A stretch of DNA of 64,000 nucleotides from Nitrospiria bacterium (GTDB taxonomy: Bacteria > Nitrospirota > Nitrospiria > JACQBZ01), in NCBI GenBank assembly GCA_035498035.1, contig DATKAN010000043.1, forward strand, positions 23,639-87,638. Direction: 5' to 3'. Of this stretch, positions 1 to 64,000 are shown in pieces (the stretch's first letter is position 1; every line of letters begins with the position of its first letter). Under the pieces are notes generated by a model. That model saw nothing but the letters and a program-made list of their open reading frames with translations, did not search any database and had not been told where the DNA came from. The position numbers and the translations under genes were made by a program.

Positions 1-184
1 CATAATAGAACATTAGAAAGATCCCCGTCGTCGCCTGCATGATAAAGATAAAAAGGAGGGCGGAGCCGAAGGCGTAGGCATAGCTTGAACCGCCCGGCAT
101 CGGCTCGTTGAGCATCTTGGCCTGGAGCAGCTTCAGATCGATCCGCTCATCGATCCAGTTGTAGATGGTTTGAAATAACGACAT
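1..184 (-). CDS. cytochrome b, N-terminal fragment (gene continues beyond window start)
   Basis: Minus-strand reading from the ATG near 184 gives MSLFQTIYNWIDERIDLKLLQAKMLNEPMPGGSSYAYAFGSALLFIFIMQATTGIFLMFYY, which matches the conserved cytochrome b/b6 N-terminus. It sits about 18 nt downstream of the Rieske gene stop. Absent from the ORF track because it is truncated. Confidence 0.6.
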   Translation of the reverse strand, partial: MSLFQTIYNWIDERIDLKLLQAKMLNEPMPGGSSYAYAFGSALLFIFIMQATTGIFLMFYY

Positions 185-201
185 CGGGATTCAAAATCCA
201 T

Positions 202-1164
202 TCAGATGATGCGAATCTGGTGATCCTTGCCGGCCTTGAACTCGGCGTCGATGACCTCGATATCCCCCGTTCCGGTGAGACGCATCGGGAGCACATCCAG
301 CCGCCGGGGGGCCGGTCCGTCCAGCACCTTTCCGCCCACGTCATAGATGCTCAGATGGCAGGGGCACCAAAACACTTTTCCGAAGCGCTTGTGGTTCTCC
401 TTCCATTTGTAGGCGCAGCCCAGATGGGGACACTTGCCGGAGTAGACGACGACCGGTTGGTCCGGGTTATCCACCCAGTAAACCTTTCCGCTCTCGTCTT
501 TGTACTCCATCGGCTTTCCGTGAAAAATCTCTTTCCTCACGTCGTCCGACATTCGAACCACCCAGTTCGCCTTCTCGAATGTCCGTTCAAGATACCCTTC
601 CTTGACCGTCTTCTTGAACCTGACCTGCTTGGGCTTGTCGATTTCCGTAACCTGACTAATATTGCCGATCTTGAGCCAGGCGTTATTGTAGCCCGGAAAC
701 ATCGGAAAGGTGAGATACCGGAGAACGGGATAAACCAGCGGCAGGGCCAGAACGACGCCGATGGCGTTCGTAAATTTCGTGAAAAAAGCCCGGCGGGTCA
801 AATCCCGTTCAAGCGTCGGTACCGGCACGAGCGCCTCTCCCGGAAACACCTCCAGGTGCCGCTCAAGCCCGGCGATCTCGACCTCCTTCACTTGTTGGTA
901 GAGTCCCCGCTCCAGCGCCGGGTACTGACCCATATTGGAGGATGGGAATTCTAACTGGACCAATCCGTCCGTGATCACCGCGTGGCCATCGACCGGGACG
1001 ACGCGTTCCATGCCGTCCGACTGCACGACGACGTGGCTGATCACCTTGGCGATGGGATCGATGATGACCCGCGACACCTCGCCGACTTCGCGATCGCTGC
1101 ACCGGACCTTGGATTTGATCTTAATCGTCATAGGAGATCGAACGGCCTCACGGTTGTTTGACAA
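202..1164 (-). CDS. Rieske [2Fe-2S] iron-sulfur protein with N-terminal PRC-barrel-like domain and one TM helix
   Basis: C-terminal half carries Rieske box I CPHLGC and box II CPCHLS about 18 residues apart. N-terminal ~100 aa (IKIKSKVRCSDREVGEVSRVIIDPIAKVISHVVVQSDG...) resemble a PRC-barrel, followed by a hydrophobic helix (AIGVVLALPLVYPVL). Start is ambiguous: TTG at 1164 overlaps the upstream cytochrome c gene; ATG near 1131 is an alternative. Confidence 0.75.
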   Translation of the reverse strand: MSNNREAVRSPMTIKIKSKVRCSDREVGEVSRVIIDPIAKVISHVVVQSDGMERVVPVDGHAVITDGLVQLEFPSSNMGQYPALERGLYQQVKEVEIAGLERHLEVFPGEALVPVPTLERDLTRRAFFTKFTNAIGVVLALPLVYPVLRYLTFPMFPGYNNAWLKIGNISQVTEIDKPKQVRFKKTVKEGYLERTFEKANWVVRMSDDVRKEIFHGKPMEYKDESGKVYWVDNPDQPVVVYSGKCPHLGCAYKWKENHKRFGKVFWCPCHLSIYDVGGKVLDGPAPRRLDVLPMRLTGTGDIEVIDAEFKAGKDHQIRII

Positions 1165-2032
1165 TCGGCTTCGGGGTGTTGACGCTCGTATTTTTCAGCG
1201 TGGACAGGTAGGTCGCCAGCGCGGTCAGTTCTTCTTCCGAAATAAGTTCCGTGTAATTTTTCGGCATGAGGCCCTTTTCGTACTCCTTCTCGAATCCGTC
1301 CGCCATCATGTATTTCGGATTGTAAACCTTCTTTTTGATCTGGTCGATCGTGGCCAGGTTCCCGATGTTGTCGAGCATCGGCCCGCGCTTTTTGACGCTG
1401 CCCCTACCGCCGATCTTGTGACAGTTATAACATTCATAGAGTTCGTAAACCTCTTTTCCATAGGCGACCGGATCCGACGGAGGAGCGCCCGAACTCGCCG
1501 CCCTCTTTTTGGCCAACTCTTCAGCCGTGGGCCCTTCGCCCGCAGTGCTCTGGCCGGTCATGGACTCCTCCAGCTTGGCCAAACGCTCCATGAGATCATT
1601 GGTTTTGGCCGACAGGGCTTCGGTCTGCTTGAGAACTTCCTGGGGTCTGATATCCGGATGGGACCGCTTTTTGGCCTCGATGATCATGGCGATCTTGCCC
1701 TTCTCCCACTCGGGATCGAACTGGGGCAGTTGTGTCCCGGCCCCGACATAGATCGCCGAACATATGACATAGAAGGCGAGGATCGCGATGAGGGCCTTGC
1801 CGCCCGAGAGGTCCGGCATCGGCGGGAGATCCAGAAGAAGGAAGACGACAAAACCCAGGACCGCATACATAACAAACATGATGCGGAAGACGGTGGGAAA
1901 GGCCAGCGCACCGCTCACAAACCAAAGTGCCAAGCCGATCACCGTGCAGACGATCAGCTTCCATTTAACGATGTCAAAGAAGCTCTTCTGGCCCTTCATA
2001 ACCTCTCCTTCATGCATCCGTTTCATTTCCAT
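1148..2032 (-). CDS. membrane-anchored monoheme c-type cytochrome
   Basis: About three N-terminal hydrophobic helices, a charged coiled-coil-like linker, and a single CYNCH heme-binding motif in the C-terminal domain. Confidence 0.7.
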   Translation of the reverse strand: MEMKRMHEGEVMKGQKSFFDIVKWKLIVCTVIGLALWFVSGALAFPTVFRIMFVMYAVLGFVVFLLLDLPPMPDLSGGKALIAILAFYVICSAIYVGAGTQLPQFDPEWEKGKIAMIIEAKKRSHPDIRPQEVLKQTEALSAKTNDLMERLAKLEESMTGQSTAGEGPTAEELAKKRAASSGAPPSDPVAYGKEVYELYECYNCHKIGGRGSVKKRGPMLDNIGNLATIDQIKKKVYNPKYMMADGFEKEYEKGLMPKNYTELISEEELTALATYLSTLKNTSVNTPKPIVKQP

Positions 2033-2044
2033 CGCCGGATCCGC

Positions 2045-3553
2045 TCACGATTCCTTGGTTTTTCCCATCCGAAGACTGAGCCAGATCGCGAGACTGACGA
2101 TCGCGAAGAAAGCGATGGTCATCGCCGTGATCATCACGCTGGCGTGAGCGAGCGTGGGCGTGTAGGACTCGGGGGAGTAATCCGGAAACAGAATGTAGAC
2201 ATGGAAATATTTTCGCACCAGGGAACGCACGGCGCCCATCAGGCCCATCGTCCAGATCGCCGAAAAGGCCAGGAAGATCAAAACGAACTGGGAGGCGAAG
2301 TCGATCTTGCCCCACTGAATCGTGCCGCGCTTGATGGCCCGGTTGTAGATGATGTAGTTGATGATCGTTATCGCCACGATCAGGGCCGCGGCCGTGCTCT
2401 TCGCGGGCATCAGCGCCAGGAATCCCCAATCCGAGGGCAGCTCCAGCGCGTCAGTCGCGGTCGCCTGGGTCGCGGAGAAGCCGTGCGGGGTCATCCAGAT
2501 GGCGTTCCCGAGCAGGATGATCGCAAAGCCGGATTTCACCATGACGGAGTTGGGGATTCCGAGGAACTTCATCGTTTCGATGCCCGAGATGCGCTTCATC
2601 GATTGCCAAATGTACAGATTGCTGGCCGTGAAGATCAGTCCGACCATGGCCCCCTGCATCTCGAAATACATCGAGAGCTGGTCGGCCATCATGTACGGCC
2701 CGATCGAGGCGTCGAACTCGAAGAATTCGGCCGCGAGAATATAACCTGCCAGCGGGAGAAGAAGAAGGGCCCCCACGCCGATCAAATTCCCCACAAAGCC
2801 CATCCAGTCATAATAAGCCTTCTCCTCCGGCGTCTTGGCAAACATGTACATGTAGGCCGCGATCAATCCGGTGATGAATCCGCCGAAGGTCACGTTCCCG
2901 ATCGTCCGGTGAAGATTTAACGGCATCCAGCTGTAGTTGTAGACCGAATCCCAGAGGGTGGCGGTCTCGATGGGATGGGGCGGTGTGTTCATGAACGAAG
3001 TCGGGGCGTTGATCACGACGAGGGTGGTCAGTCCGATGATGTTCAGCAGCACCCCGATCGCAACGTGACGGCCTTTTTTCGGCCCCATGAGTTTGTCCCA
3101 GGTATACCAGTAAAGGTAGAGCACCAAGGTCTCGGCGATGAACAGGAGCGGATAGATGATCGCAAAGATGGGGAAGAAATGGCTCACCAGAAAACTGGTC
3201 AGGTTGGGATAAAGACCGATCAGAAACAGAATGAACAGCCCCCCCGTCAACGCCGTCATGCTGTACAGGATCGTGGTGACCTTGGTCACTTCCTTGGCCA
3301 GCCGGTCGTATCGGGGATCGTTTTTACGCATCCCGATCCATTCCGAGATCACGACGAAGATCGGAGCCCCGAGAATAAAGGCCGCGAAAAGGATGTGCAT
3401 CTGCGCCGCAATCCAGACCAGCCCCCGGTTCTCGATCCCCGGGATCGAATAGCCCTCCGGTTCCGGCACCTGAGCATGGCCCGCTCCGGCCATCAGACCC
3501 AGGCCGATCAGACCGAGGAGAATCGCAAGGAGGGTCAAGCGCCGGCGTTTCAT
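2045..3553 (-). CDS. cytochrome bd oxidase subunit I-like polytopic membrane protein (bd-like oxidase)
   Basis: 502-aa multi-helix membrane protein whose N-terminal region resembles CydA. No cydB-like gene is adjacent. Its ATG overlaps the stop of the upstream cytochrome c gene (ATGA). Confidence 0.6.
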   Translation of the reverse strand: MKRRRLTLLAILLGLIGLGLMAGAGHAQVPEPEGYSIPGIENRGLVWIAAQMHILFAAFILGAPIFVVISEWIGMRKNDPRYDRLAKEVTKVTTILYSMTALTGGLFILFLIGLYPNLTSFLVSHFFPIFAIIYPLLFIAETLVLYLYWYTWDKLMGPKKGRHVAIGVLLNIIGLTTLVVINAPTSFMNTPPHPIETATLWDSVYNYSWMPLNLHRTIGNVTFGGFITGLIAAYMYMFAKTPEEKAYYDWMGFVGNLIGVGALLLLPLAGYILAAEFFEFDASIGPYMMADQLSMYFEMQGAMVGLIFTASNLYIWQSMKRISGIETMKFLGIPNSVMVKSGFAIILLGNAIWMTPHGFSATQATATDALELPSDWGFLALMPAKSTAAALIVAITIINYIIYNRAIKRGTIQWGKIDFASQFVLIFLAFSAIWTMGLMGAVRSLVRKYFHVYILFPDYSPESYTPTLAHASVMITAMTIAFFAIVSLAIWLSLRMGKTKES

Positions 3554-4020
3554 TTAGGTGCTCCGGCTGGCGGCGTGTATTCGTGAACGGCGGGTTGGCC
3601 TCCGTGTGAAAAGGTGTTTTCGAAGGCCATGACCTTCCAGCGGTCCTCTTCCGAAAGCTTTTCCTTCCAGGCCTTCATCTTGGTGTTCGGCACTCCTTCC
3701 GAAATTCTCCAGAACCAGAAACTATCCGAAAAATATTTCATATTCTCGGCCTGACGGAAGTCGCGGGCGCCTCGTTTAACCGGCTTCCCGTCTTTTCCGT
3801 GACAGCTGGAGCAGTTGACGTCGATATTCGCCTCGCCCATGAATATTTTTTTCCCTTCATCGACGATTTTCGGATCCACCCACCATCCCTCCGGCATATG
3901 CTTATTGGCGTATTCCGCCGGAACCGGAGGGAATTCGAGAGGATTCTCCCCGCCCCCGCTGCACGCCGTCATGAACGCTATGATACCGATTCCGCCCAAT
4001 ATCGATGACCATCTTTTCAT
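3550..4020 (-). CDS. c-type cytochrome, exported (probable lipoprotein)
   Basis: Signal peptide MKRWSSILGGIGIIAFMTAC and a CSSCH heme motif. AAGGAG-like SD upstream of the ATG near 4020; the ORF is open to 4083 but those extra codons are unlikely to be translated. Confidence 0.7.
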   Translation of the reverse strand: MKRWSSILGGIGIIAFMTACSGGGENPLEFPPVPAEYANKHMPEGWWVDPKIVDEGKKIFMGEANIDVNCSSCHGKDGKPVKRGARDFRQAENMKYFSDSFWFWRISEGVPNTKMKAWKEKLSEEDRWKVMAFENTFSHGGQPAVHEYTPPAGAPK

Positions 4021-4363
4021 ATTCAACTTTCGCTCCTTTCTTTTCGATTGCAAGGGCTCGCAGCGCCCCTCTCCGTAGCCCACCCTTCCGAGCGACTCGA
4101 CTGAACCCGCCGGGAAGATCTTCGTACAGCCTTGTTGTCACGACTCATAAAAAAACGCCTCCACCCGCATCACTCATGGGAGAAAGCGTCATGGTACGTA
4201 TCAAAATCAAATATCGCTCGTTCCTCCGCGCCCTCAACTTGAGACCCAACCGTCCTTTCAAATCGGAGGGCTTCGCCGTGAGGAAAAAATCTTCACGCGC
4301 CCACCCCCTCCGAGCGTGCGCAGGCAAAGCCCGATGCGCTTCTACTCCTTACTTTCGAAACTC

Positions 4364-4867
4364 CTACGGTGCGGGAGTCTTTCGCCGTCGGGACCGCCTC
4401 CAAAAAACAAAGACGATGGTCACGCCCGCGGCCAGGACCGCTCCGGCCAGCACCGACATCCCGTTTCCCGAAAATCCGGGAAGGCCGCCTCCCGGCGCCC
4501 CAAAATCGATACGGCCCTTCCGAACGGTGACTTTATCGTTCGGGTCGAACGCGGCCCGGATTGTTTTCCGCTGTTCCAGGGCGGTCACGATAATCTCATC
4601 GCCCAGGTCGGCATTGTGGAGATGCAACAGCGCTTCAAACCCGCCGTTCCGATCGGTGAAGACCGTCATTCCTTCATCCAAGCGGGGGTCGACCACGATG
4701 ACCTTGGTATCCGCTACGGGACGGCCCCGATCATCGTAAACCGCACCGTAAACCGTAAAACGGTGGTCGACCTCATGCGTGGCAAAGGCCGAGGAGGACG
4801 AGACGATGAACAAGATCGGCCATGCCCTCCATCCCCCATTCCATCGACGGAACAAACCTCCGAACAT
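4364..4867 (-). CDS. hypothetical exported protein with C-terminal membrane anchor
   Basis: ORF with signal-peptide-like N-terminus, a C-terminal hydrophobic helix and a basic tail (WRRSRRRK). Same strand as and 4 nt from the CBS gene. No recognisable catalytic motif. Confidence 0.35.
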   Translation of the reverse strand: MFGGLFRRWNGGWRAWPILFIVSSSSAFATHEVDHRFTVYGAVYDDRGRPVADTKVIVVDPRLDEGMTVFTDRNGGFEALLHLHNADLGDEIIVTALEQRKTIRAAFDPNDKVTVRKGRIDFGAPGGGLPGFSGNGMSVLAGAVLAAGVTIVFVFWRRSRRRKTPAP

Positions 4868-4870
4868 CCC

Positions 4871-5266
4871 TCAAGATCCCGGCGCTTCCTCGCGGCTGTA
4901 AAACGGCCTCAGCAGATCGCGCATCGAGATCATCCCGACCACCTTTCCGTCCTGAGTCACGGCCAGATGACGAATCCCGTTCTCGACCATCTGCCGCCCG
5001 GCTACCTCGAGTTCGGCGTCCGCCTCGATGCTCATGAGGGGAAAACTCATCACCGCGTCCACGGTGGTGATCTGCGGACTTAACCCCTGAGCCACAACCT
5101 TGTGAACGATGTCCGTTTCGGTAATGATCCCCAAGATCTCATCCGACTCCTTGACCAGAAGGCTGCCCACGCCGTTCTTTTTCATTAAATCCGCTGTCTC
5201 TTTGATCTTGGTTTTTTTTGAGATGGTGAACACACTCTTGGCCATCATGTCCTTAACCCTGACCAT
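4871..5266 (-). CDS. CBS domain-containing protein
   Basis: 131 aa with two CBS-like repeats (GVGSLLVKESDEILGIITETDIV and IRHLAVTQDGKVVGMISMRDLL). Confidence 0.7.
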   Translation of the reverse strand: MVRVKDMMAKSVFTISKKTKIKETADLMKKNGVGSLLVKESDEILGIITETDIVHKVVAQGLSPQITTVDAVMSFPLMSIEADAELEVAGRQMVENGIRHLAVTQDGKVVGMISMRDLLRPFYSREEAPGS

Positions 5267-5417
5267 AAATGCGATACGCCTCTTTTCGGAAGCGGTCCTT
5301 CTCGGAAGAAATACCGTGGAAGGCGTAATCTACAAACTTGAGGGTCGTATTGTTAACATAAAATATGGGACTTGTCAAATATTTTTTACGGTCATTTTTC
5401 GTGGTCCCGGGGCTTAC

Positions 5418-5446
5418 ATTGACAAAGCGGGGGAAGGTGTTTAAAA
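5418..5446 (+). promoter_or_regulatory. sigma-70-type promoter candidate (TTGACA-N17-TAAAAT) upstream of nadK
   Basis: Read directly: ttgaca, 17-nt spacer aagcgggggaaggtgtt, taaaat, about 40 nt upstream of the nadK start in an AT-rich divergent intergenic region. Confidence 0.4.
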
Positions 5447-5484
5447 TAATTTAAAATGCTTGTTGCACCGATGGTTACAGGACC

Positions 5485-6357
5485 TTGCGGGGAATCGATT
5501 TGAAAAAAATCGGGATCATTGCCAAACCCCAGAATACGCATGCCGTAAAGAAAATCCTGGATGACCTTCTCCCCTGGCTGACCCAGCAGGGAAAAGAGGT
5601 GATTTTGGACACCGACACCGGCTCGATCGCCGGCGTGGCCTCTCCTCACCAGAAATCGAAGGTTCCCTCCCTGGTCGAAATGGTGATCGTTCTGGGCGGC
5701 GATGGAACACTCTTAAGCGTCGCCCGTCTGGTCGAGGGGACCGATGTTCCAATCCTGGGGGTGAACCTCGGAGGATTGGGCTTTCTGACGGAGGTCACGG
5801 TTGAAGAATTGTTCAGCACGCTGGGCAAGATCTTCAAGAACGAATACGTCACGGACGATCGCCTGATGCTGAAGGCCGATGTTCACCGTCAAGGCGAACG
5901 GGTGGCCCAGTCCCTGGTTTTAAACGACGTCGTCATCAGCAAGGGGACCTTGGCCCGGATGATCAAACTGGAGATCTTCATCAACAGTCAGTTCGTCACC
6001 GCCTTGCGGGGAGACGGGCTGATCCTGGCCACGCCCACCGGATCAACGGCCTACTCGCTCTCGGCCGGAGGACCGATTATCTATCCCTCGGTCGAGGCCA
6101 TGGTGATCACCCCCATCAGCCCGCATACCCTGACCAACCGCCCGATCGTGATACCGAACGATATCCATGTGGAAGTGGTTCTGAAAACTCGGGAGGAAGG
6201 AACGGCGGTTACGTTTGACGGTCAGGTCGGATTCTCGCTGAGGCACGAAGATGTGGTCGAGATCGGAACGGCCGAGAGTAAAATCAAATTAATTCGATCG
6301 CCCCAACGGAACTATTACGAGGTCCTTCGTCGAAAGCTGAAATGGGGTGAAGGGTAA
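5485..6357 (+). CDS. nadK: NAD(+) kinase
   Basis: NadK family with GGDGTLL motif and conserved C-terminal region. Start is TTG at 5485 or the in-frame TTG at 5500 (MKKIGIIAK). Confidence 0.85.
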   Translation: MRGIDLKKIGIIAKPQNTHAVKKILDDLLPWLTQQGKEVILDTDTGSIAGVASPHQKSKVPSLVEMVIVLGGDGTLLSVARLVEGTDVPILGVNLGGLGFLTEVTVEELFSTLGKIFKNEYVTDDRLMLKADVHRQGERVAQSLVLNDVVISKGTLARMIKLEIFINSQFVTALRGDGLILATPTGSTAYSLSAGGPIIYPSVEAMVITPISPHTLTNRPIVIPNDIHVEVVLKTREEGTAVTFDGQVGFSLRHEDVVEIGTAESKIKLIRSPQRNYYEVLRRKLKWGEG

Positions 6358-6374
6358 AAGACAAGGGGGACGCC

Positions 6375-7742
6375 TTACGACATCCTCTTGCGATGGATGG
6401 CCGACAGCATCTGCTGGTTGGTCGGAAATTTAAACCCTTCGATGATTCCTCTCCGCTTTCCTTCCTCTTCCTCCATTTCCATGAGCAAGCAAAGATCTTC
6501 TTTACGAACCGCGTCCGGCTGTCGTTTTTCGATTAAGCGTGTCAACTTTTTGGTTCGTTCCTCGATCACCGCGGGCTCCAACGGGTCTCGGGAGGCGAGA
6601 TAACGGTCCAGAACCCCGCTGCACCAATCCCCGTCCCGTTTGGCCACCCCGACCAGACCTTCGCTGGCCTTCCGGGCCCATCCGGTCAGAAAAACGCCTT
6701 CGAGGACCCGGCCGGTCTGGTCGTCGTAAGCCTGAAACAGGGACTCGTCCGGCTCGTTCCGGGTTGGATTGGGGTTGGTCAGAAAGGTGCCGTTCTTAAA
6801 CGGAAGGCCGAGCGTTTCGTCCACACGGTCTCCCACCGCGAAGACGACGCTGTCGCAGGCAAATTCACGGGTGGTCTTCAACCCGACCGCGGAAAAATCC
6901 TCACCCTTCGGCTCCAGCTTCGTGTCTTCCAGTTCCAGTCCCCGAACCCGATTTTTGGAATCCGTCAAAACCCGGCGGGGAGAGGAGAGAAATCGGAAAC
7001 GAAGCTCCGTGTCGCTCCCGGCCGGCTCGCATTTCGTCATTTCTTCCAACATACCGGACAGCAATTGGTCGGGGTTCTGACCCACCGCCTCCAGTCGTTG
7101 ACGGATGCGGGAGAACTCCCGGCTTAGATCCTCTTGATCGATATTATCGCAGACCGCGCGAATCTCTTTCGGATTGTATTTGCGTTCCGCGGGGCCCCGC
7201 CGCGCAATGGCCGTGACCTCTTTGACCTTTTTATAACGAATCAGCCAATGGGCGATGTCGACCATCACATCGCCGATCCCGATCACGGCCACCCGCTGGC
7301 CCATATCGAACGGCTTCTGGCTGAAACCCGGCAACAAATTATAATGGTAGACGACGTCCTTGGCGTGGTAGACACCGATCGCGTCATCCCCTTCCACGCC
7401 GATCGTTTTTGTCCCCTGTGCGCCGGTGGCAAAGACCAGGGCGCTGGCCCCGATTTCATGGAGATCCGAAACCATGATGTCCTTGTTCTTACCGACCGCC
7501 ACCTGGCCGAAATAATCCACATTTTCCCGATTCAGAATTTCCCAATATCCCTTTTTGAGCCCGCCGCGGAGCCGGTGTTTGGTCGGGAAAATGCCGTATT
7601 CGGCCAATCCGCCGAATTTGATGTCGCGGTTTAAAACCACAACCCGGTGGCCCGCCCTGGACATGTTATTGACGACCGCCAGCCCGGCCGGACCGGCCCC
7701 GATGACGATGATGAGGTGCGAGGAGTGATTTTTGGATGCCAT
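6375..7742 (-). CDS. FAD/NAD(P)-binding oxidoreductase, ferredoxin-NADP(+) reductase (FprA) / glutamate synthase small-subunit-like
   Basis: N-terminal IGAGPAGL dinucleotide-binding motif and a second Rossmann motif VAVIGIGDVMVD; 455 aa. Confidence 0.6.
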   Translation of the reverse strand: MASKNHSSHLIIVIGAGPAGLAVVNNMSRAGHRVVVLNRDIKFGGLAEYGIFPTKHRLRGGLKKGYWEILNRENVDYFGQVAVGKNKDIMVSDLHEIGASALVFATGAQGTKTIGVEGDDAIGVYHAKDVVYHYNLLPGFSQKPFDMGQRVAVIGIGDVMVDIAHWLIRYKKVKEVTAIARRGPAERKYNPKEIRAVCDNIDQEDLSREFSRIRQRLEAVGQNPDQLLSGMLEEMTKCEPAGSDTELRFRFLSSPRRVLTDSKNRVRGLELEDTKLEPKGEDFSAVGLKTTREFACDSVVFAVGDRVDETLGLPFKNGTFLTNPNPTRNEPDESLFQAYDDQTGRVLEGVFLTGWARKASEGLVGVAKRDGDWCSGVLDRYLASRDPLEPAVIEERTKKLTRLIEKRQPDAVRKEDLCLLMEMEEEEGKRRGIIEGFKFPTNQQMLSAIHRKRMS

Positions 7743-8004
7743 TTTATCGCCGTATTATTGTTCGCTTGATCGCTTTGTATTCGCTTTTACGGAGCTTATC
7801 CCGAACCCGCTTCCGGAACTGTATGGTTTATGGCACGACAAAATCGAAGCCATTTTAGCATACCAATTCAGGGTTTGTCAAAAACTATGTTTTGCCTTTT
7901 GGGCGATCATAACTCTGGAATAAATCAGGGGGAGTTGATGAGGAGGGATAATTTTATGGTCGTCAAATACGGCGGGTGAAATGACACGGGCATTAGGTAA
8001 TTCA

Positions 8005-8080
8005 TGGTGGAGCTGGCCGGGATTGAACCGGCGACCTTCTGATTGCGAACCAGACGCTCTCCCAACTGAGCTACAGCCCC
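8005..8080 (-). tRNA. tRNA-Ala (anticodon CGC)
   Basis: Minus-strand sequence GGGGCTGTAGCTCAGTTGGGAGAGCGTCTGGTTCGCAATCAGAAGGTCGCCGGTTCAATCCCGGCCAGCTCCACCA folds as a cloverleaf with G3:U70 in the acceptor stem (the Ala identity element), anticodon loop TTCGCAA, and an encoded CCA. Confidence 0.9.
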
Positions 8081-8104
8081 ACGCAGGTTTCAAGCCATGT
8101 GCGA

Positions 8105-8356
8105 TTACGGACCAACGACCGGTACGGTCCGATCTTTAAAAATTCGTTCAAAGCGGGGCCGATAAATCCGATCGAACAGCTCTCCGCCCTCTGGAAACAA
8201 TAATAACACATCGCGCCGGGCTTCGACAATACGATGGTGGGCCTCCGCGCGCGTCGTTGTTCTCCATCGCAGGTCCGCGGCCGTCCGATCGACGATGCGT
8301 CGCAGCCGCTTGAGCTTGAACTCTTCCTCGAGCAGGTCGTCCAAATATTCGGTCAC
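8105..8356 (-). CDS. hypothetical small protein
   Basis: 83-codon ORF whose GTG start overlaps the stop of the upstream TPR gene (GTGA); charged helical composition. No recognisable domain. Confidence 0.25.
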   Translation of the reverse strand: MTEYLDDLLEEEFKLKRLRRIVDRTAADLRWRTTTRAEAHHRIVEARRDVLLLFPEGGELFDRIYRPRFERIFKDRTVPVVGP

Positions 8357-8841
8357 GACAGTACGGGATTCCGGATCTCTTTATCCTTGGGGCGGAGGCG
8401 CGAGGTGATCATACCCAGGTACTTATTGAGCACATGGCTTCGCGTCAGGAAACCCAGAACCGGCTTTCGGCGGATGCCCAGCCTTCGAAGCTCCGCCAGA
8501 ATTCCGGGATCCTGGTTGTCGATCTTCAGGCCCTTGTACAACACATCGACCGCGCTGGAGCGGCGATTCGCCGACAAATAAACCCGTGAAAGGTTGATAT
8601 AAAACTCCGAACGGTAGAATTCTTTTTTGATCGCCGTGGTGCAGTAGGTTACGGCTTCCTTGATCCGGTTTTCTCCCAGGGCCAAGGCAAGACCAAAATA
8701 GGAGAGCAATTCCGGCGGCACCGCGGAAGACGAATCCTCTTCATAGGCCGCCAACAATCGGCGAAAGTAGGACAGCGCTTCCGGATAATTCGCTTCTTTG
8801 AGATAAGCGCAACCCAGTAAAAAAGTGTCATTAAGCAACAT
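8353..8841 (-). CDS. TPR repeat-containing protein
   Basis: TPR-like helical repeats (AYLKEANYPEALSYFRRLL..., EAVTYCTTAIK...); 45 nt downstream of purN. Confidence 0.5.
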   Translation of the reverse strand: MLLNDTFLLGCAYLKEANYPEALSYFRRLLAAYEEDSSSAVPPELLSYFGLALALGENRIKEAVTYCTTAIKKEFYRSEFYINLSRVYLSANRRSSAVDVLYKGLKIDNQDPGILAELRRLGIRRKPVLGFLTRSHVLNKYLGMITSRLRPKDKEIRNPVLS

Positions 8842-8886
8842 GGCCGATAATCCTCCCGTATCAGCGAATACGCTTTATACCGACTT

Positions 8887-9558
8887 TTAGAGACCGATCT
8901 CGATCATGGGCGATAGGATCTTCGCCCCGGTCATTTTCGGGGCCGACTTTACGATCACCCGCCGACCCGAGACCTCCAACCTCTGTTCCGCAATATACTG
9001 TATGGCCTGCGGAAGAATCCGATGCTCTTCCTCCAGGATTCGTGCCGCCAGGGTTTCTTCGGTGTCTCCATCGTAGACCGGCACCGCCGCTTGAATGATG
9101 ATCGGACCCTGATCCATCGATTCATCCACGAAATGAACGGTGCATCCCGAAACCCGGGCACCCCATTCCAACGCTTGTCGGTGGGCGTGAAGCCCGGAAA
9201 AAGCCGGCAAAAGGCTGGGATGAATGTTGATAATCCGATTCTTAAAGGGTTCGATCAATTGAGATGTAATCAAACGCATGTAACCGGCCAGGATTACCAA
9301 ATCAACCTGGTGCTTGCGCAGTAGATCAACGAGGGCTTCATCATACTTTTCACGGCTCGAATAATCTTTGGGATTCAGAAAAAAGGCCGGAACCCGGCTC
9401 CGGCGGGCGTGGTCGAGGGCCGGTGCCTGCGATTTATCGCTGATGACCACCTCCACGCCAGCATCGATCTTGACGGACGAGGCGGCGTCAATGATCGCCT
9501 GAAGGTTTGAGCCGCGGCCAGAAACGAGAATCCCCAACCGAAGCTTGGATTTATTCAT
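8887..9558 (-). CDS. purN: phosphoribosylglycinamide formyltransferase
   Basis: PurN family: GSGSNLQAII-like N-terminus, NIHPSLLP motif and the formyltransferase core. Confidence 0.85.
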   Translation of the reverse strand: MNKSKLRLGILVSGRGSNLQAIIDAASSVKIDAGVEVVISDKSQAPALDHARRSRVPAFFLNPKDYSSREKYDEALVDLLRKHQVDLVILAGYMRLITSQLIEPFKNRIINIHPSLLPAFSGLHAHRQALEWGARVSGCTVHFVDESMDQGPIIIQAAVPVYDGDTEETLAARILEEEHRILPQAIQYIAEQRLEVSGRRVIVKSAPKMTGAKILSPMIEIGL

Positions 9559-10582
9559 AGGAGACTTTTTTCTCCCCGTGGATGACCTTTCCGATTAAAA
9601 ATGCCGGCTCACCCAAACTCTTGAGCCTCTCCATGGCCTGATCGGCCTGCTCGGGTCCGATGACGGCCACCATTCCGATCCCCATGTTGAAGACCCGATA
9701 CATTTCATCGGTGACGATCCCGCCCTGCTTTTCGAGCCATCCAAATACGGCCGGGACGGGCCAGCTCCCCCGTTTGATCCGGGCCTGACACCCTTCTGGA
9801 AGAATGCGCGGAATATTTCCGGTGAGTCCCCCTCCGGTGATGTGGGCCAATCCCTTGACATCCACATCGCGAACCAATTGCAGGACAGATTTGACATAAA
9901 TTTTGGTTGGGGTGAGAAGCTCGTCGCCCAGACGCTGGGTCCATCCGGGGATCCGATCCGTGAGCTTATGACCCGCCACCTCAAACGAAATCTTACGCGC
10001 CAGAGAAAACCCGTTGCTATGCAGACCGCTCGAGGCGAGGCCGATCAAGACATCCCCCGCTTTAATGCGGCTGCCATCAATCACCTGGCCTTTTTCGATC
10101 ACGCCCACCGCAAACCCGGCAAGGTCATAGACTCCCTCCGGATAAAATGAAGGCATCTCGGCCGTCTCTCCGCCCAGCAAGGCGCATCCGGCCTGTCGAC
10201 AGCCATTGACGATTCCGCGGATGATCTCCACTCCGGTCTGGGGCTGCAGTTTGCCGGTCGCGAGGTAGTCCAGAAAGAAAAGCGGCTCGGCGCCCGTTAC
10301 GACCACATCGTTGACGGACATGGCCACCAGATCGATTCCGACCGTATTGTGCCGGTTCATTTCAATGGCGATCCTGAGTTTCGTTCCGACCCCGTCGGTC
10401 CCGGAAACCAGCACGGGGTCTTTATACTTTTTAGCCTCCAGTCCGAACAATCCGCCGAATCCGCCAATATCGGTCAGAACTTCCGGACGGAACGTGGAAC
10501 GAACCAACGGCTTAATCGACCGGACAAACTCGTCACCGGCCTCGATGTCAACCCCGGCCCTCTTATAGGTAAGACGCGGCAT
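9551..10582 (-). CDS. purM: phosphoribosylformylglycinamidine cyclo-ligase (AIR synthetase)
   Basis: PurM family: N-terminal YKRAGVDIEAGDE... and AIR synthase-related domains; overlaps the purN start. Confidence 0.9.
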   Translation of the reverse strand: MPRLTYKRAGVDIEAGDEFVRSIKPLVRSTFRPEVLTDIGGFGGLFGLEAKKYKDPVLVSGTDGVGTKLRIAIEMNRHNTVGIDLVAMSVNDVVVTGAEPLFFLDYLATGKLQPQTGVEIIRGIVNGCRQAGCALLGGETAEMPSFYPEGVYDLAGFAVGVIEKGQVIDGSRIKAGDVLIGLASSGLHSNGFSLARKISFEVAGHKLTDRIPGWTQRLGDELLTPTKIYVKSVLQLVRDVDVKGLAHITGGGLTGNIPRILPEGCQARIKRGSWPVPAVFGWLEKQGGIVTDEMYRVFNMGIGMVAVIGPEQADQAMERLKSLGEPAFLIGKVIHGEKKVSYE

Positions 10583-10823
10583 GGATATGGCTGGGCCCCT
10601 AAAAATAGATTCTAATAATAATACAAGAAAAGCCGAAAAAGATCAACCTCCCCGGGGCACTAAAAACGAGCCAATCTAAAAAATTACCCCCCTCCTGTCC
10701 ATGTCCGGAAATGTCGCCTCCCGGCGGGGGCATGACCCTCCGGTTGTCATTTTTAGGGAATAAACTAAAGCACGGCGAGACTTTTTTTGTTCAAAAATCC
10801 ACAAACAGGTCCTTATAAAGAAA

Positions 10824-10853
10824 GAGGCACGGTCCCTTTCGGTACCGTGCCTC
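10824..10853 (-). terminator. intrinsic terminator candidate downstream of the Met-rich protein gene
   Basis: About 9-bp GC-rich inverted repeat gaggcacgg / ccgtgcctc with ~12-nt loop, followed on the minus strand by TTTCTTTAT; begins about 18 nt after the stop at 10871. Confidence 0.5.
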
Positions 10854-10870
10854 ATTTTAGAAAGTATAGA

Positions 10871-11167
10871 CTACTTCTTCTCCATCTTCATGTCCATCTT
10901 CATGTCCATCTTCATTTCCATGGCCTTGATGGATTTTGCATGTCCATTGGCATCGTCCACTTCGACATTAGCCCCGGCCTTGATATCTCCGGTCTTCTGA
11001 GTCGAATTATCAAAATGGATTCGGTGCTCCTTCCCCTCCTTGTCCTTGACGACATAAAAAGAGCCGTCGATTTTCGTCAGCTCGCCCGTAACCATTCCGG
11101 CCCAACTCATGCTGACAAAAGACAGGACCACAACCCCTACAACCAAACCCAGTAACATTCGCTTCAT
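10871..11167 (-). CDS. small secreted protein with C-terminal Met-rich repeat (MEMKMDMKMDMKMEKK)
   Basis: Signal peptide MKRMLLGLVVGVVVLSFVSMSWA, ~55-aa mature domain, and a C-terminal MxM tandem repeat encoded by a 12-nt tandem DNA repeat. Intrinsic terminator follows. Confidence 0.5.
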   Translation of the reverse strand: MKRMLLGLVVGVVVLSFVSMSWAGMVTGELTKIDGSFYVVKDKEGKEHRIHFDNSTQKTGDIKAGANVEVDDANGHAKSIKAMEMKMDMKMDMKMEKK

Positions 11168-11296
11168 AATGTTTCACCCCCTCTCCGCACTACAATTAAG
11201 TCCGAACTCTGAACAACCCATATCATCATTCAACCATGCGGCAACTTTCGTCAAGTAGATTTAGCCGAAAGTCTCGCTTGCGTCACCGAGCCTGAC

Positions 11297-11608
11297 CTAT
11301 TTCTTTTTCTTAGGAGCCGTTTTGGCGGAGGATTTCGGCGACTTCTTCTGAAGTTCCGCTACCTTGGCCTTAAGGTCTCCATTCTCCTTCTCAAGGTCGG
11401 CATTCTTTTTCTTCATCTCGTCCATTTGAGCCATCGTTTGACCCATCTGGGCCTGCATCCCCGCCTTGTCTTTCGTCATCGTGTCCACCTGCTGCTTCAG
11501 CTTGGCATTTTCATCTTTCAACTGCTTTGATTCACAGCCGGACAAAACAGGCAGAAACAAGAAAGAAAAAATTACCGCTGACAGGATCATTTTCCGCATG
11601 TCATTCAC
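11297..11608 (-). CDS. small lipoprotein with coiled-coil and Met-rich segment
   Basis: Lipobox LSGC after the signal peptide, heptad-like K/E/Q-rich region, and MQAQMGQTMAQMDEM. Confidence 0.45.
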   Translation of the reverse strand: MNDMRKMILSAVIFSFLFLPVLSGCESKQLKDENAKLKQQVDTMTKDKAGMQAQMGQTMAQMDEMKKKNADLEKENGDLKAKVAELQKKSPKSSAKTAPKKKK

Positions 11609-11814
11609 CTCCTCTCTGTTTACTAATTTTCTCGTTCGTATGGTTCTCCGGGCATGCGCCGTCGCTTGATTCAGAGAGCAAAACGGTCATGAGCCATCGG
11701 ACATAATAAAGCATTTTTTATGCCATTTATTAAAAATTCCCATATTGAATATTTCTTTTAATTTTAGGATATTGTGTCAAAGCTGCGAAACATTAATTAA
11801 AATACTCCATACCG

Positions 11815-13227
11815 CTACACCTTTTCTGAGGTCTTGTCTGCCTCATTTGCGGCAAGGATTCCGGGTTTTTTAATTCCGTGCTTTTCCAAACGGTATTGCA
11901 AGGTTTTATAGGTCAGCCCCAGTAGTTTAGCCGCTTTCATGATAATCCAGTCGGATTGCTCCATGGCCTTAAAAATCAATTCACGCTCAAGCTCATCCAG
12001 GGAGATACCTTCAGCGGGCAACTGCAGTCCGAGTCCCGTCATCGGGGACGGCAGCCGGCAGATTTCCGGAGGAAGATCGGCGACGTCGATCACCTCCTGG
12101 CCGCAAAAAAGAACCGCCCGTTCAATGGAGGACTCCAATTGACGAACATTTCCAGGCCACGAATACTCGAGCAGCTTTCGCATGGCCTCACGACTTACGC
12201 CTTGGACCGGCCTTTCCGTTTTTTGGCTGTAGATCCGGATGAAATGCTGTACCAACTCCGGGATATCCGTGCTGCGCTCACGCAACGGAGGAATTTGAAT
12301 CGAAATGACATTCAACCGGTAATAGAGGTCTTCACGGAACAGATCCTTCTTGATCTCCTGATCCAGGCGCTTGTTGGTGGCCGCAATGACACGGACGTCG
12401 ATGGCCGTCTCTTCGGATCCTCCGATCCGCCGGATCTGTCGTTCCTGAAGCGTGCGAAGCAACTTGCCCTGAAGATGAAGACTGAGATCGCCTACCTCGT
12501 CCAGAAAAAGGGTTCCGCCATCGGCCGCCTCGAATAGCCCGATTCGTCGGCCCGCCGCCCCCGTAAATGCACCCTTTTCGTAACCGAACAATTCGCTTTC
12601 GATCAGCGTATCGGGAATGGCGGCGCAATTAATCGCCTGAAAGGGTTTATTCTTCCTCGCGCTATTGAAATGAATGGCACGGGCCAAGAGTTCCTTTCCC
12701 GTACCGGACTCCCCGTTGATCAGGACGGTCGCGGTGCTGTTCGATATTTTCTTAACCACATCAAAAACTTCCTGCATCCGGGGATGATTTCCTATTATGT
12801 TATTTATATGAAATTTTTCTTGAAGTTGTTGTCGGAGCCGGCTGTTTTCTTTTATGAGAGAGATCTTTTCAAAGGCCCGTTTTACCGCGATCAGCAGTTC
12901 TTCCCGCTCCAGCGGTTTGGTGATGTAATCCAATGCCCCCAGCTTCATCGCCTCGACCGCCGAATCAATCGAACCGTGGGCCGTCATGATGATTACGGAC
13001 GCGGACGGGTTCAACTGAAAAATCTTTTGAACGATCCCTAAGCCCTCCGTATCCGGCAGCTTCAGATCCGTCAGGACCACATCATATTCCCCGTTTTGGA
13101 ATTTACCCACCGCCTCCTTTGCGGTCGAGGCAAGATCCACTTCATATTTTTCAGACCGGAGAATGAGCCCCATAATTTCACGCTGGGACCGCTCATCATC
13201 AATCACAAGGATATTGCCCGGCTTCAC
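11815..13227 (-). CDS. sigma-54-dependent response regulator (NtrC family)
   Basis: Receiver domain (ILVIDDE...DVVLTDLKLPD), AAA+ sigma-54 activator domain (GESGTGKE, GAFTGA, ESELFGYEKGAFTGA) and C-terminal HTH. Probable GTG start at ~13227 overlaps the kinase stop (GTGA); the ORF is open to 13296. Confidence 0.85.
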   Translation of the reverse strand: MKPGNILVIDDERSQREIMGLILRSEKYEVDLASTAKEAVGKFQNGEYDVVLTDLKLPDTEGLGIVQKIFQLNPSASVIIMTAHGSIDSAVEAMKLGALDYITKPLEREELLIAVKRAFEKISLIKENSRLRQQLQEKFHINNIIGNHPRMQEVFDVVKKISNSTATVLINGESGTGKELLARAIHFNSARKNKPFQAINCAAIPDTLIESELFGYEKGAFTGAAGRRIGLFEAADGGTLFLDEVGDLSLHLQGKLLRTLQERQIRRIGGSEETAIDVRVIAATNKRLDQEIKKDLFREDLYYRLNVISIQIPPLRERSTDIPELVQHFIRIYSQKTERPVQGVSREAMRKLLEYSWPGNVRQLESSIERAVLFCGQEVIDVADLPPEICRLPSPMTGLGLQLPAEGISLDELERELIFKAMEQSDWIIMKAAKLLGLTYKTLQYRLEKHGIKKPGILAANEADKTSEKV

Positions 13228-14696
13228 GCATGTACTCCTTCCATGGGAAGGGATATGGTGACGGTCGTTCCCATCCCCTTCACGCTGGCGACCCAAATGG
13301 TTCCGCCATGCTCTTCCAAAACCCGTTTTGTCAACGCCAGTCCCAGTCCGATGCCGAGTTTCTTGGTCGTAAAATAGGGTTCGAAGATCTTTTGAAGGTG
13401 GTCCGCTTCGATGCCGCAGCCGGTATCTTCAAAATGCACCAGGACTCGGCTGTTCTCGTCGTCCATTTGTGCATGAATCCGCAACACCCCCCCCTGGCTC
13501 ATGGCCTGAAGCGCATTGACCGTGATGTTCACAAAACAGTTTTTGATCTGTTCCACATCGACCAACACCCGCGGAAGATCGCGAATGCCCCGAGTCTCAA
13601 ATTGAACCCCTTGATCCGCTCCCTTGGGGAGGGCCAATTGGAGGACATCGGACAAAATGGCGGCCAAATCGGCCGATTGCATCTGCAGGCGAATCGGTTT
13701 CCCAAAATCAAGAAAATTTTCGATCATTCGGTTCAGCCGATGAATTTCGGTCTTGATGTTGACGACCAGTTTGTCGATTTCTTCCTTATCAATAAAACGA
13801 GCCCGATCCAACTGGACGCGCAAATGATCGATGGAGAGGTTGATCAGATTCAAGGGATTGCGGATTTCATGGGCGATCCCGGAAGCCAATTGGCCGACGG
13901 CCGAGAGATGTTCCGCATGGCGCAGGCGGCCTTCGAGGGATTTCTGCAGCCGGAGCTTTTCCACCATTTCATTGAAGCTTCGGGTCAGCTCGCCGATCTC
14001 CTCTCCGCCCCCCTGTACGACCAACGGAGTGCTCAAATCGCCGGCCGCAACGTTTTTGGCCGCTTCCACAACCTGTTTGATGGGACGGGTGTATCGCCAC
14101 GCCAGATAGAACGAGAGGAAGATCCCCATCGAGAATATCGCGATATGCACGGCCAGACGTGTATAGAAGCTTCGCCGGATCAGGCGGTTAAAATCATCCA
14201 TGATCATGATGATATGGACATAACCCAACTGCTCCCCACCGACAACGATCGGGACCAAAATGTTATAGGGCTTCTGGTCTTTTTTCGTTCCGGCGTCCTC
14301 TCCGATCCGTTCTGTAATGATCAGATCGCGATGCTTGGGATCCGGAGATCGCTCTTTCCGATGAGGATTTGAACTGGCGATGACTTGATTTTCGTTGCTC
14401 AGAATGGAAATTTCCTTTACCCCTTTCTTATTGAGCCGCTTGACGTAATCTCTCAAACGGGCCTCGTCCGTGGCCCCGTGCGTCGTCAGCTGTTCGACGC
14501 TGATCTGGATCGCCGTCGTCAGGTCCTCCGTGTCGGCCATGATTTCTCTGACGACCGCTTGCTCGGTCAGCCAGTAGAAGGCCAAGGAGGCCATCAAGGA
14601 TAACAACAAAAGCGAGAGCATCATGAGGAGAAGCTTGGTATTGAGCCGGAGATGCTCCAAGCGATTGGAGATAGTTCTCAATGCGGATCTTACCAT
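13224..14696 (-). CDS. sensor histidine kinase (periplasmic sensor, HAMP, HisKA, HATPase)
   Basis: Two TM helices flanking a ~130-aa periplasmic region, HAMP, H-box (SGIAHEIRNPLN), and N/G boxes (DTGCGIE, GLGLAL). Confidence 0.85.
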   Translation of the reverse strand: MVRSALRTISNRLEHLRLNTKLLLMMLSLLLLSLMASLAFYWLTEQAVVREIMADTEDLTTAIQISVEQLTTHGATDEARLRDYVKRLNKKGVKEISILSNENQVIASSNPHRKERSPDPKHRDLIITERIGEDAGTKKDQKPYNILVPIVVGGEQLGYVHIIMIMDDFNRLIRRSFYTRLAVHIAIFSMGIFLSFYLAWRYTRPIKQVVEAAKNVAAGDLSTPLVVQGGGEEIGELTRSFNEMVEKLRLQKSLEGRLRHAEHLSAVGQLASGIAHEIRNPLNLINLSIDHLRVQLDRARFIDKEEIDKLVVNIKTEIHRLNRMIENFLDFGKPIRLQMQSADLAAILSDVLQLALPKGADQGVQFETRGIRDLPRVLVDVEQIKNCFVNITVNALQAMSQGGVLRIHAQMDDENSRVLVHFEDTGCGIEADHLQKIFEPYFTTKKLGIGLGLALTKRVLEEHGGTIWVASVKGMGTTVTISLPMEGVHA

Positions 14697-15397
14697 TCAT
14701 GATCCTCCGTGAGACTTAATCCGAGACACCCGAGGACCTCCCGGAAGGGAATCCTCCCTTCGCGGATTAGGCGGGGGGGGTGAAACGTGGCATCGACAAT
14801 CGTGGAACTGTTTCCGCCACTTGTCTCCCCCCCATCGACAATGAGATCGAGATGCGTGCCCAGCGTTTCATGGACCTTCGAAGCCGTAGTGGCCTCGGGG
14901 TGGCCCGAAGGGTTGGCGCTTGTGGCCGTGATGGGTTGAGCGGCGGCCCGCAGAAGCTGCAAGGCCACCGGATGGGACGGAATCCGGATGCCGATTTTTC
15001 CGGTCCCCCCCGTCAGCGCGGAGGGCAGTCGCGGGGAAGCGGCCAATAAGAGCGTCAAAGGCCCCGGCCAGAACTTTCGGATGAGATTCCAGGCCTCCGG
15101 GGAAACGGCCACGATGATCCCTTCAGCCTTTTTGATGTCGTCGACGACGATTAGGATCGGCTTTCCTGCCTCCCGCCCTTTGACGACAAAAAGCCGCTCA
15201 ACCGCGGCTGAATTGAACGGGTCCACCCCCAAACCGTAGTAGGTCTCGGTCGGAAAAGCGATCATTCCACCCGAACGGATCCAATGGACGGCCTGTCCGA
15301 CCGCGTCCAGAGAGGGGTCGGAATCAGGGTGCACTGGATCAATTTTGACGACCCGCCCTTTGAATCCGTCTTGCTTTGGCTTCAACTTCTTCCTCAA
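14690..15397 (-). CDS. tsaC: L-threonylcarbamoyladenylate synthase (TsaC/YrdC/Sua5 family)
   Basis: YrdC-domain motifs (IAFPTETYYGLGVDP, SANPSG). True start is probably internal (GTG near 15334), since the ORF 5' end overlaps the purE 3' end. Confidence 0.7.
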   Translation of the reverse strand: MRKKLKPKQDGFKGRVVKIDPVHPDSDPSLDAVGQAVHWIRSGGMIAFPTETYYGLGVDPFNSAAVERLFVVKGREAGKPILIVVDDIKKAEGIIVAVSPEAWNLIRKFWPGPLTLLLAASPRLPSALTGGTGKIGIRIPSHPVALQLLRAAAQPITATSANPSGHPEATTASKVHETLGTHLDLIVDGGETSGGNSSTIVDATFHPPRLIREGRIPFREVLGCLGLSLTEDHEW

Positions 15398-15848
15398 GTT
15401 TATCTTTATAGTTTTTAATTTTTCGTGCTAATTCCTTATCGCCCACCCCCAATATTTGAACGGCCAGGATGCCCGCATTCTTCGCCCCGGCCTTCCCGAT
15501 AGCCATTGTTGCGACCGGAACCCCTCCCGGCATTTGCGCTGTCGAGAGAAGAGCGTCCAGACCGTTCAAGGAGGACGAATCGATCGGAACACCGATAACG
15601 GGCCGTGTCGTATGGGCCGCCACGGTACCGGCTAAATGGGCCGCCCCGCCTGCGCCCGCGATAAAGATCTCCACGCCCTTTTTCTCCGCCTCGGAAATAT
15701 ATCTCCGGGTCCAATCCGGAGAGCGGTGGGCCGAAGTAATGGCCAGTTCATGGGCCACACCGAAATTACCCAGCACCTCCGCCGCCTGTTCCATCACGGT
15801 CAAATCCGATTCACTGCCCATGACGATGCTGACCAATGGTTTTCGCAA
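15339..15848 (-). CDS. purE: N5-carboxyaminoimidazole ribonucleotide mutase
   Basis: PurE family (VSIVMGSESDL, GAGGAAHL). Confidence 0.9.
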   Translation of the reverse strand: MRKPLVSIVMGSESDLTVMEQAAEVLGNFGVAHELAITSAHRSPDWTRRYISEAEKKGVEIFIAGAGGAAHLAGTVAAHTTRPVIGVPIDSSSLNGLDALLSTAQMPGGVPVATMAIGKAGAKNAGILAVQILGVGDKELARKIKNYKDKLEEEVEAKARRIQRAGRQN

Positions 15849-15929
15849 TCGATTGCCTCCTTGAACTCCCGTTTGAACAGGGGACCCCCTGCCTTGATTT
15901 ACGTAATATAACCTTCCATGGTCTGTGGG

Positions 15930-16883
15930 TCAAGTCTTGACCGCATGGACAGGATGGGAGATAAACACCCACCCGAGGCCGCCAAGGACATTAAGCGAGG
16001 TATTCAGGATCAACCAGAGAACGGCAAAAGCCAAGGCCTGAGGGTTCGCAACCCCCGCCTGGGTCAAAAAATATACGTATGCGCCCTCTCGAACACCCAA
16101 GCCGTTCAAGCTGATCGGAACCATACCGGCCACGGTTACCAGGGGGATGAAAACAAAATAATATTCCCATGGGACGGAGACGTTCACCGCCAGACCGATG
16201 ATCATGCTGATGATAACGACGGACAGTTGGATAAAAAATGAGGCCGCAAGCGATGCCGCCATGAACCGAGGATTTTCCCAGTAGCGATAGGGCAATTCAT
16301 ACCTCCTCAAAAAACCTGGAAATGCAAATGGGATAAAAAGACCCAGTATCAGCAAGGCCGTCGCACCCAGTATGAAGGCGGTCATCCAGACCGGGACCGT
16401 CACCGAGCCGGCCAGCGATAGGGCAAAGGAGGTGATGCACAGAAGGGCGGTCATCCCGCTGATCCGATCGGCCAGGATAGTCGTCATCGCGCGCAGGATG
16501 TCGCTGCGACCCCCGGCTAAATAGTAGCATTTTCCGAGGTCACCCCCGATCGAAGTTGGAAGAAAGAGGTTGAAAAATAAGCCGACAAAGTAAAAAGCGG
16601 CCAGGCGACCGAAGGATTGCCGATAACCCTGAACCCGCGCCATAACCTGCCAACGAAGGATTCCGACAAACTGCAGCCCGAAAAAGCTGACCCAGGCCAG
16701 CACAAAATAGCCGACATGAAGATTCTGCAGCACGTGCCCCACCGAAGGGAGATCGATTTTTGAAAACAGAAAGCCGAGTAAGCCCAGACTGACGATCGCT
16801 TTCAGAGAGGTCGTCAGCCATCGGCGAGGCCCGGGCGATGGCGGAATGGAAATCGCGATTTTAGAAATTGGTGGCCAGGACAT
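15930..16883 (-). CDS. flippase-like integral membrane protein (lysylphosphatidylglycerol synthase TM-region / UPF0104 family)
   Basis: Polytopic membrane protein with composition typical of this family; overlaps the ArnT-like gene upstream. Confidence 0.6.
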   Translation of the reverse strand: MSWPPISKIAISIPPSPGPRRWLTTSLKAIVSLGLLGFLFSKIDLPSVGHVLQNLHVGYFVLAWVSFFGLQFVGILRWQVMARVQGYRQSFGRLAAFYFVGLFFNLFLPTSIGGDLGKCYYLAGGRSDILRAMTTILADRISGMTALLCITSFALSLAGSVTVPVWMTAFILGATALLILGLFIPFAFPGFLRRYELPYRYWENPRFMAASLAASFFIQLSVVIISMIIGLAVNVSVPWEYYFVFIPLVTVAGMVPISLNGLGVREGAYVYFLTQAGVANPQALAFAVLWLILNTSLNVLGGLGWVFISHPVHAVKT

Positions 16884-18522
16884 AGCCTCCCTGCTCCGAG
16901 CGGATGATCAGCTGAGGCATGGTATCCAAGACCGGGACCAAATGGATTTGGCTCAACACCACCGCACGGCCATGAGCCGATAAAAATCGGCGCAGGTCTT
17001 CCTCCTGCTTTGACTTAAAGATGACCGCCCCTCTGCGGGCATAAAACAATATGCTGGGTTTTTTCAGCCCGAAGACCACCAGAGGTTCCTCGGGACGAAT
17101 CCACCCGCGCGTTTCTTGAGTCAGGTTTCGCAACGGCACTTGAATATAGGAACTGACGGATGGAATGAAGTCGAACAGCAAGACAAATACAAAGACTCCC
17201 ATCATGAGAACCAACACCATAAAACCCGCCCACTGCCTCCCGAGGCGCAGCAGCGCATAGTAGGTCATCACCCCGATCAAGGGAACCCCGGCCATGACCA
17301 TCAACACCCCGTTCAACTCAATCGGCTGGGCCAGGAAGGGCGCCAAGGCTCCGAATTTTACCCGTGCCCATTCGATCCCTTGGGGAATAGACAAAATCAG
17401 GACGGCCGTAATCAGAGTCAGGCCGACCGTAAAGCCCATCGTAAGTCGGTCTTCCACCCGGACCGTTGACGGTGCCGCATCCATTCTCCGGTCCATATAA
17501 CGGGCCACCCAAATGGCCAAAGCCGGAACGGCGGGTGCGATATAGCTGGGAAGTTTGGTGCCGGCCAAGGTAAAGAAAAGGAAGACGACCGCGACCCATA
17601 GCAGAAGAAACCACTCCAACGGATGGTTCGCCGGAAAGAGCCGGAGATTTTTCCATCGCTCCGATAAGTCCTTGCCGGGGAACATGGAAACAACGGAAGC
17701 GGGAAGGAACGCCACCCATGGGAAAAAACCAATCGCCAGGATTCCCAGATAATAGAACGGGGCCCCGGCATGGCCTCCGAGAACGGACGTGAACCGCTCG
17801 ATATTATGGTGCAGGAAAAAAGATTTCCAAAAAGCCTCGCCGTGAAGGCGAAACATCGCCGCATACCACGGCAGGGCGATGGCGCCGAAGATCAAAATAC
17901 CCCATCCCGGTCGAAGATCAAGAATCAGTTTCCATCGGGGGCCAACGGTGAGGATGAAAAGAAAAATCGTCATTCCCGGCAGAACAAGGCCGACCGGACC
18001 TTTGGTCAAAACCGCCAGGGCGGCGCCCAGATAAATCCCGACGGCCCAGAGGGCGCGCTCTGTTTTGTAGAGCAGGTAGTAACTGGCCAGCGAGACCGTG
18101 ATAAAAAAAACCAAAAGCATATCGGTCAAGGCGGCATGGGATAGCGCTACCATCTCAAGATTACTGGCCAGGATGAGCATCGCCAACAATCCGGCTCTGG
18201 GGCTCGCGACCCGCCGGGTCAAACCATAGGTCACGACCAGCAGCGCGAGACCGAAGACCGCGGATGTCAATCGAGCCGCAAATTCGGACGGCCCGAAAAT
18301 CTTGAAGGCCGCTCCCATGAACCAGTACAGCAGAATGGGCTTTTCGTAAAAGGGCGAGTAATTAACCTGCGGAGTGATCCAATTACCGGTCTCAACCATT
18401 TCCCGGGTGGTTTCGGCGTAAATCGCCTCGTCCAAATCAAACAGCGGCACGGCCCCGAGCTGATAGAAGAAAAGAAACCCTCCCAGCATCAGCGCCGGCC
18501 AGAAACCGGTGTTTCGGGTCAT
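16861..18522 (-). CDS. ArnT/PMT-family glycosyltransferase (GT39/GT83, polyprenyl-phosphate-sugar dependent)
   Basis: N-terminal FFYQLGAVPLFDLDEAIYAETTREM...YSPFYEKPILLYW pattern characteristic of ArnT/PMT transferases; 553-aa multi-TM protein. Confidence 0.7.
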   Translation of the reverse strand: MTRNTGFWPALMLGGFLFFYQLGAVPLFDLDEAIYAETTREMVETGNWITPQVNYSPFYEKPILLYWFMGAAFKIFGPSEFAARLTSAVFGLALLVVTYGLTRRVASPRAGLLAMLILASNLEMVALSHAALTDMLLVFFITVSLASYYLLYKTERALWAVGIYLGAALAVLTKGPVGLVLPGMTIFLFILTVGPRWKLILDLRPGWGILIFGAIALPWYAAMFRLHGEAFWKSFFLHHNIERFTSVLGGHAGAPFYYLGILAIGFFPWVAFLPASVVSMFPGKDLSERWKNLRLFPANHPLEWFLLLWVAVVFLFFTLAGTKLPSYIAPAVPALAIWVARYMDRRMDAAPSTVRVEDRLTMGFTVGLTLITAVLILSIPQGIEWARVKFGALAPFLAQPIELNGVLMVMAGVPLIGVMTYYALLRLGRQWAGFMVLVLMMGVFVFVLLFDFIPSVSSYIQVPLRNLTQETRGWIRPEEPLVVFGLKKPSILFYARRGAVIFKSKQEEDLRRFLSAHGRAVVLSQIHLVPVLDTMPQLIIRSEQGGYVLATNF

Positions 18523-19151
18523 GATTTAAAGTACTCCAACTTAAGCCGCGAAGCCCACATCCCGATCAACACGCCCAAAACGGCCCCGACGAAGACGTCC
18601 GAGGCGAAATGGGCGCCGATATAAATCCGTGTAAAGGCCACGAGGACAGCGAGAGAATACCAGGCCCATTGGCCGGCCGGGTAGAAGGCGGACAGAACCG
18701 CCGCCATGGCAAAGGATGACAGGGCGTGTCCGGATGGAAGAGAGTCATGGCCGCTTTGAAAAGAAGGACCCCAATCGACGATCCCCTGATCCGCCAGTCT
18801 GGGCCGTGGCCGTCCGATCAGGTGCTTGATCGTCTGAACCGCAAGACCGGAAACCGCCAGGGCAATCAGGCTCGACACGGCGGCCTTCTTCAATTTAAGG
18901 TTTTCTCGCAGGGAGCCGATTCCGAGGAGAACGGCCGCAATAAGCGCCTGGACCCACCCGACTCCCAGCCCGGTCAGGAAATGCATGAACCTGAGCAAGA
19001 CGGGATCCCGCAGACCTTTAAAGACACGGTAGATCAGGCCGTCTTCAAGAATGATTAACGGAAAAAGCCCTATAAGGATGAGCGTCCAGGTCAAACCCTT
19101 TCGGGTCATCTGCAAACGATCGGCACAATCCGAGATCGGATTAATCATCAA
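18519..19151 (-). CDS. PAP2-family phosphatase (phosphatidic acid phosphatase type 2 / lipid phosphate phosphatase)
   Basis: PAP2 signature motifs KHLIGRPRP, PSGH, and SRIYIGAHFASD. Confidence 0.7.
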   Translation of the reverse strand: MMINPISDCADRLQMTRKGLTWTLILIGLFPLIILEDGLIYRVFKGLRDPVLLRFMHFLTGLGVGWVQALIAAVLLGIGSLRENLKLKKAAVSSLIALAVSGLAVQTIKHLIGRPRPRLADQGIVDWGPSFQSGHDSLPSGHALSSFAMAAVLSAFYPAGQWAWYSLAVLVAFTRIYIGAHFASDVFVGAVLGVLIGMWASRLKLEYFKS

Positions 19152-20112
19152 ACCCCATCTTCTCTCGCAGAATATAAAGCGGACGGCGTTTGACTTCTTC
19201 GTAAGTTCGTCCCAGATACTCCCCCATCATTCCCAGAACAATCAGCTGGACACCGGCCAAGAAAAGGACCGCCACCATGAGTGAGCCCCACCCGTGAATG
19301 GGAAATCCCAGGAGCTCGGTCTGATTGAAGAAAAGACGCCCGAAAATCACAAACAGCCCGAAAAGAAAACTCACGACCGACACGATCAGCCCGAGATAGA
19401 TCGCCACGCGCAATGGAGCAAACGAAAAAGAGGTCACCCCATCCCAGGCCAGCTTGAGCATCTTGCCGAAGGGGTATTTTGTGCTTCCGGCAAACCGTTT
19501 ACTTCGTGGAAAAAGAACCCCCGTCTGGCGAAAGCCTACCCAGAGCGTCAGCCCGCGGACAAAGCGGTGACGTTCCCCAAGCGACCGAAACACGTCCACG
19601 ACTTTTCGGTCCAGCAGACGGAAGTCGCCGGCATCGACCGGAAGATCAAGATTCCCGATCTTTTGCATGAGGGCGTAAAACAGACGGGCCGTGGTCCGCT
19701 TAAACCAGGTGTCCGTTTCTCGACTTTCGCGAACGCCATAAACCACCTCATATCCGTCGCGCCATTTGTCCAGCAACCGAGGGATCGTCTCGGGCGGATC
19801 CTGAAGATCCGCGTCGATCACCACAACCGCATCCCCCTTCGCGTGATCCAATCCCGCCGTCAAGGCGATCTCGTGACCGAAATTTCTGGAGAACTGCAGC
19901 ACCTTGACGGATTTATCCCCCTGCATCAGTTCCGACAGAATCTTTGCGGTGCCGTCTTGGCTTCCATCATCCACAAAAATGATCTCCGTGCCCGATAAAC
20001 CGCGCAGTTCTGTAAGGACCGCGTGAAGCCGCTTGTAGAATTCCTGAAGAACCGCCTCTTCATTGTAAACCGGAACCACCACGCTCAGGAGGGGTCTATC
20101 CGGAATGGTCAT
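19141..20112 (-). CDS. family-2 glycosyltransferase (ArnC / dolichyl-phosphate mannose synthase-like)
   Basis: GT2 DXD region (VVVPVYNEE, IFVDDGSQDGT, VVIDADLQDPP) plus two C-terminal TM helices. ATG near 20112 with AGGAGG SD; the ORF is open to 20193. Confidence 0.8.
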   Translation of the reverse strand: MTIPDRPLLSVVVPVYNEEAVLQEFYKRLHAVLTELRGLSGTEIIFVDDGSQDGTAKILSELMQGDKSVKVLQFSRNFGHEIALTAGLDHAKGDAVVVIDADLQDPPETIPRLLDKWRDGYEVVYGVRESRETDTWFKRTTARLFYALMQKIGNLDLPVDAGDFRLLDRKVVDVFRSLGERHRFVRGLTLWVGFRQTGVLFPRSKRFAGSTKYPFGKMLKLAWDGVTSFSFAPLRVAIYLGLIVSVVSFLFGLFVIFGRLFFNQTELLGFPIHGWGSLMVAVLFLAGVQLIVLGMMGEYLGRTYEEVKRRPLYILREKMGFDD

Positions 20113-21412
20113 GTCGGCCTCCTGTCGCCTTGAGCCCTTCGAGATCCCGGGTAGCCTTGAGACCGATGTCCATCCGGCAATGCATGCCTTCAAACCGGAT
20201 CCGGCTGATCGCCTCGTAGGCGAGCTCCCGGGCTTGATGAAAATCGCGCCCGCTGGCCGTTACACCCAAGACGCGTCCTCCGGCCGTCACCAAGTTTCCA
20301 TCACGAAGTACCGTGCCGGCATGGAATACCACCACACCGTTCTTGGCCTCGGCCTGTTCGATCCCCCGGATCGGTCGACCGGATTCATAGGTCGCCGGAT
20401 ATCCTTTTGCAGTGAGAACGACGCAGACCGAAACCTTCGGACTCCAACGGGCGCGGATGCGATCCAAGGCTCCGACCGTCAAGGCCTCAAAAATTTCCAC
20501 CAGATCGCTTTCAAGTCGGGTTAAGATCACTTGGGTCTCGGGATCTCCGAAACGAGCGTTGTACTCCAAAACCTTCGGGCCGTTTTGGGTCAGCATCAGA
20601 CCCGCATACAGTATCCCTTGAAACGGCCGTCCCTCTTTGGCCAACCCGTCGATAGTGGGTCGGACGATTTCCCGAAGGACTTGTTCCTGCAGAGCTTCCG
20701 AAAGAACGGGCGCGGGTGAATAGGCGCCCATGCCGCCCGTGTTGGGACCCTGATCGTGATCAAAAATGCGTTTATGATCCTGCGACGTTACCATCGGGAC
20801 GATCGACTTTCCATCGGTGAAGACCAGGAAAGAGGCCTCTTCGCCTTCCAAGCGCTCCTCCAACAAAATCTGATTTCCGGCTTCACCGAATGTTTTCCGC
20901 CGCATGATCAGGTCGATCGCCTGAATCGCCTCGGTCTCATCCTGCGCCATGATGACCCCTTTGCCGGACGCCAGCCCGTCCACCTTAACCACGATAGGAC
21001 CCCTGTGATCTTTGGCATACTGCATCGCCGGTTCCGGTTCGCGAAAAACCCGGGCATGAGCGGTGGGAATCCGATGGCGTTCCATGAACGATTTAGAGAA
21101 GGCCTTGCTGGATTCGATCTCCGCCGCGGACTTGGACGGCCCGACGATCCGGAGTCCGGCTTGGCGAAAACAGTCCGCGATCCCCATCGTCAAGGGTCCC
21201 TCCGGACCCACGACGGTTAAATCAATCGCCTGGCTTATTGCAAAATCCAGGAGGCCGTTCAAGTCTTCTGCGGGGAGGGGGACACAACGGGCGTGACGGC
21301 CAATCCCGGGATTGCCGGGTGCGCAATAGAGCATTTCCACCCTGGGGCTCTGGGCCAACTTCCAGACCAGGGCATGCTCCCGACCGCCGCTTCCAATGAC
21401 GAGGATTTTCAT
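20096..21412 (-). CDS. purD: phosphoribosylamine--glycine ligase
   Basis: PurD family ([22 protein letters not shown]-grasp domain). Start taken at the internal ATG (~21412); the ORF is open to 21475. Confidence 0.9.
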
Positions 21413-21530
21413 GGATGAAATTTTGGGCGTACCGTTGTAGGGGCAGGCCCCCGTGCTGGCCCTCTGGACGGGCAACCCCAGGGGGTCGTCCCCACGAAAT
21501 CACGCGAGGGTCTCTCAGAAAACCAAAAAA

Positions 21531-23099
21531 TTAATGTCTAAAATGACGCATGCCGGTCATCACCATGGCCATGTCGTGTTCATCGGCGGCCCGGATGACC
21601 TCTTCATCCTTGATCGACCCCCCGGGCTGGATGACCGCCCTGACGCCCGCTTTCGCGGCCTCGTCCAAACCATCGCGAAAAGGGAAGAAGGCGTCCGAGG
21701 CCATCACGGTTCCGGCCAGCGGGGATTGCGCTTTCATCATGGCAATTTTCACCGAATCGACCCGGCTCATCTGTCCGGCACCGATTCCGATCGTCTGGCC
21801 CGGTCGCGCATAAACGATGGCGTTTGACTTGACATGCTTGCAGACAATCCAGGCAAAGGCCATGGCTTCGTACTCTTCATCCGTGGGTTTGCGCTTCGTG
21901 ACGACCTTCAGTTTTCTCAGATCCTCGATCCGGCCCAGGTCGCGGTCCTGTAAAATCAACCCCCCGACGACCCGCTTGATGTCCATCTCGCCTCGTCGTT
22001 CCCAAGTCACTTTCAAATCAGGGCCGACATCCAGCAGACGAAGATCCTTCTTCTTTTTAAACACGTCCAGGGCGCCGCGTTCAAAGCCGGGGGCGATCAC
22101 GATCTCGACAAACATCCTGGCGATCTCTTCCGCCGTCTCGACATCCACAGGGCGGTTGAAAGCGATGACCCCGCCGAAGGCCGACACCGGATCCGTGGCC
22201 CGGGCCTTCGTGTAGGCTTCGAGGATTGTTTCTCCGGTGGCCACCCCGCACGGGTTGTTGTGCTTGATGATCACGGCCGCCGTCTCGTTAAATTCCTTCA
22301 CGAGCTCCAGGCCGGCGTTGGCGTCCAGAAAATTATTGAAGGACATCGCCTTGCCGTGCAGTTGTTTGGCCGTCGACACCGAAGGCTCGGAGAGCTGGAA
22401 CTCGCGATAGAAAGCGGCCTGCTGGTGCGGATTCTCCCCGTAACGGAGATCCTCGACCTTCTCAAACTGCAGCGTGAAGATGCCGGGAAATCGTACGCGA
22501 TCCGGTTCTTTCCCTTGGTTCTCAAGATAGGAGGAGATCACGCTGTCATAACGGGCGGTGTGGTTGAAGACTTTTTTCGCAAGTCCCAGACGCGTTTCCC
22601 GGGAAATCGTCCCGTTGTGGCTTCGAAGCTCTTCCAACACTTTCGGATAATCACGGGGGTCGACGATGACCGTCACGTGCTCGAAGTTTTTGGCCGAGGA
22701 CCGCAGCATGGCCGGTCCGCCGATGTCGATGTTCTCGATCGCCTCTTCGAAACGGACGTTCGGCTTGGCCACGGTCGCTTCGAAGGGATAGAGATTCACC
22801 GCGACGAGATCGATCGGCTCCAGGCCCTGCTGCTTCATTTGGGCCACATGCGTCGGATCGTCCCGTTTCGCCAAGAGTCCGCCGTGAATCTTGGGATGAA
22901 GCGTCTTGACGCGGCCGTCCAGCATCTCCGGAAAGCCGGTGAATTCAGCCACATCCTTGACCGGAATGCCCGCCTCTTTTAATGTCTTGGCCGTTCCCCC
23001 GGTGGAGAGGATCTCGACCCCCAGCGCGGCCAGCCCCTTGGCCAACTCGACCACGCCTTCTTTATTCGACACGCTGATTAATGCCCGTTGAATCTTCAT
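21531..23099 (-). CDS. purH: bifunctional AICAR transformylase / IMP cyclohydrolase
   Basis: PurH family (MGS-like domain [10 protein letters not shown]...STGGTAK and AICARFT domain). ATG at ~23099 is preceded by a GAGGA SD; the ORF is open further upstream. Confidence 0.9.
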
Positions 23100-23121
23100 T
23101 TTTTTCCTCGATGATATTGAT

Positions 23122-23685
23122 CTACCCCGCGCTGAACCAATACCGCAAACCGATTGCGAAGATGCCCAGGGCGACCGCCAGGGCCGTTCCGTCTTCGCTG
23201 TTTTCATAAAACCATTTCCGTTCCCACCGACCGGTTCCCCGTCCCGGATAGGGGTGAAGGCTTGGCAGATAATCCGGAACGGCCCGATCATAATCGTCCC
23301 AGGCCTGACCGAAATGCTCGCGCAACCTTTTCCCTTCGCGTTTCTTTTTGAACGGAGCATAGTAAACAAAAAAAATCGCCAGACCCATGACGAGAAGATA
23401 AAGGTTCCGGGCCATGAGGCAGAATCCGATCAGGATCAAAAGCGTCCCAAGATAGAGCGGATTCTTCACATAAGCGTAGGGCCCGGTAGTCGTGACCTCT
23501 TTGGTTTTTTTTAAATGGCCCGCGGCCCAGACCCGTAACGCTTCTCCAGCGAGAACGATCAGGAGACCCGGAATAAACCCGCCGAGGGTCGGACGGGCGA
23601 AGATGATCAGAAGGATCAGGGCGAGATAGACCGGGACTGTTTTTATCGTTACGCGCTTGTATCGCTCGGCCAAGGGTGTCGCCAC
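23122..23685 (-). CDS. isoprenylcysteine carboxyl methyltransferase (ICMT) / phospholipid methyltransferase-family membrane protein
   Basis: Multi-TM protein with [15 protein letters not shown] and a downstream [17 protein letters not shown] region resembling the ICMT/PEMT signature; the usual RHP is replaced by KNP. Confidence 0.5.
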
Positions 23686-23981
23686 GTTCTCTCCGTATAC
23701 TAGGGGCTCGCGACGTCCCCTCCACCCGCGAAGAGGGGGGAGCCCCCCCTCGCCCGCTTGGCTCGCTGGATTCGGACAAGGGAAACCTGAACCTCACTTG
23801 AATCCGCATAGCGAGCGCGATTTCCGCCTGTGAAGGCGGATCGGCGAGCGAATAAAAAAATATAGACTTTTTCCCCACGGATCGAAGAACCCTCGGCTGG
23901 GTAGCCGGGGTTCTTCAAAAGTGTCGGTAGAATACCAGATACCCGGCGGAAATTCAAGGAGGAATTGATTCCCCCGTCCAT

Positions 23982-24866
23982 TTATGCGGCTCTCGGACGC
24001 CGCTCGGGATCAAGGGCATCACGCAGGGCGTCGCCCAGGACGTTGAAGGCGACCATCGTCAGAAACAAAACAAGGCTCGGGAACAAAATCAGATGGGGAT
24101 AGTACTTCATCGCGCTCCAGCCCTCGTTCGCCATGCTGCCCCAGCTGGCAAACGGGGGCGCGATTCCGAGGCCGATAAAACTCAAGGTGGATTCGGCCAG
24201 GATCGCGGCCGGTATGCGGAATGTCAGGGTCACGATCAGCACGCCCAGCGTATTGGGAAGAATATGGACGAGCAGGATCCGGTGATGCGGCGCGCCGACG
24301 GCGCGGGCGGCCTCCACATAGCTGAACTCCCGCAGCCTCAAGACCTCTCCTCGAATGATCCGCGCCACCGTCACCCAGCTCACGAGGCTTAAGGCCAGAA
24401 ATATCCCCAGTACCCCCCGTCCGATCGTCACCGTGATCAGAATAATCAACAGGAGGTCCGGCAGCGCATAGACCAGATCCACGAACCGCATGAGGAGGTT
24501 GTCCGTTCTTCCTCCCACGTATCCGGACGCGGCGCCGTAAACCGTGCCGAACATCACAGCAAACAGCGCCGTAAAGACCCCGACCGCCATGGACATCCGC
24601 GCGCCGAAAAGCAATCGGGAAAAAAGGTCCCGTCCGAGACGGTCCGTACCCATCCAGTGTTGCGGACTCGGGCCCTGAAGGATGGAATGGGTATCCTGCT
24701 GATCGTATGGATAGGGCGCCAGCCATGGAGCGGCCAGCGCCGCCACCCCGATCAACAGGATAAATCCCCCGCTGATGAGGATTCTGGAATGGGATCGAAT
24801 GAATCGCTGAACCGTCATGAGATTCCGCACGCGGGACCCGGAATTCCGCCGGCCCGTCTCCGCCAC
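23982..24866 (-). CDS. oppC: oligopeptide/dipeptide ABC transporter permease (OppC/DppC-like)
   Basis: BPD_transp_1 permease with EAA-like loop (EAARAVGAPHHRILLVHILPN). Confidence 0.8.
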   Translation of the reverse strand: MAETGRRNSGSRVRNLMTVQRFIRSHSRILISGGFILLIGVAALAAPWLAPYPYDQQDTHSILQGPSPQHWMGTDRLGRDLFSRLLFGARMSMAVGVFTALFAVMFGTVYGAASGYVGGRTDNLLMRFVDLVYALPDLLLIILITVTIGRGVLGIFLALSLVSWVTVARIIRGEVLRLREFSYVEAARAVGAPHHRILLVHILPNTLGVLIVTLTFRIPAAILAESTLSFIGLGIAPPFASWGSMANEGWSAMKYYPHLILFPSLVLFLTMVAFNVLGDALRDALDPERRPRAA

Positions 24867-24869
24867 CCT

Positions 24870-25793
24870 CTAATGATCCCTAATCCGCATCCTCGGATCC
24901 AACCATATATAAACCAGGTCCACCACGATGTTCGCCGCCACAATCAGCACGGCGTAGATCAGCGTCACCCCCATGATCAGCGGGTAATCACGATTGGTTA
25001 CGGCCGTGATAAAATATCGACCCATTCCCGGAACCGAAAAGATAAATTCAACCACAAAGGACCCGGTGACCAGCGTCGCCGTCAACGGACCGAGGAAGGA
25101 TACCACCGGAGTGATCGAATTTTTCAGGGCATGCTTGAAGAGTACCCGCCGCTCGCCGAAACCCTTGGCCCGGACGGTCCGTATGAAATCCTTATTTAGA
25201 ACTTCCAGCATGCTCGACCGGGTCAACCTCGCGATATAGGCCGCGGGCAACAGGGCCAGGGTGACGGCGGGAAGGACACTGTAACGCCATCCCTCCCAAA
25301 GCGCCGCCGGAAACAGGTGAAGACGGTAACTGAAAATCAAGATGAGGAACGTGCCGATGACAAAACTCGGCACCGAAATCCCGGCCGTGGCCAGAAACAT
25401 GGCGGCGTGGTCCATCCAGGAAAGCGGCCGTGCGGCCGCAAGGATCCCGGCGCCGACACCCAGGAGGATCGAAATCAAAACGGCCCAAAGGCCGAGTTGC
25501 ATCGAAACCGGAAAGGTCTCCCGGATCATGTCGTTCACATTCCGTCCGAGATATTTATACGAGGGCCCGAAGTCCCCCCGCAGGAGGTCTCCAAGATAAA
25601 AAACATACTGGGTTAAAACGGGCCGATCCAAATGGTATTTGGAATCGACATTCGCCCGGATTTCGGGCGGCAGTGATTTTTCCTGGTCAAAGGGTCCTCC
25701 GGGGATCACATGCATCAGAACGAAGGTCGCCGTGGCCACCAGCCATAGCACGGGGATTCCCCAGGCCAATCTCTTCAGAGTATATCCTATCAA
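24870..25793 (-). CDS. oppB: oligopeptide/dipeptide ABC transporter permease (OppB/DppB-like)
   Basis: Permease with N-terminal MIGYTLKRL...HVIPGGPFD and conserved loop RTVRAKGFGERRVLFKHALKN. Confidence 0.8.
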   Translation of the reverse strand: MIGYTLKRLAWGIPVLWLVATATFVLMHVIPGGPFDQEKSLPPEIRANVDSKYHLDRPVLTQYVFYLGDLLRGDFGPSYKYLGRNVNDMIRETFPVSMQLGLWAVLISILLGVGAGILAAARPLSWMDHAAMFLATAGISVPSFVIGTFLILIFSYRLHLFPAALWEGWRYSVLPAVTLALLPAAYIARLTRSSMLEVLNKDFIRTVRAKGFGERRVLFKHALKNSITPVVSFLGPLTATLVTGSFVVEFIFSVPGMGRYFITAVTNRDYPLIMGVTLIYAVLIVAANIVVDLVYIWLDPRMRIRDH

Positions 25794-27379
25794 GGTTTCT
25801 CCAGGCGGACGTCCTTCAACTCGAGCAGCTCGAGGGGATTGATTCGAAGTCCGCGGACGTAAGGTTTGATCACCCAGTTCTGGGTCGCCACGAAGAGCGG
25901 CATGATCGCCGCATCCGTTTCAAGAAGTATTCGCTGGGCTTCATCGTAGGCCTTCTGCCTGTGGACAGGGTCGGAATCGGCCGAGGCGGATCGGATCAGC
26001 TCATCGTACCGATCGTTTCTCCACCGGGTCCGATTGTTCCCGCTGGTCGAGGTGAACAAATTCATGAAATTATCCGGATCGGGATAATCGGCTCCCCACC
26101 CCAGGCGGAACAAGGGCGGCGGGTCCGTCTGAAGCTGCTTGAGATAGACCTTCCATTCCTGGTTGTCCAGCCGGACTTCCACGCCCAGGTTCCGTTTCCA
26201 TTGCGCCTGGAGATTCTCGGCGATCAGGCTGTTTTCCGGGCTGGTATTGAAAACCGCCGTGACGGTCGGGAAACCCCGCCCGTCCGGAAAACCCGCCCCG
26301 GCCAGCAGCCTTCGCGCGGCTTCGGGATCGAAGGGCAGACCGATCGCGGGGTTATGGTAGGGCATTCCCGGAGGAACCCAGAAGGTCGCCGGGATCTCGC
26401 CCCGTTTCAGGATGGCGGGAAATTCCGTACGGTCGATCGCCATTGAAAAGGCGCGACGGATTCGGGGATCCGTGAATGGCGCCTTCTGCACATTAAAGCC
26501 GTAATAATATCCGCGGAGGATAGGGGCCGTTACATATTCGGACCTCCCGCGGTAGGTGGCCATCGCCTCGGGCGGAACCGTGGCCATTTCCAGATCACCG
26601 GTCTCGTAAAGGGTCAACGCGGTCGTGGTTTCATTGACGACGAACAGGGTCACCTTCCTCAGTGCGGGTTCGGGTCCGTAGTAATAGGGGTTTGGAGACA
26701 AGGTGAGCTTATATTCGTGCCGCCATTCGCCCAGCATGAAAGGGCCGTCGGTCACGATCCGGCCCGGCTCGGTCCATCTCTCACCGAATTTCTCGACGAT
26801 ATCGCGGCGCATGGGGAAGGTGACCATGAACGTGGTGATGCTCGGGAAAAAAACGATCGGTTTTCTCAGACGGACCTCAAGCGTCCGCTTGTCCAGCGCG
26901 CGGACCCCGACCGAGTCCGGTCGATCCGCCTTTCCGGTGTTATAATCCTCGGCGCCCTCGATGTCGTACAGAAAGTAGGCGTACTCCGCAGCGGTTTTCG
27001 GATTCAAGAGGCGCTTCCAGGAATACTCGAAATCTCCGGCCGTGACCGGTTCTCCGTCGCTCCAGCGGGCGTCTTCACGAAGGTGAAAAAGATAGGTGCG
27101 GCCATCGGGTGAGACGTCCCAGGAACGGGCCACGGCCGGGCGCGGACGGAGATGTTCGTCATATTCCGTGAGACCTTCCATCAGGTTGATCAAAACGTCG
27201 AACGAAACGCTGTCGGTGGCCAGATTCCAATCGAGCGTGGGCGGTTCGTTCGAAAGCGTCATCCGAAAGGTCGATCCATCCAAGGCCCGGGGGGCGCGCG
27301 CCCCGGCGCGGACAAACACGACAGCCAACACCAGTCCAACGATCACGGTCCCTGTGATGATTCTTCGCTCCATCGGCAA
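25790..27379 (-). CDS. oppA: ABC transporter substrate-binding protein, peptide/nickel family 5 (OppA/DppA-like)
   Basis: Signal peptide and family-5 solute-binding fold motifs; 529 aa. Confidence 0.8.
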   Translation of the reverse strand: MPMERRIITGTVIVGLVLAVVFVRAGARAPRALDGSTFRMTLSNEPPTLDWNLATDSVSFDVLINLMEGLTEYDEHLRPRPAVARSWDVSPDGRTYLFHLREDARWSDGEPVTAGDFEYSWKRLLNPKTAAEYAYFLYDIEGAEDYNTGKADRPDSVGVRALDKRTLEVRLRKPIVFFPSITTFMVTFPMRRDIVEKFGERWTEPGRIVTDGPFMLGEWRHEYKLTLSPNPYYYGPEPALRKVTLFVVNETTTALTLYETGDLEMATVPPEAMATYRGRSEYVTAPILRGYYYGFNVQKAPFTDPRIRRAFSMAIDRTEFPAILKRGEIPATFWVPPGMPYHNPAIGLPFDPEAARRLLAGAGFPDGRGFPTVTAVFNTSPENSLIAENLQAQWKRNLGVEVRLDNQEWKVYLKQLQTDPPPLFRLGWGADYPDPDNFMNLFTSTSGNNRTRWRNDRYDELIRSASADSDPVHRQKAYDEAQRILLETDAAIMPLFVATQNWVIKPYVRGLRINPLELLELKDVRLEKP

Positions 27380-27623
27380 CCGATTATTTGGAAGGATTGA
27401 AATCCTCCGCCTGATTATATATGATGCCGTTTCAAAATACTATTTATTAGGGGCTCAAGTCGCGGCCAATCGTGTCTGGGGCCCGTGCGGCGCTGTCTAT
27501 CCTCCGTCGCCCCCGGACCCCGCGCTCAGACCGGCGAAGCCGGAGAAAGCCTCCCCTCCCCGCTCGCCTGGACTGCCGGGAAGGTCCAAGGACAGGGCGG
27601 GGAGGAATTGACCCAAGAGGAAA

Positions 27624-28586
27624 ATGATGAAACCCGGAGTCTTTCTCACACGCGTTTTGCCGCCGCCCGTGATGCAGCGGCTGAAAACCCAGTTCGATCT
27701 GAAATATAACCTCCATGACCGTCCGCTGACCAAACCGGAACTGATAAGAGGGATGCAGGGAAGACCGGCGTTGATTTCAATGCTATCGGACCCGATCGAC
27801 GCCGAGGTGATCGCGAGCCATTCCGGATTGAGGGTCATCGCTAATTATGCCGTAGGTTACAACAACATCGACATGAAAGCGGCCGCGGCCCGGCGAATCA
27901 CCGTCACGAACACGCCGGGCGTGCTCACGGAGGCCACCGCCGATCTGACCTGGTCTTTGATCTTGAGTCTCGCAAGGCGCGTCGTGGAAGGCGACCGTCT
28001 CGTCCGCACCGGCCGATGGACGGGATGGAATCCCACTCAGCTTCTGGGAACGCAGGTCTCCGGAAAGATCTTGGGGCTTATCGGAATGGGACGGATCGGC
28101 CGGGCCGTCGCCGAGAGAGCCGCCGGCTTCGGCATGCGCCTGCTCTATCACAACCGCCGGCGCTTACCCAAGCCCATCGAGAAAAATCTTCACGTTACCT
28201 ACCGGTCGCTCCCGCGACTGCTCGCAGCCGCCGATTTCGTCAGCTTGCACGTCCCGCTCACGTCCGGAACCCGTCACCTGATCAATCGCCGGGCATTCGA
28301 CCGCATGAAGAAAACGGCCCTTCTCATTAACACGGCCAGGGGTCCCGTGGTGGACGAAAAGGCCCTTGTAACGGCATTAAAGAACGGGAAAATAGCCGGG
28401 GCCGGACTGGATGTTTTCGAAGAAGAACCCGCGGTTCAAAGAGCCCTTCTGTCTCTGCAGAATGTCGTATTGCTGCCCCATCTCGGCAGCGCCACGGTCG
28501 AGACCCGAGTTCGAATGGGTTGGGTGGTGATCGAAAATATTCATGCGGTTTTGAAAGGAAAACCGGCGCCCAACGCGGTCCGCTAG
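27624..28586 (+). CDS. D-2-hydroxyacid dehydrogenase (glyoxylate/hydroxypyruvate reductase family)
   Basis: NAD-binding GLIGMGRIGRAVA motif and catalytic region (INTARGPVVDE...LLPHLGSAT). Confidence 0.8.
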   Translation: MMKPGVFLTRVLPPPVMQRLKTQFDLKYNLHDRPLTKPELIRGMQGRPALISMLSDPIDAEVIASHSGLRVIANYAVGYNNIDMKAAAARRITVTNTPGVLTEATADLTWSLILSLARRVVEGDRLVRTGRWTGWNPTQLLGTQVSGKILGLIGMGRIGRAVAERAAGFGMRLLYHNRRRLPKPIEKNLHVTYRSLPRLLAAADFVSLHVPLTSGTRHLINRRAFDRMKKTALLINTARGPVVDEKALVTALKNGKIAGAGLDVFEEEPAVQRALLSLQNVVLLPHLGSATVETRVRMGWVVIENIHAVLKGKPAPNAVR

Positions 28587-28607
28587 CGAGCAGGAAACGG
28601 ACCTTTT

Positions 28608-29426
28608 TTATGTGTCCGCCAGTTTCAGATCGACAGAAATCTCACGGATCATGTCATGATCGATCCGATCTTTTTTCCGAAGGTAGCCTTCCAACAGGGC
28701 ATTGTCGCATACGGTGTTGATGAGTCGGGGAATCCCCTTGGCATACTGATGAACCGCCGAGTACGCCGTTTTGGTAAAGATTTCCTTTTTGCAGCCGGCG
28801 ATTTGGAGGCGGTACCTCACATAATCCTCGGATGACTCTTCGGTGAAGGCCTGAAGGTGATAACGGATCGCCACCCGCTGTCTCAACGGTTCATCCAGGG
28901 CGAGATGTTGATCCACTTCCGGGAGGCCGAAAAGGATGAAGGTGATCAATTTGTGGCCGTCCAATTCGATATTCAGTATGCCGCGAAACTCTTCCATGAC
29001 CTCCCGAGTTTGAAGCATCTGGGCTTCGTCGATCAGGACAACGGCCTTTTTCTTTTTATCATGAATCTCGGCCAGGCGGTTATATAACTGCCCGAGGAGA
29101 TCGGTCTTCGCCTCGGCCGGCTTCTGAACGCCCAACTGAACCGAAATTTTACGGAGAAGCCATTCGGAGGTTACCGAGCTGTGGATGACAATCAAGAGGG
29201 CCGATTCGTAATTGTTTTCATCCAGTTCATCCAGAAGCCTACGGGCCAGCGTGGTCTTCCCGGCGCCGACATCCCCGACCAGCAAGGCCAGGCCTTTCCG
29301 CTGCTCGGCCGCGTATTTGAGTCGGATCAACGCTTCGGCATGCGGCTTGCTGTTGTAATAGAACCGATTGTCTACCGAATTCGAGAAGGGTTCTTCCTTC
29401 AGGTTATAATGTTCAAGGTAGCTCAC
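28608..29426 (-). CDS. ExeA/GspA-like AAA ATPase (MshM-like)
   Basis: Walker A GDVGAGKTTL, Walker B VVLIDEAQ, and the EPF motif (EEPFSNS) typical of ExeA-like ATPases; no peptidoglycan-binding extension. Confidence 0.7.
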   Translation of the reverse strand: MSYLEHYNLKEEPFSNSVDNRFYYNSKPHAEALIRLKYAAEQRKGLALLVGDVGAGKTTLARRLLDELDENNYESALLIVIHSSVTSEWLLRKISVQLGVQKPAEAKTDLLGQLYNRLAEIHDKKKKAVVLIDEAQMLQTREVMEEFRGILNIELDGHKLITFILFGLPEVDQHLALDEPLRQRVAIRYHLQAFTEESSEDYVRYRLQIAGCKKEIFTKTAYSAVHQYAKGIPRLINTVCDNALLEGYLRKKDRIDHDMIREISVDLKLADT

Positions 29427-29524
29427 GGACCGTGGTTTCCTTTAAAATAATTCCCCAGTGAACATAGCCACCGAGAGTGGGGGGCCCGGTCAGCCTCAAC
29501 CGGCGGGGAGGGTGACACGAGCCC

Positions 29525-32497
29525 CTATAAATAGGATATCCGATCTTTCTTCCTGGCATCCTCTTTTGAACTGTCCTGGTCAACCGCCTTGCCGCGTTGG
29601 GTCTTGGCGGCTGGGGTGGACTCGCCGAAGATCCGATCCATCATCACATCCAGATCTTCATCTTCCTCCGCGCGGGTCACCGATGCCGCCGGTGTCTTTC
29701 GGCGGTTTTTTCCGAGCTGGCCTTCGAGATTTTCAATCCGCTTAATCACGTCTTTAAAGTTTCGGTCGGCCCCTGCGATCTTGCCGAACATGTTCAGGGC
29801 CTCTTCCGGCCGCCCTTCCTTTTCATATAGAGAGGCCAGGTCATAACGAAGCCAATGGCCTTGAGTTTCTTCGCACCGGGGGTCAGAAAGGGCACGTTCC
29901 AAAAGCTTGATCGCTTCCAGACGGTCTCCGCCTTCCTGATGGCATGCCGCCAGCATGTTGCATGAATCAATAAAGCGGTCCGGCCCATCCATGGCCTGCT
30001 TAAATTCGATCATCGCTTCATTTATAAGCCCCATTTCCTTGTAAGCGATTCCAAGGTTATAATGGGTTTCGTAATCGATATCATCCACCTGCACCGCGTC
30101 TTTTTGAAACTCTTCAAAGATGCTGTCCAGCTGTTCGCTAACCGTCTTCTCATCGTGAAGTTCGGACTTGGAATGGATCTTTGGATCCCCTTTAATTTTT
30201 TCATTTAATATCCCGGATAAATCAACAAATTCTTCTTTATTCTCTTTGGGCCCATTGGACCGTCCGCTTTTTTTGTCGGTTTTTCTTTCCGGTTCCTTCT
30301 TTTCTTTTAGGACCGATTGATGGGTTACCGATTCCTCCGCTTCTGTGGGGTAATGGCCCGCGGTTTCCGGGGGCTCCCCGACCGCTTTCTTGGTATCAGT
30401 GCCCATGAACGGAGCAAAGGATTTTTCAAGTTCATCATCTAAGCGACGTTCATCGGCCGATTTCGCATTGTCCTGTTTTTGAACCTGGGCCTCTTGAATC
30501 GGCCGGGTGGTCTTGGTCTCAGGTTTCGGCGGTGATTCGGCCACTGGCTGTGTCCCCTCAAACGTCTTAGCCTTTTGAGACTTCATCTCCAACTCGATGG
30601 TCTCTTCCGCCGCGATGGCTTCGAGCTTCTCCTTGGCGGGGGGAAGATCAGGCTGAAGGGCCAGAATGGACTCATACATTTTTTTTGCTTCATCCCGAAG
30701 ACCCTGCTGCTGGTAGAAATCCGCTTCGGCCATCTGTTCGGCGACTTTTTCCTGCTCATGACCTGTGGCGGCCGAGACTTCGGAAGAAATCCGTTCCTTG
30801 GACCCAACTTCCGGTGCCGGGGTGTCTAATTCCGTACTGGGCCCAGCGGCCTCGACCTCTGCCGGCTTATCGGCCAATATCGCCTTCATACGTCCGCTGT
30901 CCATAATCGGAGAGAGGTCCGTTGCTTCACGAATTTTCGGATTCTCCGGATCAATGGTCTTCGCCTCTTCCAGGATGGCTGTCCCCCGCTCTGAATCCCC
31001 CGCTTTTTTATAGATCTCCATTAAATGGAAGCATTCTTCAATCGCCTTCTCGTTCTGTCCTTCATTCTTATAGATTTCCTTGAGCTGCTGGTGGGCCGCC
31101 TCATTTTCCGGGTCCACCGCGAGAATTTGCTGGAGCTGTTCAATCGCCTTCGTCGACAAACCGTACTTCAAATAAACCTCAGCCTCCGTGAAAAGGCTTT
31201 GAAGAGCGGCCTGATCAACAATGGGCACCGGTTCCGCTGAAGGAACATCGCTCTCGGAGGGCAAAAGCACCTGAGCGAGGTCCGCCGGTTCTTCCGGGAG
31301 CGGTGCCACAGAAGTCTCGGGTTGGTTGAATGATTCGGAAGGAACGGTCTGGGGTTGAGAATCCTCCGTGGTCTCAAAGGATTGACGTAAGCGTCGGACA
31401 TCGTGGTGCTGGGGGTCAAGCCCTTTGATCTTGGCGTACAATTCTTTGGCGCGGGCCGTCTCCCCTGAAGCCAGTGCGCCATCAATGACGTGAGCATATG
31501 TTGAAACGGCGAGTTGTGCACTCCCTCCGCGATCATAGGCCTCCGCAAGCAAAATATGGGCATCCCCTCGGTCCGGATCGGCTTCAATGTATTCCTTCAT
31601 CAATTTTCCGGCCTGACCGTATTCGCTGCGGTCCATGTATTGGTGAACGGCCTTCTTAAACCAGGTGAAGGCCTCATCCTTGTTGCCTGTTTTCATGACG
31701 ACCGTCCCAAGTTTATGAAACCCGATGGGGTCGTCAGGATTCTGCTCAATATATTGATCCATGAGCTTCCGAGCCTCATCAAGCTGCATGCCCTCTAAAC
31801 CGCCGATCTTTGTAAGCAGTTGCTCTTTAGATTCCGAACTCGATTGTGAAGGAGTCTCTTTAGTTGCTGCGCCCCCCCCCATCTGTTTTCGTGCCGCTTC
31901 GTTCTTGGGATCCAACTTTAATATGCGATGACAAAGATCGTCCGCTTCTCTCAACTGCTTGTTATTGCGGTACGACTCGGCAACTTTCAGGTACTCGTCG
32001 ATGGCATCCTGTTGCATTCCTTCCTTCAGACAGAGGTCCGCTAACTTCAAGCGAATTCCCGTATTGCTCGGGTCCAAGTTGGCTATTTTTCTATATATTT
32101 CAAGACACTCCTTGACGTCCCCTTCCTGAATAAAATGTTTGGCGGCCAACAAATAATCTTCTACGGCGTTTCCGACAAGGCCTCGCTCCGCATTGAGATC
32201 TCCCAACTTGACAATAATATCCAGGCGTTGAGGAACGAGTTTGATCAGTTTTTTGTAGATTGCAATGGTTTTTAGCGCAAAACCGGCGGAACGGAATACT
32301 TCCGCCCCTCTGAGGTAGGCTTCAACCGCTTTGGAAACGTCGTTTTTTTTAAGTAACAGATCCCCAATCGTGTTGAAAATATTGCCATCATTAGGCGACT
32401 CGGAGATGAGTTTCTGCCATTCATCGATGGCTTTATCAATCTGGCCCTTCGCCATGTAGCGTTGGGCATTCTGCACGATCGTCGCTTTATCGGCCAA
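29525..32497 (-). CDS. large TPR-repeat protein (990 aa) with central acidic low-complexity linker
   Basis: Multiple TPR-like repeats at both ends, central E/K/P/S-rich region, no signal peptide. Sits immediately upstream of, and co-oriented with, the ExeA-like ATPase. Confidence 0.7.
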   Translation of the reverse strand: MADKATIVQNAQRYMAKGQIDKAIDEWQKLISESPNDGNIFNTIGDLLLKKNDVSKAVEAYLRGAEVFRSAGFALKTIAIYKKLIKLVPQRLDIIVKLGDLNAERGLVGNAVEDYLLAAKHFIQEGDVKECLEIYRKIANLDPSNTGIRLKLADLCLKEGMQQDAIDEYLKVAESYRNNKQLREADDLCHRILKLDPKNEAARKQMGGGAATKETPSQSSSESKEQLLTKIGGLEGMQLDEARKLMDQYIEQNPDDPIGFHKLGTVVMKTGNKDEAFTWFKKAVHQYMDRSEYGQAGKLMKEYIEADPDRGDAHILLAEAYDRGGSAQLAVSTYAHVIDGALASGETARAKELYAKIKGLDPQHHDVRRLRQSFETTEDSQPQTVPSESFNQPETSVAPLPEEPADLAQVLLPSESDVPSAEPVPIVDQAALQSLFTEAEVYLKYGLSTKAIEQLQQILAVDPENEAAHQQLKEIYKNEGQNEKAIEECFHLMEIYKKAGDSERGTAILEEAKTIDPENPKIREATDLSPIMDSGRMKAILADKPAEVEAAGPSTELDTPAPEVGSKERISSEVSAATGHEQEKVAEQMAEADFYQQQGLRDEAKKMYESILALQPDLPPAKEKLEAIAAEETIELEMKSQKAKTFEGTQPVAESPPKPETKTTRPIQEAQVQKQDNAKSADERRLDDELEKSFAPFMGTDTKKAVGEPPETAGHYPTEAEESVTHQSVLKEKKEPERKTDKKSGRSNGPKENKEEFVDLSGILNEKIKGDPKIHSKSELHDEKTVSEQLDSIFEEFQKDAVQVDDIDYETHYNLGIAYKEMGLINEAMIEFKQAMDGPDRFIDSCNMLAACHQEGGDRLEAIKLLERALSDPRCEETQGHWLRYDLASLYEKEGRPEEALNMFGKIAGADRNFKDVIKRIENLEGQLGKNRRKTPAASVTRAEEDEDLDVMMDRIFGESTPAAKTQRGKAVDQDSSKEDARKKDRISYL

Positions 32498-32722
32498 TGG
32501 ACACCCCTAAAGTCACTTTATTTAAAAAATACCAGAAGTTAGTGGGGATGTCAAACGACGCAGAGGCCTATCCGACTAATGAAAATGGGGCTTTTTAAAG
32601 GATGGGTAATTTATTTTTATACGAGGGTGGATTTGTAAGGGTCCAGAAGACTTGGATCTCCTGGGTCGTCATAATCATCAATTAAATTAAATCTTCGGTA
32701 CTTATGAAAAAGGGGAAACCCG

Positions 32723-32932
32723 TTAAACGGAAAGACGGACGACGTTGGCGGCCTGGGGTCCTTTCGCGCCGTCCACAACGTCAAACTCAACCGGCTCCCC
32801 TTCCTTCAAAGTTTTAAATCCGTCGCCCTGCAAGGCGGAATAATGTACAAAAACATCTTTGCCGTCTTCCAATTTGATGAACCCAAATCCTTTGCGATCG
32901 TTAAACCATTTCACTGTGCCCTTGCTTCTCAC
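32723..32932 (-). CDS. cold-shock protein (CspA family)
   Basis: [15 protein letters not shown] with RNP1/RNP2 motifs; GTG start preceded by AAGGGGGG. Confidence 0.85.
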
Positions 32933-32983
32933 AACACCCCCCTTTCTTTACACAGTCCCCCGAAATTTTACACGCGTGACCGC

Positions 32984-33018
32984 AAAACAAAAAACCGCGG
33001 GCCATGTTTCCCCGCGGT
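32984..33018 (-). terminator. intrinsic terminator-like hairpin upstream of csp (orphan)
   Basis: Minus strand reads ACCGCGGG-GAAACATGG-CCCGCGGT followed by TTTTTTGTTTTG: an 8-bp GC stem, 9-nt loop and U-tract. No annotated minus-strand gene ends upstream of it. Confidence 0.4.
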
Positions 33019-33178
33019 CTTGATGAAGCTTCGCGTCATTTTCCTTCCACAAAAGAGACCAGTGTTCACTTTATGGACACTCAATAATCGGGTCATAAGT
33101 AACACAGTCATTCAGGCTTGTCAAGAATTTTTTTAAAGAAGTCAGGCCCCCTCCCTATTTTGTCGATTTTATATCACC

Positions 33179-33207
33179 TTTACAATTCCATAGAATTCCA
33201 TTATAAA
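33179..33207 (+). promoter_or_regulatory. sigma-70-type promoter candidate (TTTACA-N17-TATAAA) abutting the lptF start codon
   Basis: Read directly; the -10 hexamer ends about 6 nt before the ATG at 33214 and no SD lies between, suggesting a leaderless or very short-leader transcript. Confidence 0.3.
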
Positions 33208-33213
33208 AGACCT

Positions 33214-34341
33214 ATGTGGAAAATCATCGATCGATACATTTTTATCGAGCTCCTGGTACCTTTCGTGCTGACTCTGTCCGCCTTAATGATGATCCTCCTG
33301 ATCGAACAAACGGTGCAATTGACCGAACTGTTGATCAACAAGGGGGTCTCATTCTTAACCGTCGGCCGAATTTTTATTTTTCTCTTGCCGACCTTTCTGA
33401 TTATCGCCATTCCGATGGGGGTCCTGATTGCAACGATTATTAGTTTTTCGCGATTGATGGCCGATCATGAGATAACAGGTTTGATGGCCAGCGGTATCAG
33501 CCTGTCGCGATTAGCGGTTCCGGTTCTCGTTTTCGCGGTCCTGTCGTTCGGAATGACGTTCAGTCTATCGGCCTGGGGTCAGCCCTGGGTCGGTCTCAAC
33601 ATGAAGAAAGCGGCCATGGACCTGCTCAAACAGGAGTTTTCCTTGGGGCTGGAGCCCGGCATATTCAATGAGCCTTTGGAAAATATGATGATCTATGTCG
33701 ACGAAATGCCCACCCCCACTCAGCTTAACGGCATCCTAATTTACGATCTCAGGGACCCCAACCAGCCGGTGTTGATTTTGGCGCAGGAGGGAATGATATT
33801 AGGCGACCCGACATCGGATCTGGTCGGCCTTCGCTTACTGAACGGCAGCCAGCACCGAGAAAGCGGAGATCCGCCCCGCTATCAATGGATAACGTTTAGG
33901 AAGTATGAGTTCAAACTAGATTTGGCCGCGGCCGTCAACCATGCGTCCGGGGATACCGACCCCGCGCTCAGGATCCAGCAGATCAAAATGAGAATGGCCG
34001 CTTCTCAGCCGTTGGCACGCAACGAGCGGAGGACCCTTGAGGAATATTATAAAACTTATTCCTTCCCGTTCTCCTGCCTCATTTTTGGAATTGTCGGAAT
34101 TCCCCTTGGATTGGTCATTAAACAAGGCGGTCGTCTCGGCGGTTTTGCGCTCGGTATCGCGATGGCCCTGCTCTATTACCTGTTCATGATCATCTCGGAT
34201 TTTCTGGTCACATCATTCCTGCTGGCTCCCTTGTTTGCGGCCTGGTTGCCGAACCTGCTGATGACTGTACTTGCGGCCTTTTTTATCATGGGATCCAACC
34301 GCGGGTTTTGGATTCAATCGCTTCGTCCTGGCGGGCGATGA
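33214..34341 (+). CDS. lptF: LPS export ABC transporter permease (LptF/LptG, YjgP/YjgQ family)
   Basis: YjgP/YjgQ topology: N-terminal TM helices, large periplasmic domain, C-terminal TM helices; MWKIIDRYIF start typical of the family. Confidence 0.75.
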   Translation: MWKIIDRYIFIELLVPFVLTLSALMMILLIEQTVQLTELLINKGVSFLTVGRIFIFLLPTFLIIAIPMGVLIATIISFSRLMADHEITGLMASGISLSRLAVPVLVFAVLSFGMTFSLSAWGQPWVGLNMKKAAMDLLKQEFSLGLEPGIFNEPLENMMIYVDEMPTPTQLNGILIYDLRDPNQPVLILAQEGMILGDPTSDLVGLRLLNGSQHRESGDPPRYQWITFRKYEFKLDLAAAVNHASGDTDPALRIQQIKMRMAASQPLARNERRTLEEYYKTYSFPFSCLIFGIVGIPLGLVIKQGGRLGGFALGIAMALLYYLFMIISDFLVTSFLLAPLFAAWLPNLLMTVLAAFFIMGSNRGFWIQSLRPGGR

Positions 34342-34345
34342 GGAG

Positions 34346-35434
34346 ATGAATTTGCCGATACTGCTCAAATACATTTTTCGCGAGTATATAAAGATTCTCC
34401 TCCTCTGTCTCGCGACGCTTGTCCTGGTCTATATCACCATCGATTTTTTCAGCAAGATCGGGCGCCTTATCCAGGAAAACGCTTCATTCCGGTTGATATT
34501 TCTTTATTTCGGTCTTAAAATCCCGAAGACCGTTTTTGATATTGCGCCGATCGCCATGCTGGTCTCCACGCTGATCCTCCTGGGACTTCAGTCCAGGAAC
34601 AATGAGATCGTGGCGCTGAAAAGCAATGGCGTCAGTCTGAATTACGCAACCTCTCCGATACTGATCCTCGCATTTGCCGCAAGTCTCCTTCTGGGTCTTG
34701 GCAACCTTTCATTCATTCCCCTCACCAAGCAAAAGACCGACTTCGTTCAGTTTGTTAAAATCAAAAAGTACCAGGAACAGGCTTACTACGGCCAAAGCCA
34801 TCTCTGGATACGGGACGGACGCCACACATTCCTCAACATCGGCCTGGTCGATCCGATCAACCGGGTGCTGCATGATGTTACGCTTTACAAGCTTCGGGAC
34901 GACTCCACATTGCAGGAACGCATCCAAGCCAAGCGGGTCCAATACGAAAACGGGGCATGGATCATGTATCAAGGCCGGGTCATGGATTTTTCCGAAGACG
35001 GAAAAGTCACCGAAGACCTTTTCGACAAACAGACGGCCACTTTTCAAAGAAAACCACAGGAGTTCAAAGGACTGGACATCGACACGGATAAAATGAAATT
35101 CGGCGAGCTCAAAAAATATATCAACCGCCTGGACAAGGATGGTTACGACGTCAGGCGATACCGTGTCGATCTTTATAACAAGCTTTCGCTTCCCTTTGTC
35201 AGCTTCGTGATGAGCTTGATTGCCATCCCCTTCGGACTGGTGGAGACCAGGTCACGCGGGGTCGCGCGGGGCATCGGCATCAGTTTATTGATTGCCAGCG
35301 GCTACTGGATCGTTCATTCCATCGCACTTTCCTTTGGCCATGCTGGATTGATCCCGCCCCTTCTGGCCAGCAGCCTGGCCAATCTGCTCTTTCTGTCCAT
35401 CGGAGTCTACCTTTACCTCGGAATCCGGCAATAA
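34346..35434 (+). CDS. lptG: LPS export ABC transporter permease (LptG/LptF, YjgP/YjgQ family)
   Basis: Paralogous YjgP/YjgQ protein starting MNLPILLKYIFREY, 4 nt after the lptF stop, with an AGGAG SD. Confidence 0.75.
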   Translation: MNLPILLKYIFREYIKILLLCLATLVLVYITIDFFSKIGRLIQENASFRLIFLYFGLKIPKTVFDIAPIAMLVSTLILLGLQSRNNEIVALKSNGVSLNYATSPILILAFAASLLLGLGNLSFIPLTKQKTDFVQFVKIKKYQEQAYYGQSHLWIRDGRHTFLNIGLVDPINRVLHDVTLYKLRDDSTLQERIQAKRVQYENGAWIMYQGRVMDFSEDGKVTEDLFDKQTATFQRKPQEFKGLDIDTDKMKFGELKKYINRLDKDGYDVRRYRVDLYNKLSLPFVSFVMSLIAIPFGLVETRSRGVARGIGISLLIASGYWIVHSIALSFGHAGLIPPLLASSLANLLFLSIGVYLYLGIRQ

Positions 35435-35499
35435 AGAGGCACCGGCATCTGCCAAGGCTTGGTTCCGCCCGAGCAGTCGGATGACGGATCCCGAAAATT

Positions 35500-37545
35500 T
35501 CAGGCCGATGAGGCCGGGCTTCCCTCGCCGGGTCCCGACGGGGTCAAATGGCCGTGGTCTCCTTCATCGAGATAGATGATCGCCTGGCGAATCACCTCCT
35601 CCACTCCCGCCAGCACGAGCATGTCTTCCGGTTCCAGGACAAAGGCGCCGCCGGGATTGGCCCGGGTCTCCTCCCCCCGAATGACGGCGACAATGATCGC
35701 GCCGGTTCGAAACGGAAGCTCCAACTGGGCCAAACTTTTTCCGACGGCAAGCGAATCGGGCATAAGACGATGCCGGAACACCTCCACCTCGGGCGGTAGA
35801 ATTTCTCTCGTGAGGATCGGCTGAATCGCGGCGCGGCTCAGGCTCGAATATCCCTCCCGCCGGATTTCCTCCAGTTTCCGGGTAATCCGTCCGGGGGGAA
35901 CCCGGTACCGTTTGAGGACGATTCCGGCGATCTCCACCGAGCTTTCCAGCTCCTCCGGCACCACGTCGTTCGCACCCAACTGAAAAAGTTCATCCAGGTC
36001 ACGGACGTACCGCGACCGGGCCACGATCTGAATCGACGGATTCGCCTGCCGGGCGACGCGCAGCGCCCGGCGCAACGCGAAGGGATCCGAAACGGCCAAG
36101 ATCAACATCTTGGCCGCATCGATTCGCAATTGCCGGAGTACTTCGGGGCGCGTAACGTCCCCGAAGTATATCGGAATATTTTGGGTTCGACCCAAGCGAA
36201 CCAAATCTCCGTGAATGTCGACCACGACGTGCTTAAGGCCGGCCTCCTTCAAGGTCCTCGCGAGATTTTGTCCGTTGAATCCGTATCCGGCAATGATCAC
36301 ATGGTCCTTTAGCTCCAGATCTTTGGGTTGAAGATCGGTCAGTTGTCGGGTCCCGAACAATCTTCTGAGGGGTTGGAAGGATTCGGCACGGTCGGACAGG
36401 GGCGGCCCCAGTTGGATGAGAAAGGGCGTGGCGATCATGCTCAGGATCGAGATGGCGAGAAAATGCTGATAGGGCTGTCCGACCAATACGCCCTGATCCT
36501 GACCGAATTGGGCCAAAACGAATGAGAACTCCCCGACCTGAAGAAGCGCAAGGCCGACCAAGGCCGCAACACGGACGGGGTAACCCATGGCCAGGGTCAC
36601 CCCCCCCGCGATCAGTCCTTTGAGAACCATGACGCCCGCAGCCGCCCCGAGAATCAGAAGCGGCTGGTTCACCAGAAGCCTGAGATCGAGCAACATCCCG
36701 ATCGAGACAAAAAACAGACCGTTGAAGCTATCCCGAAAAGGGACTACTTCGGCCAGCGCTTGATGGCCGTACTCCGACTCCGAAATGACCAGTCCGGCAA
36801 TGAACGCCCCGATCGCCAGCGAAAGGCCGATCCGGGAGGTGAGCCAGGCGATTCCCATGCAGATCAGGATCACGGCAATGACAAAGATTTCACGGCTTCG
36901 GGTTCGGACCACCCACATAAGCAACTTCGGGGCGACCCATCGGGCCGCCAACAAAAGACCGCCCAGCAGGAGCACCAGCTTGACCACCGTGAACAGGATC
37001 AGTGCGGTCGATTCCGGCCTTCCGTTCCCGTTCCCAAGGAACGGCGTCACCAACATCATCGGAACCACGACCAGGTCCTGAAAAATCAGGATTCCCACCG
37101 AAAGACGCCCGTGCGGCGCGTCCAGTTCATTTCGATCCATTAAAATCTTCAGGACAATCGCGGTGCTGCTCAACGCCAGCAGGAATCCCCAAAAGATCCC
37201 GGTCTTCCACGATACCTGGAGGCTCAGAAAGACCACGGTCGTGATGAGGATCGTGAGCCCCACCTGAAGCGCTCCCCCCGTCAGGATAAAAGCCCGCACG
37301 TTCGAGAGTCGCGCGAGCGAGAATTCCAGGCCGATCGTGAACAGGAGCATGACAACGCCGATCTCGGCCAAGACACTGACCTGATCCGCATCGTCGATCA
37401 GGTTCAGACCGTAGGGTCCCACGAGGGTGCCGGCGATCAGAAATCCGATGATGGAGGGAAGGTGAATCCGCTGGAATATCAGGACGACGATGATCGAAAA
37501 GCCGAAAATAACGACCAGGTCCTGGAGAAATTGGAGGTGGGGCAT
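35500..37545 (-). CDS. monovalent cation:proton antiporter-2 (CPA2, Kef-type) with C-terminal RCK/TrkA domains
   Basis: Na_H exchanger-type TM domain followed by TrkA-N Rossmann (VIIAGYGFNGQ) and TrkA-C. ATG near 37545 with GGAG SD; the ORF is open to 37605. Confidence 0.8.
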   Translation of the reverse strand: MPHLQFLQDLVVIFGFSIIVVLIFQRIHLPSIIGFLIAGTLVGPYGLNLIDDADQVSVLAEIGVVMLLFTIGLEFSLARLSNVRAFILTGGALQVGLTILITTVVFLSLQVSWKTGIFWGFLLALSSTAIVLKILMDRNELDAPHGRLSVGILIFQDLVVVPMMLVTPFLGNGNGRPESTALILFTVVKLVLLLGGLLLAARWVAPKLLMWVVRTRSREIFVIAVILICMGIAWLTSRIGLSLAIGAFIAGLVISESEYGHQALAEVVPFRDSFNGLFFVSIGMLLDLRLLVNQPLLILGAAAGVMVLKGLIAGGVTLAMGYPVRVAALVGLALLQVGEFSFVLAQFGQDQGVLVGQPYQHFLAISILSMIATPFLIQLGPPLSDRAESFQPLRRLFGTRQLTDLQPKDLELKDHVIIAGYGFNGQNLARTLKEAGLKHVVVDIHGDLVRLGRTQNIPIYFGDVTRPEVLRQLRIDAAKMLILAVSDPFALRRALRVARQANPSIQIVARSRYVRDLDELFQLGANDVVPEELESSVEIAGIVLKRYRVPPGRITRKLEEIRREGYSSLSRAAIQPILTREILPPEVEVFRHRLMPDSLAVGKSLAQLELPFRTGAIIVAVIRGEETRANPGGAFVLEPEDMLVLAGVEEVIRQAIIYLDEGDHGHLTPSGPGEGSPASSA

Positions 37546-37617
37546 AACATTTAACTCCGGAAACCAAGGCTCATAGACCCGGCCTGGATCAGCACAAACG
37601 GACAAGGTTCGGCGAGA

Positions 37618-38133
37618 CTATTTTTTAACAAAACGCTTTAAATAAAAAAACCTCGCGTTGAAAAAACCCGCCAGCGGGAGAAAGACAACCGAGACGACAT
37701 TTAATTTTGAGAGATAGAGGGCGATCAGCGCCAGAAACCCGGCCCATGCGGCGAGATACAGGTAAGGCACGGCCCAGCGCCCGGGATGTTCCACCCGCAC
37801 CGGATCTCCGAGCTTCTTAAGCTGGCGGGTCAGTCTCAGCTCGGCCCGGCGCATGCGGTCCGCAAAATAGGCCGGATGGGTTTTATAAAGATAATGTTGA
37901 TAGCCGGCCTGCAAAAGTCCGGCAATCAGGCCGACCGACAACAGAATCAGACTGTCGGTCAGAAGTGGCGCCATGGGCCCACTCTTGAAAATGAGATAGA
38001 TCACCCCGCCGTATCCCAGGATCAGGGAAATCAATCCGATCAGGGCCGAAGAATAGACGAGCGAGTTCTTCAGATACCGCGCGGCCTGCTGTTGCTCCTG
38101 TTCAGTTTTCTTGACCGTGATGAATTTCGGCAT
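37618..38133 (-). CDS. hypothetical integral membrane protein
   Basis: 171-aa ORF with 3-4 hydrophobic helices; start uncertain because its 5' end overlaps the yacG 3' end. Confidence 0.4.
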
Positions 38134-38305
38134 CGGCGGGATTCTGGGATTCCGGTTGTTCGGTTTTTTGGTCCGCTTTGATCCGGTATTTCTCGGCGGC
38201 CCAGTTTCCCAGATCGGTCAGCCGGCAGCGCTCGGAGCAAAACGGGCGGAATGGATTGTTCGTCCACTCCAGTGATTTATGACAGATCGGGCAAGGAAGG
38301 TCCAT
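38102..38305 (-). CDS. yacG: DNA gyrase inhibitor YacG (zinc-binding)
   Basis: [40 protein letters not shown]: four-Cys zinc ribbon and conserved YacG motifs; internal ATG taken as start. Confidence 0.7.
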
Positions 38306-38351
38306 GAAATAATCATACCGCAGTGGAAGGAACGACGCAAGCCCCCCGGAC

Positions 38352-38933
38352 TCACCGATCCCAAAGCGTCTCCGGCTCCCGGTGCGCACGGCCCATCCAC
38401 CGGGCCAGAACAAATAAGGCGTCGCTCAGGCGGTTGAGGTATTTGAGGATCTCCGGGTCAACCCCTTCCACGCGATCCAAACGAACACAAAGCCGCTCGG
38501 CCCGCCGGCAGATCGTCCGGGACAGATGAAGAAAGGCCGTGAGCGGACCCCCGGTTGGCAGGACGAATTCTTTCAGCGGCCTCAAATCCTTCTGACACCT
38601 ATCCATAAGCTTTTCGAGGTGCAGAACTTCCTCGGAACCGATCCGGGGTAAATTTTTGAACCGCTTCTGATCCTTGGGCAACGTTGCCAGCAGCCCGCCG
38701 ATATCGAACAGACGATTCTGAATACGGTGGAGTTCGGTCTCAAGCCTCCGGGCTTGGACGAGACGCTTCGCATCCGGCCGGTTAAAAGCCCGCACCACGC
38801 CGACCGCGGAGTTCAACTCATCCACCGTCCCATAGGCCTCGATTCGAAGTTGATCCTTTGATATCATTTGCCCGCCGGCCAGTCGGGTTTTGCCCTTATC
38901 GCCGGTCCGTGTATAGACCCGTGTGATTCTCAT
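38352..38933 (-). CDS. pduO: ATP:cob(I)alamin adenosyltransferase, PduO-type
   Basis: [22 protein letters not shown]-terminus and conserved PduO core ([37 protein letters not shown]). Internal ATG with SD; upstream part of the ORF overlaps btuB. Confidence 0.85.
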
Positions 38934-38967
38934 CTTTCCCCCGAATGAAATCGGCCCGTGGCCCGCC

Positions 38968-41025
38968 TCAGAATCGAACGGTGAATCCGCCCATGAAATT
39001 CCGTTCCGGTGAGGGGTTGAATCCGATTCGGCTCCCGAACGGAAAGCCTCCAACTCCTCCGAAATCATCATACTTCCGGTTAAGGATATTGTTAACCCCG
39101 AAAAATGCCTCGGCGGATTTAAATCGATAGCTAAGTTTAGCATCAACGACGATGTATTCGGGAAGTTTTTCCTGCTGATTCGCCAGGTCATTGGCCAAAT
39201 ACCGTGATCCGACGAATCGACCCGTCGCGGAAAGAAGCGGCCCCTTATCTTTCCCCCAATCCGCCGAAACACTTCCGGCATGTTTCGGGGTGATGGGAAG
39301 GTGACTCCCTTCGAACGGACCCTGCTGTATCCTGGTTCGGGTGATCGTGTAGCTCCCCTTGATGCGAAGGGTCGAAGATGGCCGGACCGACGCCGAGGCC
39401 TCGATCCCCTCGTGTCGAACTTCGGGAACATTCTCGTTTTCGCCGAACGCCGCTGCGCCGAGCGCCGGAGGCACAAAGAGGATTTCATTTTTAACATCGG
39501 TCCGAAAAATGGAAAGCGTTCCTTCGAAGACCGATCCGGCCTGGAACTTTTCCCCCGCCTCATAGGTGGTCGCCTGCTCCGGATCGAGTGCCGGTGTCAG
39601 GCCGAAAATGCCGGTCAGTTCGTCCCGATTGGGAAAGCGGAAATTCCGGGACCATGTTGCGAACAGACTCGTGGAGGGTGTTGTCAGATACATCAGCCCG
39701 ATCATGGGGCTGAAGACACGAAACGACCGATTCCCGGAAGAGTCGGTCGTTGAATTCGTCGTCAAGTCCGTCGTCGCCTGTGAATACGTAAACCGGGACC
39801 AATCCATGCGGCCGGTCATGTTAAGGGTCAGCGCGGATAATATCGGGAGTTCCTCGCTCGCATAGGCCCCGATCAACCGGCGCGTGTAATCCGTTTTTTC
39901 GAGATTGACGAACGGGAATGCGGGATCGGGATAATTGTTCGCGCTCTGGGCATGGATCTCCTCCTTGAGGAGATCGGTTCCCGCCAGGAAACGATTTTCC
40001 CGTCCGGCGAGCCGTCCGGTGATACGGTATTTTCCGGCCAAGGACACGGATCGGCTGTCGTCGCTCAGATCGGTCGAACCCGAATTCGGAACGGTCGTCA
40101 GCGATCCGTCTCCGCGAAGGGTCTGGCCGGTCGAAAATTCGATCCAGTGATTGGGATCCAGGTACGAATCAAACGAGAGGTCGAGCCGACCTTGATGGAC
40201 ACCCGCGTTATCCAGGGGGGTCACCGATCCTCGCCGGCCGACCGCGTCGATTTCGTCCTGGGTGAGGCTGCCCGGAAGCAAATAATCGTTGCTGAGGTAC
40301 CCGGACTGCAGATGGAGCGTCGAAAAATCACTGACTTTGTAATTGAAATTTCCGATGTAATTGGAGGCCCGGTAGTCGCTGTGCTCCCGGTAACCGTCGC
40401 TTGTATCAAAGCCCCCGTACAGGTAATATCCCAAGGCTCCCGACGTTTGAGAAATGGCCGCCTTGCGTTTCCAATAATCATAACTGCCTCGCTCGAGGGA
40501 AAGATCCGTATAGGGCTCACGGGCCCCGGACTTGGTGATGATGTTGATGACGCCTGCGATGGCGTTATCCCCATAGAGCGACGTGGCCGGGCCGCGGGCG
40601 ATCTCGATCCGATCAATCGCCTCGACCGGGATCGCGGCCCAGTCCGGATTGCTCGTGTCGACCGCATTGGCCCGACGGCCGTCGATCAGAACCAGCACCC
40701 GGCTGCCGTTGCCGCCCCCGTCGTTGAATCCACGGCCGTCGATCATGATTCCGGATGGCGTGGAGCCGCTGGTGTTGGTGACCCAGAGACCGGCCTCCGT
40801 TCGGAGCAGGTCCCCGGCATTCGTCGCGTTCGTCCGTCGGATGTCCTCCGATGTGATCACCGTAACATGGGACGGAACATCAAGGACGTGCTCTTCCTGC
40901 CGTGTGGCCGTGACCACGACCGGCCCCAATTCCATGGGTCCTCCTTCATTCTGAGCCAAAACGATTGAACCGGTTCCAAATAATAATACCGCCAATATTC
41001 CTGCGAAAACAAACTTCATCCGCAC
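38968..41025 (-). CDS. btuB: TonB-dependent outer-membrane receptor (BtuB-like cobalamin receptor)
   Basis: Signal peptide, TonB-box/plug domain (VVTATR, DGRR), beta-barrel, C-terminal aromatic residue (RF); sits in a riboswitch-led B12 operon. Confidence 0.85.
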   Translation of the reverse strand: MRMKFVFAGILAVLLFGTGSIVLAQNEGGPMELGPVVVTATRQEEHVLDVPSHVTVITSEDIRRTNATNAGDLLRTEAGLWVTNTSGSTPSGIMIDGRGFNDGGGNGSRVLVLIDGRRANAVDTSNPDWAAIPVEAIDRIEIARGPATSLYGDNAIAGVINIITKSGAREPYTDLSLERGSYDYWKRKAAISQTSGALGYYLYGGFDTSDGYREHSDYRASNYIGNFNYKVSDFSTLHLQSGYLSNDYLLPGSLTQDEIDAVGRRGSVTPLDNAGVHQGRLDLSFDSYLDPNHWIEFSTGQTLRGDGSLTTVPNSGSTDLSDDSRSVSLAGKYRITGRLAGRENRFLAGTDLLKEEIHAQSANNYPDPAFPFVNLEKTDYTRRLIGAYASEELPILSALTLNMTGRMDWSRFTYSQATTDLTTNSTTDSSGNRSFRVFSPMIGLMYLTTPSTSLFATWSRNFRFPNRDELTGIFGLTPALDPEQATTYEAGEKFQAGSVFEGTLSIFRTDVKNEILFVPPALGAAAFGENENVPEVRHEGIEASASVRPSSTLRIKGSYTITRTRIQQGPFEGSHLPITPKHAGSVSADWGKDKGPLLSATGRFVGSRYLANDLANQQEKLPEYIVVDAKLSYRFKSAEAFFGVNNILNRKYDDFGGVGGFPFGSRIGFNPSPERNFMGGFTVRF

Positions 41026-41041
41026 CTCCTTTCGGCTCCGG

Positions 41042-41764
41042 TCACGGCGGATTCAGTTGAAACACCAACGGCACCTGGACCTGGATCGTTTTATTCCATG
41101 AAACGGGAAAGTGAGCGAAGCGCCCCACCCGCCTAACGGTCTCGACCGCTTCCTGATCGAGAATCTTCGATCGGGAGGATTCGAGGAGACGGATCTCCCG
41201 CGCCTCGCCCGTCGCATCGATCACAAATTGAACCCGAACCGTTCCTTCTTGCCCTTGAATTCTGGCCAACCATGGATAATGTTTGGCCTGCTCCAGACGA
41301 TCCCGAACATCCGAGAGAAAATGGGATAGCGCATCCGACCGCGTTTCGTCTTCCGCGATAGAATCATATTGGGCCCGCGTGCTATCAACCGCGGGTGAAT
41401 CGGTCGATAACGGTTGAACCTCTTCCTCCTGCGATTGGACAGATGATTCATTGGACATTTCAAGGCTCGCGGATTCACGATTCTCTTTAGCGGAATCCGG
41501 AGGTACGGGCACGAATGATTTGACGGGGTCCGGCTGACCCCGTGAAGGCGCCGATGAAATCGGCCGATTCTTAAAGGGCCCCGACGACCTAACCGATGCC
41601 GGCCGAGTATCCATCGGATCGACCAGGCTGACCTGCACCACCGAGACGGGCTGATGCGATGACCATGGCTTCCATAGAATACAAAGAGACAGCCCTCCGA
41701 TCAGGAAATGAAACCCGACCGAAGCCGCGACAAATTTCCAAGCTGCCGGTTTATTCCCGTCCAT
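41042..41764 (-). CDS. tonB: TonB-family energy transducer
   Basis: N-terminal TM anchor, Pro/Ser-rich periplasmic linker, C-terminal TonB domain (GTVRVQFVIDATGEAREIRLLESS). Confidence 0.65.
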   Translation of the reverse strand: MDGNKPAAWKFVAASVGFHFLIGGLSLCILWKPWSSHQPVSVVQVSLVDPMDTRPASVRSSGPFKNRPISSAPSRGQPDPVKSFVPVPPDSAKENRESASLEMSNESSVQSQEEEVQPLSTDSPAVDSTRAQYDSIAEDETRSDALSHFLSDVRDRLEQAKHYPWLARIQGQEGTVRVQFVIDATGEAREIRLLESSRSKILDQEAVETVRRVGRFAHFPVSWNKTIQVQVPLVFQLNPP

Positions 41765-41766
41765 TT

Positions 41767-42549
41767 CTACTCCGGAATCACGGTAACTCTTGGATGGCCG
41801 GTTGTCGGATGCGCATCGACCGCGGCCCGGCAGCGGTAGACTTCTTCGATCACTTTTTCCGTCAACACTTCGGAGGGTGTTCCCACCCGGACCACCCGTC
41901 CTTCATTCAATAAGAGCAGTCTCCGGCAGAGCTGGGAGGCCATGGTCAGGTCGTGTAAAACGACCACCACCGTCATACCGTCCTGCCGATTCAGTTCTCC
42001 AAGCAGTTTGTAAATCCCGGCTTGGTGGTGAAGATCCAGAAACGTCGCCGGCTCATCCAGCAGAAGGACCTCCGCCTGCTGCGCCAGCGCGCGGGCGATG
42101 ATCACGCGTTGTTTTTCCCCGCCCGACAGCTCGGTGAAAAATCGGCGGGCGAACGAATCCACGCCCATGCGCTCCATCGCGGACCGGGCGATGCCATAAT
42201 CCTCCGCGCTCTCAAACGCCCATCCTTTCATATGCGGGTAGCGTCCCATCAGAACCATTTCAAGAACGGTATAATGAAACGGGGCCGGAAACTCCTGAGG
42301 GACCATGCTCACACGCCGGGCCAGCGTGCCCAGCGGAACGGTCGAGAGGTTTTCCGATCCCAACCATATTCCCCCCTCACCGGGTTTCCGATGCCGGCCC
42401 AATATTTTCATAAGGGTGGTCTTTCCGGAACCGTTGGGGCCGATCAGACCCAGGACCTCTCCCTGTTCGATCGCCAGATTGATCCCTTTTAGAACCCAAG
42501 CCGATTCGTAGCGAAAACTCACGTCTTGCAATGTATAAATCGTAGCCAT
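41767..42549 (-). CDS. btuD: iron-siderophore/cobalamin ABC transporter ATP-binding protein (FepC/BtuD-like)
   Basis: Walker A GPNGSGKTTL, ABC signature LSGGEKQR, Walker B LLLDEP. Confidence 0.85.
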   Translation of the reverse strand: MATIYTLQDVSFRYESAWVLKGINLAIEQGEVLGLIGPNGSGKTTLMKILGRHRKPGEGGIWLGSENLSTVPLGTLARRVSMVPQEFPAPFHYTVLEMVLMGRYPHMKGWAFESAEDYGIARSAMERMGVDSFARRFFTELSGGEKQRVIIARALAQQAEVLLLDEPATFLDLHHQAGIYKLLGELNRQDGMTVVVVLHDLTMASQLCRRLLLLNEGRVVRVGTPSEVLTEKVIEEVYRCRAAVDAHPTTGHPRVTVIPE

Positions 42550-42627
42550 CTCCGTTTCGTGACCGCCTCCTATAGTGATTCGCGTCGCCCCTCCCGCTCG
42601 CTATTCTCGCCGGGTCGCCTCTTCGAT

Positions 42628-43668
42628 TTACGGATTCAAATAACGGGTTCTTCCCCTCCAGAGGAGAAAAAGAAAGAAGGGTCCGCCACACAGCGCCGTG
42701 ATCACCCCGACCGGGATCTCGGTCGGCGAGATCAGTGATCGGGCGATCGTATCGGCCGCCATCAAGAAAATCCCCCCGCCCAAAACCGAGGCCGGGAGCA
42801 GCAGCCGATGATCCGGACCGATCAGCATCCGCAGAACGTGCGGAATCATGATCCCGACGAAACTGATTAGCCCGCTGACCGACACCACCGCCCCGATCAG
42901 CAAGGCGGAGGCGAAAAAGGCGATCCGCTTGGTCCGCTCTGCATCCAGACCGAGCGTGACGGCCGTCTCATCCCCAAGGGCGAGCAGGTTTAACCCTCTC
43001 GCCGATTTGAAGAGCACGGCCGTCCCGACCGCCGCATACAAAGCCACCCCCGACAAGGCCCTATAATCAAGAGAGCCCAGATTTCCCATCAACCAGTAAA
43101 CGATGCCCATCACCTTGTTGGCATCCACCATATAGGTGATGAACATGATCACGGCCGAGAGCATCGAGTTGAGGATAACCCCTCCAAGCAAAAGCGTCTG
43201 GACAAAAATCCGGCCGTGGACCCGAGACAGACTATAGAGAAAAAACAACGTGAACAAACCGCCCATAAAGCCAAGCAGCGGCGAAGCGGTCATTCCCCAG
43301 AAGGAAACATCGACATCCAACAAAAGAAAACAAACGACGCCCAGGGCGGTCCCGCTCGATATACCGATCACAAACGGATCGGCCAGCGGGTTTCGAAGCA
43401 GCGCCTGAAGGGCGACCCCCACCATCGACAGCATCCCGCCCACCAGTCCGGCGAGCAAAACGCGAGGCAGGCGCACATCCAGAAGAATGATTTCCTTGCC
43501 GGGGTCCGCGGCATACCCGGACCCGTCCGAGAATCGCGAACCGAAAATCCGGACGGCCTCCGACAGCGTGATCGGCTCCGTGCCGTGAAGAAGACAGATT
43601 ATGACCGTGATGATCCACATCAGCGACAGAAGCGATAACACGGTTATCCATCGTTTGAAAGTGAGCAC
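42628..43668 (-). CDS. btuC: FecCD-family ABC transporter permease (BtuC-like)
   Basis: FecCD/BtuC polytopic permease, 346 aa. Confidence 0.85.
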   Translation of the reverse strand: MLTFKRWITVLSLLSLMWIITVIICLLHGTEPITLSEAVRIFGSRFSDGSGYAADPGKEIILLDVRLPRVLLAGLVGGMLSMVGVALQALLRNPLADPFVIGISSGTALGVVCFLLLDVDVSFWGMTASPLLGFMGGLFTLFFLYSLSRVHGRIFVQTLLLGGVILNSMLSAVIMFITYMVDANKVMGIVYWLMGNLGSLDYRALSGVALYAAVGTAVLFKSARGLNLLALGDETAVTLGLDAERTKRIAFFASALLIGAVVSVSGLISFVGIMIPHVLRMLIGPDHRLLLPASVLGGGIFLMAADTIARSLISPTEIPVGVITALCGGPFFLFLLWRGRTRYLNP

Positions 43669-43669
43669 G

Positions 43670-44590
43670 TCATCTCCCCGGCGTAAAATCGACGGGAGGG
43701 TGGAGCAAACGAACCAGTTCTTCCAGACCGTCCATGACCCTCGGCCCCGGTCGGTTCAAAAGGTCCCGATCGACCTTGTAGATTTTCCCGTCCCGCACGG
43801 CGGACAGAGAAGACCAACGGCTCCAGTCCCGCTTCTCCTGATCGGAAAGGGAGCGATCCGCGTCCATGGCCAGAACAATCACCTGCGGGTCCTGTTGAAT
43901 GACGTATTCCATCGACAGCATGGGATAGGCCTTGTCTAACCCCCCGGCGATGTTGATTCCACCCGCTTCATGAATCAGGTCCGCGAGGTAACTCCTCTTT
44001 CCGACCGAGATCAGGGGTTCCTTATCCACCACATAAAGAAGACGGACCGGCGGAAACGGTTCCACGGCCTGTCGAATCCGATTCAGCCGTTCACGAAGTT
44101 GTCGCACTTTTTCAACGGCGGTCTCCTTGGCCCCGGCGATCCTTCCGAAAACAAGAATGGTCCCGAAGATCTTTTCCAACGAAGAGGGGTCGACGGCGAA
44201 GTACGGGATCTGAAAACGCTCAAACCGGGTCAAGTTATCTTCCTGATACAATCCCGCGACGCCGACCACCAGATCCGCACGTAAGGCCAGGATGCTTTCG
44301 ATATTGGCATTCAATCCGCCCACCCGCGTTTTAGACAAGGCTTCCGGCGGATAGTTGCAGTAATCGGTGACGCCGACGACCCGGTCGCCGAGACCGAGCG
44401 CGAAGAGGATCTCGGTCAGCCCGGGCGCCAGAGAAACGATCCTCTCCGGAGGTTTCAGGAACCGAACCGAGCGACCGAGATCATCCGTCAAGGTGAGCGG
44501 CTCGGCGTTTGCGGACATGGGGGTGAGGAGTACGGCGTGAGAAGTGACGAGAAAAAGAGGAGCAATAAATAGAATGGGCGAACGGCTCAA
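43670..44590 (-). CDS. btuF: periplasmic cobalamin/siderophore-binding protein (BtuF-like, class III SBP)
   Basis: Mature domain motifs (IVSLAPGLTEILFALGL, VVGVTDYCNYPPEA). Likely TTG start near 44590 giving signal peptide SRSPILFIAPLFLVTSHAVLLTPMSANA; the ORF is open to 44815 but that region looks non-coding. Confidence 0.7.
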   Translation of the reverse strand: MSRSPILFIAPLFLVTSHAVLLTPMSANAEPLTLTDDLGRSVRFLKPPERIVSLAPGLTEILFALGLGDRVVGVTDYCNYPPEALSKTRVGGLNANIESILALRADLVVGVAGLYQEDNLTRFERFQIPYFAVDPSSLEKIFGTILVFGRIAGAKETAVEKVRQLRERLNRIRQAVEPFPPVRLLYVVDKEPLISVGKRSYLADLIHEAGGINIAGGLDKAYPMLSMEYVIQQDPQVIVLAMDADRSLSDQEKRDWSRWSSLSAVRDGKIYKVDRDLLNRPGPRVMDGLEELVRLLHPPVDFTPGR

Positions 44591-44864
44591 AAAGCTCCAG
44601 ATGCCCCCTCCGGGGACTTCCACATTTCGTATTACTGGAAGGGGGCCGCGAGGCCGCAGGGACCGAGGAGCCCGGAGCGTAAGGCAATAGGTACGTGAGG
44701 ACACCGAGGGACGGAGAACAAAGCAGATGGACTTTTTCAGCAGTTTGCAAGAGGGCATAAAAAATCCCCAAAGGCAAAACACCCAGCCCTTGAGGATTGC
44801 ACCCTGCTTCTTCACCCTAAGGTGAGCCGATCCGCCTTCTTCAATCGAAACGGAATAGGCCGCG

Positions 44865-45005
44865 CATTCAGGCAGGTCTTCTGGCTTGTGGATCGTCCTC
44901 CACCCGCGTCTTCCCGTCGTCCGACAGTGACTTTATTGCGGGCTTCGTCCCCACTCACAGCGGCGGGACCGCCCCCGATTCTAACGGGGTTCCCTTGGCC
45001 TGAAT
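44865..45005 (-). promoter_or_regulatory. cobalamin (adenosylcobalamin) riboswitch
   Basis: Minus strand reads ...AAGGGAACCCCGTTAGAATCGGGGGCGGTCCCGCCGCTGTGAGTGGGGACGAAGCCCGC...GTCACTGTCGGACGACGGGAAGACG...AAGCCAGAAGACCTGCC: conserved GGGAA / GGTxAGAATCC / GCGGTCCCGCC core plus a 3' B12-box-like element, upstream of the btuF operon. Confidence 0.8.
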
Positions 45006-45053
45006 GTGTTATGTGGGCTTATCTATACCAGACCATGAAACGGTTTGTCAACT

Positions 45054-45704
45054 CTATAGTAATCCCCGCCGCCGCAGATATTCCCGGTCGATTTTTTGGG
45101 GGGCGCCTTCCGGTCCGGGTTCCAGAAGAAGGCGCTCCAAATATTTCCCGATCAAATCGCACTCCAGATTGACCCCGCTCCCGACCCCTTTCAGGCCGAG
45201 AGATGTCGCCTTTGCGGTGTGGGGGATGATCGCCACCTGAATATCCTTGTCGGTCACATGATTGATGGTCAGGCTGACTCCGTCCACGGCGATCGATCCC
45301 TTCTTCACGCAGTACCGCGACAGCTCTTTTGGGATTTCGATCGTGAGGAAAAGCGCCTCGTCCTCCTGGCGGCGGTCCCTGATCCGGCCTATGCCGTCGA
45401 TATGTCCGCTGACCAGGTGGCCGCCCAATCGGCTGTTCACCCGCACGGCCCGCTCGAGATTTACGGCATCGCCCACTTTCAAGGAACCCAGATTCGTGAC
45501 GGTCAGGGTCTCGGACGACACGTCCGCGGTGAAATCTCCGCCCGTTCTCCCTATCACGGTAAGACAGACCCCGTTCACCGTGATGCTGTCCCCCAAGGCC
45601 AATTCCTCCAAGACGGTCTTGGCCAGAACGGTCAAGCGTCCGGATTTCTTATCGCGGTGAAATCCTTGGACGACACCCATCTCTTCGATGATTCCCGTGA
45701 ACAT
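45054..45704 (-). CDS. ribE: riboflavin synthase (alpha subunit)
   Basis: MFTGIIEEMG N-terminus and duplicated lumazine-binding repeats (SITVNGVCLTV and SIAVDGVSLTI). Confidence 0.85.
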   Translation of the reverse strand: MFTGIIEEMGVVQGFHRDKKSGRLTVLAKTVLEELALGDSITVNGVCLTVIGRTGGDFTADVSSETLTVTNLGSLKVGDAVNLERAVRVNSRLGGHLVSGHIDGIGRIRDRRQEDEALFLTIEIPKELSRYCVKKGSIAVDGVSLTINHVTDKDIQVAIIPHTAKATSLGLKGVGSGVNLECDLIGKYLERLLLEPGPEGAPQKIDREYLRRRGLL

Positions 45705-45805
45705 AAAAACATCATACCAGAGGCCGTTTCAGACTGTCAAAACCGGATGAACCCGAAATGGGCATTCGATTGGAGGAGAGCGGGGATGAGACGGGGCGGA
45801 ACGTC

Positions 45806-47104
45806 CTACTTGATGATTCCAATTTTATTTTTACCCGTACGCTTCGCATGATAAAGGGCGTCGTCCACCGCTTTGAGAATTTTGAGAATGTCTTTTTCTC
45901 CTTTCGTACTGCTGGCCACACCGAGACTGATCGTCAACTTCCCTCCGGGCTGCTTCTCCCGATCCGCAAACGGGTAGTATTCCACCGCGGTTCTTAATCC
46001 CTCGGCAATTTTGACGGCCGCGTCAAAGTTGGTTTCGGGAAGAATCACCATAAATTCCTCTCCGCCGATCCGGCAGACGAAGTCCACGCTCCGGACGTGC
46101 TTTTTGAAAATGACCGCCAAACTTCTCAACAGATCGTCGCCTTTCAAGTGACCCTGGGTGTCATTGTAGGTCTTAAAATCATCAACATCGATAAGAATGA
46201 GGGAGAGCGGATGGCCGAACCTTTCGTTACGTTTGATCTCTTCCCTCAACTTCTCCATAAAGAAGCGGCGGTTGTACAGGCCGGTCAACGAATCCGTAAT
46301 CGCCAGTTGATGGGTCAACTCGATCTTATTATCGAGCTCCTTCTTCATGCCGGAGATGGCCTCCACCATCTGGTTGAATTCACCGGCCAGACTCTCTATT
46401 TCGTCGTTGGTCTTTATCGTCAATCGATAATCCAGATTGCCCTGACCGACGGTCTTCGCGCCCCGATGGAGATCCAGGATCGGCCAAATCACAAACCGGG
46501 TGAGGTAAAAAGAGAGCAGGGCGAAGAAAATAACAGTCGCTCCCACGATTCCGGAAAAGACCCACGTGACATTCTGGCTTTTGGATTGCGCCTCATGGAC
46601 CATCCGGATCATTTCTTTTTCGGAAAGGACTCGAAATTCGTCGGCCTTCTTGATCATGTCTCCGGAGAAAATAGTGGCCTCGTGGAGCAGCTTGGCTCCC
46701 TTGGGATTCCCGACGGGCCGATCGATAAACAGAATCGTGACCAGCATTTCACTCAAGCGGAGGACGTCATGGTTGAGGTCTGTGGCCAACGCTTCCCACC
46801 GCTGATCCCCATGGTAGCCCTGGAGGTCTTTGGTGATCTGGAAGATCTCGTTGCTCAGCTGGTCGAACCGGTCCCGTTCATCGACATTCCCCGTGATCAG
46901 GTAGTTGTTGGCCGGATCCAGGAACATATGAAGACGAAGTTGCAGACGATCCGACAACTCGAACTTATGGGCCTCCTCCTGAACCGCACCGGTCGTTATG
47001 TTAATTTCCCGCACCTCCAGCAATACGATCCCCAGGGCCATGAAAAAAATAAGGCTGAGGCCGAGAAAGGAGCCGAGGACCTTTGTTCGAATGCCGAATT
47101 TCAT
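45806..47104 (-). CDS. diguanylate cyclase (sensor domain, HAMP, GGDEF)
   Basis: TM-flanked periplasmic sensor region, HAMP, and GGDEF domain with active-site RIGGEEF. ATG near 47104 overlaps the stop of the upstream PstS-like gene (ATGA). Confidence 0.8.
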   Translation of the reverse strand: MKFGIRTKVLGSFLGLSLIFFMALGIVLLEVREINITTGAVQEEAHKFELSDRLQLRLHMFLDPANNYLITGNVDERDRFDQLSNEIFQITKDLQGYHGDQRWEALATDLNHDVLRLSEMLVTILFIDRPVGNPKGAKLLHEATIFSGDMIKKADEFRVLSEKEMIRMVHEAQSKSQNVTWVFSGIVGATVIFFALLSFYLTRFVIWPILDLHRGAKTVGQGNLDYRLTIKTNDEIESLAGEFNQMVEAISGMKKELDNKIELTHQLAITDSLTGLYNRRFFMEKLREEIKRNERFGHPLSLILIDVDDFKTYNDTQGHLKGDDLLRSLAVIFKKHVRSVDFVCRIGGEEFMVILPETNFDAAVKIAEGLRTAVEYYPFADREKQPGGKLTISLGVASSTKGEKDILKILKAVDDALYHAKRTGKNKIGIIK

Positions 47105-47598
47105 TCTTGATCGTCCTGCATGATATATATAATCTGAAATTCTTCGTTGTCTCGGAGATATTTTTTCGGCAGATACCCGATTCCCCACGGGTCTTCTTGA
47201 ACGGCGTTCAGAATTTGCGCGGGATCTCCCTTGACCAAGGGGGGCTTTAATCCATCCTGGAATAATTTCTTGACCCAATACAATTTATAGTCCTTGGAGG
47301 ACATTCCGATGACATTGGACAGAAAGACATCTTTCACCGGTCCCTCCGGATATTGGATCGGGCGGACGGGCATTCCGCCCACAAAACGAATTTCCCCAAG
47401 ATAAATCCCACGGATTTCGGTTTTGGAAAGACGGCTCAAGGGACTGTCCTTGTTTACGACCACCGCAATCTGTTCCGCATAGGCGGTCAAAGCACTGCAC
47501 AGCAGGCCACCGAGGATCAACAGGCTCAATATTAGGCCCCGGATTTTCACAACGATGGGATCGTTTTTTAAAAACTGAATGCCCACTGCGCCTCCCAC
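47101..47598 (-). CDS. small periplasmic phosphate/phosphonate-binding-like (PstS-like PBP) domain protein
   Basis: Signal peptide plus ~120-aa domain (IAVVVNKDSPLSRLSKTEIRGIYLGEI...WGIGYL) resembling the N-lobe of phosphate-binding proteins. Start uncertain (GTG at 47598 or ~47550). Confidence 0.5.
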   Translation of the reverse strand: MGGAVGIQFLKNDPIVVKIRGLILSLLILGGLLCSALTAYAEQIAVVVNKDSPLSRLSKTEIRGIYLGEIRFVGGMPVRPIQYPEGPVKDVFLSNVIGMSSKDYKLYWVKKLFQDGLKPPLVKGDPAQILNAVQEDPWGIGYLPKKYLRDNEEFQIIYIMQDDQE

Positions 47599-48782
47599 AC
47601 ATGAAAAGTCTCGCTCCCGACTTTTCGATCCAGCCGATATTGAAGCTTCAGGGCGCTCCTTAATTCGTCTATATCGTATCGCACACCCCCGATCATTTGA
47701 TGACGAGAGGTATTATTCACAAGCTCCATAAAATAGGGATCGGTCGGATCGACTTTCAAATTTTCGAAACGCGCGTACGGCGTGATGTCGCGGGCGACTT
47801 TATATCCCACCTGAATGTAGTAGGCATCGGCTTGATGGCCCGGGTTCAACATCCGATAATACTCTGAAATAAATTCCACCTTGTCATAAATATAGGAAAG
47901 ATCGCCCCCGAAGATTTTCTCATTAATGTCTCCATTAAAATCGGTACCGACCTTGTCCGAAGTTCCAAATACTCCGAGAGTCAACCCCGGCAGTCGGAAG
48001 GGCTCAATTGACAGGCGCAATGCGACCTGTTTCGAATTATTGTTATCTGCGGTCACATTCGGCACCAGCGTATGGGTGGTTGAATCGATCCGATGACCGT
48101 TTCCGATATCCAACATATACATCCATCGATATTCCGGACGGTGTTGAGATCCGGAAAATTCAACTCCAACGGTATGAACGGGGAGGACCCCTCCGTCGTC
48201 TTCAAATGCCAAGAAAAACGGACGGTCAACCGTAAGAAATAGCAGCTTTCCATGGTGATAGGTGTTATTCCAGTAACCCAAGGCCGTATGCTCCCGACCA
48301 GCCCTAATGGTCAGAAGATCGTTAATCGTATACCCGACCCATAGTCTTTCCATTTCAACATCGCCCTCGCCGGCCTCCTGATCGAAGTCAATGTCAAATT
48401 CGGCCAGAAAGGTCAGGCGCGGCCCGATATTGACCGTGCTGTACAAATCCAACGGACCCAGGGAAAAGGACGGGTGGTTGGCCGTCCGGTCTTTTGTAAA
48501 AAAATTAACGTCGCCATACGCCCCGAGATTGATCCCGAATTTCGGGCGTGTGTTCTCCATGGAAGCCTTGTCTTCTAGAGCCTGTATTCGTTGGCGTAGT
48601 TGGTTTATTTCCTCCTGTTTCCGATCGCCGTTGGAGGATTGCCTTTGGGTGTTGATTTGGGGCTGGCTTTGGTCTTCAGCCTTGGAGGGGGTTCCATGGA
48701 AAATCCCAAGAATGACCAAACCAATCAGAAATGATTTATTTCTAATGAGATTGAGTATCTTATCCAAACGGTTATTATTCAC
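47568..48782 (-). CDS. outer-membrane beta-barrel porin with N-terminal coiled-coil
   Basis: Signal peptide, coiled-coil segment (EEINQLRQRIQALEDK), alternating amphipathic beta-strand pattern, C-terminal ...WAFSF with terminal Phe. Confidence 0.5.
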   Translation of the reverse strand: MNNNRLDKILNLIRNKSFLIGLVILGIFHGTPSKAEDQSQPQINTQRQSSNGDRKQEEINQLRQRIQALEDKASMENTRPKFGINLGAYGDVNFFTKDRTANHPSFSLGPLDLYSTVNIGPRLTFLAEFDIDFDQEAGEGDVEMERLWVGYTINDLLTIRAGREHTALGYWNNTYHHGKLLFLTVDRPFFLAFEDDGGVLPVHTVGVEFSGSQHRPEYRWMYMLDIGNGHRIDSTTHTLVPNVTADNNNSKQVALRLSIEPFRLPGLTLGVFGTSDKVGTDFNGDINEKIFGGDLSYIYDKVEFISEYYRMLNPGHQADAYYIQVGYKVARDITPYARFENLKVDPTDPYFMELVNNTSRHQMIGGVRYDIDELRSALKLQYRLDRKVGSETFHVWEAQWAFSF

Positions 48783-48980
48783 CCCGGTTCCTCCGTCATG
48801 ATACTGTTGATGAAAAACCAGTTTAACCCATTGATCCCATTAAAATAAGTATAGCAGATGAACAAAAATGGCCTGGGTGGAAGGAAATGACTTCCTGAGT
48901 GCCTTCAAGAACCGTAACCTATGGTAAGTATTGAATGCGGGACCTGGACCCTGTTAAAATCCAGGCGTGGAGGGGGTCCC

Positions 48981-50111
48981 ATGATCTATGATACGATCAT
49001 CATAGGTACCGGTCCGGCCGGCTCCGCAGCAGCGTTTGAATTGGCCCGCAGGGGCTGCCGCGTGCTCGCCCTGGAGAAGAAGCGCCATCCCCGCTACAAG
49101 GTCTGCGGCGGGGGACTTTCTGTACGGCTCGATAATCTGCTCGGCCGACATTACCATACCGTCATAGAGAAGACCGTCACGCGGATGACAATCACCTGCG
49201 GCGGCGCAGCGTCCTTTGAAGTTTCATTTGATGCGCCGCTGGCGTATATGAGCATGCGGAGCCGACTCGACGCCCATTTAATCCGACAGGCACAGACAGC
49301 GGGATGCGACCTTCGCGAGGACGAAGCGGCCACCGGATTCGAGACCTTGAGAAATTCGGTGGTGGTTAGAACCCCGCTCGGAGAATACGAAGCCCTTACC
49401 GTCATCGGAGCGGATGGAGCGCCCAGCCGGGTGGCGAAGACGCTTTTCCCGATGAATGCCCTTCCTTTCGGCATCGCGCTGGAAGGCGAAGCGGCCGCGT
49501 CGGCCGGTGGGTCCTGGTCCGATGACGGATTGCTCATCGATGTCGGCATCATCCGGGGAGGGTATGCCTGGATCTTTCCCAAGTCGGAGCATCTTTCAAG
49601 CGGCGTGGCCACTTTCCGTCGGGAACGGCAGGATCTCCGTCTTCTTTACGGTCAATGGGTGCAGGGCCAACCCAGGCTTCCATCTCCGGACCGGCAGCAG
49701 ATCGTCGGCCACCTCATCCCGCGCTTCTCTCCCAAAGCCGGATCCTTGGCGGGAAACCGCGCCCTCCTGATCGGCGACGCGGCCGGTCTGGTGGACCCGT
49801 TGCTGGGAGAGGGAATCTATTATGGGGTCTGGAGCGGCCGCTTGGCGGCCGATGCGGTCGCAGGCTTCTTGAAGGGAAAGACGCCGCTGGCCCGCTATGA
49901 AGAGAGGGTCCGAAACGAAATCCATCCCGAACTCCGGGTCGCTTCCAGAATTGCCGGGGTCGTTTATCGTTTGCCCCGTTTCTTTTTCAATTTAACGGCC
50001 CGGCATCCCGAATGGCTGAAAGGGTACGGAAAGGTTCTCCAGGGCCGATTGACCTATCAAGATCTTTGGAGACGAGGGCTGGATCCAAGACGCTGGTTCC
50101 CCGTCGCATAA
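48981..50111 (+). CDS. FAD-dependent oxidoreductase, geranylgeranyl reductase family
   Basis: N-terminal DTIIIGTGPAGSAAAFELARRG FAD-binding motif and GG-reductase-like core; ATG at 48981 with GGAGGGGG SD. Confidence 0.7.
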   Translation: MIYDTIIIGTGPAGSAAAFELARRGCRVLALEKKRHPRYKVCGGGLSVRLDNLLGRHYHTVIEKTVTRMTITCGGAASFEVSFDAPLAYMSMRSRLDAHLIRQAQTAGCDLREDEAATGFETLRNSVVVRTPLGEYEALTVIGADGAPSRVAKTLFPMNALPFGIALEGEAAASAGGSWSDDGLLIDVGIIRGGYAWIFPKSEHLSSGVATFRRERQDLRLLYGQWVQGQPRLPSPDRQQIVGHLIPRFSPKAGSLAGNRALLIGDAAGLVDPLLGEGIYYGVWSGRLAADAVAGFLKGKTPLARYEERVRNEIHPELRVASRIAGVVYRLPRFFFNLTARHPEWLKGYGKVLQGRLTYQDLWRRGLDPRRWFPVA

Positions 50112-50152
50112 TCCGGCCGGGTCGTTTTTTTACCTTTCGGAGGGGAGGAGTC

Positions 50153-50359
50153 GTGAAGAGAAACGTCGGGGGTCTTGATCGTCTTTTCCGGCTGGCCGTC
50201 GGTTTCGCATCGGCCGCGTTTTCCTTCGCGACCGAAGACACGGCGCTCCGCCTGCTCTTGGGACTCGTCGCCGTTCTCGGAATCGGGACAAGCCTGCTTG
50301 GCTACTGCCCGGTCAACCATTTGTTTGGGATGAACACGGCCGCCAACAAGAGGAAGTAG
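50153..50359 (+). CDS. DUF2892-family small inner-membrane protein (YgaP-like)
   Basis: VKRNVGGLDRLFRLAVG...GYCPVNHLFGM matches the DUF2892 pattern; GTG start with GGAGGGGAGGAG SD. Confidence 0.5.
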   Translation: MKRNVGGLDRLFRLAVGFASAAFSFATEDTALRLLLGLVAVLGIGTSLLGYCPVNHLFGMNTAANKRK

Positions 50360-50430
50360 TTGCTCGCGGGTTTGGCGTGTCAGAGCGGGGATAGACATTT
50401 TGGCCCGGCGCGCAACCACAGGTCCATTAA

Positions 50431-51603
50431 TTAATCCTCCCGGACCGTCGCGGCAAACAACGCGGTCACCGACAAGAGAATAACACCGATCCCCCCGAAT
50501 GCGCCGGTATAACCGGAGAGTCCGATCAAGAAGCCGGTTAGAATTGGTCCGCCGGCATGGCCGATGTCCATGATCGTTCCAAAAACGCCCATCGCGGAGC
50601 CCAGAGACTTCTCCTTGCAAAGATCGGCCACCAGCGCCGAAGTGGACGATCCGATTACGGCTTCTCCAAGACCGAAAATCAACGACAGAAAGAGAAGGCC
50701 GACGAGACCCGCGGTCCAGGGAAGGGAGATCATGACCGCCGCACAGAGGATCTGGCCCGTCAGGATGAGCGGCCGCCGGCCGATGCGATCCGACAGGCGA
50801 CCCATCATCGGCCTGGCCAGGATGGAAGCAATTCCCATTGTGCCGAACAACAGTCCAACCTCTCCTGCGTTAAGTCCGACTTTGATCCCATATAATGGGA
50901 GAAAGGCCATCAGGGCCCCGGAGGCCGTCATCAGAATCCCCTCCATCGCACTGGTCACCAACACCCGACGCTCCCGCCCCACCTCCCGGAGTCCTTGGAG
51001 GAGAGCGGCAAAGGATTCATGCCCCCCCGACGTTTTGGAACGATCCTCCGGCAACTTGAGCATTAAAAACAGGACAATTAGAATCAGGCCGATCACGGCG
51101 CAAACCGCGAAAACTTGCTGGAATCCAAACCAGACCACGAGATATCCCCCCATCATTCGGCCCGACAGCCTTCCGGCTTGGGTGAAGGAGGAATACCAGC
51201 TCAATGCCTCGCCCCTCGCCTCCCGAAACAAATCCACGACGACGGCCATCGCCACCGGTGCGAAGAGCGCCGTGGCCAGGCCATGAAAGGCCCGCAGCAG
51301 AATGAGCGGCCAGACCTGCATAACGCCAAAATAGAAATACGGGGCCAGCACAAAAACCGATAACCCGATGAAGAGCAGCCGACGGCGGCCGATGAGATCC
51401 GACAAGGTCCCGGCCGGCAGCTTCAGCAGGATGCCGGTTAAGGTCGAGGCGCCCACGATCAACCCGATCCCTTCCGGACGAGCCCCGAGCCCCTCCGCAA
51501 AGAGCGGAAGCAGAGGCGATCGGATCAGATCGTAACTCACAAAGGCGAGGAAACCGATGAGGCAGAGCAGTCGAAAAGAAGGGAAGGCGGCATTCGGTAT
51601 CAT
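50431..51603 (-). CDS. MFS transporter
   Basis: 12-TM major facilitator fold with the loop 2-3 motif (GTLSDLIGRRRLL). Confidence 0.8.
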   Translation of the reverse strand: MIPNAAFPSFRLLCLIGFLAFVSYDLIRSPLLPLFAEGLGARPEGIGLIVGASTLTGILLKLPAGTLSDLIGRRRLLFIGLSVFVLAPYFYFGVMQVWPLILLRAFHGLATALFAPVAMAVVVDLFREARGEALSWYSSFTQAGRLSGRMMGGYLVVWFGFQQVFAVCAVIGLILIVLFLMLKLPEDRSKTSGGHESFAALLQGLREVGRERRVLVTSAMEGILMTASGALMAFLPLYGIKVGLNAGEVGLLFGTMGIASILARPMMGRLSDRIGRRPLILTGQILCAAVMISLPWTAGLVGLLFLSLIFGLGEAVIGSSTSALVADLCKEKSLGSAMGVFGTIMDIGHAGGPILTGFLIGLSGYTGAFGGIGVILLSVTALFAATVRED

Positions 51604-51616
51604 GGCGGGTCGGTCT

Positions 51617-52003
51617 TCAGAATCGGATATCGAGTAAGCCGACGGAGGCGATCACCTCGTGGGATGTCGGGCCCCGTGGCGTCGATGTCACCATCGGCGT
51701 CGGAAGTCGGAAGACCAGCCGATGATCGTCGAGCTCAACCAGCGAGCGGTTGATCGTCACGAGTCCGTAGGCGACGCCGATGAATACGCCGATGGCGGCG
51801 CCGTAACTGAGATAGTTGAGATGATCGCCGGGATCGTCTTTGAAAGCCAGGGCCGCACCGCCCACCAGGGCACCGGCCAGTCCGCCGTACAGCCCGTTTT
51901 TGAAGACCGTCTCAAAACTGTTATCCTCCGCAACAGCCCGACCGGGACCCATCCAGCCCGCCAGACACACGAAAAGCAAAGTCGGGATTAACTTTCGCAT
52001 CAC
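51617..52003 (-). CDS. hypothetical small exported protein (Gly-rich, C-terminal Phe)
   Basis: Signal peptide MMRKLIPTLLFVCLAGWMGPGRAVA, glycine-zipper-like segments, terminal ...DIRF. Confidence 0.35.
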   Translation of the reverse strand: MMRKLIPTLLFVCLAGWMGPGRAVAEDNSFETVFKNGLYGGLAGALVGGAALAFKDDPGDHLNYLSYGAAIGVFIGVAYGLVTINRSLVELDDHRLVFRLPTPMVTSTPRGPTSHEVIASVGLLDIRF

Positions 52004-52059
52004 ACCCTCCTTGTTGAATTTGACGCGGCGATCCGCGACCGCCTTATGGATATTGAATG

Positions 52060-52950
52060 CTACGGTTTGAGAAATTCGCGAATCCCCTCTTCAAAATCCT
52101 GCAGTTCCAGGCCGAAATCATGAACGGCATCGGACGGATCACAAACGTTATCCTCCTGAATCATGATCAACTGCTCTCTCGTAATGGGCGGATTGGGCAA
52201 CAGCCATTCCGAGATCAGCGCGCCGGGCTTGACCAAGGGCACGGGAATATGAACGGAGGCCTTTTTTTTATCGAGAACTCGGGCGATGATTTGATAGATC
52301 TGATTATAGGTCAGGCGGCGAGGACCCCCGAGCTCGTAGATCTTTCGATAGCTCAGCGGATTCCCGACGGCCAGCGCAAAACAGGAGGCCACATTTCGGA
52401 CGCTGACCGGCTGAATCCGGGACTCTCCCCGACCGATGACCGGGACGACGGGAGCGGACAGGATGACGCGGGCGAGGAGGTTGATAAATTGATCTCCGGG
52501 TCCGAAAATCGCCGACGGTCGAAAAATCGTCCAGTCGAGGCCGCTCTGGGTCACCGCTTGCTCGGCCCGATACTTGGTTTGATGGTAACGGGCCGGGGCG
52601 TTCGGACGGCTGCCCAACGCGCTCATATGAATGTACCGACGGATCCCGGCCTCCGCCGTCGCCGCGAGAAGATCCTCCGTCCCTTGAACATGAATCCGTT
52701 CGAAGGTCGATCGCCCCTTCTCGAGGATGATCCCCACGAGATGGACCACGGCCTGGCATTCTTTCAGACCGGCCTTCACGGTGCTCGGATCGGTGAGATC
52801 CCCCGGATGGAGTTCGATCGCCGGCGGAAGACATCGCTTCGCCCGCTCGGCATCCCGGACGAGACAGCGGACCTTGTGTCCGACCCCGTGAAGCTGGCGG
52901 ACGACCTCCCGCCCGACGAAGCCCGTGCCGCCGGTCACGAAGATCCTCAT
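52060..52950 (-). CDS. NAD(P)-dependent epimerase/dehydratase-family protein (NmrA/NDUFA9-like)
   Basis: N-terminal Rossmann motif IFVTGGTGFVGREVV and SDR-extended fold; overlaps the ribD stop. Confidence 0.7.
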   Translation of the reverse strand: MRIFVTGGTGFVGREVVRQLHGVGHKVRCLVRDAERAKRCLPPAIELHPGDLTDPSTVKAGLKECQAVVHLVGIILEKGRSTFERIHVQGTEDLLAATAEAGIRRYIHMSALGSRPNAPARYHQTKYRAEQAVTQSGLDWTIFRPSAIFGPGDQFINLLARVILSAPVVPVIGRGESRIQPVSVRNVASCFALAVGNPLSYRKIYELGGPRRLTYNQIYQIIARVLDKKKASVHIPVPLVKPGALISEWLLPNPPITREQLIMIQEDNVCDPSDAVHDFGLELQDFEEGIREFLKP

Positions 52951-54059
52951 AGATACCCCTCCAGCATGAAATCATCGCCGACCCGTTTCAACGCAAGATC
53001 ACGGATCGGAATGCCTTCGCCCGGTTCACCGCCCACCGTTCCGTCAATAACGGGCACGGCATCCGCCCGACCGATGATCTTGGGAGCGACGAACCATACA
53101 AGCTTGTCCACGATGCCGGACCGAAAGACCGAAGCGTTCAACTCGCCGCCTCCTTCGACCAAAACGCTGGCGACCCCCATGTCGCCGAGCCGGCTCATCA
53201 GGTCCGGGAGGCTGACCCGGCCGGCATGATCCTTGATGACCCAGACCGTCGCCCCGGCTTGCTCGAGGGCCCGTATCTTGCCGGGATGCGCGCGACGCGT
53301 CGTCGCGATGATCGTCTTGGCCCTGGATTTCTGCGTCAATAGACGAGCCGTGTGAGGAATCTTCAATGTGCTGTCGACAACGACCCGATGCGCGTCCCGG
53401 CCTTTCATGGTTGAAAGTCGTGTGGTCAGCCGGGGATCATCCGTCAACACGGTCTGGATCCCAAGCAGGATGGCGTCCGAGCGGTCCCGGAGGCGATGGG
53501 CCTCCAGTCTAGCCTGCTCACCCGTAATCCAAGTTGTCGAGCCTCTTGAGGTTGATATTTTCCCATCAAGACTCATCGCGGTCTTTGAGATCACGAACGG
53601 CCTGCCGGTCGTCACGTACTTGACATAGACCTCGTTGAGCCGGAGCGCTTCCCGCTTAAAAACCTCTTGGGAAACTTCGACACCGGAACGACGAAGAAGT
53701 GCGATTCCCTTCCCGTTCACGCGCGGATTGGGATCCCGCATCGCCACCACGATGCGTCGGATCCGGCTCTTGATAATGAGGGGGGCGCACGGCGGGGTGC
53801 GTTTGTCGAGATGACAACAGGGCTCGAGGTTAAGGTAAAGCGTGGCGCCTTTGGCCCGGCGGCCGGCCCTTTTCAAGGCCACGGCCTCGGCGTGGGGTCC
53901 GCCCGCCCGACGGTGATACCCTTCGGCGATGATCCGGCCGGATTTGACCACGACGGCACCGACCATCGGATTCGGGCTCGTCCGGCCCCGTCCCCTTTCG
54001 GCCAGCTCCAACGCCCGCCGGATGTAGACTTCGTCCGTAGTATCGGAATTTTTTGACAT
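52947..54059 (-). CDS. ribD: bifunctional diaminohydroxyphosphoribosylaminopyrimidine deaminase / 5-amino-6-(5-phosphoribosylamino)uracil reductase
   Basis: CMP/dCMP deaminase zinc motifs (HAE...PCCH...C) and C-terminal RibD reductase domain. Confidence 0.85.
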   Translation of the reverse strand: MSKNSDTTDEVYIRRALELAERGRGRTSPNPMVGAVVVKSGRIIAEGYHRRAGGPHAEAVALKRAGRRAKGATLYLNLEPCCHLDKRTPPCAPLIIKSRIRRIVVAMRDPNPRVNGKGIALLRRSGVEVSQEVFKREALRLNEVYVKYVTTGRPFVISKTAMSLDGKISTSRGSTTWITGEQARLEAHRLRDRSDAILLGIQTVLTDDPRLTTRLSTMKGRDAHRVVVDSTLKIPHTARLLTQKSRAKTIIATTRRAHPGKIRALEQAGATVWVIKDHAGRVSLPDLMSRLGDMGVASVLVEGGGELNASVFRSGIVDKLVWFVAPKIIGRADAVPVIDGTVGGEPGEGIPIRDLALKRVGDDFMLEGYL

Positions 54060-54211
54060 GGCCTGACCATGTTATAAGGGAAGGGACTTAAAGAGTCAAG
54101 AAACTTAAATCCTGGCCCGTTGAATGCTCACCCGGGGAACATGAACGATATCCACCATGGGGTGGAAGAAACGAAACGTCGGTCATTTGGCGGGATTGAG
54201 TCGTGTTAATT

Positions 54212-57055
54212 TCAGATGTCCTTCTCACCCTTCCGTTTCTTATTGTTCAAGACCGCATGCGCGGCCGCGAGGCGCGCGATCGGGACGCGGTAGGGCGAGC
54301 AGCTCACGTAGTCCAGGCCGATCCGATGGCAGAACTCGATCGAGGCCGGATCTCCCCCGTGCTCGCCGCAGATCCCGAGCTTGATGTCCTTCCGTGTGTT
54401 TCTTCCGTCCCAGGTCGCCCGCCGCATCAAATAGCCGACGCCCTCTTGGTCCAGAGTGGCGAAGGGATCGAACTCGATGATGTTGGCGGGCGACTCCGTA
54501 ATGACAAATCCGCAGGTACGACAGGTGTTCGTTTTTTTGTCCACGTCGGAGCCGTGGCAGTTCGGGCAGAGATCGGCCGTCGTCATATAAAACTGGATGA
54601 ACTTGGCCGCGTCGTCCCGGGAAAAACCATAGGTCGTCTGGGTCATGTCGTTCGTCCCGAACGAGAAGAACTCGGCCTCCTTCGCAATCTCACCGGCCGT
54701 CACGGCCGCGCGGGGAAGCTCGATCATCGTGCCGACGAGGTATTTGAGCCGTACGCCGTATTGCTTGATGACCTCCTCCGCGGTTTTCCGAACCAGGTCC
54801 TTTTGCGCCTTCATTTCGGTCAGCATCCCGACCAGCGGGACCATAATCTCCGGCACGATCTTTTTCCCCTCGCGCGCGATCTCGCAGGCCGCCTCCATGA
54901 TCGCGCGGACCTGCATCCGGGTGATCTCGGGCATCGTAATTCCCAACCGGCATCCCCGCAGGCCCAGCATGGGATTAAACTCGTGCAGCTCCTCGACCCG
55001 CGCGAGGAGTCTCCGCTTCTCCTCCAGCAACCCGGCTTGAGGTTCCGGCATAACCTGATCCCCGTTCGATGTCTCCAGCCGGGCGATCTCGACCATCAAT
55101 TCCTCGCGCTTGGGGAGAAATTCATGCAGCGGAGGATCCAGCAGCCGGATGGTAACGGGATAACCCTGCATCTCGCGATACAGGCCGAGAAAGTCTGTTT
55201 TTTGAAGCGGAAGGAGCTTGTTCAGATATTGTTCCCGTTCCTCGCGGGTCCGGGAAAGGATCATTTTCTGCATGATCGGGATGCGGTCCTCGGCAAAAAA
55301 CATGTGCTCCGTACGGCACAGTCCGATACCCTCCGCGCCGAAACCTCTTGCGATAGCGGCCTGGTCCGGGATATCGGCATTGGCCCGAATGCGGAGCCGC
55401 CGGACCCTGTCGGCCCAGCTCAGAATCGTGGCGAAGTACCGGAACTTCTGTGACTGTTGCGACTTCATCTTCCCCTGAATGACCTGGATCACTTCGGAGG
55501 ACACGACGGGCAAATCCTGCGCATAGACCTGGCCGGTGAAACCGTTGATCGAGAGATAGTCCCCTTCTTTCAGTGCGACCGGGCCGATCTTGACCATTCG
55601 CTGTGGCTCTTTGACCTCGACCGCTTCACAACCCGCCACGCAGACTTTTCCCATCTGCCGCGCCACGACGGCCGCATGGGAAGTCATGCCGCCTTTGGCC
55701 GTGAGAAATCCCATCGCCGCATCCATCCCTTGAATGTCGTCGGGGCTGGTCTCGCGCCGGACCAGGATCACGCGCTCCCCGTTCGCGCGCATTTCCACCG
55801 CCTTGTCCGGGGTCAGGGCAATCTTCCCGGCCGCCGCACCGGGTCCTGCCGGCAATCCCTTGCCGACCGAACGGGCGGCCGATTCGGCTTTGGAATCAAA
55901 GATCGGATAAAGATACTGGGCGATCTGGTCCGGCGAGACGCGAAGAATGGCCTCTTCCTTCGTGATTCGCTTCTCCTTGACCATATCCACCGCGATCTTG
56001 ACGGCCGCCAACCCGGTGCGTTTACCGACGCGGGTCTGGAGCATATAGAGCTTTCCTTCCTGGATGGTGAACTCCAGGTCCAGCATGTCCCGGTAATGGC
56101 GCTCCAATTTCTTGAAAACGTCCAACAGCTCGCGATAGGCGGTTGGAACCGTTTGGGCCAGGCCTTCGATGGGCAACGGCGTCCGGATCCCGGCCACGAC
56201 ATCCTCCCCCTGTGCGTTCATCAGGCATTCCCCGAAAAACCGCCGTTCACCGTTTGAAGGATCTCGCGTAAACGCTACGCCCGTTCCGCTGGTGTCCCCC
56301 ATGTTCCCAAAGACCATCGCGACGATATTGACCGCAGTGCCCCAGCTGTCCGGGATCCCCTGAAGTCGGCGGTAGGTCACCGCGCGGGCCCCGAACCATG
56401 AATTAAAAACGGCATTGATCGCCATCTTGAGTTGCTCGAAAGGGTCTTCCGGAAATTCGCGGCCGGTCTCCTGCTTCACCAGTTTCTTGTACTGGGCCAC
56501 AAGGAATTTCATTTCCTCCTCGCCCAGGTCGGTGTCCAGCTTGGCCCCCCTGCGCTTCTTGACCTCGTCTAAAAGGTGCTCGAACCGATCGCGCTTCAGT
56601 TCCATGACAATGCTTCCGAACATCGTTATAAAACGGCGATAGGCATCGTAGGCAAAGCGTTCGTTCCCGGTTTTCCGGATAATTCCCTTGAGGGTCTGCT
56701 CGTTTATTCCCAGGTTGAGCACCGTGTCCATCATCCCCGGCATCGATGCCTTGGCCCCCGACCGGACCGAAACCAGCAACGGCCGCTCGGAATCGCCCAA
56801 GGTCATGCCCATCGCCCGTTCGACACTTTTTAAATGGTGCAGGGCCTCCTCCCACATTCCTCTGGGGAAGCGCTTTCCATTGTTAAAATACTCAACGCAG
56901 GCCTCGGTGGTGATCGTGAAACCGGCCGGCACCGGGATTTTCAATCGGGTCATCTCGGCCAGGCCGGCGCCTTTTCCTCCGAGAAGGTCTTTCATATCGC
57001 CGCGCCCCTCGGCCTTGCCGCCCCCGAAATAATAGACATATTTTTTCTGTTTCAC
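54212..57055 (-). CDS. ppdK: pyruvate, phosphate dikinase
   Basis: 947 aa; PPDK N-terminus (KYVYYFGGGKAEGRGDMKDLLGGKGAGLAEM), phospho-histidine domain (GGMTSHAAVVAR), PEP-utilizing C-terminal domain. Confidence 0.9.
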   Translation of the reverse strand: MKQKKYVYYFGGGKAEGRGDMKDLLGGKGAGLAEMTRLKIPVPAGFTITTEACVEYFNNGKRFPRGMWEEALHHLKSVERAMGMTLGDSERPLLVSVRSGAKASMPGMMDTVLNLGINEQTLKGIIRKTGNERFAYDAYRRFITMFGSIVMELKRDRFEHLLDEVKKRRGAKLDTDLGEEEMKFLVAQYKKLVKQETGREFPEDPFEQLKMAINAVFNSWFGARAVTYRRLQGIPDSWGTAVNIVAMVFGNMGDTSGTGVAFTRDPSNGERRFFGECLMNAQGEDVVAGIRTPLPIEGLAQTVPTAYRELLDVFKKLERHYRDMLDLEFTIQEGKLYMLQTRVGKRTGLAAVKIAVDMVKEKRITKEEAILRVSPDQIAQYLYPIFDSKAESAARSVGKGLPAGPGAAAGKIALTPDKAVEMRANGERVILVRRETSPDDIQGMDAAMGFLTAKGGMTSHAAVVARQMGKVCVAGCEAVEVKEPQRMVKIGPVALKEGDYLSINGFTGQVYAQDLPVVSSEVIQVIQGKMKSQQSQKFRYFATILSWADRVRRLRIRANADIPDQAAIARGFGAEGIGLCRTEHMFFAEDRIPIMQKMILSRTREEREQYLNKLLPLQKTDFLGLYREMQGYPVTIRLLDPPLHEFLPKREELMVEIARLETSNGDQVMPEPQAGLLEEKRRLLARVEELHEFNPMLGLRGCRLGITMPEITRMQVRAIMEAACEIAREGKKIVPEIMVPLVGMLTEMKAQKDLVRKTAEEVIKQYGVRLKYLVGTMIELPRAAVTAGEIAKEAEFFSFGTNDMTQTTYGFSRDDAAKFIQFYMTTADLCPNCHGSDVDKKTNTCRTCGFVITESPANIIEFDPFATLDQEGVGYLMRRATWDGRNTRKDIKLGICGEHGGDPASIEFCHRIGLDYVSCSPYRVPIARLAAAHAVLNNKKRKGEKDI

Positions 57056-57094
57056 AGACGCCTCCGATTGTAGGGGCTTGCGTCGCCCCTCGGA

Positions 57095-57580
57095 CTATTC
57101 CCTTATCGATTCCGCAAGGCCAAGCCGGACCCGCCGTGTCTCAATCAAATTTTTCTGTACCCGTTTTCCAATGACGATCAGAGACGCCAGAAATAGGATC
57201 GTTCCGATCAATGCAAAATTCATCCTCCATTTATGTTGCGAATGAATCTTGCCGTCTTTATCTTTCACAATCTCCACGTCGGTCAGAACCAATTTGTGGG
57301 TGTTTCCGCTCGTGTCGCTCGGATCAAGCCATTCCACACAGAATTGGGCGCGATCTTTTTCTCCAACGGTTGTCTCCAACCAGGCTGTATTTACGCATAT
57401 AGACCTTCCGGGCATAAAATATTTTCCTCGCCCCTCCAAATCATCGAGATCCACCCCGGCGAATCGAAGCCCGCCCATGAAGAGCAGGCCCCCGATGAAC
57501 ACGAGCCCCCACGTCACACGGCGGGCATAAATCATCAACTCCAGCCGTCGTCGCTCGTCGTCTGCCGGGGGAGCCGACAT
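57095..57580 (-). CDS. hypothetical membrane protein
   Basis: 161-aa ORF with N- and C-terminal hydrophobic helices, adjacent to glyS on the same strand. Confidence 0.4.
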   Translation of the reverse strand: MSAPPADDERRRLELMIYARRVTWGLVFIGGLLFMGGLRFAGVDLDDLEGRGKYFMPGRSICVNTAWLETTVGEKDRAQFCVEWLDPSDTSGNTHKLVLTDVEIVKDKDGKIHSQHKWRMNFALIGTILFLASLIVIGKRVQKNLIETRRVRLGLAESIRE

Positions 57581-57581
57581 C

Positions 57582-59759
57582 TTAGTCCTGCTTTTGAGGT
57601 TTTATCTCTTTTTTGTTTTGTTCTTCCACCGTGACCCGAGTGAAATCGCCGAATCGGGAAAAAAGCTCTGTGATCCCTTGCAAAAGAGCCAGCCGGTTCT
57701 TCTGGACTTCGGGATCCTTATCCATCACCATGACCGCGTTGAAAAAATTATCGATCGGCCGACGGAGCAACGAGAGCACTTGCAGAACCTGCAGGTAATC
57801 TCGTTTCATCATTAATCCGCCCACCTGCTTTTCTGCCCCGAGAAAGCTTTGGTACAGATCCTTCTCCACCGGCTCTTTAAACGTCTCCGGATGCACCGTC
57901 CCCTTGAATCCGGCGGGTTGAATTCGTGAGGCCCTTTTGAAGGCCACGATCAGCGGATCAAAGTCCGGCTGATTGTGAATCGCCCTCAACGCAGCAAAAC
58001 GCTTATACAAATCAAGCGGCTCATCAAAAGGACGACAGAGCACCGCATCGGCCAAGTCTGCGCGATATCCTCCCGTCAGGTTTCGAGACTGGCGATTTAA
58101 AAAGGTCTCCATCCGCTGGACCATGAAGGGCTGAAGCGCCGCAACGATCGCGCGGGCGTCCCTCGTCAATCGGATACTGTGAGATTGATACAGTCCGACT
58201 GCCTTCTCAACCGCCTTGGCGAAAGAAAATCCCTTGAAGGTTTCATCCAGCAGGACATGGACCAGCCCGAGCCCTTGCCGGCGGAGGGCATAGGGATCCA
58301 TGGAACCGCTGGGCGGCAAATCCACGCCGAAAAAGCCGACGAGTGTGTCCAGCCTGTCGGCCACCGTCAAATACTTTCCAGTCAGAGTCTTCGGCGGGTT
58401 CTGATCCTCTGCGTTCCGCGGAAAATAATGCTCCGCGATCGCCTCCGCCACCTCGGGATCCTCCCCCTGGATCCGAGCGTACTCTCGGCCCACGATACCC
58501 TGCAAGCTGGGAAACTCCCGCACCATTCCGGTTAAAAGATCCGCCTTGCAAAGAAGGGCCGCTTTTTCAACACGGCTCATCTCCTGCTCGCCTCTTCCAG
58601 ACTCGCGCAGCAAGGCCCCAGCCAGCTCTTTAATCCGCTCCGCTTTCTTTTGAACGCTGCCGAGCTTCTGATGAAAGACTATCCCGCCGAGTTGTCCAGC
58701 CCGTTCATTCAGCGTTTGCTTTTTGTCCTGCTCGAAATAAAACCGGGCATCCTCCAACCGGGCCCGGATTACGCGCTCGTTTCCGGCTCGAACGAGGCCG
58801 GAATCCTTGGATCTCACATTGCTGACGAAGAGGAAATATGGAAGGAGCGTTCCATTCATTTTTGTTATGGGGAAGTAACCCTGGTGTTCTTTCATAACCG
58901 TTATAGGAACTTCAGGTGGGAGATCGAGATACTTTTTGTCAAAGCCCCCGAGCATCACGACCGGCTCCTCAGTGAGAAAGACCGCCTGTGAGAGCAGGTC
59001 GGGATCTTCCGCAAGGCAGCCTCTTTTATGCTGTGTAAACTTCACGAGGCCCTGCCGAATCATCTGCTCGCGTTCGGCCGGGTCCAGGATCACGTGATGT
59101 CGTTTTAGATCTCGACAATAGCCGTCCCAACTTTTCACTGGGAAGGATCGATTCGCCATAAAGCGATGGCCCCAGGATCGGTTGCCGCTGGGGAGCCCCG
59201 CCAGATGAAAGGGAACCACTCGACCGTCGAGCAGGGCCAGGATCCGTCGTATGGGACGGGCGAAGCGTACACCCTGTCCGTTCCATCGCATCATTTTCGG
59301 AAATCCCAAGGACAGAATCAATTCGGGCAGGAGACCTTTCAATATTCGACTCGAGGGCAGACTCGGCTGCTTTTGAACAACGCTTACGTAGTCCCCTTTT
59401 TCGGTTTTTTTGATCCTCAGGGTTTCAACCGAAACACCTTGAGCCTTTGCAAAACCGATCGCGGCCGCAGTGGGGCGCCCCTCCGCATCGTAAGCCGCCG
59501 ACCGGGGCGGGCCGGTCACCTCCGTGACTTGGGTCGTCTGATGCGTCGGGACCCCCGTCGCGCGGACGACAAGGCGTCGCGGGGTGGCAAATGTCTCAAC
59601 ACGCTCGGCAGGGATTCTTGCATCGGAAAGCATCCGGGCGGCCTTCTCCTTCAACTCGATTAGCGCCGGAGGGAGAACTCTTGAGGGGATCTCCTCCGTT
59701 CCAATCTCAAGCAGCAACTCGCCGCCGCGGCTATCGGTCTGAGTGGCGGTCCGCTTCAT
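57582..59759 (-). CDS. glyS: glycine--tRNA ligase beta subunit
   Basis: 725 aa with GlyS family motifs ([15 protein letters not shown]...); overlaps the glyQ stop. Confidence 0.9.
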
Positions 59760-60646
59760 GATCGTACCCGGGTGCCCGAACGGGGCAGCAAGGGATGACC
59801 CAGTTTCTCACGGCTCTCGCGGTAGGCCCCGGCGCACTGTTTGGCCAAGTCCCGTACCCGTGCGATCAGTCCGGCGCGTTCCGTCACGCTGACCGCGCCT
59901 CTGGCATCGAGGAGGTTAAAGAGGTGCGAAGTCTTGACGCAGTAATCATACGCCGGAAGCGGCAGGCCCGCCGACAACAATGTCTTGCATTGGGACTCCC
60001 ACCGGCCGAAGACTTCACGGATGTCCTTCGGATCCGTCAACTCAAAATTGTGTTTGGAAAACTGGATTTCCGTCTGGTGATGCACGTCACCGTAGGTCAC
60101 CGTGGCGTTCCATCGCAGGTCAAATACGCTGTCGACACCTTGCAAATACATCGCGAGCCGCTCCAGGCCATAGGTCAGTTCAACCGAGACGGGCGAAAGC
60201 TCAACGCCCCCCACCTCTTGAAAATAGGTAAACTGGGTGATCTCCATCCCGTTGAGGCGAACCTCCCAACCCAGACCCCAGGCCCCGAGAGTGGGCGATT
60301 CCCAGTCGTCCTCGACAAACCGGATGTCGTGAACCCGGCCATCGAACCCGAGTTTTTTCAGGCTGTCCAGGTAGAGGTCTTGGATATTCTCAGGCGACGG
60401 TTTGAGGATGACCTGATACTGGTAGTAATGCTGCAAGCGGTTGGGGTTTTCACCGTATCGTCCATCCGTCGGTCGGCGGGTGGGTTGGACATAGGCCGTC
60501 TTCCAAGGTTCCGGGCCGAGCACCCGGAGGAAGGTGGCCGGATGAAAAGTACCCGCCCCTACTTCCAGGTCGTAGGGCTGATGCAGAACACAGCCCTGAC
60601 GTGCCCAGAACTCCTGAAGAGCTGAAATAATCTCCTGAAAAGTCAA
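59756..60646 (-). CDS. glyQ: glycine--tRNA ligase alpha subunit
   Basis: [19 protein letters not shown]... and conserved GlyQ core ([17 protein letters not shown]). Confidence 0.9.
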
Positions 60647-60763
60647 TCGACTATCTCTCCAAACTCGGATAAAAACGCAAAGGCGGACAGCTTACGCAGG
60701 AGCATGTAAAGTTAACAAAAATGGGTCCGTATTGTCAAGCCGAATTGCCGCCGAACCGATGGC

Positions 60764-60792
60764 TTTACTGGCCGCGGGTCCTACAGTATAAT
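60764..60792 (+). promoter_or_regulatory. sigma-70-type promoter candidate (TTTACT-N17-TATAAT) immediately upstream of bioA
   Basis: Read directly; the -10 TATAAT ends about 9 nt before the bioA ATG at 60802, leaving at most a very short leader with a weak GAAGG. Confidence 0.3.
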
Positions 60793-60801
60793 GAAGGCCT
60801 T

Positions 60802-62178
60802 ATGAAAAAAGAAAGCGCCCGGAATCAAGACCGAATAGAACGCATGGAAGAGGACGCGACGCGTTACATCTGGCACCCCTTTACCCAGATGGCCGAGTGG
60901 GAAAAGGAAACGCCCATCATTATTGAACAAGGAAAGGGGGTATATCTATATGACGTACATGGCCGACGGTATCTGGACGGCGTTTCATCCATCTGGGTTA
61001 ACCTCCACGGACACCGCAAGTCCGCGCTCGACCGCGCGCTGATAAACCAGATCGATAAAATCGCACACTCCACGCTCCTCGGACTGACCCATCGGCCCGC
61101 GATCCGGCTCGCGAAAAAACTGGTCGCTCTCGCGCCCCCGGGATTGACGAAGGTCTTTTTCTCGGACAACGGCTCGACGGCCATGGAGGTGGCCCTGAAG
61201 ATCGCGTTTCAGTACTGGCGCCATCGTGGAAAGAACGGAAGGACAAAATACTTATCGCTGACCAATGCCTACCATGGAGACACCATCGGCTCGGTCAGTC
61301 TGGGCGGCATCGAGTTGTTTCACGGGCTCTACTCCCCTCTTCTCTTTCCGACCGCCAAGGTCGGCGCCCCGTATTGCTATCGCTGTTTTCTAAAAAAGAC
61401 CTATCCGGAATGCAGCCTCGCCTGCGCGGATGAAGTCGAAAGGGTTCTGACACGGCATTCCGACGAGATCGCGGCCGTGGTCGTGGAACCGATGATCCAG
61501 GGCGCGGCCGGGATGGTCACCTGGCCCCCCGGCTACCTCGGAAAAATCCGGGAGCTTTGCACGCGATACCGCGTTCTCTTGATCGCGGACGAGGTGTTTA
61601 CCGGATTCGGGCGTACCGGAAGGATGTTTGCGTGCGAGCACGAAGGGGTGACGCCGGACCTGATGGCAATCGCGAAAGGTCTGACCGGGGGGTATCTGCC
61701 GTTGGCCGCCACGCTGGCGACCCAGGAAATCTACGAGGCTTTTCTGGGCGAGTATGGGGAATTCAAGACTTTTTTCCACGGCCACAGCTATACCGGAAAT
61801 CAACTGGGCTGTGCGGTGGCCCTGGCCAACCTTGAGGTCTTTGGGAAGGAACGGGTCCTGTCGCGACTCAGACCGAAGATCGGGGCGCTGGCCGAAGGAC
61901 TGAAACCGCTGCGGCGTCATCCACATGTGGGGGAGATTCGACAAATCGGCCTGATCGCCGCCGTCGAGCTCGTGAAGAACCGATCGAATAAAGAATCCTA
62001 CCCCTTGGAAGAGCGACGGGGCCATCGGGTGGCGAAGGAGGCCTTGAAGCGCGGGATGGTCCTCCGACCCATCGGAAACGTCGTTCCGCTCATCCCCCCC
62101 TTGTCCGTGACAATCCCGCAACTCCGAAAGATGATTTCGATTCTGAATGAATCCGTTCGGGCGGCTACCAAAAATTAA
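60802..62178 (+). CDS. bioA: adenosylmethionine-8-amino-7-oxononanoate aminotransferase (class III aminotransferase)
   Basis: YIWHPFTQM N-terminal motif, FFSDNGSTAMEVALKIA, PLP-lysine region (AIAKGLTGGYLPLAA); the ORF is open upstream to 60721. Confidence 0.8.
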   Translation: MKKESARNQDRIERMEEDATRYIWHPFTQMAEWEKETPIIIEQGKGVYLYDVHGRRYLDGVSSIWVNLHGHRKSALDRALINQIDKIAHSTLLGLTHRPAIRLAKKLVALAPPGLTKVFFSDNGSTAMEVALKIAFQYWRHRGKNGRTKYLSLTNAYHGDTIGSVSLGGIELFHGLYSPLLFPTAKVGAPYCYRCFLKKTYPECSLACADEVERVLTRHSDEIAAVVVEPMIQGAAGMVTWPPGYLGKIRELCTRYRVLLIADEVFTGFGRTGRMFACEHEGVTPDLMAIAKGLTGGYLPLAATLATQEIYEAFLGEYGEFKTFFHGHSYTGNQLGCAVALANLEVFGKERVLSRLRPKIGALAEGLKPLRRHPHVGEIRQIGLIAAVELVKNRSNKESYPLEERRGHRVAKEALKRGMVLRPIGNVVPLIPPLSVTIPQLRKMISILNESVRAATKN

Positions 62179-62363
62179 GGGCGCGGCAGGCCGCTCCCCG
62201 CCGACTTTTTTTTCCCGAACAATTTACACCGCCAGCAGACCACCTTGATGGCCATGGATTGAACCTCATCCGGAACAAGCAAGAAGTAGCCCTTCCAGAG
62301 TTTTCGGCCGCACAAATCGCACCGGGACACTTTGAAATAGAGATCTTCAGAGCCTTCCGCCAT
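62175..62363 (-). CDS. small zinc-ribbon protein (CxxC...CxxC)
   Basis: MAEGSEDLYFKVSRCDLCGRKLWKGYFLLVPDEVQSMAIKVVCWRCKLFGKKK; two CxxC pairs; 31 nt downstream of the J-like/HTH gene on the same strand. Confidence 0.35.
   Translation of the reverse strand: MAEGSEDLYFKVSRCDLCGRKLWKGYFLLVPDEVQSMAIKVVCWRCKLFGKKKSAGSGLPRP
62179..62214 (+). terminator. possible intrinsic terminator after bioA (GC-rich stem plus T8 run)
   Basis: gcggcaggccgctccccgccgac followed by tttttttt directly after the bioA stop; the stem is imperfect and the region overlaps the 3' end of the convergent zinc-ribbon ORF. Confidence 0.3.
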
Positions 62364-62394
62364 ACGGTTCCCTCTCATGGCAACGTCGCCGGAT

Positions 62395-63009
62395 TTAAGC
62401 CGACTCGGAGCGCTTGGCCTGATCCACCAAAGACAAAATGCGGTCCGCCACCCGGCCGGCGTCGAGATCCAACAGGCGTGCATACTGGATCACATAACTT
62501 CGAAGATAGACGGCCGGCGGCAAGGACCGGAACTGGTTTTTTTCCAAGAACTCCAGATAGGTGATATTGATCCGGGTCTTGCTCGCGATTTCCTGAAGCG
62601 GGATGCCCCGCCGCTCCCGGATTTGACGGAGTTCGAGGCCCGTCATGGAATCGATATCGACAGGCTCGAAGGTCCTGGCGGCCGCCTTTTCCGGCTCGGA
62701 TCCGAGGATCGGCTCCGCGGCTACCGACGGCTCGGAGACGGGCAAAGAGGGAATTGGGGGACCGACCCGGCCCAACAGCTCCTGATCATAGGCCCTTCGC
62801 CGTTTTTCATCCGAAAGCGTTTCATACGCCAGATGGATCTTCCGGATGATCTCTTTGCGTTCCTCGGTATCAAACAGGGAGTAGGTCGCCAACGATTGGT
62901 CGCCGTACGTCTTCTTGGCCAACGCATAGGCCTGCTCGATCTGCTCTCGCGTTGCGGTCGTCGGGATCTCAAAAATCTCGTAAAAGGTCTGTTCCCCGAT
63001 GGGCTTCAT
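62395..63009 (-). CDS. J-domain-like (no HPD) plus RodZ-type HTH (HTH_25-like) protein
   Basis: N-terminal TFYEIFEIPTTATREQIEQAYALAKKTYGD...EKRRRAYDQ resembles a DnaJ J-domain but lacks the HPD tripeptide. C-terminal LRQIRERRGIPLQEIASKTRINITYLEFLEKNQFRSLPPAVYLRSYVIQYARLLDLD resembles the RodZ/XRE HTH. ATG overlaps the MinD-like gene stop (ATGA). Confidence 0.55.
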   Translation of the reverse strand: MKPIGEQTFYEIFEIPTTATREQIEQAYALAKKTYGDQSLATYSLFDTEERKEIIRKIHLAYETLSDEKRRRAYDQELLGRVGPPIPSLPVSEPSVAAEPILGSEPEKAAARTFEPVDIDSMTGLELRQIRERRGIPLQEIASKTRINITYLEFLEKNQFRSLPPAVYLRSYVIQYARLLDLDAGRVADRILSLVDQAKRSESA

Positions 63010-63971
63010 CGCCGCGGAACGGTGTCCACCAGGTAATCGATCGTCAACTGTTCGCGTTTGACCAGGTTGGTCGCCACTTTTTGGATGCCTCGGGCCGAGT
63101 TGGACATCGGATATTCGGACAACATCGGGCGGCGACGTTTCGTGGCCTGCCACACATGGTCGTCGTATTCCACATAACCGACATATTCCACGGTGATGCC
63201 GAAATACTTGGTGCAGGAGCTCCGCATTGAAAACCCCAGCGTGATGTCGTCCTTCGACCGGACCTGATTCACCACCAACTTCGGCCGGAGGCCGTACATC
63301 TCTTTCTTCAGCTGTTCCCCGACCGCTTGATCCATCCGGGCCACCTGCTCGATCAGATCGTAAGGCGTCCTGATTCCGTATTCATTCTTTTGGTCCATCG
63401 CTTTTGCAATGATCTCCTTTACGAAATCAACCCGGGCGATTTTCCGGAATCGCCGATAGAAAACGCTCTTAATGAAGCGGTAGACGTTTTCGATCGAAGT
63501 CGGCTCCGGCAAGACGGCCAGTATCCCTTGGTCGGCGATCAGGAAGAAATCGAGGATATTGAACGACGTGCCGGCCCCCAGGTCCAGGATGATATACTCC
63601 ATGTCCAGCTCCTGGATCTGACGGAGAAGACGCATTTTCTGGGCGTGTTTGGGATTGGCCATCTCCAGGATATCCTGCGCCCCGCTGATGAGGCTCAGGT
63701 GACGAATGCCCGTGGGAACGATGGCTTGCTCGATCCGTTTGATGCGTCCGGTGAGAAGATCCGACAGCGTGGCTTCCGGATAATCAATACCGAGGCAGGT
63801 GTGGAGATTGGCGCAACCGAGATCGGCGTCGATCAACAGGACGCGTTTTCCCTGGTTGGAAAGCGCGATCCCCACGTTCGCGGCGAGAAAACTTTTTCCC
63901 GTGCCGCCTTTACCGCCGCCGACCGCCCAGATTTCGCCCCTGGTCAAATTTGAAGGATCCCGAAGCTGCAT
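63006..63971 (-). CDS. MinD/ParA-family P-loop ATPase (FlhG/MinD-like)
   Basis: Deviant Walker A GGGKGGTGKS, Walker B-like ILDLGAG, and a C-terminal extension; 321 aa. Confidence 0.75.
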   Translation of the reverse strand: MQLRDPSNLTRGEIWAVGGGKGGTGKSFLAANVGIALSNQGKRVLLIDADLGCANLHTCLGIDYPEATLSDLLTGRIKRIEQAIVPTGIRHLSLISGAQDILEMANPKHAQKMRLLRQIQELDMEYIILDLGAGTSFNILDFFLIADQGILAVLPEPTSIENVYRFIKSVFYRRFRKIARVDFVKEIIAKAMDQKNEYGIRTPYDLIEQVARMDQAVGEQLKKEMYGLRPKLVVNQVRSKDDITLGFSMRSSCTKYFGITVEYVGYVEYDDHVWQATKRRRPMLSEYPMSNSARGIQKVATNLVKREQLTIDYLVDTVPRR

Positions 63972-64000
63972 CCCCTGTCTTTGAAGAATCCCGACATTTC

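Follow-up and report, generated by a model that had tools for sequence, protein, structure and literature searches.

A putative periplasmic lipid-glycosylation module encoded between purD and purE in a Nitrospiria bacterium

The four genes lying between purD and purE in the 64,000-nucleotide stretch of DNA analysed here (the window) may encode a self-contained periplasmic lipid-glycosylation module, composed of a three-component system and a phosphatase, in which a sugar replaces the phosphate of the acceptor; we give this reading a probability of roughly 55%. A GtrB-like GT2 would move a hexose, with glucose, some other common hexose or HexNAc the likeliest choices, from a nucleotide sugar onto undecaprenyl phosphate at the cytoplasmic face of the membrane. 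The resulting polyprenyl-phosphate-sugar, a substrate suggested by gene context, would then be flipped to the periplasmic leaflet by an MprF-type UPF0104 protein. At the periplasmic face a PAP2 phosphatase, whose motifs are seen in the sequence, would strip the phosphate from the acceptor lipid, presumably the 1- or 4'-phosphate of lipid A, and an ArnT-like GT-C would transfer the carrier-bound sugar to the dephosphorylated acceptor. The net result would be a phosphate-for-sugar swap like that of LpxE with RgtF, or of LpxF with RgtD, in rhizobia and Aquifex. The envelope acceptor is probably lipid A.

The genes purH, purD, GT2, PAP2, ArnT-like GT-C, UPF0104 flippase-like, purE and tsaC all lie on the minus strand in this order, and the gene order, common orientation and identities proposed in an earlier note on this DNA are borne out. 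The upstream flank is formed by purH (AICAR formyltransferase/IMP cyclohydrolase; 21531..23099), which scores above the cutoff with both TIGR00355 (724 bits, cutoff 528) and NF002049 (777 bits), and is followed by purD (GAR synthetase; 20096..21412; TIGR00877, 552 bits, cutoff 288). The downstream flank comprises purE (N5-CAIR mutase; 15339..15848; TIGR01162, 205 bits) and a Sua5/TsaC-family threonylcarbamoyl-AMP synthase gene (14690..15397; TIGR00057, 197 bits, cutoff 123). Four overlapping junctions, read directly from the sequence, lie where they had been placed. The purD stop and the GT2 start share 17 nt (20096-20112), the GT2 ATG being preceded by the ribosome-binding site AGGAGG, while GT2 and PAP2 overlap by 8 nt (ATGATTAA; 19141-19148) with the ATG chosen by gene callers, or by 11 nt if the TTG start of the earlier reader is taken. 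PAP2 and the GT-C overlap in an ATGA (18519-18522), and the GT-C and flippase-like genes share 23 nt (16861-16883). The string does not start at purH, however, since a gene for a PEMT/ICMT-like membrane methyltransferase (23122..23685, minus strand; PF04191, 38.5 bits) precedes it by 22 nt, nor does it run unbroken to purE, since 81 nt separate purE from the flippase-like gene. The methyltransferase, which matches NCBIfam LmtA weakly (42.6 bits, cutoff 325), also heads the string in the related loci L007, L008, L010, L013-L017 and L171, and may or may not belong functionally to the cassette.

The 81-nt gap holds a conserved, putative sigma-70-like promoter element, TTGACC-N17-TATATT (15905..15933, minus strand), which is the top site of the promoter scan (10/12) and whose -35 hexamer shares bases with the stop codon of the flippase gene. 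Both hexamers are kept, with a varying spacer sequence, in L007, L008, L013, L014 and L017, in the form TTGACC-N17-TATA(T/G)T. Thus purE and tsaC probably constitute a separate transcription unit, and the overlapping reading frames suggest that the cassette is probably co-transcribed with the methyltransferase gene, purH and purD. Seven independent metagenome contigs encoding an identical GT-C show the same arrangement, which is therefore no assembly artefact. In GC content the cassette (0.54-0.58) resembles its flanks (0.57-0.59), and its AT skew is strong, as membrane-protein coding produces; there is thus no sign of recent acquisition.

The domain calls made previously for the four proteins (GT2, PAP2, ArnT-like and flippase-like) are confirmed by profile matches. 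The GT2 (19141..20112, minus strand; PF00535, 133 bits), a predicted polyprenyl-phosphate hexosyltransferase, displays a cytoplasmic catalytic domain with DDGS and DAD motifs and two hydrophobic C-terminal transmembrane helices. It aligns over its full length with GtrB sll0501 of Synechocystis (5EKP; 51% identity, E=1.5e-99) and more weakly with ArnC (E=2.7e-51). Its identity among relatives (82-93%) exceeds the conservation of purD. In the relatives L010 and L011 a different GT2, ArnC-like, takes this role, and the sugar would therefore vary across the family.

The third protein is a GT83-type, ArnT-like GT-C glycosyltransferase with a C-terminal periplasmic domain (16861..18522, minus strand; PF02366, 72 bits; PF13231, 65 bits), whose sole PDB sequence match is ArnT (5EZM, E=8.6e-34). 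Its AF2 model (pLDDT 88.6) superposes with the full-length fold of ArnT 5F15 at a TM of 0.81-0.83, the next best fold reaching about 0.5. Residues D31/E32, E60/K61, D134, R243 and Y327 align with ArnT D55/E56, E84/K85, D158, R270 and Y345, which belong to the catalytic and phosphate-binding residues whose roles are described for ArnT (PMC7801869), and most of them are invariant among 17 homologues. The earlier note had left the choice between GT39 and GT83 and the presence of catalytic residues to be checked; the fold is that of ArnT and not PMT-like, and the residues are present and conserved. Family and fold likewise uphold its lipid-carrier-dependent glycosylation logic of the ArnC/ArnT type with a phosphatase, whereas protein O-mannosylation is not favoured, as the model agrees poorly with PMT structures and the conserved partner is PAP2. 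Since the TMTCs, protein O-mannosyltransferases of eukaryotes, likewise resemble ArnT most closely (PMC7801869), ArnT as the nearest solved structure leaves the acceptor unfixed.

The cassette shares with arnBCADTEF, which places Ara4N on lipid A, the ArnT fold and active-site residues and a donor synthase of the ArnC/GtrB family. It differs in having a PAP2 partner and no ArnE/F flippases. From the kinship with ArnT, an ArnT-style attachment of sugar to a retained lipid A phosphate could follow, with PAP2 acting in an LpxT-like manner, either transferring phosphate or physically regulating the GT-C; the PAP2-family LpxT of P. aeruginosa does bind ArnT and modulates its effect (PMC13142001). 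We regard this as distinctly improbable, since the cassette is accompanied neither by arnA, arnB or arnD nor by a deacetylase, its GT2 resembles GtrB and not ArnC, the GT-C reaches only 162 bits with the ArnT equivalog model (cutoff 567), and the best solved relative of its PAP2 is a lipid A 1-phosphatase.

The relative in question, Aquifex aeolicus LpxE (6EBU), matches the PAP2 integral-membrane lipid phosphatase (18519..19148, minus strand; PF01569, 88 bits), which partners the GT-C, at E=4e-11. The KX6RP (108-116), PSGH (138-141) and TRX5HX3D (173-184) motifs are intact. Model scores of 46 bits for LpxE, 44 for SepP and 34 for YbjG-type Und-PP phosphatase are all far under the cutoffs, and by this measure PAP2 appears no closer to LpxE than to Und-PP phosphatase models. 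An N-terminal PAP2 domain is fused to 35 of the 120 best GT-C homologues, and these domains match the window PAP2 at 55-143 bits, while stand-alone PAP2 proteins outside the clade reach at most 99 bits. Judged by sequence, the fused domains are orthologous to the window PAP2 and better matched to it than stand-alone PAP2 or LpxE. Same-strand PAP2 neighbours occur in 16 of 79 diverse ArnT-like loci (nine upstream, seven downstream), with GT2 adjacent in 13 and a flippase in five. Fusion and adjacency to the GT-C point to dephosphorylation and then glycosylation of one acceptor. An ArnT-type donor releases Und-P and not Und-PP, and the reaction itself needs no carrier-recycling phosphatase.

The same machinery might nevertheless serve a protein, a cell-surface polysaccharide, peptidoglycan or a membrane lipid other than lipid A, with PAP2 as an Und-PP/Und-P housekeeping phosphatase keeping the carrier available, which we consider possible but unlikely. 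Besides the equally weak scores with Und-PP phosphatase models, this would agree with the dephosphorylation of C55-PP by Aquifex LpxE (PMC6581854), with the inclusion of protein and polysaccharide glycosyltransferases among ArnT-fold enzymes (PMC7801869; PMC11127046), and with the retention of PAP2 by itself in L016 and alongside just the flippase in L171, which suggests that the phosphatase works also without glycosyltransferases. It leaves unexplained why a phosphatase that the GT-C reaction does not need is so often fused to the GT-C and adjoins it in both gene orders. Furthermore, the named hosts belong to diderm phyla (Nitrospirota, Binatia, Nitrospinota, Methylomirabilis and cyanobacteria), related loci display a NaxD/LgmC-like deacetylase architecture of the kind typical for lipid A hexosamine modification, and the module in L172 adjoins bamA-skp.

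For the phosphate-for-sugar swap on lipid A, the closest experimentally grounded precedent would be, by analogy of enzyme class, the rgtE-lpxE-rgtF cluster (GT2, PAP2, GT-C), which directs 1-GalA addition to lipid A in Mesorhizobium and Oligotropha (PMC5644692, PMC7663294). The rgt/lpx systems of Mesorhizobium loti, Oligotropha carboxidovorans, Rhizobium leguminosarum and Aquifex, including lpxF with rgtD, share three enzyme classes with the cassette and the logic proposed for it, lipid A phosphate off and sugar in its place, and the Oligotropha cluster has the same GT2-PAP2-GT-C order (PMC7663294, PMC5644692). In contrast, the cassette GT2 is nearest to the glucosyltransferase GtrB, so that GalA is not necessarily the sugar, the cassette includes a UPF0104 flippase-like gene of its own, PAP2 and GT-C are fused in one protein in relatives, and the host belongs to a Nitrospirota lineage.

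The UPF0104/LPG_synthase_TM/MprF flippase-domain protein (15930..16883, minus strand) is covered over its full length by PF03706 (118 bits) and scores 57.8 bits with TIGR00374 (cutoff 43.2). Its AF2 model (pLDDT 81.9) is matched by MprF structures only (TMq 0.58-0.65), sharing the fold of the MprF flippase domain, and the protein is predicted from this fold and its gene context to be a flippase for a lipid-linked sugar. Three-component systems (GtrA/GtrB/GtrC; CsbB/GtcA/YfhO; pentofuranose, PMC11127046) likewise combine a polyprenyl-phosphate-sugar synthase, a flippase and a GT-C. In the cassette, however, the flippase candidate is of the MprF/UPF0104 family and not GtrA, SMR or MATE, the GT-C is ArnT-like and not GtrC- or YfhO-like, and PAP2 is added as an integral, often fused fourth part. 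The same family triad occurs in the archaeal neighbourhood of AglD-type GT2, arCOG00563 GT-C and UPF0104, where UPF0104 is the predicted lipid-linked-sugar flippase (Makarova et al. 2015, PMC5898192); that system, likewise a prediction, is tied to N-glycosylation, dolichol-based and without PAP2. In GpgSDF a UPF0104 protein similarly stands beside a glycosyltransferase modifying a membrane lipid (PMC12713373). Unlike MprF and GpgSDF/HexSDF, the cassette has no aminoacyl-PG synthase domain, GT4 or deacetylase, and its partnering of a GtrB-like GT2 with a GT-C implies a carrier-lipid donor and not a glycosylated phospholipid end product.

The arrangement is found in L007, L008, L013 and L014 and rearranged in L010, L101 and L171, the purD-purE site being kept down to 52% purD identity. 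It is thus ancestral and conserved across the lineage, not confined to this genome, and the purD-purE placement appears from these comparisons to be an old, lineage-specific neighbourhood. Its content varies and deletion scars are present: L016 keeps PAP2 alone, and in L017 PAP2 and GT-C are lost together while the flippase stays with GT2. In L171, of intermediate divergence (purD 62% identical), the purD-purE interval holds only PAP2 and the flippase; the ends of the site are constant in the window clade, L010 and L171, with PAP2 adjoining purD and the flippase adjoining purE. PAP2 and UPF0104 could on this account be an ancestral pair for a phosphorylated lipid (new Und-PP or a phospholipid), as UPF0104 proteins flip modified phospholipids in MprF, and the glycosyltransferases later additions with a separate role. 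This is very unlikely, given that PAP2 is fused to the GT-C and no PAP2-flippase fusion is seen among the 120 best GT-C homologues, that the flippase accompanies GT2 in L017 and occurs with GT-C and/or GT2 but without PAP2 in L102-L104, L106 and L172, and that L171 may just as well have arisen by deletion, as the scarred L016 and L017 did.

The ancestral arrangement, the promoter-like element of purE and the occurrence of the module elsewhere weaken the earlier claim that the cassette was inserted into a purine operon and is unusually coupled to nucleotide metabolism. The conserved purD-purE position, the overlap of the purD stop with the GT2 start and the existence of PRPP-based three-component systems with a phosphatase step (PMC11127046) might suggest a PRPP-derived pentofuranose donor or purine-responsive co-regulation. 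Such coupling is hardly credible, as the donor synthase is a Leloir-type GT2, 51% identical to GtrB, and not one of the UbiA-type polyprenyl-phosphate phosphoribosyltransferases, Rfam reveals neither a purine nor a ZTP riboswitch in the window, the content of the site is variable and decaying (L016, L017, L171), and purE has its own conserved promoter-like element. No biochemical or mechanistic link to purine metabolism is visible, the GT2 using a nucleotide sugar and not PRPP. The placement among purine genes looks like an accident of neighbourhood. In L011 (PAP2::GT-C fusion, GT2 and flippase), L106, L154 and L172 the module stands apart from any purine context, and any pur gene lies nearby in only two of the 79 diverse ArnT-like loci.

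The four cassette genes lie in a co-oriented string that starts with three ABC-transporter genes encoding an Opp-type solute-binding protein and two permeases (23982–27379, −). A gene for a PEMT/ICMT-like membrane methyltransferase (23122–23685, −) is located 22 nt upstream of purH (21531–23099, −) and is followed by purD (20096–21412, −), GT2 (19141–20112, −), the PAP2 phosphatase (18519–19148, −), the ArnT-like GT-C (16861–18522, −), the UPF0104/LPG_synthase_TM flippase-like gene (15930–16883, −), purE (15339–15848, −) and a Sua5/TsaC-family gene, tsaC (14690–15397, −). Downstream lie a histidine kinase and a sigma-54 response regulator (11815–14696, −), two small ORFs on the same strand between the response regulator and purM, then purM (9551–10582, −) and purN (8887–9558, −). 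All purine enzymes of the window exceed the curated NCBIfam cutoffs. The overlapping junctions described in the earlier note are borne out by direct reading of the sequence. purD and GT2 share 17 nt, with an AGGAGG site ahead of the GT2 ATG, while GT2 and PAP2 share 8 nt (ATGATTAA), or 11 nt with a TTG start. PAP2 and GT-C have an ATGA in common, and the GT-C and flippase-like genes overlap by 23 nt. Seven independent metagenome contigs encode an identical GT-C in an unchanged gene order and the gene string is thus real. At NCBI the identical protein is assigned to a Nitrospiria MAG.

GT2 matches GtrB of Synechocystis (sll0501, 5EKP) over residues 9–321 of 323 with 51% identity (E=1.5e-99), whereas ArnC structures match it far less well (E=2.7e-51). 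The DXD motif is DAD at residue 100, and two C-terminal hydrophobic helices span residues ~238–256 and ~278–296. The full-length GtrB match, the motif and the two helices together assign GT2, at the level of sequence, to the polyprenyl-phosphate glycosyltransferases of GtrB type. A PDB sequence search with the GT-C yields a single match, ArnT from Cupriavidus metallidurans (5EZM, E=8.6e-34). The AlphaFold2 model of the GT-C, built on 17 homologues (pLDDT 88.6, pTM 0.90), was placed by Foldseek on ArnT 5F15/5EZM with TM 0.79–0.83 over ~570 columns (E=9e-24). This superposition is full-length, extending over the multi-helix membrane domain and the C-terminal periplasmic α/β domain, and the next fold, that of the AglB/OST oligosaccharyltransferases, reaches a TM of ~0.5. 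GT-C residues D31/E32, E60/K61, D134, R243 and Y327 align with ArnT D55/E56, E84/K85, D158, R270 and Y345, respectively. The roles of ArnT D158 and R270 were reportedly described by Petrou et al. in 2016. Roles have been assigned to D55/E56, the first-loop acidic motif, to E84/K85 and to Y345, which is near the carrier-lipid phosphate (PMC7801869). D29, E32, K61, D134, R243, K323 and Y327 are invariant in the 17 homologues, which display 32–66% identity. The earlier note had considered that the protein might lack catalytic residues, and had left its family between GT39 and GT83; the aligned ArnT residues are present and most are invariant, and the full-length fold and conserved residues identify the GT-C as ArnT-like (GT83 type).

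A GT39-type protein O-mannosyltransferase (PMT) could be suspected from the Pfam PF02366 match (72 bits), a model that also covers ArnT-like proteins. Structure and sequence comparisons stand against this assignment, as the PDB sequence search with the GT-C (E≤0.01) returned no PMT chain and the Pmt1, Pmt2 and Pmt4 structures match the N-terminal core only (TMq 0.33–0.47). The GT-C was also rejected as an ArnT orthologue, since it scores 162 bits against the cutoff of 567 of the NF009784 equivalog and has no Ara4N pathway genes alongside; ArnA, ArnB and ArnD domains are absent from the window string and from every related locus examined.

The flippase-like protein matches PF03706 with 118 bits vs 33.4, over model positions 3–299 of 302. 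The six best structural matches of its AlphaFold2 model (pLDDT 81.9) are all MprF chains, with TMq of 0.58–0.65, and no other match exceeds 0.21. By its predicted structure, the UPF0104 protein is a member of the MprF flippase-domain family (PF03706, PplT). We know of no candidate flippase for lipid-linked monosaccharides that has been demonstrated biochemically. All three signature motifs of polytopic PAP2 phosphatases, KX6RP, PSGH and SRX5HX3D, are intact in the PAP2 protein: KHLIGRPRP (108), PSGH (138) and TRIYIGAHFASD (173). It matches PF01569 with 88 bits. Among solved structures, its closest relative is LpxE, the lipid A 1-phosphatase of Aquifex aeolicus (E=4e-11), at only 46 bits, and Und-PP phosphatase models match about as well (44 and 34 bits). 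The predicted substrate, a lipid A phosphate, is proposed from the fusion or adjacency of PAP2 with the ArnT-like GT-C. The labels "undecaprenyl-diphosphatase" and "GT39 / Ara4N transferase" carried by cassette genes are probably wrong in detail.

Single-protein PAP2::GT-C fusions of 700–800 residues, with the PAP2 domain at the N-terminus, account for 35 of the 120 best GT-C homologues. These fused proteins were missed by a word-index homologue search with PAP2 and recovered by phmmer against the GT-C match set, where their PAP2 domains match the window PAP2 with 55–143 bits; stand-alone PAP2 proteins outside the clade reach 99 bits or less. Thus, the window PAP2 and GT-C appear to be the split form of a widespread PAP2::GT-C fusion. 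Of 79 diverse ArnT-like metagenome loci (28–45% identity), 16 have a same-strand PAP2 gene next to the GT-C (upstream in 9, downstream in 7), 13 have an adjacent GtrB/ArnC-type GT2 and five have a UPF0104 gene nearby. Away from purine genes, the comparison locus L011 contains a PAP2::GT-C with GT2 and a flippase gene, and L154 is similar. In L172 (GCA_039794365.1, 3197–10116), which has no purine genes, bamA-skp is immediately preceded by GT-C, GT2 and the flippase gene. The case for the four genes forming one module is strong. The L172 module thereby adjoins outer-membrane biogenesis genes.

Five loci (L121, L131, L147, L160 and L161) combine GT-C and GT2 with a YdjC-like deacetylase (PF04794, 175 bits), an architecture that we take to be that of the Francisella NaxD and Bordetella Lgm (LgmC) lipid A hexosamine systems; the window cassette contains no deacetylase. 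A plasmid search with the GT-C returned only ArnT-type genes of Ralstonia, Pantoea and Cupriavidus at ~32% identity and provided no informative annotated PAP2 cluster. The 22 loci that have two-component sensors near ArnT-like genes are not clearly more than sensor-gene abundance would predict, and enrichment of such sensors was discarded.

Three-component periplasmic glycosylation systems comprise a synthase, a flippase and a GT-C (PMC11127046). By analogy, GT2 would attach a sugar to undecaprenyl phosphate on the cytoplasmic side, and the UPF0104 protein would flip the undecaprenyl-phosphate sugar across the membrane for transfer by the GT-C in the periplasm. Since ArnT-type donors yield Und-P rather than Und-PP, the acceptor is the best candidate for the target of a phosphatase fused to the transferase. 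PAP2 would then act on the acceptor lipid, in a swap of phosphate for sugar on lipid A. In the rhizobial/Aquifex pathway, LpxE or LpxF takes off the 1- or 4′-phosphate of lipid A, after which GalA is added by RgtF or RgtD; the bactoprenyl-phosphate donor for this step is the product of RgtE, a GT2 enzyme (PMC5644692, PMC7663294). Mesorhizobium and Oligotropha keep rgtE, lpxE and rgtF in one cluster (PMC5644692, PMC7663294), and the window likewise clusters overlapping GT2, PAP2 and GT-C genes, a likeness in enzyme class. The GT2-PAP2-GT-C order is also found in Oligotropha OCA5_c19730–19750 (PMC7663294). This pathway is the closest experimentally grounded precedent and, together with the release of Und-P, favours a phosphate-for-sugar swap on lipid A, for which we infer both acceptor and sugar, the substrates being assigned by analogy.

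We tentatively propose, with a probability of about 0.4, that the cassette and its PAP2::GT-C relatives constitute a widespread lipid A swap system of Nitrospirota, Binatia and other environmental diderms, in which one polypeptide or a tight pair would first dephosphorylate and afterwards glycosylate lipid A and the MprF-type UPF0104 protein would be the long-sought Und-P-sugar flippase. If so, the cassette would provide the first tractable genetic handle on a dedicated flippase for undecaprenyl-phosphate-sugars. With such a swap, uncultured Nitrospiria would trade anionic lipid A phosphate for sugar, with effects on immune recognition, on the charge of the outer membrane and on resistance to cationic peptides and metals. 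The PAP2::ArnT fusions would represent a compact natural case of coupled dephosphorylation and glycosylation, and the UPF0104 partner a fourth protein family among the candidate flippases for lipid-linked monosaccharides. Every component and pairwise association of the cassette has precedent. The pairing of GtrB/ArnC with a GT-C is known, as is that of LpxE with RgtF, UPF0104 proteins have been predicted to work with GT2 and GT-C in archaea (PMC5898192) and the PAP2-family protein LpxT physically interacts with ArnT in Pseudomonas (PMC13142001). The biochemistry itself would be unsurprising to a specialist. We found no literature description of the four-part combination, of the frequent PAP2::ArnT-like fusion or of an MprF-type flippase candidate; the fusion family and the flippase candidate are testable leads.

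The earlier note had presented the cassette as an insertion into a purine operon. Related genomes do show a conserved, ancestral arrangement, with the order PEMT-purH-purD-GT2-PAP2-GT-C-flippase-purE-tsaC kept in L007, L008, L013 and L014, where the GT-C is 60–85% identical. Conservation along the string is highest for GT2 (82–93% identity vs 72–90% for purD). In the more distant L010 (purD 52% identical), PAP2, GT-C, an ArnC-like GT2, a flippase gene and NYN lie between purD and purE, and L101 begins with purD, PAP2 and GT-C. L171 (purD 62% identical) contains only PAP2 and the UPF0104 flippase gene between purD and purE (5344–6969). This pairing has no glycosyltransferase, and the divergence of L171 is intermediate. 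Two members of the close clade, L016 and L017, have a reduced form of the site, both with deletion scars. In L017 the scar (6905–6950) joins GT2 to the flippase gene and retains a remnant of the GT-C 3′ end, PAP2 and GT-C having been lost together. In L016 the scar (5126–5260) retains the first GT2 codons (MTMPDQPSL), followed by an intact PAP2 and tsaC; GT-C, flippase gene and purE are all absent from this site. Thus, the site is old and its contents are accessory and decaying. The GT2 subfamily also differs, being GtrB/PgfS-like in the window clade and ArnC-like in L010 (11760–12725) and L011 (12271–13242), where the gene lies on the other side of the GT-C. The sugar therefore probably differs between lineages, and the two subfamilies suggest a donor-sugar switch during cassette evolution. 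The taxonomic breadth of the purD-purE site is judged from about a dozen metagenomic contigs. A purD search of genome contigs yielded five true relatives (L013–L017) and 73 loci of unrelated bacteria recovered through short peptide patterns; the latter contain no GT-C, PAP2 or flippase match (tblastn, E≤1e-8) and so add no information on the cassette.

A recent horizontal insertion was rejected, as there is no GC discontinuity and relatives conserve the arrangement; the AT skew of the cassette follows from membrane-protein coding. The string has a single real intergenic gap, between the flippase gene and purE, and the top-scoring promoter-like site of the region, TTGACC-N17-TATATT (15933–15905, −), lies there, directly after the flippase stop codon. 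The hexamers TTGACC and TATA(T/G)T are conserved in L007, L008, L013, L014 and L017, with a variable spacer. This element is a likely internal promoter, so that purE-tsaC would probably have its own promoter and the cassette would be the tail of a PEMT-purH-purD unit; the overlapping ORFs argue for co-transcription from purD through the flippase gene. These promoter and operon statements are predictions from sequence conservation only. In a terminator scan, the interval between the flippase-like gene and purE showed no convincing intrinsic terminator. Scanning the whole window against Rfam at gathering cutoffs returned only a cobalamin riboswitch and a tRNA, with no purine or ZTP riboswitch and no match near purH, purD or purE. 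A link to the purine genes through PRPP or a pentofuranose is excluded by the identity of the donor synthase, a GtrB-like Leloir GT2 rather than a UbiA-type phosphoribosyltransferase. The unusual coupling to nucleotide metabolism suggested in the earlier note is weakened by the old and variable site, the lack of a riboswitch, the Leloir GT2 and the modules located away from purine genes. In our view, the place of the module among purine genes most likely reflects a conserved accident of genome organisation rather than functional coupling. For annotation, a place inside a purine gene cluster is no evidence of a purine-related function.

The cobalamin riboswitch (RF00174, 102 bits, 44854–45018, −) is unrelated to the cassette. 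The PEMT/ICMT-like gene is the first of the string in all relatives seen (L007, L008, L010, L013–L017 and L171) and, when it is counted, membrane-lipid-modifying genes flank purH-purD on both sides. Its product weakly matches LmtA, the lipid A 1-phosphate methyltransferase of Leptospira (42.6 bits vs a cutoff of 325). The start of the HAMP kinase overlaps the tsaC stop, and the sigma-54-dependent response regulator follows. The window, L013 and L010 carry this pair, but L007, L008 and L171 lack it, and it is thus a variable insert of the purine supercluster between tsaC and purM-purN. A dispersed, GC-rich intergenic repeat of ~80 nt was found by nhmmer, with copies in the leader of the PEMT gene (23689–23769, −), at 29459–29535 (+) and in L013 (15598–15679, 1285–1360 and 3236–3309). 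The flippase-purE spacer of L013 holds an inserted copy, and the repeat could be a REP- or MITE-like element belonging to this lineage.

Follow-up and report, generated by a model that had tools for sequence, protein, structure and literature searches.

In an uncultured Nitrospirota bacterium, six genes arranged in the order btuF-btuC-btuD-tonB-receptor-pduO probably form a corrinoid salvage operon that is shut off by coenzyme B12. This joint explanation is drawn from the sequence, and it is on the same basis that co-transcription of the six genes and their response to the ligand are predicted. The genes are all encoded on the minus strand of the window, i.e., the whole 64,000-nucleotide stretch of DNA that was analysed, and are packed tightly, with gaps of 1, 78, 2, 22 and 34 nt. 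Neither a terminator nor a conserved internal promoter was found from btuF through pduO when the sequence was read and scanned for promoters. The same gene order is present in 8 related lineages with a receptor identity of 58–82% (65–82% where measured), and the linkage to pduO is kept throughout the Nitrospirota clade. The original prediction placed seven co-oriented genes after the riboswitch, and this arrangement, as well as every family assignment, was confirmed with Pfam and NCBIfam; as a single-riboswitch operon, the unit is supported by the sequence for btuF through pduO but not for the seventh gene, yacG, ahead of which a separate promoter is conserved. No cob/cbi genes are present within the 64-kb window; this result covers the window only and has little weight for or against the B12 auxotrophy that had been suggested.

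The leader and its riboswitch

The predicted promoter of the operon (45022..45051, minus strand) was recognised by reading the sequence; it consists of TTGACA at 45051-45046, an 18-nt spacer and the extended -10 element TGg-TATAGA at 45030-45022, and begins 2 nt past the ribE stop codon (45056-45054). The automatic promoter scan did not list this site; both hexamers are identical in the alignment of the four relatives (4/4) with sequence covering the region. The promoter is followed by a cobalamin riboswitch aptamer (44854..45018, minus strand) of the classical long form, with a peripheral P6 extension and the B12 box AAGCCAGAAGACCUGCC. Its match to RF00174 scores 102.4 bits (E = 1.7e-24), where the gathering score is 31.5, and covers model positions 1-189 of 189; in this alignment AAGCCAGAAGACCUGCC falls in the columns of the consensus B12 box, and the alignment of the P6 region has high posterior probability. 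In the relatives, the orthologous aptamers found at this position score 96–104 bits, with 85 in L007. The clear B12 riboswitch that had been proposed is confirmed by this full-length match far above threshold; the end coordinate given for the operon at the time, 45005, is too short to take in the promoter (45051-45022) and the initial 13 nt of the aptamer. The long form of the aptamer suggests selectivity for the adenosyl upper ligand.

The predicted expression platform (44756..44802, minus strand, RNAalifold) is formed by a 13-bp hairpin (44798-44763), followed by UUUU and the btuF AUG (44758-44756). The hairpin has a dG of -19.4 kcal/mol (RNAfold) and contains the Shine-Dalgarno (SD) sequence GGGGA within its 3' arm, and the btuF AUG is paired in an outer GUGCA/UAUGC helix. 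Across six orthologous leaders, RNAalifold detected 17 pairs, two of them with compensatory changes on both sides and none systematically broken, and the btuF ATG is directly 3' of the hairpin in five relatives. The structure resembles an intrinsic terminator as well as a sequestor of the SD and AUG. Against the operon explanation, minimum-free-energy folding gives the complete leader no gain in stability over shuffled sequences (z = 0.14); no clear anti-terminator was identified in the leader. According to the proposed mechanism, transcription would start at the conserved extended -10 promoter just past ribE, and the leader folds into the long-form aptamer. With adenosylcobalamin bound, the conserved hairpin would form, hiding the SD and the start codon of btuF; since a U-run comes after the hairpin, transcription would probably be terminated as well, and the whole operon would be shut down, directly or via polarity. 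At low B12, the hairpin would be open.

The first gene of the operon (43670..44758, minus strand) encodes a btuF-like candidate periplasmic corrinoid-binding protein, with a Peripla_BP_2 domain (98.5 bits) and the signal peptide SRSPILFIAPLFLVTSHAVLLTPMSANA|EP. The product has 362 aa if translated from the conserved ATG, or 306 aa if translated from a TTG at 44590 that has GGAG 4 nt upstream. Alignment of BtuF with six orthologues revealed a lineage-specific, in-frame and stop-free insert of 171 nt, i.e., 57 codons, directly after the Met codon (44585..44755, minus strand). Apart from a 7-nt offset, this span coincides with that of a segment, likewise of 171 nt, lying between imperfect inverted repeats of 17 nt each (44748-44732 and 44594-44578). 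The insert is missing from five orthologous loci and was found in L087 and L137, which are independent metagenome assemblies of one organism; no second copy was detected in any of the DNA fetched, and it has no match in Rfam. A stop-free frame would be expected by chance in 22% of shuffles. The insert separates the riboswitch-gated AUG from the signal peptide. If BtuF is truly translated from the downstream TTG, sequestration of the SD and AUG would be irrelevant for this protein, and only termination or polarity would be left as a means of control.

The downstream boundary of the operon

The gene that follows pduO, yacG (38102..38305, minus strand), encodes a 67-aa protein of the zinc-finger gyrase-inhibitor family (Pfam YacG PF03884, 79.6 bits versus a threshold of 25.5) that has the four-cysteine zinc finger CPIC...CSERC; its score with NF001638, 70.6 bits, is slightly below the cutoff of 83. 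The yacG gene overlaps by 32 nt with a gene encoding a 171-aa membrane protein of unassigned function (37618..38133, minus strand), to which it is predicted to be translationally coupled. This second gene was overlooked in the original prediction. Its product has no Pfam or NCBIfam match, and only 39 homologues were found, all of which, where the source is named, come from Nitrospirota/Nitrospiria. It is present after pduO-yacG in every relative locus that reaches far enough downstream, except for the L003/L004 variant. The co-oriented minus-strand run then continues into a kefB/C-like gene (37545..35500, minus strand).

It could be considered that yacG, the 171-aa gene and kef are true distal members of the riboswitch transcript, which would then be a nine-gene operon, given that no terminator was found between the pduO stop (38352) and yacG, and that the order of pduO, yacG and the 171-aa gene is kept throughout the clade. 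We regard this as unlikely, because yacG is preceded by a promoter of its own (38303..38340, minus strand), i.e., TTGCGT at 38340-38335, a 17-nt spacer, TATGAT at 38317-38312, and 6 nt before the ATG at 38305. This promoter recurs in nine relatives, with TTGCAA-N17-TATAAT exact in eight of them, and it is always located 6–7 nt before the ATG even though the flanks vary. There is no SD ahead of the yacG ATG, which fits a leaderless start, and the closeness of the promoter to the ATG makes a leaderless transcript probable. In addition, the relative L001 has a hairpin and a T-run past pduO, and we know of no functional link of YacG or Kef to B12. The yacG promoter marks the boundary of the riboswitch unit, and yacG is a neighbour and not a B12 gene. 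In the six-gene reading, yacG and the genes that follow would be transcribed as a unit of their own from this promoter, and read-through may reach them as well.

A lost internal riboswitch

At the junction between tonB and the receptor gene, the relatives have a 250–320-nt spacer that contains a second cobalamin riboswitch. These riboswitches score 79–98 bits and were found in nine relative lineages (L001/L088, L007, L089, L167, L169, L170, L003/L004 and L090). They are flanked by AAAGGAGG(T) repeats, of which the one 5' of the aptamer is an SD-like motif and the one 3' is the true SD. In the window, the alignment has a clean gap at this junction, and the scar (41017..41044, minus strand) consists of the tonB stop (41044-41042), the 22 nt CCGGAGCCGAAAGGAGGTGCGG and the receptor ATG (41019-41017). 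These sequences indicate that the window lineage lost the internal riboswitch by a clean deletion between the AAAGGAGG repeats, and that control by one riboswitch is derived. Thus, the description of the genes as being under a single riboswitch is right for the window, but not as the original state. The deletion would have left the receptor gene with an unregulated SD and the 5' riboswitch as the only cis-regulator; in most relatives, the half of the operon formed by the receptor gene and pduO would have its own riboswitch.

In L091, the second riboswitch was lost independently at the same junction. From these two cases, it may tentatively be proposed that the internal riboswitch carries the means of its own removal in the AAAGGAGG(T) repeats, and that it was excised cleanly at least twice; the excision may have occurred by recombination or by replication slippage between the repeats. 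The 5' SD-like motif is possibly an anti-sequestor that mimics the SD. As a result of two excisions, there would be closely related natural operons with one or two riboswitches in series, and such pairs would allow a direct test of what the internal switch adds to an operon that is already riboswitch-gated.

The fact that the second riboswitch is kept in the relatives suggests that the 5' switch alone may control the distal genes poorly. Carried further, the 5' riboswitch would gate only the translation of btuF, perhaps also of btuCD, and tonB, the receptor gene and pduO would be effectively constitutive in the window lineage after the loss of their own riboswitch. Outer-membrane uptake and adenosylation would then be outside B12 control. 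The dedicated riboswitch before the receptor in nine lineages, implying that the first is insufficient, agrees with such a restricted role, as do the free AAAGGAGG SD left by the deletion, which has no anti-SD, and the position of the hairpin, which covers precisely the SD and AUG in the manner of a translational switch. Nevertheless, we consider it quite improbable, since the hairpin with its U-run resembles an intrinsic terminator, no conserved internal promoter was found, the same deletion was tolerated in L091, and the gaps of 2–78 nt are free of terminators, so that control at the transcript level, or polarity through Rho, would carry on into the downstream genes. The only internal sigma-70-like site near pduO was rejected as an artefact of Lys-Tyr-Asp codons that is not conserved in L169/L170.

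Transport components and their specificity

Control of the whole operon would include the transport proteins. The btuC-like gene (42628..43668, minus strand) encodes an ABC permease of the FecCD family (Pfam FecCD, 289.9 bits) that scores highest in NCBIfam with the BtuC permease model NF007081, at 270.9 bits, below the equivalog cutoff of 461. The gap of 78 nt that follows contains no terminator in its sequence and leads to the gene of the btuD-like ABC ATPase (41767..42549, minus strand; Pfam ABC_tran, 110.3 bits), which scores approx. 234–242 bits with the NCBIfam models for haem, F420-0 and corrinoid ATPases, all below cutoff (234 against 537 for the corrinoid model NF007082). Together with the Peripla_BP_2 protein BtuF, which is also below its equivalog cutoff (NF002894, 95 versus 234), the products of these adjacent genes form the triad of a type II ABC importer. 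TonB (41042..41764, minus strand) has an N-terminal anchor with the SxxxH motif (SVGFH), an S/P-rich linker and a C-terminal TonB_C domain (61.7 bits; 61.9 bits with TIGR01352); exbB and exbD are absent from the 64-kb window. In many lineages tonB adjoins receptors of the same family as that of the window, and this recurrent linkage makes the proposal of a dedicated TonB plausible.

The TonB-dependent outer-membrane receptor (38968..41019, minus strand; Pfam) has 683 aa, with a signal peptide followed by the TonB box PVVVTATR; the TonB box of E. coli BtuB is DTLVVTA. The protein combines this box with a plug (Plug, 91.6 bits) and a barrel domain (TonB_dep_Rec_b-barrel, 176.5 bits), in agreement with the plug and 22-strand barrel architecture of BtuB. 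Its assignment as a BtuB equivalog was rejected, with scores of 150.8 versus 599.7 for TIGR01779 and 97.8 versus 836 for NF007926, and the solved BtuB matches it in the plug region only. Because the equivalog-level match failed, the protein was classified as a riboswitch-associated corrinoid-receptor candidate and not as BtuB. In all the scanned relative loci that include the 5' flank of the receptor gene, down to 32% identity, a cobalamin riboswitch is located directly upstream or heads the operon, and these loci include those of distant Deltaproteobacteria and Planctomycetota.

Given that the receptor, BtuF, BtuC and BtuD are all under the NCBIfam Btu equivalog cutoffs, and that the receptor and the ATPase score slightly higher on haem-type models, the corrinoid specificity rests mainly on the context of the riboswitch and pduO. 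That haem or an iron chelate is the substrate of the transporter, the link with the riboswitch being incidental, is nonetheless extremely improbable: the receptor scores 193 bits with the TonB-hemin model versus 151 with the TonB-B12 model, and the ATPase 242 bits with the haem ABC model, but all the haem-type scores are under their cutoffs, the nearest solved relative of BtuF is the vitamin B12-binding protein 5ysc (130 bits, versus 78 for the best haem binder), the cobalamin riboswitch accompanies the receptor family in every scanned lineage, and a corrinoid adenosyltransferase is co-encoded. For corrinoid uptake, the receptor would draw its energy from the TonB of the operon, with ExbBD supplied from another locus, and would move corrinoids across the outer membrane, and BtuF would pass them to BtuCD for import.

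The adenosyltransferase gene, pduO (38352..38933, minus strand; TIGR00636, PF01923), starts 34 nt past the receptor stop and encodes a PduO-type ATP:cob(I)alamin adenosyltransferase of 193 aa that has the adenosyltransferase domain only. It scores 177 bits with TIGR00636 PduO_Nterm (equivalog-domain cutoff 108.45) and 197.6 bits with PF01923 Cob_adeno_trans, and it matches solved corrinoid adenosyltransferases (3ci1, 2idx and others) with E = 1e-30 to 1e-36. PduO would adenosylate the imported corrinoids, yielding the active cofactor and also the ligand of the riboswitch, so that the operon would make the signal that closes its own feedback loop.

Comparison with known systems

In E. coli, btuB is controlled by a riboswitch whose platform masks the ribosome-binding site, uptake is carried out by BtuB-TonB/ExbBD-BtuFCD, and btuR mutants, which lack BtuR, derepress btuB; these B12 parts are encoded at several separate loci, among which btuB alone has a riboswitch. 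The functional parts, the ligand logic and the platform that masks the ribosome-binding site are alike in the window; however, here the genes are clustered and the receptor is not a BtuB equivalog according to NCBIfam. Clustering is found in the Deltaproteobacteria locus L005 (riboswitch-receptor-btuFCD-exbB-exbD-tonB), where a riboswitch also heads the receptor, btuFCD and tonB genes, and B12-element-regulated B12 transport loci are known from comparative genomics (e.g., Rodionov et al. 2004, PMC545781). In contrast with these loci, the window has a different gene order, lacks exbBD and includes pduO.

The design matches that of the btuFCDR operon of B. subtilis (Kennedy et al. 2022, PMC9600662), where one AdoCbl-responsive riboswitch is followed by btuF-btuC-btuD and an adenosyltransferase gene at the tail. 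Imported cobalamins require this enzyme to reach the form sensed by the riboswitch; when its gene was deleted, the btuF riboswitch still responded to AdoCbl but no longer to CN-, Me- or OH-cobalamin (PMC9600662). The window belongs to a diderm, and tonB and the outer-membrane receptor gene are added between btuD and the adenosyltransferase gene. The latter is of the PduO type, whereas that of B. subtilis is, as we assume from the gene name, of the BtuR/CobA type.

Since riboswitch-gated btuFCD with an adenosyltransferase has already been characterised in B. subtilis, and the clustering of receptor and tonB genes under B12 elements has been known for two decades from comparative genomics, the operon adds little to the biology. 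For annotation, the gain is a role in corrinoid uptake for BtuFCD proteins and a receptor clade that are unnamed or lean towards haem or iron in curated models. Uncultured Nitrospirota from groundwater and wetland would devote resources to scavenging B12, with activation of the cofactor built in. Modest value is also added by the corrected boundary of the operon, by the clean and recurrent excision as a small case study of riboswitch loss, and by the natural one- and two-riboswitch variants of the same operon. The latter are seen in the sister Nitrospirota operons (L167, L001, L089, L007, L169 and L170), which share with the window the orthologous genes and their order, the promoter, the 5' aptamer and the hairpin; they have the second riboswitch between tonB and the receptor gene and no 171-nt insert in btuF, and the window is the reverse. 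The arrangement is ordinary and well precedented, and its unusual features are only local rearrangements.

Riboswitch and expression platform

The gene run is preceded, on the minus strand, by a cobalamin riboswitch (45018-44854) that matches positions 1-189 of the Rfam model RF00174 with 102.4 bits (Infernal; E = 1.7e-24), well above the gathering score of 31.5; the riboswitch of the original prediction is thus real and far beyond chance. In the whole window, the Infernal scan matched this riboswitch and a tRNA, and nothing more. The end given for the run, 45005, cut off the first 13 nt of the aptamer and the promoter. This promoter, TTGACA-N18-TGgTATAGA (45051-45022, minus strand), has its -35 element 2 nt past the stop codon of ribE and shares its hexamers with all four relatives that have sequence over the region; the aptamer begins a few nt 3' of it. 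The gene ribE (45054-45704, minus strand) lies directly upstream, and its adjacency to btuF is conserved across the clade; ribD (52947-54059, minus strand) is found another 7 kb upstream, and the window yielded no FMN riboswitch.

The minimum free energy fold of the whole leader was uninformative as a switch model, since its stability was no better than that of shuffled sequences (z = 0.14), and the expression platform was instead taken from an alignment-based fold of six orthologous leaders. Common to all six is a hairpin of 13 bp (44798-44763, minus strand; dG -19.4 kcal/mol), with two base pairs at the top of its stem that have undergone compensatory changes in both partners. A GGGGA Shine-Dalgarno (SD) sequence lies inside the 3' arm of this hairpin, and in an outer helix GUGCA pairs with UAUGC, start codon included; in five of five relatives the btuF ATG is directly 3' of the hairpin, approximately 95 nt past the aptamer. 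From this arrangement, we infer that the riboswitch acts as an OFF switch by occluding the SD and start codon of btuF. The stem is followed by UUUUAUG and therefore resembles an intrinsic terminator, and the same switch probably ends transcription too. A search of the leader by eye found no convincing anti-terminator; both for this element and for L5-L13 kissing-loop complementarity, it gave only weak U-rich/purine-rich matches.

Extent of the operon

Nine co-oriented ORFs follow the riboswitch on the same strand, and the seven family assignments proposed for them hold in Pfam and NCBIfam searches, i.e., a Peripla_BP_2 binding protein (btuF), a FecCD permease (btuC), an ABC ATPase (btuD), a TonB_C protein (tonB), a TonB-dependent receptor with plug and barrel, a PduO-type adenosyltransferase (pduO; TIGR00636, 177 bits versus a cutoff of 108) and YacG, all encoded on the minus strand. 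The intergenic distances are 1 nt between btuF and btuC, 78 nt between btuC and btuD (with neither hairpin nor T-run), 2 nt between btuD and tonB, 22 nt between tonB and the receptor, and 34 nt between the receptor and pduO. The only sigma-70-like site near pduO (39095-39067, 10/12 match) overlies Lys-Tyr-Asp codons, is not conserved in the relative loci L169 and L170, and was rejected as an internal promoter. Given the tight spacing and the nature of this sole site, an unconserved codon artefact, the simplest reading is that btuF through pduO would be carried on one transcript. Promoter-like and terminator-like counts in this region were not above those of shuffles. A 12-bp hairpin flagged as terminator-like by the scan, TTCTTTTTCTCC TCT GGAGGGGAAGAA (42674-42648, minus strand), was discarded as a terminator, as it lies within the 3' end of btuC, where it encodes FFLFLLW shortly before the 78-nt gap, and has a poor T-tract.

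The inclusion of yacG in the riboswitch operon, as originally predicted, had to be abandoned. Upstream of this gene nine relatives have TTGCAA-N17-TATAAT followed after 6-7 nt by ATG, exact in 8/9, while the surrounding sequence varies freely; the window has TTGCGT-N17-TATGAT-N6-ATG (38340-38303, minus strand) and no SD. This pattern implies a putative separately promoted, leaderless gene. No terminator separates pduO from yacG in the window, which makes a degree of read-through into yacG possible. Overlapping yacG by 32 nt is orf171 (37618-38133, minus strand), which encodes a predicted membrane protein of 171 residues without a family assignment in Pfam or NCBIfam. It has 39 homologues, and all those with a source name belong to Nitrospirota/Nitrospiria; wherever a relative locus reaches far enough downstream, orf171 comes after pduO-yacG, except in the variant represented by L003 and L004.

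Loss of an internal riboswitch

Relatives with 65-82% identity at the receptor share the gene order ribE / btuF-C-D-tonB-receptor-pduO-yacG-orf171. In six of these lineages (L001/L088, L007, L089, L167, L169 and L170) the tonB-receptor spacer measures 250-320 nt and holds a second RF00174 riboswitch, with scores of 79-98 bits; in the rearranged variants L003/L004 and L090, too, the receptor is immediately preceded by a riboswitch. The regions compared were window 41017-41044, L167:7684-8000, L001:9718-10000, L089:9754-10003, L169:4541-4792, L170:3728-3980 and L091:1933-1955. In the alignment, the 22-nt spacer of the window corresponds to a clean deletion with its junction within the motif AAAGGAGG. 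In the relatives there are two copies of AAAGGAGG(T), one immediately 5' to the internal aptamer and the other serving as the SD of the receptor gene; the repeats thus flank the lost riboswitch, and microhomology-mediated excision would explain the scar.

The same deletion junction is present in L091, whose nearest relative L169 (90% receptor identity) retains the internal riboswitch, as do all four lineages with which the window clusters; at least two independent losses are therefore required. The proposed control by a single riboswitch stands in that the window has only one, but on this comparison that is a derived state, reached through deletion of the internal element. After the deletion the receptor SD of the window is exposed, with no anti-SD, so the 5' riboswitch would be the only cis-regulator of the receptor. 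In L007:8744-12769 (78% identity), two tandem genes for TonB-dependent receptors, of 639 and 685 residues, take the place of the single one behind the internal riboswitch.

An insert behind the btuF start codon

The window keeps the platform hairpin and the btuF ATG (44758-44756), yet directly after this conserved codon an in-frame, stop-free insert of 171 nt, or 57 codons (44755-44585, minus strand), separates it from the signal peptide, which in every relative's btuF starts right after the methionine. The insert is missing from five orthologous loci. It is not an assembly artefact, since it is also present in L087 and L137, two JGI metagenome contigs with identical copies of the locus. Two readings of the btuF start are possible. 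BtuF may be made as a pre-protein with a strongly basic N-terminal extension of 57 residues before a normal signal peptide; alternatively, translation may restart at TTG 44590, preceded by GGAG at a distance of 4 nt. An open frame by itself cannot choose between them, because 22% of shuffled sequences are also stop-free and the reading frame is not significant.

Imperfect inverted repeats of 17 nt (44748-44732 and 44594-44578, minus strand) surround a 171-nt segment that equals the insert span offset by 7 nt; the insert may be the remnant of a mobile element. A multicopy MITE was ruled out by a blastn search of the window together with all 170 fetched loci, which returned self copies in L087 and L137 alone; an E-value scan of the insert against Rfam gave no match.

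Substrate and linkage in relatives

The receptor, BtuF, BtuC and BtuD all score under the NCBIfam Btu equivalog cutoffs, and the receptor and the ATPase score marginally higher on haem-type models. The best solved relative of BtuF is the vitamin B12-binding protein 5ysc (130 bits; the top haem binder scores 78 bits); a corrinoid adenosyltransferase is encoded together with the transporter genes; and a cobalamin riboswitch lies directly upstream of the receptor, or heads the operon, in all relative loci scanned that include the receptor upstream flank, down to 32% identity and with Deltaproteobacteria, Planctomycetota and other Nitrospirota among them. On these three grounds, we call the protein a putative corrinoid receptor by context, and not a member of the BtuB family.

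A tblastn survey of all 170 loci showed that tonB adjoins this receptor family in many lineages; for example, L097 (42% identity) has the same btuF-C-D-tonB-receptor order and L005 has receptor-btuFCD-exbBD-tonB. Linkage of pduO is limited to the Nitrospirota clade. A 62%-identity relative (L003:8090-13581) has riboswitch-tonB-DUF6580, and then a second riboswitch followed by the receptor, a Peripla_BP_2 protein without signal peptide, and pduO; the architecture is identical in L004 and similar in L008. No btuCD was found within 10 kb of the L003 locus. Its DUF6580 protein, a multi-pass membrane protein of 188 residues with no matches in PDB, NCBIfam or the literature, is a candidate inner-membrane corrinoid transporter in place of BtuCD. 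In the deltaproteobacterial locus L010, a cobalamin riboswitch upstream of the receptor (L010:12412-12653, minus strand) is accompanied by a weaker second one (44 bits) just downstream on the opposite strand (L010:9580-9768).

Genomic surroundings

The closest database relatives of the receptor come from Nitrospirota/Nitrospiria metagenome-assembled genomes of groundwater and soil, and among GTDB representative genomes the nearest has a receptor of just 78% identity. Elsewhere, the window carries purine, riboflavin and glycyl-tRNA housekeeping genes, a peptide ABC system, lipid/glycan modification genes and two-component regulators. Neither exbB nor exbD was found in the 64-kb window, and Pfam scans that included 30 further window ORFs detected no cob/cbi genes; a PF01656 'CbiA' match at 63006-63971 belongs to a P-loop protein of the MinD/ParA type instead. 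That these 64 kb lack cob/cbi genes is uninformative about the B12 auxotrophy that had been suggested. Most B12 auxotrophs keep a BtuR/PduO adenosyltransferase alone (PMC8123684).

Comparison with known systems

The side results are mildly interesting, i.e., the recurrent clean loss of the internal riboswitch, the insert behind a gated start codon, and the corrected operon boundary. Transport loci regulated by B12 elements have been catalogued since early comparative-genomics papers (PMC545781). In the proposed mechanism, the corrinoid would be imported and then adenosylated, and adenosylcobalamin (AdoCbl) would be both the cofactor and the off-signal for the operon. In Bacillus subtilis, the btuF riboswitch of the btuFCDR operon no longer senses CN-, Me- or OH-cobalamin once the adenosyltransferase has been deleted, while it still senses AdoCbl (PMC9600662). 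The feedback logic of import and adenosylation was demonstrated in that system, and the operon of the window would thus be a PduO-type example, from a diderm, of an established design.
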